A DNA stretch of 64,000 nucleotides from the human T2T-CHM13v2.0 reference genome, Homo sapiens, in assembly GCA_009914755.4 (NCBI GenBank), contig CP086569.2, positions 29,248,001 through 29,312,000 on the forward strand, read 5' to 3'. A program made the position numbers and the translations under genes. The notes under the pieces are model-generated. The model made no database searches, was not told the DNA's origin, and saw nothing but the letters and a program-made list of their open reading frames with translations. Of the stretch, positions 1 through 64,000 are shown piece after piece. Numbering within the stretch: position 1 is the stretch's first letter; each line of letters opens with the position of its first letter.

Positions 1-3000
1 TAATGAAACGGAAAGGAAAGGAATGGAATGGAATGGAATGGGCTGGAATGGAAAGGAATCGAAATGAATGGAATGGAATCGAACTGAAGAGACTGGAATG
101 GAATGCACTGGAATGGAAGGGAGTGTAATGGAAGGTTCTCGAAAAAAATGGAATCGAATGGAATGGAATTGAATGGAACGGAATAGAGTCGAATGGAATT
201 GAATGGAATGGAATGGACTAGAGTGAAATGGAATCGAACCACAAGGAATGGACAGGAATAGAATGGTCTCGAATTGAATGGAATCGTATGGAATGGCATC
301 AAACGGAATGGAATGGACAGCCACGGAATGGAATGCACTCGAATGCAATGGAGTCGAAACTAATGGACTGGAATAGAATGGACTCGACTGGTACGGACTC
401 CAATGGAATGGAATCGAATGGAAGGGAATCGAACGGAATGGACTCGAAGGGAAAAGACTGCAATGGAAAGGTCTCGAATGGAATGGAAATTAATGGAATG
501 GAATGGAATCGAATGAAATGGAGTCAAAAGGAATGGAATCGAATGGCAAGAAATCGAATGTAATGGAATCGCAAGGAATTGATGTGAACGGAACGGAATG
601 GAATGGAATCCAAAGGAATGGAATAGAATGGAATGGAATCGAATGGAAAGGACTCGAATGGAAATCACTCGAATAGAATGCAATTTAATAAAATAGGATC
701 AAATGTAATGGAATGGAATGGAAAGGAATCGAAACGAAAGGAATGGAGACAGATGGAATGGAATGGAACAGAGAGCAATGGTATAGAATGGAATGGAATC
801 ATCTGGAATGGAATTGAATGGAATGGAATAATATGAAATGGAATGGAATGGAATGGAATGGAATGGAATGCCCTTGAATTAAATGGACTGGACTCGAACA
901 GAGTGGAATGGAAAGTGTTGAGATAGAATGGAATGGACTCCTTTGGAATGGTCTAGTATGCAATGCAATCGACTGGCAGGGAATCAAAAGGAATGTAATG
1001 GAATGGATTGGACTGGAATGCAATGGACTCGAATAGATTGGAAACGGAATGCCAAGGAATGGAATGGAATAGTATGGAATGGAATGGAAAGGAATGGAGT
1101 GGAATAGACTAGAGTGGAATGAAATGGACTGGAAAGCAATGGACTGGAATGGAACTTTCTTGAATGGACTGGAATCAAACGGAATGGAATGCAATGCAAT
1201 CAAATGGCATGGAATAAAATAGAATGAAAGAGAATCAAATGGAATTGAATCGAATGGAATCGAATGGATTGGAAAGGAATAGAATGGAATGGAATGGAAT
1301 TGACTCAAATGGAATGGACTAGAATGGAATGGATTCGAATGGAAGGCAAAGGAATGGAATCTATTGGAATGGACTGTAATGGAATGGAATGGAAGGGATT
1401 GGAATGGACTCGAATGGAATGGACTGCAATAGAAAGGATTCGAATGGAATGAAAAAGAATTGAATGGAATAGAACAGAATGGAATCAAATCGAATGAAAT
1501 GGAATGGAATAGAAAGGAATGGAATGAAATGGAATGGAAAGGATTCGAATGGAATGCAATCGAATGGAATGGAATCGAACGGAATGGAATAAAATGGAAG
1601 AAAACTGGCAAGAAATGGAATCGAAATGAATGGAGTGTTATGGAACGGACTCAAAAGGAATTGAATGTAATAGAATGGAGTGGAGTGGACTCGAATATAA
1701 TGGACTGGAATGGAATGAAATCACATGGAATGGGAACGAATGGAATGGAATGGAAAGGAATGGAATCGAATGGAAAGGAATCGAATGGAAGGGAATGAAA
1801 TTGAATCAACAGTAATGGAAGGGAATAGAATAGACGGTAATGGAATGGACTCGAATAGAATGGACACGAATGCTCAAATTGAATGGACTCGAATGGAATG
1901 GAAACGAAAGGAATGTCATCGAATGGAATTGAATCGATTGGAATGAAATCGCATAGAATGGAGTGGAATCAAATGGAATTGAATCGAAAGGAAAGGAAGC
2001 GAATGGACTGAAATGAAATGGAATGGAATTGAATGGAAAGTAATGCAATGGAATAGGATGGAACAAAATTTCACGGAATGGAATCAAATCAATGGAATAT
2101 AATCAAATGGAATGGAAAGGAATTGAATGGAGTAGATTGGATTGGATGGGATTGGAATGAAATGTACTGGAAAGGACTCGAATTTCATGAAACGGAATGG
2201 AATGAATTGGAACGGAATGGACTCGAATGGAATGGAATGTCATGGAATGGCATCAAATGGAATGGCATCAAATGGAATGGAATCGAATGCAATGGAATGC
2301 TATGGAATGGAATGGAATGCATTGGAATGGAATGTCCTCTAATGGAATGGATTCGAGTGGAATGGAATCGAATATAATGGAGTCGAATGAAATGGAATTG
2401 AAATGAATGGGATCAAAATGAATGGAATATACTGGAATGTAATGTAATGAACTCGAATGTAATTGACTGGAATGGAATGTACATGAATGGAATGTAATCG
2501 AATGGAAAGTAATCCAATGGAATAGAATCTAATGCAATAAAATCGACTCAGATAGAGTAGAATGGAATGGAATGGAGTGCAGTGCAATGGAATGGAATGG
2601 AATGGAATGCAATGGAATGGAATGGAGTGGAATGGAATGGAATGGGATGGAATGGTATGGAATGGATAGTAATGGACTGGAGTGAAATGGACTGGAAAGG
2701 AATGGACTCAAATTGAAAGGGCTCGAAAGGAATGGAGTCAAATGGAATGGTCTGGAATGGAATGAACACGAATGTAATGCAATCCAATAGAATGGAATCG
2801 AATGGCATGGAATATAAACAAATGGAATCGAAGAGAATGGAAACAAATGGAATGGAAACAAATGGAATGGAATTGAATGGAATGGGAACGAATGGAGTGA
2901 AATTGTATGCAGTAGAAGAGAATAGAATGGAATGCAAGCGAAAGGAAAGGAATGGATTGGAATGGAATGGAATTCATTGGAATGGAAGGGAATGTAGTGT

Positions 3001-3534
3001 AATGGACAGGCCTGGAATAAAGTGGAATGCTACGGTCTCGAATGGAATAAAAATGTATGGAATGGAATGCAATGAAACGGAATCGAATGTCATAGAATGT
3101 AATGGAATGCAAAAAAATGGAATCCAAAAACATTGACTGGAAAGGCTGGGTGTCGAAAGGAATTGACTCCAATGGAATGGAATCGAATGGAATGGAAGTG
3201 AATAGAATGGAACTAAATCGAATGGAATGGAATTGATAGGAACGGAATGGAAAGGAATGCAATGATTTGGCATGGAATGGAATCGAATGGCATCGAATGG
3301 AATGGAATGGAATGCAATGGAATGGAATGTATTAGAATGTAATGAACTTTAATGGAATGTACTCGAATGGATTCGACTGGAATGGAATGTTCTGGAAGTG
3401 AATGCACTCCAATGGAATGGATTCGAAAGGAATGGAATCGAACGGAATGGAATCTAATGGAATGGAATTAAATGGAAATGAATCAAATTGAATAGCACGG
3501 AATTGAATTGAATGGAATGGAATGCAATGGAATC
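1..3534 (+). repeat. HOR copy 1 (3534 bp)
   Basis: Bounded by in-register recurrences of the landmark 'taatgaaacggaaaggaaaggaatgg'. The phase choice is arbitrary. Confidence 0.85.
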
Positions 3535-6500
3535 TAATGAAACGGAAAGGAAAGGAATGGAATGGAATGGAGTGGGCTGGAATGGAAAGGAATCGAAACG
3601 AATGGAATGGAATCGAACTGAAGAGACTGGAATGGAATGCACTGGAATGGAAGGGAGTGTAATGGAAGGTTCTCGAAAAAAATGGAATCGAATGGAATGG
3701 AATTGAATGGAACGGAATAGAGTCGAATGGAATTGAATGGAATGGAATGGACTAGAGTGAAATGGAATCGAACCACAAGGAATGGACAAGAATAGAATGG
3801 TCTCGTATTGAATGGAATCGTATGGAATGGCATCAAACGGAATGGAATGGACAGCCACGGAATGGAATGCACTCGAATGCAATGGAGTCGAAACTAATGG
3901 ACTGGAATAGAATGGACTCGACTGGTACGGACTCCAATGGAATGGAATCGAATGGAAGGGAATCGAACGCAATGGACTCGAAGGGAAAAGAGTGCAATGG
4001 AAAGGTCTCGAATGGAATGGAAATTAATGGAATGGAATGGAATCGAATGAAATGGAGTCAAAAGGAATGGAATCGAATGGCAAGAAATCGAATGGAATGG
4101 AATCGCAAGGAATTGATGTGAACGGAACGGAATGGAATGGAATCCAAAGGAATGGAATAGAATGGAATGGAATCGAATGGAAAGGACTCGAATGGAAATC
4201 ACTCGAATAGAATGCAATTTAATAAAATAGGATCAAATGTAATGGAATGGAATGGAAAGGAATCGAAACGAAAGGAATGGAGACAGATGGAATGGAATGG
4301 AACAGAGAGCAATGGTATAGAATGGAATGGAATCATCTGGAATGGAATTGAATGGAATGGAATAATATGAAATGGAATGGAATGGAATGGAATGCCCTTG
4401 AATTAAATGGACTGGAATGGAATGGACTCGAACAGAGTGGAATGGAAAGTGTTGAGATAGAATGGAATGGACTCCTTTGGAATGGTCTAGTATGCAATGC
4501 AATCGACTGGCAGGGAGTCAAAAGGAATGTAATCGAATGGATTGGACTGGAATGCAATGGACTCGAATAGATTGGAAACGGAATGCCAAGGAATGGAATG
4601 GAATAGTATGGAATGGAATGGAAAGGAATGGAGTGGAATAGACTAGAGTGGAATGGAATGGACTGGAAAGCAATGGACTGGAATGGAACTTTCTTGAATG
4701 GACTGGAATCAAACGGAATGGAATGCAATGCAATCAAATGGCATGGAATAAAATAGAATGAAAGAGAATCAAATGGAATTGAATCGAATGGAATCGAATG
4801 GATTGGAAAGGAATAGAATGGAATGGAATGGAATTGACTCAAATGGAATGGACTAGAATGGAATGGATTCGAATGGAAGGCAAACGAATGGAATCTATTG
4901 GAATGGACTGTAATGGAATGGAATGGAAGGGATTGGAATGGACTCGAATGGAATGGACTGCAATAGAAAGGATTCGAATGGAATGAAAAAGAATTGAATG
5001 GAATAGAACAGAATGGAATCAAATCGAATGAAATGGAATGGAATAGAAAGGAATGGAATGAAATGGAATGGAAAGGATTCGAATGGAATGCAATCGAATG
5101 GAATGGAATCGAACGGAATGGAATAAAATGGAAGAAAACTGGCAAGAAATGGAATCGAAAGGAATGGAGTGTTATGGAACGGACTCAAAAGGAATTGAAT
5201 GTAATAGAATGGAGTGGAGTGGACTCGAATATAATGGACTGGAATGGAATGAAATCACATGGAATGGGAACGAATGGAATGGAATGGAAAGGAATGGAAT
5301 CGAATGGAAAGGAATCGAATGGAAGGGAATGAAATTGAATCAACAGGAATGGAAGGGAATAGAATAGACGGTAATGGAATGGACTCGAATAGAATGGACA
5401 CGAATTCTCAAATTGAATGGACTCGAATGGAATGGAAACGAAAGGAATGTCATCGAATGGAATTGAATCGATTGGAATAAAATCGCATAGAATGGAGTGG
5501 AATCAAATGGAATTGAATCGAAAGGAAAGGAAGCGAATGGACTGAAATGAAATGGAATGGAATTGAATGGAAAGTAATGCAATGGAATAGAATGGAAGGA
5601 AATTTCACGGAATGGAATCAAACTGAATGGAATCAAATGAATGGAATCTAATCAAATGGAATGGAAAGAATTGAATGGAGTAGATTGGATTGGATGGGAT
5701 TGGAATGAAATGTACTGGAAAGGACTCGAATTTCATGAAACGGAATGGAATGAATTGGAACGGAATGGACTCGAATGGAATGGAATGTCATGGAATGGCA
5801 TCAAATGGAATGGCATCAAATGGAATGGAATCGAATGCAATGGAATGCTATAGAATGGAATGGAATGCATTGGAATGGAATGTCCTCTAATGGAATGGAT
5901 TCGAGTGGAATGGAATCGAATATAATGGAGTCGAATGAAATGGAATTGAAAGGAATGGGATCGAATAGAATGGAATATACTGGAATGTAATGTAATGAAC
6001 TCGAATGTAATTGACTGGAATGGAATGTACATGAATGGAATGTAATCGAATGGAAAGTAATCCAATGGAATAGAATCTAATGCAATAAAATCGACTCAGA
6101 TAGAGTAGAATGGAATGGAATGGAGTGCAGTGCAATGGAATGGAATGGAATGGAATGCAATGGAATGGAATGGAATGGAATGGAATGGAATGGAATGGGA
6201 TGGAATGGTATGGAATGGATATTAATGGACTGGAGTGAAATGGACTGGAAAGGAATGGACTCAAATTGAAAGGGCTCGAAAGGAATGGAGTCCAATGGAA
6301 TGGTCTGGAATGGAATGAACACGAATGTAATGCAATCCAATAGAATGGAATCGAATGGCATGGAATATAAAGAAATGGAATCGAAGAGAATGGAAACAAA
6401 TGGAATGGAATTGAATGGAATGGAATTGAATGGAATGGGAACGAATGGAGTGAAATTGTATGCAGTAGAAGAGAATAGAATGGAATGCAAGCGAAAGGAA

Positions 6501-7087
6501 AGGAATGGATTGGAATGGAATGGAATTCATTGGAATGGAAGGGAATGTAGTGTAATGGACAGGCCTGGAATAAAGTGGAATGCTACGGTCTCGAATGGAA
6601 TAAAAATGTATGGAATGGAATGCAATGAAACGGAATCGAATGTCATAGAATGTAATGGAATGCAAAAAAATTGAATCCAAAAACATTGACTGGAAAGGCT
6701 GGGTGTCGAAAGGAATTGACTCCAATGGAATGGAATCGAATGGAATGGAAGTGAATAGAATGGAACTAAATCGAATGGAATGGAATTGATAGGAACGGAA
6801 TGGAAAGGAATGCAATGATTTGGCATGGAATGGAATCGAATGGCATCGAATTGAATGGAATGGAATGCAATGGAATGGAATGTATTAGAATGTAATGAAC
6901 TTTAATGGAATGTACTCGAATGGATTCGACTGGAATGGAATGTTCTGGAAGTGAATGGACTCCAATGGAATGGATTCGAAAGGAATGGAATCGAACGGAA
7001 TGGAATCTAATGGAATGGAATTAAATGGAAATGAATCAAATTGAATAGCACGGAATTGAATTGAATGGAATGGAATGCAATGGAATC
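3535..7087 (+). repeat. HOR copy 2 (3553 bp)
   Basis: Landmark motif recurs at 3535 and 7088. Confidence 0.85.
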
Positions 7088-10000
7088 TAATGAAACGGAA
7101 AGGAAAGGAATGGAATGGAATGGAATGGGCTGGAATGGAAAGGAATCGAAACGAATGGAATGGAATCGAACTGAAGAGACTGGAATGGAATGCACTGGAA
7201 TGGAAGGGAGTGTAATGGAAGGTTCTCGAAAAAAATGGAATCGAATGGAATGGAATTGAATGGAACGGAATAGAGTCGAATGGAATTGAATGGAATGGAA
7301 TGGACTAGAGTGAAATGGAATCGAACCACAAGGAATGGACAGGAATAGAATGGTCTCGAATTGAATGGAATCGTATGGAATGGCATCAAACGGAATGGAA
7401 TGGACAGCCACGGAATGGAATGCACTCGAATGCAATGGAGTCGAAACTAATGGACTGGAATAGAATGGACTCGACTGGTACGGACTCCAATGGAATGGAA
7501 TCGAATGGAAGGGAATCGAACGCAATGGACTCGAAGGGAAAAGACTGCAATGGAAAGGTCTCGAATGGAATGGAAATTAATGGAATGGAATGGAATTGAA
7601 TGAAATGGAGTCAAAAGGAATGGAATCGAATGGCAAGAAATCGAATGTAATGGAATCGCAAGGAATTGATGTGAACGGAACGGAATGGAATGGAATCCAA
7701 AGGAATGGAATAGAATGGAATGGAATCGAATGGAAAGGACTCGAATGGAAATCACTCGAATAGAATGCAATTTAATAAAATAGGATCAAATGTAATGGAA
7801 TGGAATGGAAAGGAATCGAAACGAAAGGAATGGAGACAGATGGAATGGAATGGAACAGAGAGCAATGGTATAGAATGGAATGGAATCATCTGGAATGGAA
7901 TTGAATGGAATGGAATAATATGAAATGGAATGGAATGGAATGGAATGCCCTTGAATTAAATGGACTGGAATGGAATGGACTCGAACAGAGTGGAATGGAA
8001 AGTGTTGAGACAGAATGGAATGGACTCCTTTGGAATGGTCTAGTATGCAATGCAATCGACTGTCAGGGAGTCAAAAGGAATGTAATCGAATGGATTGGAC
8101 TGGAATGCAATAGACTCGAATAGATTGGAAACGGAATGCAAAGGAATGGAATGGAATAGTATGGAATGGAATGGAAAGGAATGGAGTGGAATAGACTAGA
8201 GTGGAATGGAATGGACTGGAAAGCAATGGACTGGAATGGAACTTTCTTGAATGGACTGGAATCAAACGGAATGGAATGCAATGCAATCAAATGGCATGGA
8301 ATAAAATAGAATGAAAGAGAATCAAATGGAATTGAATCGAATGGAATCGAATGGATTGGAAAGGAATAGAATGGAATGGAATGGAATTGACTCAAATGGA
8401 ATGGACTAGAATGGAATGGATTCGAATGGAAGGCAAAGGAATGGAATCTATTGGAATGGACTGTAATGGAATGGAATGGAAGGGATTGGAATGGACTCAA
8501 ATGGAATGGACTGCAATAGAAAGGATTCGAATGGAATGAAAAAGAATTGAATGGAATAGAACAGAATGGAATCAAATCGAATGAAATGGAATGGAATAGA
8601 AAGGAATGGAATGAAATGGAATGGAAAGGATTCGAATGGAATGCAATCGAATGGAATGGAATCGAACGGAATGGAATAAAATGGAAGAAAACTGGCAAGA
8701 AATGGAATCGAAATGAATGGAGTGTTATGGAACGGACTCAAAAGGAATTGAATGTAATAGAATGGAGTGGAGTGGACTCGAATATAATGGACTGGAATGG
8801 AATGAAATCTCATGGAATGGGAACGAATGGAATGGAATGGAAAGGAATGGAATCGAATGGAAAGGAATCGAATGGAAGGGAATGAAATTGAATCAACAGG
8901 AATGGAAGGGAATAGAATAGACGGTAATGGAATGGACTCGAATAGAATGGACACGAATGCTCAAATTGAATGGACTCGAATGGAATGGAAACGAAAGGAA
9001 TGTCATCGAATGGAATTGAATCGATTGGAATGAAATCGCATAGAATGGAGTGGAATCAAATGGAATTGAATCGAAAGGAAAGGAAGCGAATGGACTGAAA
9101 TGAAATGGAATGGAATTGAATGGAAAGTAATGCAATGGAATAGAATGGAACGAAATTTCACGGAATGGAATCAAACTGAATGGAATCAAATCAATGGAAT
9201 CTAATCAAATGGAATGGAAAGGAATTGAATGGAGTAGATTGGATTGGATGGGATTGGAATGAAATGTACTGGAAAGGACTCGAATTTCATGAAACGGAAT
9301 GGAATGAATTGGAACGGAATGGACTCGAATGGAATGGGATGTCATGGAATGGCATCAAATGGAATGGCATCAAATGGAATGGAATCGAATGCAATGGAAT
9401 GCTATGGAATGGAATGGAATGCATTGGAATGGAATGTCCTCTAATGGAATGGATTCGAGTGGAATGGAATCGAATATAATGGAGTCGAATGAAATGGAAT
9501 TGAAAGGAATGGGATCGAATAGAATGGAATATACTGGAATGTAATGTAATGAACTCGAATGTAATTGACTGGAATGGAATGTACATGAATGGAATGTAAT
9601 CGAATGGAAAGTAATCCAATGGAATAGAATCTAATGCAATAAAATCGACTCAGATAGAGTAGAATGGAATGGAATGGAGTGCAGTGCAATGGAATGGAAT
9701 GGAATGGAATGCAATGGAATGGAATGGAGTGGAATGGAATGGAATGGGATGGAATTGTATGGAATGGATAGTAATGGACTGGAGTGAAATGGACTGGAAA
9801 GGAATGGACTCAAATTGAAAGGGCTCGAAAGGAATGGAGTCAAATGGAATGGTCTGGAATGGAATGAACACGAATGTAATGCAATCCAATAGAATGGAAT
9901 CGAATGGCATGGAATATAAAGAAATGGAATCGAAGAGAATGGAAACAAATGGAATGGAATTGAATGGAATGGAATTGAATGGAATGGGAACGAATGGAGT

Positions 10001-10636
10001 GAAATTGTATGCAGTAGAAGAGAATAGAATGGAATGCAAGCGAAAGGAAAGGAATGGATTCGAATGGAATGGAATTCATTGGAATGGAAGGGAATGTAGT
10101 GTAAAGGACAGGCCTGGAATAAAGTGGAATGCTACGGTCTCGAATGGAATAAAAATGTATGGAATGGAATGCAATGAAACGGAATCGAATGTCATAGAAT
10201 GTAATGGAATGCAAAAAAATGGAATCCAAAAACATTGACTGGAAAGGCTGGGTGTCGAAAGGAATTGACTCCAATGGAATGGAATCGAATGGAATGGAAG
10301 TGAATAGAATGGAACTAAATAGAATGGAATGGAATTGATAGGAACGGAATGAAAAGGAATGCAATGATTTGGCATGGAATGGAATCGAATGGCATCGAAT
10401 GGAATGGAATGGAATGCAATGGAATGGAATGTATTAGAATGTAATGAACTTTAATGGAATGTACTCGAATGGATTCGACTGGAATGGAATGTTCTGGAAG
10501 TGAATGGACTCCAATGGAATGGATTCGAAAGGAATGGAATCGAACGGAATGGAATCTAATGGAATGGAATTAAATGGAAATGAATCAAATTGAATAGCAC
10601 GGAATTGAATTGAATGGAATCGAATGCAATGGAATC
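7088..10636 (+). repeat. HOR copy 3 (3549 bp)
   Basis: Landmark motif recurs at 7088 and 10637. Confidence 0.85.
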
Positions 10637-13600
10637 TAATGAAATGGAAAGGAAAGGAATGGAATGGAATGGAATGGGCTGGAATGGAATGGAATCGAAA
10701 CGAATGGAATGGAATCGAACTGAAGAGACTGGAATGGAATGCACTGGAATGGAAGGGAGTGTAATGGAAGGTTCTCGAAAAAAATGGAATCGAATGGAAT
10801 GGAATTGAATGGAACGGAATAGAGTCGAATGGAATTGAATGGAATGGAATGGACTAGAGTGAAATGGAATCGAACCACAAGGAATGGACAGGAATAGAAT
10901 GGTCTCGAATTGAATGGAATCGTAAGGAATGGCATCAAACGGAATGGAATGGACAGCCACGGAATGGAATGCACTCGAATGCAATGGAGTCGAAACTAAT
11001 GGACTGGAATAGAATGGACTCGACTGGTACGGACTCCAATGGAATGGAATCGAAAGGAAGGGAATCGAACGGAATGGACTCGAACGGAAAAGACTGCAAT
11101 GGAAAGGTCTCGAATGGAATGGAAATTAATGGAATGGAATGGAATTGAATGAAATGGAGTCAAAAGGAATGGAATCGAATGGCAAGAAATCGAATGTAAT
11201 GGAATCGCAAGGAATTGATGTGAACGGAACGGAATGGAATGGAATCCAAAGGAATGGAATAGAATGGAATGGAATCGAATGGAAAGGACTCGAATGGAAA
11301 TCACTCGAATAGAATGCAATTTAATAAAATAGGATCAAATGTAATGGAATGGAATGGAAAGGAATCGAAACGAAAGGAATGGAGACAGATGGAATGGAAT
11401 GGAACAGAGAGCAATGGTATAGAATGGAATGGAATCATCTGGAATGGAATTGAATGGAATGGAATAATATGAAATGGAATGGAATGGAATGGAATGCCCT
11501 TGAATTAAATGGACTGGAATGGAATGGACTCGAACAGAGTGGAATGGAAAGTGTTGAGATAGAATGGAATGGACTCCTTTGGAATGGTCTAGTATGCAAT
11601 GCAATCGACTGGCAGGGAGTCAAAAGGAATGTAATCGAATGGATTGGACTGGAATGCAATGGACTCGAATAGATTGGAAACGGAATGCAAAGGAATGGAA
11701 TGGAATAGTATGGAATGGAATGGAAAGGAATGGAGTGGAATAGACTAGAGTGGAATGGAATGGACTGGAAAGCAATGGACTGGAATGGAACTTTCTTGAA
11801 TGGACTGGAATCAAACGCAATGGAATGCAATGCAATCAAATGGCATGGAATAAAATAGAATGAAAGAGAATCAAATGGATTTGAATCGAATGGAATCGAA
11901 TGGACTGGAAAGGAATAGAATGGAATGGAATGGAATTGACTCAAATGGAATGGACTAGAGTGGAATGGATTCGAATGGAAGGGAAAGGAATGGAATCTAT
12001 TGGAATGGACTGTAATGGAATGGAATGGAAGGGATTGGAATGGACTCGAATGGAATGGACTGCAATAGAAAGGATTCGAATGGAATGAAAAAGAATTGAA
12101 TGGAATAGAACAGAATGGAATGAAATCGAATGAAATGGAATGGAATAGAAAGGAATGGAATGAAATGGAATGGAAAGGATTCGAATGGAATGCAATCGAA
12201 TGGAATGGAATCGAACGGAATGGAATAAAATGGAAGAAAACTGGCAAGAAATGGAATCGAAATGAATGGAGTGTTATGGAACGGACTCAAAAGGAATTGA
12301 ATGTAATAGAATGGAGTGGAGTGGACTCGAATATAATGGACTGGAATGGAATGAAATCACATGGAATGGGAACGAATGGAATGGAATGGAAAGGAATGGA
12401 ATCGAATGGAAAGGAATCGAATGGAAGGGAATGAAATTGAATCAACAGGAATGGAAGGGAATAGAATAGACGGTAATGGAATGGACTCGAATAGAATGGA
12501 CACGAATGCTCAAATTGAATGGACTCGAATGGAATGGAAACGAAAGGAATGTCATCGAATGGAATTGAATCGATTGGAATGAAATCGCATAGAATGGAGT
12601 GGAATCAAATGGAATTGAATCGAAAGGAAAGGAAGCGAATGGACTGAAATGAAATGGAATGGAATTGAATGGAAAGTAATGCAATGGACTAGAAGGGAAC
12701 GAAATTTCACGGAATGGAATCAAACTGAATGGAATCAAATGAATGGAATCTAATCAAATGGAATGGAAAGGAATTGAATGGAGTAGATTGGATTGGATGG
12801 GATTGGAATGAAATGTACTGGAAAGGACTCGAATTTCATGAAACGGAATGGAATGAATTGGAACGGAATGGACTCGAATGGAATGGAATGTCATGGAATG
12901 GCATCAAATGGAATGGCATCAAATGGAATGGAATCGAATGCAATGGAATGCTATAGAATGGAATGGAATGCATTAGAATGGAATGTCCTCTAATGGAATG
13001 GATTCGAGTGGAATGGAATCGAATATAATGGAGTCGAATGAAATGGAATTGAAAGGAATGGGATCGAATAGAATGGAATATACTGGAATGTAATGTAATG
13101 AACTCGAATGTAATTGACTGGAATGGAATGTACATGAATGGAATGTAATCGAATGGAAAGTAATCCAATGGAATAGAATCTAATGCAATAAAATCGACTC
13201 AGATAGAGTAGAATGGAATGGAATGGAGTGCAGTGCAATGGAATGGAATGGAATGGAATGCAATGGAATGGAATGGAATGGAATGGAATGGAATGGAATG
13301 GATTGGAATGGGATGGAATGGTATGGAATGGATAGTAATGGACTGGAGTGAAATGGACTGGAAAGGAATGGACTCAAATTGAAAGGGCTCGAAAGGAATG
13401 GAGTCAAATGGAATGGTCTGGAATGGAATGAACACGAATGTAATGCAATCCAATAGAATGGAATCGAATGGCATGGAATATAAAGAAATGGAATCGAAGA
13501 GAATGGAAACAAATGGAATGGAATTGAATGGAATGGAATTGAATGGAATGGGAACGAATGGAGTGAAATTGTATGCAGTAGAAGAGAATAGAATGGAATG

Positions 13601-14200
13601 CAAGCGAAAGGAAAGGAATGGATTGGAATGGAATGGAATTCATTGGAATGGAAGGGAATGTAGTGTAATGGACAGGCCTGGAATAAAGTGGAATGCTACG
13701 GTCTCGAATGGAATAAAAATGTATGGAATGGAATGCAATGAAACGGAATCGAATGTCATAGAATGTAATGGAATGCAAAAAAATGGAATCCAAAAACATA
13801 GACTGGAAAGGCTGGGTGTCGAAAGGAATTGACTCCAATGGAATGGAATCGAATGGAATGGAAGTGAATAGAATCGAACTAAATCGAATGGAATGGAATT
13901 GATAGGAACGGAATGGAAAGGAATGCAATGATTTGGCATGGAATGGAATCGAATGGCATCGAATGGAATGGAATGGAATGCAATGGAATGGAATGTATTA
14001 GAATGTAATGAACTTTAATGGAATGTACTCGAATGGATTCGACTGGAATGGAATGTTCTGGAAGTGAATGGACTCCAATGGAATGGATTCGAAAGGAATG
14101 GAATCGAACGGAATGGAATCTAATGGAATGGAATTAAATGGAAATGAATCAAATTGAATAGCACGGAATTGAATTGAATGGAAACGAATGCAATGGAATC
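10637..14200 (+). repeat. HOR copy 4 (3564 bp)
   Basis: Landmark at 10637 (variant 'taatgaaatgg') and 14201. Contains an expanded perfect (GGAAT)n tract near 13241-13320. Confidence 0.85.
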
Positions 14201-17200
14201 TAATGAAACGGAAAGGAAAGGAATGGAATGGAATGGAATGGGCTGGAATGGAAAGGAATCGAAACGAATGGAATGGAATCGAACTGAAGAGACTGGAATG
14301 GAATGCACTGGAATGGAAGGGAGTGTAATGGAAGGTTCTCGACAAAAATGGAATCGAATGGAATGGAATTGAATGGAACGGAATAGAGTCGAATGGAATT
14401 GAATGGAATGGAATGGACTAGAGTGAAATGGAATCGAACCACAAGGAATGGACAGGAATAGAATGGTCTCGAATTGAATGGAATCGTATGGAATGGCATC
14501 AAACGGAATGGAATGGACAGCCACGGAATGGAATGCACTCGAATGCAATGGAGTCGAAACTAATGGACTGGAATAGAATGGACTCGACTGGTACGGACTC
14601 CAATGGAATGGAATCGAATGGAAGGGAATAGAACGGAATGGAGTCGAAGGGAAAAGACTGCAATGGAAAGGTCTCGAATGGAATGGAAATTAATGGAATG
14701 GAATGGAATCGAATGAAATGGAGTCCAAAGGAATGGAATCGAATGGCAAGAAATCGAATGTAATGGAATCGCAAGGAATTGATGTGAACGGAACGGAATG
14801 GAATGGAATCCAAAGGAATGGAATAGAATGGAATGGAATCGAATGGAAAGGACTCGAATGGAAATCACTCGAATAGAATGCAATTTAATAAAATAGGATC
14901 AAATGTAATGGAATGGAATGGAAAGGAATCGAAACGAAAGGAATGGAGACAGATGGAATGGAATGGAACAGAGAGCAATGGTATAGAATGGAATGGAATC
15001 ATCTGGAATGGAACTGAATGGAATGGAATAATATGAAATGGAATGGAATGGAATGGAATGGAATGCCCTTGAATTAAATGGACTGGAATGGAATGGACTC
15101 GAACAGAGTGGAAAGGAAAGTGTTGAGATAGAATGGAATGGACTCCTTTGGAATGGTCTAGTATGCAATGCAATCGACTGGCAGGTAATCAAAAGGAATG
15201 TAATCGAATGGATTGGACTGGAATGCAATGGACTCGAATAGATTGGAAACGGAATGCAAAGGAATGGAATGGAATAGTATGGAATGGAATGGAAAGGAAT
15301 GGAGTGGAATAGACTAGAGTGGAATGGAATGGACTGGAAAGCAATGGACTGAAATGGAACTTTCTTGAATGGACTGGAATCAAACGGAATGGAATGCAAT
15401 GCAATCAAATGGCATGGAATAAAATAGAATGAAAGAGAATCAAATGGAATTGAATCGAATGGAATCGAATGGATTGGAAAGGAATAGAATGGAATGGAAT
15501 GGAATTGACTCAAATGGAATGGACTAGAATGGAATGGATTCGAATGGAAGGCAAAGGAATGGAATCTATTGGAATGGACTGTAATGGAATGGAATGGAAG
15601 GGATTGGAATGGACTCGAATGGAATGGACTGCAATAGAAAGGATTCGAATGGAATGAAAAAGAATTGAATGGAATAGAACAGAATGGAATGAAATCGAAT
15701 GAAATGGAATGGAATAGAAAGGAATGGAATGAAATGGAATGGAAAGGATTCGAATGGAATGCAATCGAATGGAATGGAATCGAACGGAATGGAATAAAAT
15801 GGAAGAAAACTGGCAAGAAATGGAATCGAAATGAATGGAGTGTTATGGAACGGACTCAAAAGGAATTGAATGTAATAGAATGGAGTGGAGTGGACTCGAA
15901 TATAATGGACTGCAATGGAATGAAATCACATAGAATGGGAACGAATGGAATGGAATGGAAAGGAATGGAATCGAATGGAAAGGAATCGAATGGAAGGGAA
16001 TGAAATTGAATCAACAGGAATGGAAGGGAATAGAATAGACGGTAATGGAATGGACTCGAATAGAATGGACACGAATGCTCAAATTGAATGGACTCGAATG
16101 GAATGGAAACGAAAGGAATGTCATCGAATGGAATTGAATCGATTGGAATGAAATCACAAGAATGGAGTGGAATCAAATGGAATTGAATCGAAAGGAAAGG
16201 AAGCGAATGGACTGAAATGAAATGGAATGGAATTGAATGGAAAGTAATGCAATGGAATAGAATGGAACGAAATTTCACGGAATGGAATCAAACTGAATGG
16301 AATCAAATCAATGGAATCTAATCAAATGGAATGGAAAGGAATTGAATGGAGTAGATTGGATTGGATGGGATTGGAATGAAATGTACTGGAAAGGACTCGA
16401 ATTTCATGAAACGGAATGGAATGAATTGGAACGGAATGGACTCGAATGGAATGGAATGTCATGGAATGGCATCAAATGGAATGGCATCAAATGGAATGGA
16501 ATCGAATGCAATGGAATGCTATGGAAAGGAATGGAATGCATTGGAATGGAATGTCCTCTAATGGAATGGATTCGAGTGGAATGGAATCGAATATAATGGA
16601 GTCGAATGAAATGGAATTGAAAGGAATGGGATCGAATACAATGGAATATACTGGAATGTAATGTAATGAACTCGAATGTAATTGACTGGAATGGAATGTA
16701 CATGAATGGAATGTAATCGAATGGAAAGTAATCCAATGGAATAGAATCTAATGCAATAAAATCGACTCAGATAGAGTAGAATGTAATGGAATGGAGTGCA
16801 GTGCAATGGAATGGAATGGAATGGAATGCAATGGAATGGAATGAAATGGAATGGAATGGAATGGAATGGGATGGAATGGATAGTAATGGACTGGAGTGAA
16901 ATGGACTGGAAAGGAATGGACTCAAATTGAAAGGGCTCAAAAGGAATGGAGTCAAATGGAATGGTCTGGAATGGAATGAACACGAATGTAATGCAATCCA
17001 ATAGAATGGAATCGAATGGCATGGAATATAAAGAAATGGAATCGAAGAGAATGGAAACAAATGGAATGGAATTGAATGGAATGGAATTGAATGGAATGGG
17101 AACGAATGGAGTGAAATTGTATGCAGTAGAAGGGAATAGAATGGAATGCAAGCGAAAGGAAAGGAATGGATTGGAATGGAATGGAATTCATTGGAATGGA

Positions 17201-17748
17201 AGGGAATGTAGTGTAATGGACAGGCCTGGAATAAAGTGGAATGCTACGGTCTCGAATGGAATAAAAATATATGGAATGGAATGCAATGAAACGGAATCGA
17301 ATGTGATAGAATGTAATGGAATGCAAAAAAATGGAATCCAAAATCATTGACTGGAAAGGCTGGGTGTCGAAAGGAATTGACTCCAATGGAATGGAATCGA
17401 ATGGAATGGAAGTGAATAGAATCGAACTAAATCGAATGGAATGGAATTGATAGGAACGGAATGGAAAGGAATGCAATGATTTGGCATGGAATGGAATCGA
17501 ATGGCATCGAATGGAATGGAATGGAATGCAATGGAATGGAATGTATTAGAATGTAATGAACTTTAATGGAATGTACTCGAATGGATTCGACTGGAATGGA
17601 ATGTTCTGGAAGTGAATGGACTCCAATGGAATGGATTCAAAAGGAATGGAATCGTACGGAATGGAATCTAATGGAATGGAATTAAATGGAAATGAATCAA
17701 ATTGAATAGCACGGAATTGAATTGAATGGAATGGAATGCAATGGAATC
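14201..17748 (+). repeat. HOR copy 5 (3548 bp)
   Basis: Landmark at 14201 and 17749. Confidence 0.85.
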
Positions 17749-20700
17749 TAATGAAACGGAAAGGAAAGGAATGGAATGGAATGGAATGGGCTGGAATGGA
17801 AAGGAATCGAAACGATTGGAATGGAATCGAACTGAAGAGACTGGAATGGAATGCACTGGAATGGAAGGGAATGTAATGGAAGGTTCTCGAAAAAAATGGA
17901 ATCGAATGGAATGGAATTGAATGGAACGGAATAGAGTCGAATGGAATTGAATGGAATGGAATGGACTAGAGTGAAATGGAATCGAACCAAAAGGAATGGA
18001 CAGGAATAGAATGGTCTCGAATTGAATGGAATCGTATGGAATGGCATCAAACGGAATGGAATGGACAGCCACGGAATGGAATGCACTCGAATGCAATGGA
18101 GTCGAAACTAATGGACTGGAATAGAATGGACTCGACTGGTACGGACTCCAATGGAATGGAATCGAATGGAAGGGAATCGAACGCAATGGACTCGAAGGGA
18201 AAAGACTGCAATGGAAAGGTCTCGAATGGAATGGAAATTAATGGAATGGAATGGAATCGAATGAAATGGAGTCAAAAGGAATGGAATCGAATGGCAAGAA
18301 ATCGAATGTAATGGAATCGCAAGGAATTGATGTGAACGGAACGGAATGGAATGGAATCCAAAGAAATGGAATAGAATGGAATGGAATCGAATGGAAAGAA
18401 CTCGAATGGAAATCACTCGAATAGAATGCAATTTAATAAAATAGGATCAAATGTAATGGAATGGAATGGAAAGGAATCGAAACGAAAGGAATGGAGACAG
18501 ATGGAATGGAATGGAACAGAGAGCAATGGTATAGAATGGAATGGAATCATCTGGAATGGAATTGAATGGAATGGAATAATATGAAATAGAAAGGAATGGA
18601 ATGGAATGGAATGCCCTTGAATTAAATGGACTGGAATGGAATGGACTCGAACAGAGTGGAATGGAAAGTGTTGAGATAGAATGGAATGGACTCCTTTGGA
18701 ATGGTCTAGTATGCAATGCAATCGACTGGCAGGGAATCAAAAGGAATGTAATGGAATGGATTGGACTGGAATGCAATGGACTCGAATAGATTGGAAACGT
18801 AATGCCAAGGAATGGAATGGAATAGTATGGAATGGAATGGAAAGGAATGGAGTGGAATAGACTAGAGTGGAATGGAATGGACTGGAAAGCAATGGACTGG
18901 AATGGAACTTTCTTGAATGGACTGGAATCAAACGGAATGGAATGCAATGCAATCAAATGGCATGGAATAAAATAGAATGAAAGAGAATCAAATGGAATTG
19001 AATCGAATGGAATCGAATGGATTGGAAAGGAATAGAATGGAATGGAATGGAATTGACTCAAATGGAATGGACTAGAATGGAATGGATTCGAATGGAAGGC
19101 AAAGGAATGGAATCTATTGGAATGGACTGTAATGGAATGGAATGGAAGGGATTGGAATGGACTCGAATGGAATGGACTGCAATAGAAAGGATTCGAATGG
19201 AATGAAAAAGAATTGAATGGAATAGAACAGAATGGAATCAAATCGAATGAAATGGAATGGAATAGAAAGGAATGGAATGAAATGGAATGGAAAGGATTTG
19301 AATGGAATGCAATCGAATGAAATGGAATCGAACGGAATGGAATAAAATGGAAGAAAACTGGCAAGAAATGGAATCGAAATGAATGGAGTGTTATGGAACG
19401 GACTCAAAAGGAATTGAATGTAATAGAATGGAGTGGAGTGGACTCGAATATAATGGACTGGAATGGAATGAAATCACATGGAATGGGAACGAATGGAATG
19501 GAATGGAAAGGAATGGAATCGAATGGAAAGGAATCGAATGGAAGGGAATGAAATTGAATCAACAGGAATGGAAGGGAATAGAATAGACGGTAATGGAATG
19601 GACACGAATGCTCAAATTGAATGGACTCGAATGGAATGGAAACGAAAGGAATGTCATCGAATGGAATTGAATCGATTGGAATAAAATCGCATAGAATGGA
19701 GTGGAATCAAATGGAATTGAATCGAAAGGAAAGGAAGCGAATGGACTGAAATGAAATGGAATGGAATTGAATGGAAAGTAATGCAATGGAATAGAATGGA
19801 ACGAAATTTCACGGAATGGAATCAAACTGAATGGAATCAAATCAATGGAATCAAATCAAATGGAATGGAAAGGAATTGAATGGAGTAGATTGGATTGGAT
19901 GGGATTGGAATGAAATGTACTGGAAAGGACTCGAATTTCATGAAACGGAATGGAATGAATTGGAACGGAATGGACTCGAATGGAATGGAATGTCATGGAA
20001 TGGCATCAAATGGAATGGCATCAAATGGAATGGAATCGAATGCAATGGAATGCTATGGAATGGAATGGAATGCATTGGAATGGAATGTCCTCTAATGGAA
20101 TGGATTCGAGTGGAATGGAATCGAATATAATGGAGTCGAATGAAATGGAATTGAAAGGAATGGGACCGAATACAATGGAATACACTGGAATGTAATGTAA
20201 TGAACTCGAATGTAATTGACTGGAATGGAATGTACATGAATGGAATGTAATCGAATGGAAAGTAATTCAATGGAATAGAATTTAATGCAATAAAATCGAC
20301 TCAGATAGAGTAGAATGTAATGGAATGGAGTGCAGTGCAATGGAATGGAATGGAATGGAATGCAATGGAATGGAATGCAATGGAATGGAATGGGATGGAA
20401 TGGGATGGAATGGATAGTAATGGACTGGAGTGAAATGGACTGGAAAGGAATGGACTCAAATTGAAAGGGCTCGAAAGGAATGGAGACAAATGGAATGGTC
20501 TGGAATGGAATGAACACGAATGTAATGCAATCCAATAGAATGGAATCGAATGGCATGGAATATAAAGAAATGGAATCGAAGAGAATGGAAACAAATGGAA
20601 TGGAATTGAATGGAATGGAATTGAATGGAATGGGAACGAATGGAGTGAAATTGTATGCAGTAGAGGAGAATAGAATGGAATGCAAGCGAAAGGAAAGGAA

Positions 20701-21282
20701 TGGATTGGAATGGAATGGAATTCATTGGAATGGAAGGGAATGTAGTGTAATGGACAGGCCTGGAATAAAGTGGAATGCTACGGTCTCGAATGGAATAAAA
20801 ATGTATGGAATGGAATGCAATGAAACAGAATCGAATGTCATAGAATGTAATGGAATGCAAAAAAATGGAATCCGAAATCATTGACTGGAAAGGCTGGGTG
20901 TCGAAAGGAATTGACTCCAATGGAATGGAATCGAATGGAATGGAAGTGAATAGAATCGAACTAAATCGAATGGAATGGAATTGATAGGAACGGAATGGAA
21001 AGGAATGCAATGATTTGGCATGGAATGGAATCGAATGGCATCGAATGGAATGGAATGGAATGCAATGGAATGGAATGTATTAGAATGTAATGAACTTTAA
21101 TGGAATGTACTCGAATGGATTCGACTGGAATGGAATGTTCTGGAAGTGAATGGACTCCAATGGAATGGATTCAAAAGGAATGGAATCGTACGGAATGGAA
21201 TCTAATGGAATGGAATTCAATGGAAATGAATCAAATTGAATAGCACGGAATTGAATTGAATGGAATGGAATGCAATGGAATC
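17749..21282 (+). repeat. HOR copy 6 (3534 bp)
   Basis: Landmark at 17749 and 21283. Confidence 0.85.
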
Positions 21283-24200
21283 TAATGAAACGGAAAGGAA
21301 AGGAATGCAATGGAATGGCATGGGCTGGAATGGAAAGGAATCGAAACGAATGGAATGGAATCGAACTGAAGAGACTGGAATGGAATGCACTGGAATGGAA
21401 GGGAGTGTAATGGAAGGTTCTCGAAAAAAATGGAATCGAATGGAATGGAATTGAATGGAACGGAATAGAGTCGAATGGAATTGAATGGAATGGAATGGAC
21501 TAGAGTGAAATGGAATCGAACCACAAGGAATGGACAGGAATAGAATGGTCTCGAATTGAATGGAATCGTATGGAATGGCATCAAACGGAATGGAATGGAC
21601 AGCCACGGAATGGAATGCACTCGAATGCAATGGAGTCGAAACTAATGGACTGGAATAGAATGGACTCGACTGGTACGGACTCCAATGGAATGGAATCGAA
21701 TGGAAGGGAATCGAACGGAATGGACTCGAAGGGAAAAGACTGCAATGGAAAGGTCTCGAATGGAATGGAAATTAATGGAATGGAATGGAATCGAATGAAA
21801 TGGAGTCAAAAGGAATGGAATCGAATGGCAAGAAATCGAATGTAATGGAATCGCAAGGAATTGATGTGAACGGAACGGAATGGAATGGAATCCAAAGGAA
21901 TGGAATAGAATGGAATGGAATCGAATGGAAACGACTCGAATGGAAATCACTCGAATAGAATGCAATTTAATAAAATAGGATGAAATGGAATGGAATGGAA
22001 TGGAAAGGAATCGAAACGAAAGGAATGGAGACAGATGGAATGGAATGGAACAGAGAGCAATGGTATAGAATGGAATGGAATCATCTGGAATGGAATTGAA
22101 TGGAATGGAATAATATGAAATGGAATGGAATGGAATGCCCTTGAATTAAATGGACTGGACTCGAACAGAGTGGAATGGAAAGTGTTGAGATAGAATGGAA
22201 TGGACTCCTTTGGAATGGTCTAGTATGCAATGCAATCGACTGGCAGGGAATCAAAAGGAATGTAATGGAATGGATTGGACTGGAATGCAATGGACTCGAA
22301 TAGATTGGAAACGGAATGCCAAGGAATGGAATGGAATAGTATGGAATGGAATGGAAAGGAATGGAGTGGAATAGACTAGAGTGGAATGGAATGGAATGGA
22401 AAGCAATGGACTGGAATGGAACTTTCTTGAATGGACTGGAATCAAACGGAATGGAATGCAATGCAATCAAATGGCATGGAATAAAATAGAATGAAAGAGA
22501 ATCAAACGGAATTGAATCGAATGGAATCGAATGGATTGGAAAGGAATAGAATGGAATGGAATGGAATTGACTCAAATGGAATGGACTAGAATGGAATGGA
22601 TTCGAATGGAAGGCAAAGGAATGGAATCTATTGGAATGGACTGTAATGGAATGGAATGGAAGGGATTGGAATGGACTCGAATGGAATGGACTGCAATAGA
22701 AAGGATTCGAATGGAATGAAAAAGAATTGAATGGAATAGAACAGAATGGAATCAAATCGAATGAAATGGAATGGAATAGAAAGGAATGGAATGAAATGGA
22801 ATGGAAAGGATTCGAATGGAATGCAATCGAATGGAATGGAATCGAACGGAATGGAATAAAATGGAAGAAAACTGGCAAGAAATGGAATCGAAATGAATGG
22901 AGTGTTATGGAACGGACTCAAAAGGAATTGAATGTAATAGAATGGAGTGGAGAGGACTCGAATATAATGGACTGGAATGGAATGAAATCACATGGAATGG
23001 GAACGAATGGAATGGAATGGAAAGGAATGGAATCGAATGGAAAGGAATCGAATGGAAGGGAATGAAATTGAATCAACAGGAATGGAAGGGAATAGAATAG
23101 ACGGTAATGGAATGGACTCGAATAGAATGGACACGAATGCTCAAATTGAATGGACTCGAATGGAATGGAAACGAAAGGAATGTCATCGAATGGAATTGAA
23201 TCGATTGGAATGAAATCGCATAGAATGGAGTGGAATCAAATGGAATTGAATCGAAAGGAAAGGAAGCGAATGGACTGAAATGAAATGGAATGGAATTGAA
23301 TGGAAAGTAATGCAATGGAATAGAAGGGAACGAAATTTCACGGAATGGAATCAAACTGAATGGAATCAAATCAATGGAATCAAATCAAATGGAATGGAAA
23401 GGAATGGAATGGAGTAGATTGGATTGGATGGGATTGGAATGAAATGTACTGGAAAGGACTCGAATTTCATGAAACGGAATGGAATGAATTGGAACGGAAT
23501 GGACTCGAATGGAATGGAATGTCATGGAATGGCATCAAATGGAATGGCATCAAATGGAATGGAATCGAATGCAATGGAATGCTATGGAATGGAATGGAAT
23601 GCATTGGAATGGAATGTCCTCTAATGGAATGGATTCGAGTGGAATGGAATCGAATATAATGGAGTCGAATGAAATGGAATTGAAAGGAATGGGACCGAAT
23701 ACAATGGAATATACTGGAATGTAATGTAATGAACTCGAATGTAATTGACTGGAATGGAATGTACATGAATGGAATGTAATCGAATGGAAAGTAATCCAAT
23801 GGAATAGAATCTAATGCAATAAAATCGACTCAGATAGAGTAGAATGTAATGGAATGGAGTGCAGTGCAATGGAATGGAATGGAATGGAATGCAATGGAAT
23901 GGAATGGAATGGAATGGAATGGAATGGAATGGAATGGGATGGAATGGTATGGAATGGATAGTAATGGACTGGAGTGAAATGGACTGGAAAGGAATGGACT
24001 AAAATTGAAAGGGCTCGAAAGGAATGGAGACAAATGGAATGGTCTGGAATGGAATGAACACGAATGTAATGCAATCCAATAGAATGGAGTCGAATGGCAT
24101 GGAATATAAAGAAATGGAATCGAAGAGAATGGAAACAAATGGAATGGAATTGAATGGAATGGAATTGAATGGAATGGGAACGAATGGAGTGAAATTGTAT

Positions 24201-24826
24201 GCAGTAGAAGAGAATAGAATGGAATGCAAGCGAAAGGAAAGGAATGGATTGGAATGGAATGGAATTCATTGGAATGGAAGGGAATGTAGTGTAATGGACA
24301 GACCTGGAATAAAGTGGAATGCTACGGTCTCGAATGGAATAAAAATGTATGGAATGGAATGCAATGAAACGGAATCGAATGTCATAGAATGTAATGGAAT
24401 GCAAAAAAATGGAATCCAAAATCATTGACTGGAAAGGCTGGGTGTCGAAAGGAATTGACTCCAATGGAATGGAATCGAATGGAATGGAAGTGAATAGAAT
24501 CGAACTAAATCGAATGGAATGGAATTGATAGGAACGGAATGGAAAGGAATGCAATGATTTGGCATGGAATGGAATCGAATGGCATCGAATGGAATGGAAT
24601 GGAATGCAATGGAATGGAATATATTAGAATGTAATGAACTTTAATGGAATGTACTCGAATGGATTCGACTGGAATGGAATGTTCTGGAAGTGAATGGACT
24701 CCAATGGAATGGATTCAAAAGGAATGGAATCGTACGGAATGGAATCTAATGGAATGGAATTCAATGGAAATGAATCAAATTGAATAGCACGGAATTGAAT
24801 TGAATGGAATGGAATGCAATGGAATC
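21283..24826 (+). repeat. HOR copy 7 (3544 bp); the HaeIII/StuI site is mutated (AGACCT) near 24295-24312
   Basis: Landmark at 21283 and 24827. 'gtaatggacagacctggaataaag' replaces the canonical 'gtaatggacaggcctggaataaag'. Confidence 0.85.
23871..23940 (+). repeat. Long near-perfect (GGAAT)n microsatellite-like tract inside the HOR (4 units, then GCAAT, then 8 perfect units); an example of the length-variable tract found at HOR offset ~2.6 kb
   Basis: Direct reading gives 'ggaatggaatggaatggaatgcaatggaatggaatggaatggaatggaatggaatggaatggaatggg'. The equivalent tract is shorter or longer in other copies. Confidence 0.8.
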
Positions 24827-27800
24827 TAATGAAACGGAAAGGAAAGGAATGGAATGGAATGGAATGGGCTGGAATGGAAAGGAATCGAAACGAATGGAAT
24901 GGAATCGAACTGAAGAGACTGGAATGGAATGCACTGGAATGGAAGGGAGTGTAATGGAAGGTTCTCGAAAAAAATGGAATCGAATGGAATGGAATTGAAT
25001 GGAACGGAATAGAGTCGAATGGAATTGAATGGAATGGAATGGACTAGAGTGAAATGGAATCGAACCACAAGGAATGGACAGGAATAGAATGGTCTCGAAT
25101 TGAATGGAATCGTATGGAATGGCATCAAACGGAATGGAATGGACAGCCACGGAATGGAATGCACTCGAATGCAATGGAGTCGAAACTAATGGACTGGAAT
25201 AGAATGGACTCGACTGGTACGGACTCCAATGGAATGGAATCGAATGGAAGGGAATCGAACGGAATGGACTCGAAGGGAAAAGACTGCAATGGAAAGGTCT
25301 CGAATGGAATGGAAATTAATGGAATGGAATGGAATCGAATGAAATGGAGTCAAAAGGAATGGAATCGAATGGCAAGAAATCGAATGTAATGGAATCGCAA
25401 GGAATTGATGTGAACGGAACGGAATGGAATGGAATCCAAAGGAATGGAATAGAATGGAATGGAATCGAATGGAAAGGACTCGAATGGAAATCACTCGAAT
25501 AGAATGCAATTTAATACAATAGGATCAAATGTAATGGAATGGAATGGAAAGGAATCGAAACGAAAGGAATGGAGACAGATGGAATGGAATGGAACAGAGA
25601 GCAATGGTATAGAATGGAATGGAATCATCTGGAATGGAATTGAATGGAATGGAATAATATGAAATGGAATGGAATGGAATGGAATGGAATGCCCTTGAAT
25701 TAAATGGACTGGAATGGAATGGACTCGAACAGAGTGGAATGGAAAGTGTTGAGATAGAATGGAATGGACTCCTTTGGAATGGTGTAGTATGCAATGCAAT
25801 CGACTGGCAGGGAATCAAAAGGAATGTAATCGAATGGATTGGACTGGAATGCAATGGACTCGAATAGATTGGAAACGGAATGCAAAGGAATGGAATGGAA
25901 TAGTATGGAATGGAATGGAAAGGAATGGAGTGGAATAGACTAGAGTGGAATGGAATGGACTGTAAAGCAATGGAGTGGAATGGAACTTTCTTGAATGGAC
26001 TGGAATCAAGCGGAATGGAATGCAATGCAATCAAATGGCATGGAATAAAATAGAATGAAAGAGAATCAAATGGAATTGAATCGAATGGAATCGAATGGAT
26101 TGGAAAGGAATAGAATGGAATGGAATGGAATGGAATTGACTCAAATGGAATGGACTAGAATGGAATGGATTCGAATGGAAGGCAAAGGAATGGAATCTAT
26201 TGGAATGGACTGTAATGGAATGGAATGGAAGGGATTGGAATGGACTCGAATGGAATGGACTGCAATAGAAAGGATTCGAATGGAATGAAAAAGAATTGAA
26301 TGGAATAGAACAGAATGGAGTCAAATCGAATGAAATGGAATGGAATAGAAAGGAATGGAATGAAATGGAATGGAAAGGATTCGAATGGAATGCAATCGAA
26401 TGGAATGGAATCGAACGGAATGGAATAAAATGGAAGAAAACTGGCAAGAAATGGAATCGAAATGAATGGAGTGTTATGGAACGGACTCCAAAGGAATTGA
26501 ATGTAATAGAATGGAGTGGAGTGGACTCGAATATAATGGACTGGAATGGAATGAAATCACATGGAATGGGAACGAATGGAATGGAATGGAAAGGAATGGA
26601 ATCGAATGGAAAGGAATCGAATGGAAGGGAATGAAATTGAATCAACAGGAATGGAAGGGAATAGAATAGACGGTAATGGAATGGACTCGAATAGAATGGA
26701 CACGAATGCTCAAATTGAATGGACTCGAATGGAATGGAAACGAAAGGAATGTCATCGAATGGAATTGAATCGATTGGAATGAAATCACAAGAATGGAGTG
26801 GAATCAAATGGAATTGAATCGAAAGGAAAGGAAGCGAATGGACTGAAATGAAATGGAGTGGAATTGAATGGAAAATAATGCAATGGAATAGAATGGAACG
26901 AAATTTCACGGAATGGAATCAAACTGAATGGAATCAAATCAATGGAATCTAATCAAATGGAATGGAAAGGAATTGAATGGAGTAGATTGGATTGGATGGG
27001 ATTGGAATGAAATGTACTGGAAAGGACTCGAATTTCATGAAACGGAATGGAATGAATTGGAACGGAATGGACTCGAATGGAATGGAATGTCATGGAATGG
27101 CATCAAATGGAATGGCATCAAATGGAATGGAATCGAATGCAATGGAATGCTATGGAATGGAATGGAATGCATTGGAATGGAATGTCCTCTAATGGAATGG
27201 ATTCGAGTGGAATGGAATCGAATATAATGGAGTCGAATGAAATGGAATTGAAAGGAATGGGATCGAATACAATGGAATATACTGGAATGTAATGTAATGA
27301 ACTCGAATGTAATTGACTGGAATGGAATGTACATGAATGTAATGTAATCGAATGGAAAGTAATCCAATGGAATAGAATCTAATGCAATAAAATCGACTCA
27401 GATAGAGTAGAATGTAATGGAATGGAGTGCAGTGCAATGGAATGGAATGGAATGGAATGCAATGGAAAGGAATGGAATGCAATGGAATTGAATGGAATGG
27501 AATGGAATGGAATGGAATGGAATGGGATGGAATGGTATGGAATGGATAGTAATGGACTGGAATGAAATGGACTGGAAAAGAATGGACTCAAATTGAAAGG
27601 GCTCGAAAGGAATGGAGTCAAATGGAATGGTCTGGAATGGAATGAACACGAATGTAATGCAATCCAATAGAATGGAATCGAATGGCATGGAATATAAAGA
27701 AATGGAATCGAAGAGAATGGAAACAAATGGAATGGAATTGAATGGAATGGAATTGAATGGAATGGGAACGAATGGAGTGAAATTGTATGCAGTAGAAGAG

Positions 27801-28414
27801 AATAGAATGGAATGCAAGCGAAAGGAAAGGAATGGATTGCAATGGAATGGAATTCATTGGAATGGAAGGGAATGTAGTGTAATGGACAGGCCTGGAATAA
27901 AGTGGAACGCTACGGTCTCGAATGGAATAAAAATGTATGGAATGGAATGCAATGAAACGGAATCGAATGTCATAGAATGTAATGGAATGCAAAAAAATGG
28001 AATCCAAAATCATTGACTGGAAAGGCTGGGTGTCGAAAGGAATTGACTCCAATGGAATGGAATCGAATGGAATGGAAGTGAATAGAATCGAACTAAGTCG
28101 AATGGAATGGAATTGATAGGAACGGAATGGAAAGGAATGCAATGATTTGGCATGCAATGGAATCGAATGGCATCGAATGGAATGGAATGGAATGCAATGG
28201 AATGGAATATATTAGAATGTAATGAACATTAATGGAATGTACTCGAATGGATTCGACTGGAATGGAATGTTCTGGAAGTGAATGGACTCCAATGGAATGG
28301 ATTCGAAAGGAATGGAATCGAACGGAATGGAATCTAATGGAATGGAATTAAATGGAAATGAATCAAATTGAATAGCACGGAATTGAATTGAATGGAATCG
28401 AATGCAATGGAATC
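24827..28414 (+). repeat. HOR copy 8 (3588 bp, the longest; extra GGAAT units near 27421-27540)
   Basis: Landmark at 24827 and 28415. The extra length lies in the internal pentamer tract. Confidence 0.85.
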
Positions 28415-31400
28415 TAATGAAACGGAAAGGAAAGGAATGGAATGGAATGGAATGGGCTGGAATGGAAAGGAATCGAAACGAATGGAATGGAATCGAACTG
28501 AAGAGAGTGGAATGGAATGCACTGGAATGGAAGGGAGTGTAATGGAAGGTTCTCGAAAATAATGGAATCGAATGGAATGGAATTGAATGGAACGGAATAG
28601 AGTCAAATGGAATTGAATGGAATGGAATGGACTAGAGTGAAATGGAATCGAACCACAAGGAATGAACAGGAATAGAATGGTCTCGAATTTAATGGAATCG
28701 TATGGAATGGCATCAAACGGAATGGAATGGACAGCCACGGAATGGAATGCACTCGAATGCAATGGAGTCGAAACTTATGGACTGGAATAGAATGGACTCG
28801 ACTGGTACGGACTCCAATGGAATGGAATCGAATGGAAGGGATTCGAACGGAATGGACTCGAAGGGAAAAGACTGCAATGGAAAGGTCTCGAATGGAATGG
28901 AATGGAATCGAATGAAATGGAGTCAAAAGGAATGGAATCGAATGGCAAGAAATCGAATGTAATGGAATCGCAAGGAATTGATGTGAACGGAACGGAATGG
29001 AATGGAATCCAAAGGAATGGAATAGAATGGAATGGAATCGAATGGAAAGGACTCGAATGGAAATCACTCGAGTAGAATGCAATTTAATAAAATAGGATCA
29101 AATGTAATGGAATGGAATGGAAAGGAATCGAAACGAAAGGAATGGAGACAGATGGAATGGAATGGAACAGAGAGCAATGGTATAGAATGGAATGGAATCA
29201 TCTGGAATGGAATTGAATGGAATGGAATAATATGAAATGGAATGGAATGGAATGGAATGGAATGCCCTTGAATTAAATGGACTGGAATGGAATGGACTCG
29301 AACAGAGTGGAATGGAAAGTGTTGAGATAGAATGGAATGGACTCCTTTGGAATGGTGTAGTATGCAATGCAATCGACTGGCAGGGAATCAAAAGGAATGT
29401 AATCGAATGGATTCTACTGGAATGCAATGGACTCGAATAGATTGGAAACGGAATGCAAAGGAATGGAATGGAATAGTATGGAATGGAATGGAAAGGAATG
29501 GAGTGGAATAGACTAGAGTGGAATGGAATGGACTGGAAAGCAATGGACTGGAATGGAACTTTCTTGAATGGACTGGAATCAAACGGAATGGAATGCAATG
29601 CAATCAAATGGCATGGAATAAAATAGAATGAAAGAGAATCAAATGGAATTGAATCGAATGGAATCGAATGGATTGGAAAGGAATAGAATGGAATGGAATG
29701 GAATTGACTCAAATGGAATGGACTAGAATGGAATGGATTCGAATGGAAGGCAAAGGAATGGAATCTATTGGAATGGACTGTAATGGAATGGAATGGAAGG
29801 GATTGGAATGGACTCGAATGGAATGGACTGCAATAGAAAGGATTCGAATGGAATGAAAAAGAATTGAATGGAATAGAACAGAATGGAATCAAATCGAATG
29901 AAATGGAATGGAATAGAAAGGAATGGAATGAAATGGAATGGAAAGGATTCGAATGGAATGCAATCGAATGGAATGGAATCGAACGGAATGGAATAAAATG
30001 GAAGAAAACTGGCAAGAAATGGAATCGAAATGAATGGAGTGTTATGGAACGGACTCAAAAGGAATTGAATGTAATAGAATGGAGTGGAGTGGACTCGAAT
30101 ATAATGGACTGGAATGGAATGAAATCACATGGAATGGGAACGAATGGAATGGAATGGAAAGGAATGGAATCGAATGGAAAGGAATCGAATGGAAGGGAAT
30201 GAAATTGAATCAACAGGAATGGAAGGGAATAGAATAGACGGTAATGGAATGGACTCGAATAGAATGGACACGAATGCTCAAATTGAATGGACTCGAATGG
30301 AATGGAAACGAAAGGAATGTCATCGAATGGAATTGAATCGATTGGAATGAAATCGCATAGAATGGAGTGGAATCAAATGGAATTGAATCGAAAGGAAAGG
30401 AAGCGAATGGACTGAAATGAAATGGAATGGAATTGAATGGAAAGTAATGCAATGGAATAGAATGGAACGAAATTTCACGGAATGGAATCAAACTGAATGG
30501 AATCAAATCAATGGAATCTAATCAAATGGAATGGAAAGGAATTGAATGGAGTAGATTGGATTGGATGGGATTGGAATGAAATGTACTGGAAAGGACTCGA
30601 ATTTCATGAAACGGAATGGAATGAATTGGAACGGAATGGACTCGAATGGAATGGAATGTCATGGAATGGCATCAAATGGAATGGCATCAAATGGAATGGA
30701 ATCGAATGCAATGGAATGCTATGGAATGGAATGGAATGCATTGGAATGGAATGTCCTCTAATGGAATGGATGCGAGTGGAATGGAATCGAATATAATGGA
30801 GTCGAATGAAATGGAATTGAAAGGAATGGGACCGAATACAATGGAATATACTGGAATGTAATGTAATGAACTCGAATGTAATTGACTGGAATGGAATGTA
30901 CATGAATGGAATGTAATCGAATGGAAAGTAATCCAATGGAATAGAATCTAATGCAATAAAATCGACTCAGATAGAGTAGAATGTAATGGAATGGAGTGCA
31001 GTGCAATGGAATGGAATGGAATGGAATGCAATGGAATGGAATGGAATGGAATGGAATGGGATGGAATGGGATGGAATGGATAGTAATGGACTGGAGTGAA
31101 ATGGACTGGAAAGGAATGGACTCAAATTGAAAGGGCTCGAAAGGAATGGAGACAAATGGAATGGTCTGGAATGGAATGAACACGAATGTAATGCAATCCA
31201 ATACAATGGAGTCGAATGGCATGGAATATAAAGAAATGGAATCGAAGAGAATGGAAACAAATGGAATGGAATTGAATGGAATGGAATTGAATGGAATGGG
31301 AACGAATGGAGTGAAATTGTATGCAGTAGAAGAGAATAGAATGGAATGCAAGCGAAAGGAAAGGAATGGATTGGAATGGAATGGAATTCATTGGAATGGA

Positions 31401-31947
31401 AGGGAATGTAGTGTAATGGACAGGCCTGGAATAAAGTGGAATGCTACGGTCTCGAATGGAATAAAAATGTATGGAATGGAATGCAATGAAACGGAATCGA
31501 ATGTCATAGAATGTAATGGAATGCAAAAAAATGGAATCCAAATCATTGACTGGAAAGGCTGGGTGTCGAAAGGAATTGACTCCAATGGAATGGAATCGAA
31601 TGGAATGGAAGTGAATAGAATCGAACTAAATCGAATGGAATGGAATTGATAAGAACGGAATGGAAAGGAATGCAATGATTTGGCATGGAATGGAATCGAA
31701 TGGCATCGAATGGAATGGAATGGAATGCAATGGAATGGAATGTATTAGAATGTAATGAACTTTAATGGAATGTACTCGAATGGATTCGACTGGAATGGAA
31801 TGTTCGGGAAGTGAATGGACTCCAATGGAATGGATTCAAAAAGTATGGAATCGTACGGAATGGAATCTAATGGAATGGAATTAAATGGAAATGAATCAAA
31901 TTGAATAGCACGGAATTGAATTGAATGGAATCGAATGCAATGGAATC
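28415..31947 (+). repeat. HOR copy 9 (3533 bp); carries a 15-bp deletion near 28890-28905 and the CTCGAG variant at 29067
   Basis: Landmark at 28415 and 31948. Shares private variants with copy 10. Confidence 0.85.
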
Positions 31948-34900
31948 TAATGAAACGGAAAGGAAAGGAATGGAATGGAATGGAATGGGCTGGAATGGAA
32001 AGGAATCGAAACGAATGGAATGGAATCGAACTGAAGAGAGTGGAATGGAATGCACTGGAATGGAAGGGAGTGTAATGGAAGGTTCTCGAAAAAAATGGAA
32101 TCGAATGGAATGGAATTGAGTGGAACGGAATAGAGTCGAATGGAATTGAATGGAATGGAATGGACTAGAGTGAAATGAAATCGAACCACAAGGAATGGAC
32201 AGGAATAGAATGGTCTCGAATTGAATGGAATCGTATGGAATGGCATCAAACGGAATGGAATGGACAGCCACGGAATGGAATGCACTCGAATGCAATGGAG
32301 TCGAAACTTATGGACTAGAATAGAATGGACTCGACTGGTACGGACTCCAATGGAATGGAATCGAATGGAAGGGAATCGAACGGAATGGACTCGAAGGGAA
32401 AAGACTGCAATGGAAAGGTCTCGAATGGAATGGAAATTAATGGAATGGAATGGAATCGAATGAAATGGAGTCAAAAGGAATGGAATCGAATGGCAAGAAA
32501 TCGAATGTAATGGAATCGCAAGGAATTGATGTGAACGGAACGGAATGGAATGGAATCCAAAGGAATGGAATAGAATGGAATGGAATCGAATGGAAAGGAC
32601 TCGAATGGAAATCACTCGAGTAGAATGCAATTTAATAAAATAGGATCAAATGTAATGGAATGGAATGGAAAGGAATCGAAACGAAAGGAATGGAGACAGA
32701 TGGAATGGAATGGAACAGAGAGCAATGGTATAGAATGGAATGGAATCATCTGGAATGGAATTGAATGGAATGGAATAATATGAAATGGAATGGAATGGAA
32801 TGGAATGGAATGCCCTTGAATTAAATGGACTGGAATGGAATGGACTCGAACAGAGTGGAATGGAAAGTGTTGAGATAGAATGGAATGGACTCCTTTGGAA
32901 TGGTGTAGTATGCAATGCAATCGACTGGCAGGGAATCAAAAGGAATGAAATCGAATGGATTCGACTGGAATGCCATGGACTCGAATAGATTGGAAACGGA
33001 ATGCAAAGGAATGGAATGGAATAGTATGGAATGGAATGGAAAGGAATGGAGTGGAATAGACTAGAGTGGAATGGAATGGACTGGAAAGCAATGGACTGGA
33101 ATGGAACTTTCTTGAATGGACTGGAATCAAACGGAATGGAATGCAATGCAATCAAATGGCATGGAATAAAATAGAATGAAAGAGAATCAAATGGAATTGA
33201 ACCGAATGGAATCGAATGGATTGGAAAGGAATAGAATGGAATGGAATGGAATTGACTCAAATGGAATGGACTAGAATGGAATGGATTCGAATGGAAGGCA
33301 AAGGAATGGAATCTATTGGAATGGACTGTAATGGAATGGAATGGAAGGGATTGGAATGGACTCGAATGGAATGGACTGCAATAGAAAGGATTCGAATGGA
33401 ATGAAAAAGAATTGAATGGAATAGAACAGAATGGAATCAAATCGAATGAAATGGAATGGAATAGAAAGGAATGGAATGAAATGGAATGGAAAGGATTCGA
33501 ATGGAATGCAATCGAATGGAATGGAATCGAACGGAATGGAATAAAATGGAAGAAAACTGGCAAGAAATGGAATCGAAATGAATGGAGTGTTATGGAACGG
33601 ACTCAAAAGGAATTGAATGTAATAGAATGGAGTGGAGTGGACTCGAATATAATGGACTGGAATGGAATGAAATCACATGGAATAGGAACGAATGGAATGG
33701 AATGGAAAGGAATGGAATCGAATGGAAAGGAATCGAATGGAAGGGAATGAAATTGAATCAACAGGAATGGAAGGGAATAGAATAGACGGTAATGGAATGG
33801 ACTCGAATAGAATGGACACGAATGCTCAAATTGAATGGACTCGAATGGAATGGAAACGAAAGGAATGTCATCGAATGGAATTGAATCGATTGGAATGAAA
33901 TCGCATAGAATGGAGTGGAATCAAATGGAATTGAATCGAAAGGAAAGGAAGCGAATGGACTGAAATGAAATGGAATGGAATTGAATGGAAAGTAATGCAA
34001 TGGAATAGAATGGAACGAAATTTCACGGAATGGAATCAAACTGAATGGAATCAAATCAATGGAATCAAATCAAATGGAATGGAAAGGAATTGAATGGAGT
34101 AGATGGGATTGGATGGGATTGGAATGAAATGTACTGGAAAGGACTCGAATTTCATGAAACGGAATGGAATGAATTGGAACGGAATGGACTCGAATGGAAT
34201 GGAATGTCATGGAATGGCATCAAATGGAATGGCATCAAATGGAATGGAATCGAATGCAATGGAATGCTATGGAATGGAATGGAATGCATTGGAATGGAAT
34301 GTCCTCTAATGGAATGGATTAGAGTGGAATGGAATCGAATATAATAGAGTCGAATGAAATAGAATTGAAAGGAATGGGATCGAATACAATGGAATATACT
34401 GGAATGTAACGTAATGAACTCGAATGTAATTGACTGGAAAGGAATGTACATGAATGGAATGTAATCGAATGAAAAGTAATCCAATGGAATAGAATCTAAT
34501 GCAATAAAATCGACTCAAATAGAGTAGAATGTAATGGAATGGAGTGCAGTGCAATGGAATTTAATGGAATGGAATGCAATGGAATGGAATGGAATGGAAT
34601 GGAATGGGATGGAATGGTATGGAATGGATAGTAATGGACTGGAGTGAAATGGACTGGAAAGGAATGGATTCAAATTGAAAGGGCTCGAAAGGAATGGAGT
34701 CAAATGGAATGGTCTGGAATGGAATGAACACGAATGTAATGCAATCCAATAGAATGGAATCGAATGGCATGGAATATAAAGAAATGGAATCGAAGAGAAT
34801 GGAAACAAATGGAATGGAATTGAATGGAATGGAATTGAATGGAATGGGAACGAATGGAGTGAAATTGTATGCAGTAGAAGAGAATAGAATGGAATGCAAG

Positions 34901-35496
34901 CGAAAGGAAAGGAATGGATTGGAATGGAATGGAATTCATTGGAATGGAAGGGAATGTAGTGTAATGGACAGGCCTGGAATAAAGTGGAATGCTACGGTCT
35001 CGAATGGAATAAAAATGTATGGAATGGAATGCAATGAAACGGAATCGAATGTCATAGAATGTAATGGAATGCAAAAAAATGGAATCCAAAATCATTGACT
35101 GGAAAGGCTGGGTGTCGAAAGGAATTGACTCCAATGGAATGGAATCGAATGGAATGGAAGTGAATAGAATCGAACTAAATCGAATGGAATGGAATTGATA
35201 GGAACGGATTGGAAAGGAATGCAATGATTTGGCATGGAATGGAATCGAATGGCATCGAATGGAATGGAATGGAATGCAATGGAATGGAATGTATTAGAAT
35301 GTAATGAACTTTAATGGAATGTACTCGAATGGATTCGACTGGAATGGAATGTTCTGGAAGTGAATGGACTCCAATGGAATGGATTCAAAAGGAATGGAAT
35401 CGTACGGAATGGAATCTAATGGAATGGAATTAAATGGAAATGAATCAAATTGAATAGCACGGAATTGAATTGAATGGAATCGAATGCAATGGAATC
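31948..35496 (+). repeat. HOR copy 10 (3549 bp); CTCGAG variant at 32615
   Basis: Landmark at 31948 and 35497. Confidence 0.85.
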
Positions 35497-38400
35497 TAAT
35501 GAAACGGAAAGGAAAGGAATGGAATGGAATGGAATGGAATGGGCTGGAATGGAAAGGAATCGAAACGAATGGAATGGAATCGAACTGAAGAGACTGGAAT
35601 GGAATGCACTGGAATGGAAGGGAGTGTAATGGAAGGTTCTCGAAAAAAATGGAATCGAATGGAATGGAATTGAATGGAACGGAATAGAGTCGAATGGAAT
35701 TGAATGGAATGGAATGGACTAGAGTGAAATGGAATCGAACCACAAGGAATGGACAGGAATAGAATGGTCTCGAATTGAATGGAATCGTATGGAATGGCAT
35801 CAAACGGAATGGAATGGACAGCCACAGAATGGAATGCACTCGAATGCAATGGAGTCGAAACTAATGGACTGGAATAGAATGGACTCGACTGGTACGGACT
35901 CCAATGGAATGGAATCGAATGGAAGGGAATCGAACGGAATGGACTCGAAGGGAAAAGACTGCAATGGAAAGGTCTCGAATGGAATGGAAATTAATGGAAT
36001 GGAATGGAATCGAATGAAATGGAGTCAAAAGGAATGGAATCGAATGGCAAGAAATCGAATGTAATGGAATCGCAAGGAATTGATGTGAACGGAACGGAAT
36101 GGAATGGAATCCAAAGGAATGGAATAGAATGGAATGGAATCGAATGGAAAGGACTCGAATGGAAATCACTCGAATAGAATGCAATTTAATAAAATAGGAT
36201 CAAATGTAATGGGATGGAATGGAAAGGAATCGAAACGAAAGGAATGGAGACAGATGGAATGGAATGGAACAGAGAGCAATGGTATAGAATGGAATGGAAT
36301 CATCTGGAATGGAATTGAATGGAATGGAATAATATGAAATGGAATGGAATGGAATGGAATGGAATGCCCTTGAATTAAATGGACTGGAATGGAATGGACT
36401 CGAACAGAGTGGAATGGAAAGTGTTGAGATAGAATGGAATGGACTCCTTTGGAATGGTGTAGTATGCAATGCAATCGACTGGCAGGGAATCAAAAGGAAT
36501 GTAATGGAATGGATTGGACTGGAATGCAATGGACTCGAATAGATTGGAAACGGAATGCAAAGGAATGGAATGGAATAGTATGGAATGGAATGGAAAGGAA
36601 TGGAGTGGAATAGACTAGAGTGGAATGGAATGGACTGGAAAGCAATGGACTGGAATGGAACTTTCTTGAATGGACTGGAATCAAACGGAATGGAATGCAA
36701 TGCAATCAAATGGCATGGAATAAAATAGAATGAAAGAGAATCAAATGGAATTGAATCGAATGGATTGGAAAGGAATAGAATGGAATGGAATGGAATTGAC
36801 TCAAATGGAATGGACTAGAATGGAATGGATTCGAATGGAAGGCAAAGGAATGGAATCTATTGGAATGGACTGTAATGGAATGGAATGGAAGGGATTGGAA
36901 TGGACTCGAATGGAATGGACTGCAATAGAAAGGATTCGAATGGAATGAAAAAGAATTGAATGGAATAGAACAGAATGGAATCAAATCGAATGAAATGGAA
37001 TGGAATAGAAAGGAATGGAATGAAATGGAATGGAAAGGATTCGAATGGAATGCAATCGAATGGAATGGAATCGAACGGAATGGAATAAAATGGAAGAAAA
37101 CTGGCAAGAAATGGAATCGAAATGAATGGAGTGTTATGGAACGGACTCAAAAGGAATTGAATGTAATAGAATGGAGTGGAGTGGACTCGAATATAATGGA
37201 CTGGAATGGAATGAAATCACATGGAATGGGAACGAATGGAATGGAATGGAAAGGAATGGAATCGAATGGAAAGGAATCGAATGGAAGGGAATGAAATTGA
37301 ATCAACAGGAATGGAAGGGAATAGAATAGACGGTAATGGAATGGACTCGAATAGAATGGACACGAATGCTCAAATTGAATGGACTCGAATGGAATGGAAA
37401 CGAAAGGAATGTCATCGAATGGAATTGAATCGATTGGAATGAAATCGCATAGAATGGAGTGGAATCAAATGGAATTGAATCGAAAGGAAAGGAAGCGAAT
37501 GGACTGAAATGAAATGGAATGGAATTGAATGGAAAGTAATGCAATGGAATAGAATGGAACGAAATTTCACGGAATGGAATCAAACTGAATGGAATCAAAT
37601 GAATGGAATCTAATCAAATGGAATGGAAAGGAATTGAATGGAGTAGATTGGATTGGATGGGATTGGAATGAAATGTACTGGAAAGGACTCGAATTTCATG
37701 AAACGGAATGGAATGAATTGGAACGGAATGGACTCGAATGGAATGGAATGTCATGGAATGGCATCAAATGGAATGGCATCAAATGGAATGGAATCGAATG
37801 CAATGGAATGCTATGGAATGGAATGGAATGCATTGGAATGGAATGTCCTCTAATGGAATGGATTCGAGTGGAATGGAATCGAATATAATAGAGTCGAATG
37901 AAATAGAATTGAAAGGAATGGGATCGAATACAATGGAATATACTGGAATGTAACGTAATGAACTCGAATGTAATTGACTGGAATGGAATGTACATGAATG
38001 GAATGTAATCGAATGGAAAGTAATCCAATGGAATAGAATCTAATGCAATAAAATCGACTCAAATAGAGTAGAATGTAATGGAATGGAGTGCAGTGCAATG
38101 GAATGGAATGGAATGGAATGCAATGGAATGGAATGGAATGGGATGGAATGGTATGGAATGGATAGTAATGGACTGGAGTGAAATGGAGTGGAAAGGAATG
38201 GACTCAAATTGAAAGGGCTCGAAAGGAATGGAGTCAAATGGAATGGTCTGGAATGGAATGAACACGAATGTAATGCAATCCAATAGAATGGAATCGAATG
38301 GCATGGAACATAAAGAAATGGAATCGAAGAGAATGGAAACAAATGGAATGGAATTGAATGGAATGGAATTGAATGGAATGGGAACGAATGGAGTGAAATT

Positions 38401-39030
38401 GTATGCAGTAGAAGAGAATAGAATGGAATGCAAGCGAAAGGAAAGGAATGGATTGGAATGGAATGGAATTCATTGGAATGGAAGGGAATGTAGTGTAATG
38501 GACAGGCCTGGAATAAAGTGGAATGCTACGGTCTCGAATGGAATAAAAATGTATGGAATGGAATGCAATGAAACGGAATCGAATGTCATAGAATGTAATG
38601 GAATGCAAAAAAATGGAATCCAAAATCATTGACTGGAAAGGCTGGGTGTCGAAAGGAATTGACTCCAATGGAATGGAATCGAATGGAATGGAAGTGAATA
38701 GAATCGAACTAAATCGAATGGAATGGAATTGATAGGAACGGAATGGAAAAGAATGCAATGATTTGGCATGGAATGGAATCGAATGGCATCGAATGGAATG
38801 GAAAGGAATGCAATGGAATGGAATGTATTAGAATGTAATGAACTTTAATGGAATGTACTCGAATGGATTCGACTGGAATGGAATGTTCTGGAAGTGAATG
38901 GGCTCCAATGGAATGGATTCAAAAGGAATGGAATCGTACGGAATGGAATCTAATGGAATGGAATTAAATGGAAATGAATCAAATTGAATAGCACGGAATT
39001 GAATTGAATGGAATCGAATGCAATGGAATC
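35497..39030 (+). repeat. HOR copy 11 (3534 bp); 10-bp deletion near 36765
   Basis: Landmark at 35497 and 39031. Confidence 0.85.
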
Positions 39031-42000
39031 TAATGAAACGGAAAGGAATGGAGTGCAATGGAATGGAATGGAATGGGCTGGAATGGAAAGGAATCGAAAC
39101 GAATGGAATGGAATCGAACTGAAGAGACTGGAATGGAATGCACTGGAATGGAAGGGAGTGTAATGGAAGGTTCTCGACAAAAATGGAATCGAATGGAATG
39201 GAATTGAATGGAACGGAATAGGGTCTAATGGAATTGAATGGAATGGAATGGACTAGAGTGAAATGGAATCGAACCACAAGGAATGGACAGGAATAGAATG
39301 GTCTCGAATTGAATGGAATCGTATGGAATGGCATCAAACGGAATGGAATGGACAGCCACGGAATGGAATGCACTCGAATGCAATGGAGTCGAAACTAATG
39401 GACTGGAATAGAATGGACTCGACTGGTACGGACTCCAATGGAATGGAATCGAATGGAAGGGAATCGAACGGAATGGACTCGAAGGGAAAAGACTGCAATG
39501 GAAAGGTCTCGAATGGAATGGAAATTAATGGAATGGAATGGAATCGAATGAAATGGAGTCAAAAGGAATGGAATCGAATGGCAAGAAATCGAATGTAATG
39601 GAATCGCAAGGAATTGATGTGAACGGAACAGAATGGAATGGAATCCAAAGGAATGGAATAGAATGGAATGGAATCGAATGGAAAGGACTCGAATGGAAAT
39701 CACTCGAATAGAATGCAATTTAATAAAATAGGATCAAATGTAATGGAATGGAATGGAAAGGAATCGAAACGAAAGGAATGGAGACAGATGGAATGGAATG
39801 GAACAGAGAGCAATGGTATAGAATGGAATGGAATCATCTGGAATGGAATTGAATGGAATGGAATAATATGAAATGGAATGGAATGGAATGGAATGGAATG
39901 CCCTTGAATTAAATGGACTGGAATGGAATGGACTCGAACAGAGTGGAATGGAAAGTGTTGAGATAGAATGGAATGGACTCCTTTGGAATGGTCTAGTATG
40001 CAATGCAATCGACTGGCAGGGAATCAAAAGGAATGTAATCGAATGGATTGGACTGGAATGCAATGGACTCGAATAGATTGGAAACGGAATGCAAAGGAAT
40101 GGAATGGAATAGTATGGAATGGAATGGAAAGGAATGGAGTGGAATAGACTAGAGTGGAATGGAATGGACTGGAAAGCAATGGACTGGAATGGAACTTTCT
40201 TGAATGGACTGGAATCAAGCGGAATGGAATGCAATGCAATCAAATGGCATGGAATAAAATAGAATGAAAGAGAATCAAATGGAATTGAATCGAATGGAAT
40301 CGAATGGATTGGAAAGGAATAGAATGGAATGGAATGGAATGGACTAGAATGGAATGGATTCGAATGGAAGGCAAAGGAATGGAATCTATTGGAATGGACT
40401 GTAATGGAATGGAATGGAAGGGATTGGAATGGACTCGAATGGAATGGACTGCAATAGAAAGGATTCGAATGGAATGAAAAAGAATTGAATGGAATAGAAC
40501 AGAATGGAATCAAATCGAATGAAATGGAATGGAATAGAAAGGAATGGAATGAAATGGAATGGAAAGGATTCGAATGGAATGCAATCGAATGGAATGGAAT
40601 CGAACGGAATGGAATAAAATGGAAGAAAACTGGCAAGAAATGGAATCGAAATGAATGGAGTGTTATGGAACGGACTCAAAAGGAATTGAATGTAATAGAA
40701 TGGAGTGGAGTGGACTCGAATATAATGGACTGGAATGGAATGAAATCACATGGAATGGGAACGAATGGAATGGAATGGAAAGGAATGGAATCGAATGGAA
40801 AGGAATCGAATGGAAGGGAATGAAATTGAATCAACAGGAATGGAAGGGAATAGAATAGACGGTAATGGAATGGACTCGAATAGAATGGACACGAATGCTC
40901 AAATTGAATGGACTCGAATGGAATGGAAACGAAAGGAATGTCATCGAATGGAATTGAATCGATTGGAATGAAATCGCATAGAATGGAGTGGAATCAAATG
41001 GAATTGAATCGAAAGGAAAGGAAGCGAATGGACTGAAATGAAATGGAATGGAATTGAATGGAAAGTAATGCAATGGAATAGAATGGAACGAAATTTCACG
41101 GAATGGAATCAAACTGAATGGAATCAAATCAATGGAATCAAATCAAATGGAATGGAAAGGAATTGAATGGAGTAGATTGGATTGGATGGGATTGGAATGA
41201 AATGTACTGGAAAGGACTCGAATTTCATGAAACGGAATGGAATGAATTGGAACGGAATGGACTCGAATGGAATGGAATGTCACGGAATGGCATCAAATGG
41301 AATGGCATCAAATGGAATGGAATCGAATGCAATGGAATGCTATGGAATGGAATGGAATGCATTGGAATGGAAGGTCCTCTAATGGAATGGATTCGAGTGG
41401 AATGGAATCGAATATAATGGAGTCGAATGAAATGGAATTGAAAGGAATGGGATCGAATACAATGGAATATACAGGAATGTAATGTAATGAACTCGAATGT
41501 AATTGACTGGAATGGAATGTACATGAATGGAATGTAATCGAATGGAAAGTAATCCAATGGAATAGAATCTAATGCAATAAAATCGACTCAGATAGAGTAG
41601 AATGTAATGGAATGGAGTGCAGTGCAATGGAATGGAATGGAATGGAATGCAATGGAATGGAATGGAATGGAATGGAATGGAATGGAATGGGATGGAATGG
41701 TATGGAATGGATAGTAATGGACTGGAGTGAAATGGACTGGAAAGGAATGGATTCAAATTGAAAGGGCTCGAAAGGAATGGAGTCAAATGGAATGGTCTGG
41801 AATGGAATGAACACGAATGTAATGCAATCCAATAGAATGGAATCGAACGGCATGGAATATAAAGAAATGGAATTGAAGAGAATGGAAACAAATGGAATGG
41901 AATTGAATGGAATGGAATTGAATGGAATGGGAACGAATGGAGTGAAATTGTATGCAGTAGAAGAGAATAGAATGGAATGCAAGCGAAAGGAAAGGAATGG

Positions 42001-42579
42001 ATTGGAATGGAATGGAATTCATTGGAATGGAAGGGAATGTAGTGTAATGGACAGGCCTGGAATAAAGTGGAATGCTACGGTCTCGAATGGAATAAAAATG
42101 TATGGAATGGAATGCAATGAAACGGAATCGAATGTCATAGAATGTAATGGAATGCAAAAAAATGGAATCCAAAATCATTGACTGGAAAGGCTGGGTGTCG
42201 AAAGGAATTGACTCCAATGGAATGGAATCGAATGGAATGGAAGTGAATAGAATCGAACTAAATCGAATGGAATGGAATTGATAGGAACGGATTGGAAAGG
42301 AATGCAATGATTTGGCATGGAATGGAATCGAATGGCATCGAATGGAATGGAATGGAATGCAATGGAATGGAATGTATTAGAATGTAATGAACTTTAATGG
42401 AATGTACTCGAATGGATTCGACTGGAATGGAATGTTCTGGAAGTGAATGGACTCCAATGGAATGGATTCAAAAGGAATGGAATCGTACGGAATGGAATCT
42501 AATGGAATGGAATTAAATGGAAATGAATCAAATTGAATAGCACGGAATTGAATTGAATGGAATGGAATGCAATGGAATC
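39031..42579 (+). repeat. HOR copy 12 (3549 bp); 15-bp deletion near 40340
   Basis: Landmark at 39031 and 42580. Confidence 0.85.
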
Positions 42580-45500
42580 TAATGAAACGGAAAGGAAAGG
42601 AATGGAATGGAATGGAATGGTCTGGAATGGAAAGGAATCGAAACGAATGGAATGGAATCGAACTGAAGAGACTGGAATGGAATGCACTGGAATGGAAGGG
42701 AGTGTAATGGAAGGTTCTCGAAAAAAATGGAATCGAATGGAATGGAATTGAATGGAACGGAATAGAGTCGAATGGAATTGAATGGAATAGAATGGACTAG
42801 AGTGAAATGGAATCGAACCACAAGGAATGGACAGGAATAGAATGGTCTCGAATTGAATGGAATCGTATGGAATGGCATCAAACGGAATGGAATGGACAGC
42901 CACGGAATGGAATGCACTCGAATGCAATGGAGTCGAAACTAATGGACTGGAATAGAATGGACTCGACTGGTACGGACTCCAATGGAATGGAATCGAATGG
43001 AAGGGAATCGAACGGAATGGACTCGAAGGGAAAAGACTGCAATGGAAAGGTCTCGAATGGAATGGAAATTAATGGAATGGAATGGAATCGAATGAAATGG
43101 AGTCAAAAGGAATGGAATCGAATGGCAAGAAATCGAATGTAATGGAATCGCAAGGAATTGATGTGAACGGAACGGAATGGAATGGAATCCAAAGGAATGG
43201 AATAGAATGGAATGGAATCGAATGGAAAGGACTCGAATGGAAATCACTCGAATAGAATGCAATTTAATAAAATAGGATCAAATGTAATGGAATGGAATGG
43301 AAAGGAATCGAAACGAAAGGAATGGAGACAGATGGAATGGAATGGAACAGAGAGCAATGGTATAGAATGGAATGGAATCATCTGGAATGGAATTGAATGG
43401 AATGGAATAATATGAAATGGAATGGAATGGAATGGAATGGAATGCCCTTGAATTAAATGGACTGGAATGGAATGGACTCGAACAGAGTGGAATGGAAAGT
43501 GTTGAGATAGAATGGAATGGACTCCTTTGGAATGGTGTAGTATGCAATGCAATCGACTGGCAGGGAATCAAAAGGAATGTAATGGAATGGATTGGACTGG
43601 AATGCAATGGACTCGAATAGATTGGAAACGGAATGCAAAGGAATGGAATGGAATAGTATGGAATGGAATGGAAAGGAATGGAGTGGAATAGACTAGAGTG
43701 GAATGGAATGGACTGGAAAGCAATGGACTGGAATGGAACTTTCTTGAATGGACTGGAATCAAACGGAATGGAATGCAATGCAATCAATGGCATGGAATAA
43801 AATAGAATGAAAGAGAATCAAATGGAATTGAATCGAATGGATTGGAAAGGAATAGAATGGAATGGAATGGAATTGACTCAAATGGAATGGACTAGAATGG
43901 AATGGATTCGAATGGAAGGCAAAGGAATGGAATCTATTGGAATGGACTGTAATGGAATGGAATGGAAGGGATTGGAATGGACTCGAATGGAATGGACTGC
44001 AATAGAAAGGATTCGAATGGAATGAAAAAGAATTGAATGGAATAGAACAGAATGGAATCAAATCGAATGAAATGGAATGGAATAGAAAGGAATGGAATGA
44101 AATGGAATGGAAAGGATTCGAATGGAATGCAATCGAATGGAATGGAATCGAACGGAATGGAATAAAATGGAAGAAAACTGGCAAGAAATGGAATCGAAAT
44201 GAATGGAGTGTTATGGAACGGACTCAAAAGGAATTGAATGTAATAGAATGGAGTGGAGTGGACTCGAATATAATGGACTGGAATGGAATGAAATCACATG
44301 GAATGGGAACGAATGGAATGGAATGGAAAGGAATGGAATCGAATGGAAAGGAATCGAATGGAAGGGAATGAAATTGAATCAACAGGAATGGAAGGGAATA
44401 GAATAGACGGTAATGGAATGGACTCGAATAGAATGGACACGAATGCTCAAATTGAATGGACTCGAATGGAATGGAAACGAAAGGAATGTCATCGAATGGA
44501 ATTGAATCGATTGGAATGAAATCGCATAGAATGGAGTGGAATCAAATGGAATTGAATCGAAAGGAAAGGAAGCGAATGGACTGAAATGAAATGGAATGGA
44601 ATTGAATGGAAAGTAATGCAATGGAATAGAATGGAACGAAATTTCACGGAATGGAATCAAACTGAATGGAATCAAATCAATGGAATATAATCAAATGGAA
44701 TGGAAAGGAATTGAATGGAGTAGATTGGATTGGATGGGATTGGAATGAAATGTACTGGAAAGGACTCGAATTTCATGAAACGGAATGGAATGAATTGGAA
44801 CGGAATGGACTCGAATGGAATGGAATGTCATGGAATGGCATCAAATGGAATGGCATCAAATGGAATGGAATCGAATGCAATGGAATGCTATGGAATGGAA
44901 TGGAATGCATTGGAATGGAATGTCCTCTAATGGAATGGATTCGAGTGGAATGCAATCGAATATAATAGAGTCGAATGAAATAGAATTGAAAGGAATGGGA
45001 TCGAATACAATGGAATATACTGGAATGTAACGTAATGAACTCGAATGTAATTGACTGGAATGGAATGTACATGAATGGAATGTAATCGAATGGAAAGTAA
45101 TCCAATGGAATAGAATCTAATGCAATAAAATCGACTCAGATAGAGTAGAATGGAATGGAATGGAGTGCAGTGCAATGGAATGGAATGGAATGGAATGCAA
45201 TGGAATGGAATGGAATGGGATGGAATGGTATGGAATGGATAGTAATGGACTGGAGTGAAATGGACTGGAAAGGAATGGACTCAAATTGAAAGGGCTCGAA
45301 AGGAATGGAGTCAAATGGAATGGTCTGGAATGGAATGAACACGAATGTAATGCAATCCAATAGAATGGAATCGAATGGCATGGAATATAAAGAAATGGAA
45401 TCGAAGAGAATGGAAACAAATGGAATGGAATTGAATGGAATGGAATTGAATGGAATGGGAACGAATGGAGTGAAATTGTATGCAGTAGAAGGGAATAGAA

Positions 45501-46107
45501 TGGAATGCAAGCGAAAGGAAAGGAATGGATTGGAATGGAATGGAATTCATTGGAATGGAAGGGAATGTAGTGTAATGGACAGGCCTGGAATAAAGTGTAA
45601 TGCTACGGTCTCGAATGGAATAAACATGTATGGAATGGAATGCAATGAAACGGAATCGAATGTCATAGAATGTAATGGAATGCAACAAAATGGAATCCAA
45701 AATCATTGACTGGAAAGGCTGGGTGTCGAAAGGAATTGACTCCAATGGAATGGAATCGAATGGAATGGAAGTGAATAGAATCGAACTAAATCGAATGGAA
45801 TGGAATTGATAGGAACGGAATGGAAAGGAATGCAATGATTTGGCATGGAATGGAATCGAATGGCATCGAATGGAATGGAATGGAATGCAATGGAATGGAA
45901 TGTATTAGAATGTAATGAACTTTAATGGAATGTACTCGAATGGATTCGACTGGAATGGAATGTTCTGGAAGTGAATGGACTCCAATGGAATGGATTCAAA
46001 AGGAATGGAATCGTACGGAATGGAATCTAATGGAATGGAATTAAATGGAAATGAATCAAATTGAATAGCACGGAATTGAATTGAATGGAATGGAATGCAA
46101 TGGAATC
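42580..46107 (+). repeat. HOR copy 13 (3528 bp); 10-bp deletion near 43835 and a 1-bp deletion at about 43785
   Basis: Landmark at 42580 and 46108. Confidence 0.85.
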
Positions 46108-49100
46108 TAATGAAACGGAAAGGAATGGAATGGAATGGAATGGAATGGAATGGAATGGAATGGGCTGGAATGGAAAGGAATCGGAACGAATGGAATGGAA
46201 TCGAACTGAAGAGACTGGAATGGAATGCACTGGAATGGAAGGGAGTGTAATGGAAGGTTCTCGAAAAAAATGGAATCGAATGGAATGGAATTGAATGGAA
46301 CGGAATAGAGTCGAATGGAATTGAATGGAATGGAATGGACTGGAGTGAAATGGTATCGAACCACAAGGAATGGACAGGAATAGAATGGTCTCGAATTGAA
46401 TGGAATCGTATGGAATGGCATCAAACGGAATGGAATGGACAGCCACGGAATGGAATGCACTCGAATGCAATGGAGTCGAAACTAATGGACTGGAATAGAA
46501 TGGACTCGACTGGTACGGACTCCAATGGAATGGAATCGAATGGAAGGGAATCGAACGGAATGGACTCGAAGGGAAAAGACTGCAATGGAAAGGTCTCGAA
46601 TGGAATGGAAATTAATGGAATGGAATGGAATCGAATGAAATGGAGTCAAAAGGAATGGAATCGAATGGCAAGAAATCGAATGTAATGGAATCGCAAGGAA
46701 TTGATGTGAACGGAACGGAATGGAATGGAATCCAAAGGAATGGAATAGAATGGAATGGAATCGAATGGAAAGGACTCGAATGGAAATCACTCGAATAGAA
46801 TGCAATTTAATAAAATAGGATCAAATGGAATGGAATGGAATGGAAAGGAATCGAAACGAAAGGAATGGAGACAGATGGAATGGAATGGAACAGAGAGCAA
46901 TGGTATAGAATGGAATGGAATCATCTGGAATGGAATTGAATGGAATGGAATAATATGAAATGGAATGGAATGGAATGGAATGGAATGCCCTTGAATTAAA
47001 TGGACTGGAATGGAATGGACTCGAACAGAGTGGAATGGAAAGTGTTGAGATAGAATGGAATGGACTCCTTTGGAATGGTGTAGTATGCAATGCAATCGAC
47101 TGGCAGGGAATTAAAAGGAATGTAATCGAATGGATTGGACTGGAATGCAATGGACTCGAATAGATTGCAAACGGAATGCAAAGGAATGGAATGGAATAGT
47201 ATGGAATGGAATGGAAAGGAATGGAGTGGAATAGACTAGAGTGGAATGGAATGGACTGGAAAGCAATGGACTGGAATGGAACTTTCTTGAATGGACTGGA
47301 ATCAAGCGGAATGGAATGCAATGCAATCAAATGGCATGGAATAAAATAGAATGAAAGAGAATCAAATGGAATTGAATCGAATGGAATCGAATGGATTGGA
47401 AAGGAATAGAATGGAATGGAATGGAATGGACTAGAATGGAATGGATTCGAATGGAAGGCAAAGGAATGGAATCTATTGGAATGGACTGTAATGGAATGGA
47501 ATGGAAGGGATTGGAATGGACTCGAATGGAATGGACTGCAATAGAAAGGATTCGAATGGAATGAAAAAGAATTGAATGGAATAGAACAGAATGGAATCAA
47601 ATCGAATGAAATGGAATGGAATAGAAAGGAATGGAATGAAATGGAATGGAAAGGATTCGAATGGAATGCAATCGAATGGAATGGAATCGAACGGAATGGA
47701 ATAAAATGGAAGAAAACTGGCAAGAAATGGAATCGAAATGAATGGAGTGTTATGGAACAGACTCAAAAGGAATTGAATGTAATAGAATGGAGTGGAGTGG
47801 ACTCGAATATAATGGACTGGAATGGAATGAAATCACATGGAATGGGAACGAATGGAATGGAATGGAAAGGAATGGAATCGAATGGAAAGGAATCGAATGG
47901 AAGGGAATGAAATTGAATCAACAGGAATGGAAGGGAATAGAATAGACGGTAATGGAATGGACTCGAATAGAATGGACACGAATGCTCAAATTGAATGGAC
48001 TCGAATGGAATGGAAACGAAAGGAATGTCATCGAATGGAATTGAATCGATTGGAATGAAATCGCATAGAATGGAGTGGAATCAAATGGAATTGAATCGAA
48101 AGGAAAGGAAGCGAATGGACTGAAATGAAATGGAATGGAATTGAATGGAAAGTAATGCAATGGAAGAGAATGGAACGAAATTTCACGGAATGGAATCAAA
48201 CTGAATGGAATCAAATCAATGGAATATAATCAAATGGAATGGAAAGGAATTGAATGGAGTAGATTGGATTGGATGGGATTGGAATGAAATGTACTGGAAA
48301 GGACTCGAATTTCATGAAACGGAATGGAATGAATTGGAACGGAATGGACTCGAATGGAATGGAATGTCATGGAATGGCATCAAATGGAATGGCATCAAAT
48401 GGAATGGAATCGAATGCAATGGAATGCTATGGAATGGAATGGAATGCATTGGAATGGAATGTCCTCTAATGGAATGGATTCGAGTGGAATGGAATCGAAT
48501 ATAATGGAGTCGAATGAAATGGAATTGAAAGGAATGGGATCGAATACAATGGAATATACTGGAATGTAATGTAATGAACTCGAATGTAATTGACTGGAAT
48601 GGAATGTACATGAATGGAATGTAATCGAATGGAAAGTAATCCAATGGAATAGAATCTAATGCAATAAAATCGACTCAGATAGAGTAGAATGTAATGGAAT
48701 GGAGTGCAGTGCAATGGAATGGAATGGAATGGAATGCAATGGAATGGAATGGAATGGAATGGAATGGAATGGAATGGGATGGAATGGTATGGAGTGGATA
48801 GTAATGGACTGGAGTGAAATGGACTGGAAAGGAATGGACTCAAATTGAAAGGGCTCGAAAGGAATGGAGTCAAATGGAATGGTCTGGAATGGAATGAACA
48901 CGAAAGTAATGCAAACCAATAGAATGGAATCGAATGGCATGGAATATAAAGAAATGGAATCGAAGAGAATGGAAACAAATGGAATGGAATTGAATGGAAT
49001 GGAATTGAATGGAATGGGAACGAGTGGAGTGAAATTGTATGCAGTAGAAGGGAATAGAATGGAATGCAAGCGAAAGGAAAGGAATGGATTGGAATGGAAT

Positions 49101-49651
49101 GGAATTCATTGGAATGGAAGGGAATGTAGTGTAATGGACAGGCCTGGAATAAAGTGGAATGCTACGGTCTCGAATGGAATAAAAATGTATGGAATGGAAT
49201 GCAATGAAACGGAATCGAATGTCATAGAATGTAATGGAATGCAAAAAAATGGAATCCAAAATCATTGACTGGAAAGGCTGGGTGTCGAAAGGAATTGACT
49301 CCAATGGAATGGAATCGAATGGAATGGAAGTGAATAGAATCGAACTAAATCGAATGGAATGGAATTGATAGGAACGGAATGGAAAGGAATGCAATGATTT
49401 GGCATGGAATGGAATCGAATGGCATCGAATGGAATGGAATGGAATGCAATGGAATGGAATGTATTAGAATGTAATGAACTTTAATGGAATGTACTCGAAT
49501 GGATTCGACTGGAATGGAATGTTCTGGAAGTGAATGGACTCCAATGGAATGGATTCAAAAGGAATGGAATCGTACGGAATGGAATCTAATGGAAATGAAT
49601 CAAATTGAATAGCACGGAATTGAATTGAATGGAATGGAATGCAATGGAATC
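46108..49651 (+). repeat. HOR copy 14 (3544 bp); 15-bp deletion near 47425 and another 15-bp deletion near 49585
   Basis: Landmark at 46108 and 49652. Confidence 0.85.
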
Positions 49652-52600
49652 TAATGAAACGGAAAGGAAAGGAATGGAATGGAATGGAATGGGCTGGAAT
49701 GGAAAGGAATCGAAACGAATGGAATGGAATCGAACTGAAGAGACTGGAATGGAATGCACTGGAATGGAAGGGAGTGTAATGGAAGGTTCTCGACAAAAAT
49801 GGAATCGAATGGAATGGAATTGAATGGAACGGAATAGAGTCGAATTGAATTGAATGGAATGGAATGGACTAGAGTGAAATGGAATCGAACCACAAGGAAT
49901 GGACAGGAATAGAATGGTCTCGAATTGAATGGAATCGTATGGAATGGCATCAAACGGAATGGAATGGACAGCCACGGAATGGAATGCACTCGAATGCAAT
50001 GGAGTCGAAACTAATGGACTGGAATAGAATGGACTCGACTGGTACGGACTCCAATGGAATGGAATCGAATGGAAGGGAATCGAACGGAATGGACTCGAAG
50101 GGAAAAGACTGCAATGGAAAGGTCTCGAATGGAATGGAAATTAATGGAATGGAATGGAATCGAATGAAATGGAGTCAAAAGGAATGGAATCGAATGGCAA
50201 GAAATCGAATGTAATGGAATCGCAAGGAATTGATGTGAACGGAACGGAATGGAATGGAATCCAAAGGAATGGAATAGAATGGAATGGAATCGAATGGAAA
50301 GGACTCGAATGGAAATCACTCGAATAGAATGCAATTTAATAAAATAGGATCAAATGTAATGGAATGGAATGGAAAGGAATCGAAACGAAAGGAATGGAGA
50401 CAGATGGAATGGAATGGAACAGAGAGCAATGGTATAGAATGGAATGGAATCATCTGGAATGGAATTGAATGGAATGGAATAATATGAAATGGAATGGAAT
50501 GGAATGGAATGGAATGCCCTTGAATTAAATGGACTGGAATGGAATGGACTCGAACAGAGTGGAATGGAAAGTGTTGAGATAGAATGGAATGGACTCCTTT
50601 GGAATGGTCTAGTATGCAATGCAATGGACTGGCAGGGAATCAAAAGGAATGTAATCGAATGGAATGGACTGGAATGCAATGGACTCGAATAGATTGCAAA
50701 CGGAATGCAAAGGAATGGAATGGAATAGTATGGAATGGAATGGAAAGGAATGGAGTGGAATAGACTAGAGTGGAATGGAATGGACTGGAAAGCAATGGAC
50801 TGGAATGGAACTTTCTTGAATGGACTGGAATCAAGCGGAATGGAATGCAATGCAATCAAATGGCATGGAATAAAATAGAATGAAAGAGAATCAAATGGAA
50901 TTGAATCGAATGGAATCGAATGGATTGGAAAGGAATAGAATGGAATGGAATGGAATTGACTCAAATGGAATGGACTAGAATGGAATGGATTCGAATGGAA
51001 GGCAAAGGAATGGAATCTATTGGAATGGACTGTAATGGAATGGAAAGGAAGAGATTGGAATGGACTCGAATGGAATGGACTGCAATAGAAAGGATTCGAA
51101 TGGAATGAAAAAGAATTGAATGGAATAGAACAGAATGGAATCAAATCGAATGAAATGGAATGGAATAGAAAGGAATGGAATGAAATGGAATGGAAAGGAT
51201 TCGAATGGAATGCAATCGAATGGAATGGAATCGAACGGAATGGAATAAAATGGAAGAAAACTGGCAAGAAATGGAATCGAAATGAATGGAGTGTTATGGA
51301 ACGGACTCAAAAGGAATTGAATGTAATAGAATGGAGTGGAGTGGACTCGAATATAATGGACTGGAATGGAATGAAATCACATGGAATGGGAACGAATGGA
51401 ATGGAATGGAAAGGAATGGAATCGAATGGAAAGGAATCGAATGGAAGGGAATGAAATTGAATCAACAGGAATGGAAGGGAATAGAATAGACGGTAATGGA
51501 ATGGACTCGAATAGAATGGACACGAATGCTCAAATTGAATGGACTCGAATGGAATGGAAACGAAAGGAATGTCATCGAATGGAATTGAATCGATTGGAAT
51601 GAAATCGCATAGAATGGAGTGGAATCAAATGGAATTGAATCGAAAGGAAAGGAAGCGAATGGACTGAAATGAAATGGAATGGAATTGAATGGAAAGTAAT
51701 GCAATGGAATAGAATCGAACGAAGTTTCACGGAATGGAATCAAACTGAATGGAATCAAATCAATGGAATCTAATCAAATGGAATGGAAAGGAATTGAATG
51801 GAGTAGATTGGATTGGATGGGATTGGAATGAAATGTACTGGAAAGAACTCGAATTTCATGAAACGGAATGGAATGAATTGGAACGGAATGGACTCGAATG
51901 GAATGGAATGTCATGGAATGGCATCAAATGGAATGGCATCAAATGGAATGGAATCGAATGCAATGGAATGCTATGGAATGGAATGGAATGCATTGGAATG
52001 GAATGTCCTCTAATGGAATGGATTCGAGTGGAATGGAATCGAATATAATGGAGTCGAATGAAATGGAATTGAAAGGAATGGGATCGAATACAATGGAATA
52101 TACTGGAATGTAATGTAATGAACTCGAATGTAATTGACTGGAATGGAATGTACATGAATGGAATGTAATCGAATGGAAAGTAATCCAATGGAATAGAATC
52201 TAATGCAATAAAATCGACTCAGATAGAGTAGAATGTAATGGAATGGAGTGCAGTGCAATGGAATGGAATGGAATGGAATGCAATGGAATGGAATGGAATG
52301 GAATGGAATGGAATGGGATGGAATGGTATGGAATGGATAGTAATGGACTGGAGTGAAATGGACTGGAAAGGAATGGACTCAAATTGAAAGGGCTCGAAAG
52401 GAATGGAGTCAAATGGAATGGTCTGGAATGGAATGAACACGAAAGTAATGCAATCCAATAGAATGGAATCGAATGGCATGGAATATAAAGAAATGGAATC
52501 GAAGAGAATGGAAACAAATGGAATGGAATTGAATGGAATGGAATTGAATGGAATGGGAACGAATGGAGTGAAATTGTATGCAGTAGAAGGGAATAGAATG

Positions 52601-53205
52601 GAATGCAAGCGAAAGGAAAGGAATGGATTGGAATGGAATGGAATTCATTGGAATGGAAGGGAATGTAGTGTAATGGACAGGCCTGGAATAAAGTGGAATG
52701 CTACGGTCTCGAATGGAATAAAAATGTATGGAATGGAATGCAATGAAACGGAATCGAATGTCATAGAATGTAATGGAATGCAAAAAAATGGAATCCAAAA
52801 TCATTGACTGGAAAGGCTGGGTGTCGAAAGGAATTGACTCCAATGGAATGGAATCGAATGGAATGGAAGTGAATAGAATCGAACTAAATCGAATGGAATG
52901 GAATTGATAGGAACGGAATGGAAAGGAATGCAATGATTTGGCATGGAATGGAATCGAATGGCATCGAATGGAATGGAATGGAATGCAATGGAATGGAATG
53001 TATTAGAATGTAATGAACTTTAATGGAATGTACTCGAATGGATTCGACTGGAATGGAATGTTCTGGAAGTGAATGGGCTCCAATGGAATGGATTCAAAAG
53101 GAATGGAATCGTACGGAATGGAATCTAATGGAATGGAATTAAATGGAAATGAATCAAATTGAATAGCACGGAATTGAATTGAATCGAATCGAATGCAATG
53201 GAATC
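49652..53205 (+). repeat. HOR copy 15 (3554 bp)
   Basis: Landmark at 49652 and 53206. Confidence 0.85.
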
Positions 53206-56200
53206 TAATGAAACGGAAAGGAATGGAGTGGAATGGAATGGAATGGAATGGGCTGGAATGGAAAGGAATCGAAACGAATGGAATGGAATCGAACTGAAGA
53301 GACTGGAATGGAATACACTGGAATGGAAGGGAGTGTAATGGAAGGTTCTCGAAAAAAATGGAATCGAATGGAATGGAATTGAATGGAACGGAATAGAGTC
53401 GAATGGAATTGAATGGAATGGAATGGACTAGAGTGAAATGGAATCGAACCACAAGGAATGGACAGGAATAGAATGGTCTCGAATTGAATGGAATCATATG
53501 GAATGGCATCAAACGGAATGGAATGGACAGCCACGGAATGGAATGCACTCGAATGCAATGGAGTCGAAACTAATGGACTGGAATAGAATGGACTCGACTG
53601 GTACGGACTCCAATGGAATGGAATCGAATGGAAGGGAATCGAACGGAATGGACTCGAAGGGAAAAGACTGCAATGGAAAGGTCTCGAATGGAATGGAAAT
53701 TAATGGAATGGAATGGAATCGAATGAAATGGAGTCAAAAGGAATGGAATCGAATGGCAAGAAATCGAATGTAATGGAATCGCAAGGAATTGATGTGAACG
53801 GAACGGAATGGAATGGAATCCAAAGGAATGGAATAGAATGGAATGGAATCGAATGGAAAGGACTCGAATGGAAATCACTCGAATAGAATGCAATTTAATA
53901 AAATAGGATCAAATGTAATGGAATGGAATGGAAAGGAATCGAAACGAAAGGAATGGAGACAGATGGAATGGAATGGAACAGAGAGCAATGGTATAGAATG
54001 GAATGGAATCATCTGGAATGGAATTGAATGGAATGGAATAATATGAAATGGAATGGAATGGAATGGAATGCCCTTGAATTAAATGGACTGGAATGGAATG
54101 GACTCGAACAGAGTGGAATGGAAAGTGTTGAGATAGAATGGAATGGACTCCTTTGGAATGGTCTAGTATGCAATGCAATCGACTGGCAGGGAATCAAAAG
54201 GAATGTAATCGAATGGATTGGACTGTAATGCAATGGACTCGAATAGATTGGAAACGGAATGCAAAGGAATGGAATGGAATAGTATGGAATGGAATGGAAA
54301 GGAATGGAGTGGAATAGACTAGAGTGGAATGGAATGGACTGGAAAGCAATGGACTGGAATGGAACATTCTTGAATGGACTGGAATCAAACGGAATGGAAT
54401 GCAATGCAATCAAATGGCATGGAATAAAATAGAATGAAAGAGAATCAAATGGAATTGAATCGAATGGAATCGAATGGATTGGAAAGGAATAGAATGGAAT
54501 GGAATGGAATTGACTCAAATGGAATGGACTAGAATGGAATGGATTCGAATGGAAGGCAAAGGAATGGAATCTATTGGAATGGACTGTAATGGAATGGAAT
54601 GGAAGGGATTGGAATGGACTCGAATGGAATGGACTGCAATAGAAAGGATTCGAATGGAATGAAAAAGAATTGAATGGAATAGAACAGAATGGAATCAAAT
54701 CGAATGAAATGGAATGGAATAGAAAGGAATGGAATGAAATGGAATGGAAAGGATTCGAATGGAATGCAATCGAATGGAATGGAATCGAACGGAATGGAAT
54801 AAAATGGAAGAAAACTGGCAAGAAATGGAATCGAAATGAATGGAGTGTTATGGAACGGACTCAAAAGGAATTGAATGTAATAGAATGGAGTGGAGTGGAC
54901 TCGAATATAATGGACTGGAATGGAATAAAATCACATGGAATGGGAACGAATGGAATGGAATGGAAAGGAATGGAATCGAATGGAAAGGAATCGAATGGAA
55001 GGGAATGAAATTGAATCAACAGGAATGGAAGGGAATAGAATAGACGGTAATGGAATGGACTCGAATAGAATGGACACGAATGCTCAAATTGAATGGACTC
55101 GAATGGAATGGAAACGAAAGGAATGTCATCGAATGGAATTGAATCGATTGGAATGAAATCGCATAGAATGGAGTGGAATCAAATGGAATTGAATCGAAAG
55201 GAAAGGAAGCGAATGGACTGAAATGAAATGGAATGGAATTGAATGGAAAGTAATGCAATGGAATAGAATCGAACGAAGTTTCACGGAATGGAATCAAACT
55301 GAATGGAATCAAATCAATGGAATCTAATCAAATGGAATGGAAAGGAATTGAATGGAGTAGATTGGATTGGATGGGATTGGAATGAAATGTACTGGAAAGA
55401 ACTCGAATTTCATGAAACGGAATGGAATGAATTGGAACGGAATGGACTCGAATGGAATGGAATGTCATGGAATGGCATCAAATGGAATGGCATCAAATGG
55501 AATGGAATCGAATGCAATGGAATGCTATGGAATGGAATGGAATGCATTGGAATGGAATGTCCTCTAATGGAATGGATTCGAGTGGAATGGAATCGAATAT
55601 AATGGAGTCGAATGAAATGGAATTGAAAGGAATGGGATCGAATACAATGGAATATACTGGAATGTAATGTAATGAACTCGAATGTAATTGACTGGAATGG
55701 AATGTACATGAATGGAATGTAATCGAATGGAAAGTAATCCAATGGAATAGAATCTAATGCAATAAAATCGACTCAGATAGAGTAGAATGTAATGGAATGG
55801 AGTGCAGTGCAATGGAATGGAATGGAATGGAATGCAATGGAATGGAATGGAATGGAATGGAATGGAATGGGATGGAATGGTATGGAATGGATAGTAATGG
55901 ACTGGAGTGAAATGGACTGGAAAGGAATGGACTCAAATTGAAAGGGCTCGAAAGGAATGGAGTCAAATGGAATGGTCTGGAATGGAATGAACACGAAAGT
56001 AATGCAATCCAATAGAATGGAATCGAATGGCATGGAATATAAAGAAATGGAATCGAAGAGAATGGAAACAAATGGAATGGAATTGAATGGAATGGAATTG
56101 AATGGAATGGGAACGAATGGAGTGAAATTGTATGCAGTAGAAGGGAATAGAATGGAATGCAAGCGAAAGGAAAGGAATGGATTGGAATGGAATGGAATTC

Positions 56201-56759
56201 ATTGGAATGGAAGGGAATGTAGTGTAATGGACAGGCCTGGAATAAAGTGGAATGCTACGGTCTCGAATGGAATAAAAATGTATGGAATGGAATGCAATGA
56301 AACGGAATCGAATGTCATAGAATGTAATGGAATGCAAAAAAATGGAATCCAAAATCATTGACTGGAAAGGCTGGGTGTCGAAAGGAATTGACTCCAATGG
56401 AATGGAATCGAATGGAATGGAAGTGAATAGAATCGAACTAAATCGAATGGAATGGAATTGATAGGAACGGAATGGAAAGGAATGCAATGATTTGGCATGG
56501 AATGGAATCGAATGGCATCGAATGGAATGGAATGGAATGCAATGGAATGGAATGTATTAGAATGTAATGAACTTTAATGGAATGTACTCGAATGGATTCG
56601 ACTGGAATGGAATGTTCTGGAAGTGAATGGGCTCCAATGGAATGGATTCAAAAGGAATGGAATCGTACGGAATGGAATCTAATGGAATGGAATTAAATGG
56701 AAATGAATCAAATTGAATAGCACGGAATTGAATTGAATCGAATCGAATGCAATGGAATC
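53206..56759 (+). repeat. HOR copy 16 (3554 bp)
   Basis: Landmark at 53206 and 56760. Near-identical to copy 17 in its first half and to copy 15 in its second half. Confidence 0.85.
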
Positions 56760-59700
56760 TAATGAAACGGAAAGGAATGGAGTGGAATGGAATGGAATGG
56801 AATGGGCTGGAATGGAAAGGAATCGAAACGAATGGAATGGAATCGAACTGAAGAGACTGGAATGGAATACACTGGAATGGAAGGGAGTGTAATGGAAGGT
56901 TCTCGAAAAAAATGGAATCGAATGGAATGGAATTGAATGGAACGGAATAGAGTCGAATGGAATTGAATGGAATGGAATGGACTAGAGTGAAATGGAATCG
57001 AACCACAAGGAATGGACAGGAATAGAATGGTCTCGAATTGAATGGAATCATATGGAATGGCATCAAACGGAATGGAATGGACAGCCACGGAATGGAATGC
57101 ACTCGAATGCAATGGAGTCGAAACTAATGGACTGGAATAGAATGGACTCGACTGGTACGGACTCCAATGGAATGGAATCGAATGGAAGGGAATCGAACGG
57201 AATGGACTCGAAGGGAAAAGACTGCAATGGAAAGGTCTCGAATGGAATGGAAATTAATGGAATGGAATGGAATCGAATGAAATGGAGTCAAAAGGAATGG
57301 AATCGAATGGCAAGAAATCGAATGTAATGGAATCGCAAGGAATTGATGTGAACGGAACGGAATGGAATGGAATCCAAAGGAATGGAATAGAATGGAATGG
57401 AATCGAATGGAAAGGACTCGAATGGAAATCACTCGAATAGAATGCAATTTAATAAAATAGGATCAAATGTAATGGAATGGAATGGAAAGGAATCGAAACG
57501 AAAGGAATGGAGACAGATGGAATGGAATGGAACAGAGAGCAATGGTATAGAATGGAATGGAATCATCTGGAATGGAATTGAATGGAATGGAATACTATGA
57601 AATGGAATGGAATGGAATGGAATGCCCTTGAATTAAATGGACTGGAATGGAATGGACTCGAACAGAGTGGAATGGAAAGTGTTGAGATAGAATGGAATGG
57701 ACTCCTTTGGAATGGTCTAGTATGCAATGCAATCGACTGGCAGGGAATCAAAAGGAATGTAATCGAATGGATTGGACTGTAATGCAATGGACTCGAATAG
57801 ATTGGAAACGGAATGCAAAGGAATGGAATGGAATAGTATGGAATGGAATGGAAAGGAATGGAGTGGAATAGACTAGAGTGGAATGGAATGGACTGGAAAG
57901 CAATGGACTGGAATGGAACATTCTTGAATGGACTGGAATCAAACGGAATGGAATGCAATGCAATCAAATGGCATGGAATAAAATAGAATGAAAGAGAATC
58001 AAATGGAATTGAATCGAATGGAATCGAATGGATTGGAAAGGAATAGAATGGAATGGAATGGAATTGACTCAAATGGAATGGACTAGAATGGAATGGATTC
58101 GAATGGAAGGCAAAGGAATGGAATCTATTGGAATGGACTGTAATGGAATGGAATGGAAGGGATTGGAATGGACTCGAATGGAATGGACTGCAATAGAAAG
58201 GATTCGAATGGAATGAAAAAGAATTGAATGGAATAGAACAGAATGGAATCAAATCGAATGAAATGGAATGGAATAGAAAGGAATGGAATGAAATGGAATG
58301 GAAAGGATTCGAATGGAATGCAATCGAATGGAATGGAATCGAACGGAATGGAATAAAATGGAAGAAAACTGGCAAGAAATGGAATCGAAATGAATGGAGT
58401 GTTATGGAACGGACTCAAAAGGAATTGAATGTAATAGAATGGAGTGGAGTGGACTCGAATATAATGGACTGGAATGGAATGAAATCACATGGAATGGGAA
58501 CGAATGGAATGGAATGGAAAGGAATGGAATCGAATGGAAAGGAATCGAATGGAAGGGAATGAAATTGAATCAACAGGAATGGAAGGGAATAGAATAGACG
58601 GTAATGGAATGGACTCGAATAGAATGGACACGAATGCTCAAATTGAATGGACTCGAATGGAATGGAAACGAAAGGAATGTCATCGAATGGAATTGAATCG
58701 ATTGGAATGAAATCGCATAGAATGGAGTGGAATCAAATGGAATTGAATCGAAAGGAAAGGAAGCGAATGGACTGAAATGAAATGGAATGGAATTGAATGG
58801 AAAGTAATGCAATGGAATAGAATGGAACGAAATTTCACGGAATGGAATCAAACTGAATGGAATCAAATCAATGGAATCTAATCAAATGGAATGGAAAGGA
58901 ATTGAATGGAGTAGATTGGATTGGATGGGATTGGAATGAAATGTACTGGAAAGGACTCGAATTTCATGAAACGGAATGGAATGAATTGGAACGGAATGGA
59001 CTCGAATGGAATGGAATGTCATGGAATGGCATCAAATGGAATGGCATCAAATGGAATGGAATCGAATGCAATGGAATGCTATGGAATGGAATGGAATGCA
59101 TTGGAATGGAATGTCCTCTAATGGAATGGATTCGAGTGGAATGGAATCGAATATAATAGAGTCGAATGAAATAGAATTGAAAGGAATGGGATCAAATACA
59201 ATGGAATATACTGTAATGTAACGTAATGAACTCGAATGTAATTGACTGGAATGGAATGTACATGAATGGAATGTAATCGAATGGAAAGTAATCCAATGGA
59301 ATAGAATCTAATGCAATAAAATCGACTCAAATGGAGTAGAATGTAATGGAATGGAGTGCAGTGCAATGGAATGGAATGGAATGGAATGCAATGGAATGGA
59401 ATGGAATGGGATGGAATGGTATGGAATGGATAGTAATGGACTGGAGTGAAATGGACTGGAAAGGAATGGACTCAAATTGAAAGGGCTCGAAAGGAATGGA
59501 GTCAAATGGAATGGTCTGGAATGGAATGAACACGAATGTAATGCAGTCCAATAGAATGGAATCGAATGGCATGGAATATAAAGAAATGGAATCGAAGAGA
59601 ATGGAAACAAATGGAATGGAATTGAATGGAATGGAATTGAATGGAATGGGAACGAATGGAGTGAAATTGTATGCAGTAGAAGAGAATAGAATGGAATGCA

Positions 59701-60298
59701 AGCGAAAGGAAAGGAATGGATTGGAAGGGAATGGAATTCATTGGAATGGAAGGGAATGTAGTGTAATGGACAGGCCTGGAATAAAGTGGAATGCTACGGT
59801 CTCGAATGGAATAAAAATGTATGGAATGGAATGCAATGAAACGGAATCGAATGTCATAGAATGTAATGGAATGCAAAAAAATGGAATCCAAAATCATTGA
59901 CTGGAAAGGCTGGGTGTCGAAAGGAATTGACTCCAATGGAATGGAATCGAATGGAATGGAAGTGAATAGAATCGAACTAAATCGAATGGAATGGAATTGA
60001 TAGGAACGGATTGGAAAGGAATGCAATGATTTGGCATGGAATGGAATCGAATGGCATCGAATGGAATGGAATGGAATGCAATGGAATGGAATGTATTAGA
60101 ATGTAATGAACTTTAATGGAATGTACTCGAATGGATTCGACTGGAATGGAATGTTCTGGAAGTGAATGGACTCCAATGGAATGGATTCAAAAGGAATGGA
60201 ATCGTACGGAATGGAATCTAATGGAATGGAATTAAATGGAAATGAATCAAATTGAATAGCACGGAATTGAATTGAATGGAATCGAATGCAATGGAATC
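56760..60298 (+). repeat. HOR copy 17 (3539 bp)
   Basis: Landmark at 56760 and 60299. Confidence 0.85.
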
Positions 60299-63200
60299 TA
60301 ATGAAACGAAAAGGAAAGGAATGGAATGGAATGGAATGGGCTGGAATGGAAAGGAATCGAAACGAATGGAATGGAATCGAACTGAAGAGACTGGAATGGA
60401 ATGCACTGGAATGGAAGGGAGTGTAATGGAAGGTTCTCGACAAAAATGAAATCGAATGGAATGGAATTGAATGGAACGGAATAGAGTCGAATGGAATTGA
60501 ATGGAATGGAATGGACTAGAGTGAAATGGAATCGAACCACAAGGAATGGACAGGAATAGAATGGTCTCGAATTGAATGGAATCGTATGGAATGGCATCAA
60601 ACGGAATGGAATGGACAGCCACGGAATGGAATGCACTCGAATGCAATGGAGTCGAAACTAATGGACTGGAATAGAATGGACTCGACTGGTACGGACTCCA
60701 ATGGAATGGAATCGAATGGAAGGGAATCGAACGGAATGGACTCGAAGGGAAAAGACTGCAATGGAAAGGTCTCGAATGGAATGGAAATTAATGGAATGGA
60801 ATGGAATCGAATGAAATGGAGTCAAAAGGAATGGAATCGAATGGCAAGAAATCGAATGTAATGGAATCGCAAGGAATTGATGTGAACGGAACGGAATGGA
60901 ATGGAATCCAAAGGAATGGAATAGAATGGAATGGAATCGAATGGAAAGGACTCGAATGGAAATCACTCGAATAGAATGCAATTTAATAAAATAGGATCAA
61001 ATGTAATGGAATGGAAAGGAAAGGAATCGAAACGAAAGGAATGGAGACAGATGGAATGGAATGGAACAGAGAGCAATGGTATAGAATGGAATGGAATCAT
61101 CTGGAATGGAATTGAATGGAATGGAATAATATGAAATGGAATGGAATGGAATGGAATGGAATGCCCTTGAATTAAATGGACTGGAATGGAATGGACTCGA
61201 ACAGAGTGGAATGGAAAGTGTTGAGATAGAATGGAATGGACTCCTTTGGAATGGTCTAGTATGCAATGCAATCGACTGGCAGGGAATCAAAAGGAATGTA
61301 ATCGAATGGAATGGACTGGAATGCAATGGACTCGAATAGATTGGAAACGGAATGCAAAGGAATGGAATGGAATAGTATGGAATGGAATGGAAAGGAATGG
61401 AGTGGAATAGACTAGAGTGGAATGGAATGGACTGGAAAGCAATGGACTGGAATGGAACTTTCTTGAATGGACTGGAATCAAACGGAATGGAATGCAATGC
61501 AATCAAATGGCATGGAATAAAATAGAATGAAAGAGAATCAAATGGAATTGAATCGAATGGAATCGAATGGATTGGAAAGGAATAGAATGGAATGGAATGG
61601 AATTGACTCAAATGGAATGGACTAGAATGGAATGGATTCGAATGGAAGGCAAAGGAATGGAATCTATTGGAATGGACTGGAATGGAAGGGATTGGAATGG
61701 ACTCGAATGGAATGGACTGCAATAGAAAGGATTCGAATGGAATGAAAAAGAATTGAATGGAATAGAACAGAATGGAATCAAATCGAATGAAATGGAATGG
61801 AATAGAAAGGAATGGAATGAAATGGAATGGAAAGGATTCGAATGGAATGCAATCGAATGGAATGGAATCGAACGGAATGGAATAAAATGGAAGAAAACTG
61901 GCAAGAAATGGAATCGAAATGAATGGAGTGTTATGGAACGGACTCAAAAGGAATTGAATGTAATAGAATGGAGTGGAGTGGACTCGAATATAATGGACTG
62001 GAATGGAATGAAATCACATGGAATGGGAACGAATGGAATGGAATGGAAAGGAATGGAATCGAATGGAAAGGAATCGAATGGAAGGGAATGAAATTGAATC
62101 AACAGGAAAGGAAGGGAATAGAATAGACGGTAATGGAATGGACTCGAATAGAATGGACACGAATGCTCAAATTGAATGGACTCGAATGGAATGGAAACGA
62201 AAGGAATGTCATCGAATGGAATTGAATCGATTGGAATGAAATCGCATAGAATGGAGTGGAATCAAATGGAATTGAATCGAAAGGAAAGGAAGCGAATGGA
62301 CTGAAATGAAATGGAATGGAATTGAATGGAAAGTAATGCAATGGAATAGAATGGAACGAAATTTCACGGAATGGAATCAAACTGAATGGAATCAATTCAA
62401 TGGAATATAATCAAATGGAATGGAAAGGAATTGAATGGAGTAGATTGGATTGGATGGGATTGGAAAGAAATGTACTGGAAAGGACTCGAATTTCATGAAA
62501 CGGAATGGAATGAATTGGAACGGAATGGACTCGAATGGAATGGAATGTCATGGAATGGCATCAAATGGAATGGCATCAAATGGAATGGAATCGAATGCAA
62601 TGGAATGCTATGGAATGGAATGGAATGCATTGGAATGGAATGTCCTCTAATGGAATGGATTCGAGTGGAATGGAATCGAATATAATAGAGTCGAATGAAA
62701 TAGAATTGAAAGGAATGGGATCGAATACAATGGAATATACTGGAATGTAACGTAATGAACTCGAATGTAATTGACTGGAATGGAATGTACATGAATGGAA
62801 TGTAATCGAATGGAAAGTAATCCAATGGAATAGAATCTAATGCAATAAAATCGACTCAGATAGAGTAGAATGTAATGGAATGGAGTGCAGTGCAATGGAA
62901 TGGAATGGAATGGAATGCAATGGAATGGAATGGAATGGAATGGAATGGAATGGGATGGAATGGTATGGAATGGATAGTAATGGACTGGAGTGAAATGGAC
63001 TGGAAAGGAATGGACTCAAATTGAAAGGGCTCGAAAGGAATGGAGTCAAATGGAATGGTCTGGAATGGAATGAACACGAATGTAATGCAATCCAATAGAA
63101 TGGAATCGAATGGCATGGAATATAAAGAAATGGAATCGAAGAGAATGGAAACAAATGGAATGGAATTGAATGGAATGGAATTGAATGGAATGGGAACGAA

Positions 63201-63842
63201 TGGAGTGAAATTGTATGCAGTAGAAGAGAATAGAATGGAATGCAAGCGAAAGGAAAGGAATGGATTGGAATGGAATGGAATTCATTGGAATGGAAGGGAA
63301 TGTAGTGTAATGGACAGGCCTGGAATAAAGTGGAATGCTACGGTCTCGAATGGAATAAAAATGTATGGAATGGAATGCAATGAAACGGAATCGAATGTCA
63401 TAGAATGTAATGGAATGCAAAAAAATGGAATCCAAAATCATTGACTGGAAAGGCTGGGTGTCGAAAGGAATTGACTCCAATGGAATGGAATCGAATGGAA
63501 TGGAAGTGAATAGAATCGAACTAAATCGAATGGAATGGAATTGATAGGAACGGATTGGAAAGGAATGCAATGATTTGGCATGGAATGGAATCGAATGGCA
63601 TCGAATGGAATGGAATGGAATGCAATGGAATGGAATGTATTAGAATGTAATGAACTTTAATGGAATGTACTCGAATGGATTCGACTGGAATGGAATGTTC
63701 TGGAAGTGAATGGACTCCAATGGAATGGATTCAAAAGGAATGGAATCGTACGGAATGGAATCTAATGGAATGGAATTAAATGGAAATGAATCAAATTGAA
63801 TAGCACGGAATTGAATTGAATGGAATCGAATGCAATGGAATC
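60299..63842 (+). repeat. HOR copy 18 (3544 bp)
   Basis: Landmark at 60299 (variant 'taatgaaacgaaaagg') and 63843. Confidence 0.85.
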
Positions 63843-64000
63843 TAATGAAACGGAAAGGAAAGGAATGGAATGGAATGGAATGGGCTGGAATGGAAAGGAA
63901 TCGAAACGAATGGAATGGAATCGAACTGAAGAGACTGGAATGGAATGCACTGGAATGGAAGGGAGTGTAATGGAAGGTTCTCGACAAAAATGAAATCGAA
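63843..64000 (+). repeat. Partial HOR copy 19 (the first 158 bp only; the window ends here)
   Basis: Landmark at 63843. The sequence matches the start of the other copies, including the 'ctcgacaaaaatgaaatcg' variant shared with copy 18. Confidence 0.8.

What the first reader, a model, noticed from the sequence alone, without database searches (positions are those of the whole stretch)
35497..49651. Superimposed 2-HOR (~7.1 kb) periodicity: indel haplotypes alternate A-B-A-B
A 10-bp deletion ('gaatcgaatgg^attggaaagg', losing 'aatcgaatgg') is present near 36765 and 43835, a spacing of about 7070 bp. It is absent from the copy in between. A different 15-bp deletion ('ggaatggaatggaatgg^actagaatgg', losing 'aattgactcaaatgg') is present near 40340 and 47425, a spacing of about 7085 bp. 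It is absent from the intervening copies. The second deletion is reflected in the 300-aa versus 305-aa minus-strand pseudo-ORFs at 39734 and 46821. Copies 11 and 13 also share 'gtaatggaatggattgg', where their neighbours have 'gtaatcgaatgg'. Together these define a dimeric super-repeat of two HOR variants across at least four copies. This is higher-order structure above the canonical DYZ1 unit.
Basis: seen in the sequence. Interest (0 to 1): 0.55.

Follow-up and report, generated by a model that had tools for sequence, protein, structure and literature searches.

The report
Old two-unit duplication inside DYZ1 satellite
Within an ordinary stretch of the human Y-chromosome DYZ1 satellite, one 7.1-kb segment (two repeat units) was duplicated in tandem long ago, which makes four neighbouring units alternate A-B-A-B; this is the expected footprint of unequal exchange, not a new layer of repeat organisation.

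Summary
The window holds 18 tandem DYZ1 (HSat3A6) units of about 3.55 kb. Their consensus is 99.5% identical to a published DYZ1 unit. A 10-bp deletion occurs only in units 11 and 13. A 15-bp deletion occurs only in units 12 and 14. Both sit at homologous alignment columns, and about seven further variants co-segregate with them.

The alternation covers exactly two periods: D = 34,629-41,711 and D' = 41,712-48,797. The boundaries are sharp and fall at the same phase of the unit. D and D' differ by 43 mismatches and 3 gaps (about 99.3% identity). Control 7-kb comparisons differ by 57-78 mismatches and 7-8 gaps.

Across the whole window, similarity falls steadily with lag, so there is no 7.1-kb periodicity. 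The youngest event here is a one-unit duplication at 51.4-58.5 kb, with 1 mismatch in 3,553 bp.

The 15-bp deletion is already published as a DYZ1 variant, and it occurs in 6 of about 48 external DYZ1 units. The 10-bp deletion was found in none of them.

Best explanation: a single, fairly old unequal exchange with a two-unit offset, later blurred by mutation and patchy conversion. This is ordinary satellite dynamics and of low interest.

The parts
34629..41711 (.). D: first copy of the 7.08-kb two-unit block. It comprises the tail of unit 10, all of unit 11, and the head and centre of unit 12. The left boundary lies somewhere in 34,587-34,669.
   Evidence: Lag-2 differences drop from 15 in about 500 columns to 0 in 690 columns at this point. 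Every lag-2-specific rare derived variant lies between unit positions 10.77 and 12.74. This is the window-wide minimum for lag-2 divergence. A pairwise global alignment against D' gives 43 mismatches and 3 gaps.
41712..48797 (.). D': second copy of the block. It comprises the tail of unit 12, all of unit 13, and the head and centre of unit 14. The D/D' junction lies in 41,670-41,752 and the right boundary in 48,757-48,839.
   Evidence: The last marker where unit 12 matches unit 14 is at column 2703. The first marker where unit 12 matches unit 10 but not unit 14 is at column 2785 (2785T, then 3325T). Unit 12 is therefore a hybrid: a 14-like body joined to a 10-like tail, as expected for the junction unit of an unequal exchange.
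36752..36753 (.). 10-bp deletion (A marker) in unit 11: loss of one of two tandem GAATCGAATG copies.
   Evidence: The diagnostic junction 22-mer GGAATTGAATCGAATGGATTGG occurs only at 36,747 and 43,824. The deletion was found in 0 of about 48 external DYZ1 units.
43829..43830 (.). The same 10-bp deletion in unit 13.
40332..40333 (.). 15-bp deletion (B marker) in unit 12: loss of AATGGAATTGACTCA.
   Evidence: It is identical to the deletion at positions 1729-1743 of MZT1b relative to MZT1a in PMC3925983 Additional file 2. It is also present in 6 metagenome-derived human contigs.
47419..47420 (.). The same 15-bp deletion in unit 14.
37890..37954 (.). Three linked derived SNVs (G>A, G>A, T>C at 37,890, 37,905 and 37,954) in unit 11. 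The same three are in unit 13 at 44,967, 44,982 and 45,031, and also in units 10, 17 and 18.
   Evidence: Absent from 27-28 external units.
44967..45031 (.). The same three SNVs in unit 13.
40219..40219 (.). A>G at alignment column 1207 in unit 12. Also in unit 14 at 47,306 and in units 8 and 15.
   Evidence: Found in 0 of 32 external units.
47306..47306 (.). The same A>G change in unit 14.
38103..38137 (.). Shortest (AATGG)n run of the variable pentamer tract (alignment columns 2659-2703) in unit 11. The same length is found in unit 13 (about 45,180-45,214) and in unit 17. Units 12 and 14 share a longer run (41,632-41,690 and 48,719-48,777).
   Evidence: This tract is the same one reported as variable, with a 20-bp indel at positions 390-411, in PMC3925983.
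39734..40636 (-). 300-aa pseudo-ORF shortened by the 15-bp deletion. Its twin is at 46,821-47,723. It is a by-product of the sequence composition, not a gene.
   Evidence: The translation is a run of pentamer-derived peptide repeats (mostly ...SIPFH...). No identical product is on record in the gene-position collection.

Best explanation
The window is a stretch of the human Y-chromosome long-arm satellite DYZ1 (HSat3A6), read on the GGAAT-rich strand. The A-B-A-B pattern is the footprint of a single unequal exchange in which the two partners were misaligned by exactly two units (about 7.08 kb). The partners were probably sister chromatids, or a replication or repair template switch.

Proposed sequence of events:
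1. The ancestral array read: unit 10, unit 11, a proto-unit 12/14, unit 15. In marker terms this is a-a-b-b.
2. Unit 11 had already lost 10 bp, and the proto-unit 12/14 had already lost 15 bp.
3. The crossover fell near alignment columns 2703-2785. It joined the body of the b unit to the tail of unit 10.
4. The result is 10, 11, 12 (hybrid), 13 (copy of 11), 14 (copy of the b unit), 15. In marker terms this is a-a-b-a-b-b.

Since then the two 7.08-kb copies have diverged to about 0.6-0.7%. The divergence comes from point mutation, slippage in the pentamer runs, and probably patchy gene conversion.

What is shown: the array is DYZ1; the deletions are homologous and restricted to the stated units; the block boundaries lie where stated; and D/D' is the most similar two-unit pair in the window.

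What is inferred: that one exchange event rather than several conversions produced the pattern; that the partner was a sister chromatid; and that the event is old.
For: Identity as DYZ1:
- The consensus is 99.5% identical over 3,564 bp to the published unit MZT1a.
- The units are about 3.55 kb and there is one HaeIII site per unit in 17 of 18 units.
- The HSat3A6-specific 24-mer is present 33 times, and markers of seven other HSat3 subfamilies are absent.

A single two-unit block:
- All lag-2-specific derived variants that are rare or absent outside the window fall in one contiguous interval, from unit position 10.77 to 12.74. That is 1.97 units, and a single two-unit duplication predicts 2.0. 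These variants are 2785T, 3325T, 1028G, the 10-bp deletion, 2427A/2442A/2491C, the 10-bp run shortening, the column 22-37 insertion, 1207G and the 15-bp deletion.
- The left boundary is sharp.
- Unit 12 is a hybrid. Its body matches unit 14, and its tail matches unit 10 with 3 differences in about 830 columns, against 10 differences from unit 14.
- D against D' gives 43 mismatches and 3 gaps. Lag-1, lag-3 and flanking lag-2 controls give 57-78 mismatches and 7-8 gaps.
- The lag-2 divergence minimum among 141 sliding spans falls at unit position 10.79.

Plausibility of the mechanism:
- Yq12 shows sister chromatid exchanges and patterns of iterative tandem duplication consistent with unequal exchange (10.1101/2022.12.01.518724).
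- Hallast et al. name replication slippage, NAHR and possibly gene conversion as causes of expansion within arrays (10.1101/2022.12.01.518658).
- A clean one-unit duplication in the same window shows the process operating here (1 mismatch in 3,553 bp).
Against: - Divergence between D and D' is uneven. Counted per sixth of a unit it is 2, 6, 2, 1, 1, 4, 7, 14, 2, 3, 2, 6. The stretch 37.6-39.3 kb against 44.7-46.4 kb is no more similar than background.
- Unit 13 shares 2147A and 2997G with unit 14, and lacks the column 22-37 insertion that unit 11 carries. Extra conversion or mutation events must therefore be assumed.
- Bootstrap support for 11+13 over the whole unit is only 56%.
- In substitutions, unit 13 is as close to unit 18 (20) as to unit 11 (20).
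- The 15-bp deletion is found elsewhere on a different haplotype, so on its own it is weak evidence that units 12 and 14 are related.
- Random ordering of the units gives an equally strong ABAB quartet in 21% of trials.
Confidence: 0.6

Rival explanations
1. No duplication took place. Instead, short-tract gene conversion between units lying two apart (10 to 12, 11 with 13, 12 with 14) copied 0.7-1.8-kb patches, so that fixed units resemble their second neighbours.
For: - The similarity is patchy, and the high-similarity stretches lie at 34.8-35.5 kb, 36.2-37.6 kb and 40.1-41.1 kb.
- Units 11-14 are mosaics whose nearest relative changes along the unit.
- The three SNVs at columns 2427-2491 span only 65 bp and look like a conversion tract shared with units 10, 17 and 18.
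- About 17% of de novo SNV events in Yq12 are reported as consistent with gene conversion (PMC13252187).
Against: - It needs at least three independent events, all at a lag of exactly two units, that together tile one contiguous two-unit interval with a sharp common phase. One exchange explains this more simply.
- The indel profile also favours whole-block copying: 3 gaps against 7-8 in the controls.
Confidence: 0.2
2. The two deletions each arose twice independently by replication slippage. The alternation is a coincidence.
For: - Both deletions lie between direct repeats: a perfect 10-bp tandem duplication, and AATGG pentamers.
- The 15-bp deletion occurs outside the window on a different haplotype.
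- 15-bp and 20-bp indels are reported as frequent in DYZ1 (PMC3925983).
- If the external frequency of 6 in 48 applies, about two B units among 18 is the expected number.
Against: - The 10-bp deletion was found in 0 of about 48 external units. In units 11 and 13 it sits on the same local haplotype: 1028G, three SNVs absent outside the window, and the same shortened pentamer run. Only 1 difference separates the two units across 1,407 columns.
- Units 12 and 14 also share 1207G (0 of 32 outside the window) and the column 22-37 insertion.
Confidence: 0.07
3. One reading: a true 7.1-kb dimeric higher-order repeat of DYZ1 that is, or is becoming, homogenised and amplified. The window shows only part of it.
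For: - Locally, differences per unit at lags 1, 2 and 3 are 36.2, 26.4 and 38.3.
- There is a faint second hint of alternation in units 1-4.
Against: - Only two periods exist.
- The flanking lag-2 comparisons are at or close to background level (76 and 57 mismatches, 8 gaps each).
- The whole-window lag profile rises steadily with lag.
- The A junction was found in none of about 48 external units.
- No paper in the searched library describes a DYZ1 dimer.
- The copies are not young, at about 0.6% divergence.
Confidence: 0.05
4. Assembly artefact: long reads from two similar DYZ1 stretches were interleaved or a segment was duplicated by the assembler.
For: Yq12 is reported to be error-prone in assembly, with loops in tandem repeats left unwalked or mis-walked (PMC13252187).
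Against: - D and D' differ at 43 substitutions spread across the block. An assembler-made duplicate would be near-identical.
- The one-unit duplicate at 51.4-58.5 kb would be a more likely candidate for such an artefact.
Confidence: 0.05

Closest known systems
DYZ1 / HSat3A6, the 3.56-kb Y-specific HSat3 repeat of Yq12
   Same: - Unit length is 3,529-3,588 bp.
- The units are built from diverged GGAAT/TTCCA pentamers.
- There is one HaeIII and one EcoRI site per unit.
- The consensus is 99.5% identical to the published MZT1a unit.
- The HSat3A6 24-mer and DYZ1 PCR primers match once or twice per unit.
   Different: Nothing essential. This stretch simply carries local variants and a two-unit duplication.
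Published DYZ1 15-bp indel (MZT1b against MZT1a, positions 1729-1743; PMC3925983 Additional file 2)
   Same: It is base-for-base the same deletion as in units 12 and 14: TGAGTCAATTCCATT on the TTCCA strand.
   Different: - In the paper it was reported as a difference between the consensus sequences of twins, not as a positional marker within an array.
- External carriers in metagenome contigs sit on a different haplotype from units 12 and 14.
Tandem duplications by unequal exchange in Yq12 (Rhie et al. T2T-Y preprint) and expansion within DYZ arrays (Hallast et al. preprint)
   Same: Head-to-tail duplication in register with the repeat, as expected from unequal sister chromatid exchange, replication slippage or NAHR.
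   Different: - Scale. The published examples are up to 5 Mb and span several DYZ1/DYZ2 blocks, whereas this one is 7.08 kb, or two units.
- The published examples are recent, detected as exact 2000-mer matches. This one has diverged by about 0.6%.
Alpha-satellite higher-order repeats and their multimer variants
   Same: The idea is the same: a multi-unit block behaving as the unit of duplication.
   Different: As background knowledge (not tested here), alpha-satellite higher-order repeats are repeated many times, and their copies are far more alike than the monomers inside them. Here there are two copies, and the gain in identity is about 0.4-0.7 percentage points.

Membership tests
DYZ1 / HSat3A6 satellite | Tandem unit of about 3.56 kb built from diverged TTCCA/GGAAT pentamers | tested here: met
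   There are 18 units of 3,529-3,588 bp. GGAAT occurs 4,260 times on the + strand and ATTCC 0 times. TRF reports period 5 across 2-63,975.
DYZ1 / HSat3A6 satellite | One HaeIII site per unit, giving the classical 3.4/3.56-kb HaeIII fragment (3,569 bp was the commonest fragment length in 6 of 7 genomes in Hallast et al.) | tested here: met
   There are 17 GGCC sites spaced 3,528-3,564 bp apart. Only unit 7 lacks the site (literature).
DYZ1 / HSat3A6 satellite | Sequence identity to a published DYZ1 unit | tested here: met
   The window consensus against MZT1a (transcribed from PMC3925983 Additional file 2) gives 99.5% identity over 3,564 bp, with 8 mismatches and 1 gap. Individual units are 97.4-98.9% identical to it.
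DYZ1 / HSat3A6 satellite | Subfamily-specific markers: the HSat3A6 24-mer is present and markers of other HSat3 subfamilies are absent; DYZ1 PCR primers match | tested here: met
   The HSat3A6 24-mer has 33 exact hits. The 24-mers of seven other subfamilies have 0 hits even with one mismatch allowed. Six of 8 primers from PMC3925983 hit 17-18 times with at most 1 mismatch. A 154-bp primer pair recalled from memory also matches about once per unit.
DYZ1 / HSat3A6 satellite | Located in Yq12 and interspersed with DYZ2/HSat1B blocks | not testable with these tools
   The window is pure DYZ1 and has no flanking sequence. No human genome collection is available to place it.
Homogenised higher-order repeat (7.1-kb dimer as a repeating unit) | Many tandem periods of the multi-unit block | tested here: not met
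   There are exactly two periods (34,629-48,797). The flanking lag-2 comparisons show 76 and 57 mismatches with 8 gaps each, at or close to background.
Homogenised higher-order repeat (7.1-kb dimer as a repeating unit) | Copies of the block are clearly more alike than the units inside it | tested here: not met
   D against D' is about 99.3% identical. Lag 1 is about 98.6% and lag 3 about 98.9% when gaps are counted as single events. This gain is small. Units 11-14 each carry 7-11 variants that are private within the window.
Homogenised higher-order repeat (7.1-kb dimer as a repeating unit) | The periodicity is visible across the array | tested here: not met
   Whole-window differences per unit at lags 1-6 are 36.8, 40.6, 42.0, 43.1, 42.9 and 43.0.
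Single tandem duplication by unequal exchange | Two adjacent head-to-tail copies whose length is a whole number of units | tested here: met
   The copies are 7,083 and 7,086 bp, that is two units each.
Single tandem duplication by unequal exchange | Boundaries at the same phase of the unit, with a hybrid junction unit | tested here: met
   All three boundaries lie between alignment columns 2703 and 2785. Unit 12 has a 14-like body and a 10-like tail.
Single tandem duplication by unequal exchange | Even divergence along the duplicated block | tested here: inconclusive
   The profile is uneven (2, 6, 2, 1, 1, 4, 7, 14, 2, 3, 2, 6). The peak coincides in part with the generally hypervariable head of the unit, where 28 of 185 private variants fall. 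A chi-square test I worked by hand from the segment counts, scaling expectations to the background divergence of each quarter, gave p of about 0.06.
Single tandem duplication by unequal exchange | A copy-number difference (two units against four) between related chromosomes | not testable with these tools
   This needs orthologous DYZ1 blocks from other complete Y assemblies.

The most novel reading that the evidence does not exclude
The A-B dimer may be the seed, or a local sample, of a 7.1-kb DYZ1 super-repeat that has been amplified elsewhere in Yq12 or in particular Y haplogroups. In that case DYZ1 would have a second, so far undescribed level of higher-order organisation.
Probability: 0.05. 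Interest if true: 0.35.

Novelty: already known. Interest (0 to 1): 0.15.

Why it matters
It matters little beyond bookkeeping. The finding is a worked example, at base resolution, of how DYZ1 arrays evolve. One 64-kb stretch holds an old two-unit duplication, a very young one-unit duplication, and conversion-like mosaics.

Two outputs may be useful to others:
- The junction 22-mer of the 10-bp deletion, GGAATTGAATCGAATGGATTGG. It was absent from about 48 external DYZ1 units, so it could tag this block in other Y assemblies and help date the event.
- The warning that the 15-bp deletion is a common and possibly recurrent DYZ1 variant, so it should not be used as a lineage marker on its own.

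Tried and rejected
- A literature search for the 154-bp DYZ1 primer sequence recalled from memory found no paper. I replaced it with primers and a full unit taken from PMC3925983 and a 24-mer from PMC4022460.
- A fuzzy-regex allele caller gave wrong gap lengths. I replaced it with the spacing between fixed anchors.
- External contigs carrying the 15-bp deletion showed only 85-95% overall identity, which at first suggested a diverged subfamily. Profiles in 200-column windows showed cores that are 98-100% identical apart from a few 15-bp indels, plus scrambled contig ends, so I dropped that idea.
- Looking up the two 300-aa pseudo-ORFs in the gene-position collection found nothing.
- The viral contig scan found no DYZ1.
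- The apparent excess of long near-identical tracts between units 11 and 13 is partly a property of a generally low-diversity segment (columns about 1340-2100). Units 9 and 17 share it too, so I did not use it as independent evidence.
- A test for depletion of private variants in the central part of units 11-14 was only marginal: 4 observed against about 9 expected, by my hand calculation.
- The random-order permutation test did not make the ABAB quartet significant (p = 0.21). I report it as a limit on the periodicity claim.
- No paper in the searched library describes a 7.1-kb DYZ1 dimer.


Full report
**What the window is.** The + strand is a continuous array derived from GGAAT pentamers. 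GGAAT occurs 4,260 times and ATTCC never, and TRF reports period 5 across 2-63,975. A k-mer lag spectrum and an anchor search show a higher-order unit of about 3.55 kb repeated 18 times. The unit boundaries are 1, 3531, 7084, 10634, 14197, 17745, 21280, 24823, 28411, 31944, 35493, 39030, 42576, 46105, 49648, 53204, 56758, 60296 and 63839, and unit lengths are 3,529-3,588 bp.

The array is DYZ1 (HSat3A6), as shown by direct tests:
- There is one HaeIII and one EcoRI site per unit.
- Six of eight DYZ1 primers from PMC3925983 match 17-18 times with at most one mismatch.
- The HSat3A6-specific 24-mer from PMC4022460 has 33 exact hits, while the 24-mers of seven other HSat3 subfamilies have none.
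- The window consensus is 99.5% identical over 3,564 bp to the published DYZ1 unit MZT1a, which I transcribed from Additional file 2 of PMC3925983.

The location in Yq12 could not be tested.

**Checking the observation.** I aligned the 18 units with MAFFT (3,612 columns).
- The 10-bp deletion removes one of two tandem GAATCGAATG copies at columns 1275-1284. It is present only in units 11 and 13 (36,752/3 and 43,829/30).
- The 15-bp deletion removes AATGGAATTGACTCA at columns 1321-1340. It is present only in units 12 and 14 (40,332/3 and 47,419/20).
- The 300-aa against 305-aa minus-strand ORFs are as described. They are artefacts of a pentamer repeat that has no stop codons.
- The 'gtaatggaatgg' variant is in units 11 and 13, but also in units 1, 6 and 7.
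- Further variants co-segregate. Units 10, 11, 13, 17 and 18 carry 2427A, 2442A and 2491C. Units 11, 13 and 17 carry a shortened (AATGG)n run. Units 8, 12, 14 and 15 carry 1207G. Units 11, 12, 14, 16 and 17 carry an insertion at columns 22-37. Units 12 and 14 carry a lengthened (AATGG)n run.

Within units 11-14, sites that split two against two fall ABAB:AABB:ABBA = 12:2:0.

**How strong the periodicity is.** It is weak. Units 11-14 carry 51 variants private to one unit within the quartet, and each unit has 7-11 variants that are private within the whole window. NJ bootstrap support is 88% for 12+14 but only 56% for 11+13. It disappears when only the head and tail of the unit are used.

Across the whole window, differences per unit rise steadily with lag: 36.8, 40.6, 42.0 and 43.1 for lags 1-4. 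Only in the interval from unit position 10.8 to 15.0 does lag 2 (26.4) fall below lag 1 (36.2) and lag 3 (38.3). Randomly re-ordering the 18 units gives a quartet with at least 12 ABAB sites in 21% of trials. What is supported is shared descent of two pairs of units, not an array-wide 7.1-kb repeat.

**Anatomy of the event.** I listed every difference between positions two units apart. It shows a sharp switch near column 2745 of unit 10 (about 34.63 kb). There are 15 differences in the 500 columns before it, then two changes private to unit 12, and then none for 690 columns.

I used 46 external DYZ1 fragments to decide which alleles are derived. Every derived variant that is shared by units two apart, and is rare or absent outside the window, lies between unit positions 10.77 and 12.74. 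That is 1.97 units. The last marker where unit 12 matches unit 14 is at column 2703. The first marker where unit 12 matches unit 10 but not unit 14 is at column 2785.

The duplicated blocks are therefore D = 34,629-41,711 and D' = 41,712-48,797, each boundary known to within about 40 bp. Unit 12 is the hybrid junction unit.

An independent pairwise global alignment gives 43 mismatches and 3 gaps for D against D'. The controls give:

| Comparison | Mismatches | Gaps |
|---|---|---|
| D against D' | 43 | 3 |
| Lag 1 | 78 | 7 |
| Lag 3 | 62 | 8 |
| Upstream lag-2 pair | 76 | 8 |
| Downstream lag-2 pair | 57 | 8 |

 D/D' is also the minimum of 141 sliding two-unit spans at lag 2: 53 events against a median of 83.

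**Mechanism.** The marker order in units 10-15 is a-a-b-a-b-b. This is what one unequal exchange with a two-unit offset would produce from an a-a-b-b ancestor. A hybrid unit at the junction fits the same model. Published work gives the mechanism direct support in this region:
- Strand-seq detects sister chromatid exchanges in Yq12, and tandem duplication patterns there are attributed to unequal exchange (10.1101/2022.12.01.518724).
- Hallast et al. name replication slippage, NAHR and possibly gene conversion as causes of expansion within arrays (10.1101/2022.12.01.518658).

The same window holds a clean one-unit duplicate: 51,374-54,926 against 54,928-58,480, with 1 mismatch in 3,553 bp. So the process operates here, and the two-unit event is much the older of the two.

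I made a rough age estimate from pedigree data in PMC13252187 (35 non-redundant SNV events in six transmissions, mean Yq12 length 27.1 Mb). It puts D/D' at the order of 10^4 generations. This is inference only.

**What does not fit cleanly.** Divergence between D and D' is uneven. The stretch 37.6-39.3 kb against 44.7-46.4 kb is at background level. Unit 13 shares 2147A and 2997G with unit 14 and lacks the column 22-37 insertion of unit 11. There are also clusters of private SNVs, for example at 45,598-45,686.

Part of the peak in divergence coincides with the generally hypervariable head of the unit. The rest probably reflects later patchy conversion, which is reported for Yq12. Because of this, I keep a conversion-only history as a rival at 0.2.

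**External evidence on the two deletions.** I scanned public collections with one gapped pattern that spans both indel sites. It found 36 stretches of human DNA in metagenome assemblies and 9 in bacterial genome assemblies, and none in viral contigs.

Among about 48 external units, roughly 39 have neither deletion, 6 have the 15-bp deletion, and none has the 10-bp deletion. External carriers of the 15-bp deletion sit on a different haplotype. They have a 5-bp deletion at columns 855-864 and other 15-bp deletions, and they lack 1207G.

The same 15-bp deletion is printed in the MZT1a/MZT1b alignment of PMC3925983, at positions 1729-1743. It is therefore a known and widespread, or recurrent, DYZ1 variant, and on its own it is weak evidence of kinship. 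The 10-bp deletion and the three nearby SNVs appear to be local to this stretch.

**Comparison with what is known, and verdict.** The array is canonical DYZ1. A short multi-unit tandem duplication is the expected product of unequal exchange in a satellite. It does not meet the criteria for a homogenised higher-order repeat: it lacks many periods, it lacks a clear identity gain, and it lacks array-wide periodicity. No paper in the searched library reports a 7.1-kb DYZ1 dimer, but none is needed to explain the data.

The finding is real and its interpretation is overstated. Its novelty is low and I score interest at 0.15. The most novel reading the evidence does not exclude is that the dimer is amplified elsewhere in Yq12. 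I give that about 5%.

Noticed in passing
window 51374-58480: This is the youngest event in the window: a one-unit tandem duplication. 51,374-54,926 and 54,928-58,480 differ by 1 mismatch and no gaps in 3,553 bp. It makes unit 16 a hybrid whose head matches unit 17 and whose tail matches unit 15.
   Followed up: yes
window 20757-27889 (unit 7): Unit 7 has lost the HaeIII site, so a virtual digest gives a 7,132-bp fragment here. Extra EcoRI sites occur at 5402, 21213 and 24757.
   Followed up: partly
window 1-14196 (units 1-4): Units 1-4 form their own clade, sharing variants such as 2468G, 3208A and 3503G. They also show a faint second alternation, with units 2 and 4 matching and units 1 and 3 matching at columns 2138, 2352, 2659-2688 and 2705. 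NJ support for 2+4 is 60-71%.
   Followed up: partly
window 34600-35492 vs 62950-63838 (tails of units 10 and 18): The last 900 columns of units 10 and 18 differ by a single event although the units lie eight units (28 kb) apart. Units 12 and 17 belong to the same tail lineage (2785T and/or 3325T). This points to long-range exchange or an older, larger duplication.
   Followed up: partly
window about 27442-27520 (unit 8): Unit 8 is the longest at 3,588 bp. It has about 30-35 extra bases in the (AATGG)n/AATGC tract at columns 2660-2693 and one extra pentamer next to the site of the 15-bp deletion.
   Followed up: no
loci L037-L045 (genome contigs): Human DYZ1 fragments are deposited as contigs of bacterial and archaeal genome assemblies. 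The assemblies are Actinomadura cremea JCM 3308, three Streptomyces JCM strains, Streptosporangium violaceochromogenes JCM 3281, Mycobacterium ostraviense 241/15, Actinacidiphila cocklensis DSM 42063 and two MAGs. This indicates contamination with male human DNA.
   Followed up: partly
loci L007, L012, L024 (metagenome contigs): External DYZ1 contigs that carry the 15-bp deletion also share several other 15-bp deletions (columns 2158, 2290, 3507, 420) and a 5-bp deletion at columns 855-864. Loss of three pentamers at a time seems to be a recurrent class of mutation in DYZ1, or a distinct sub-lineage exists. The ends of these short-read contigs are scrambled.
   Followed up: partly
window, minus strand, e.g. 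14899-15816, 60997-61947: There are ORFs of 300-316 aa on the minus strand in many units. They translate to runs of pentamer-derived peptide repeats (mostly ...SIPFH...). They exist only because the TTCCA-derived repeat has few stop codons. No identical product is on record in the gene-position collection.
   Followed up: yes
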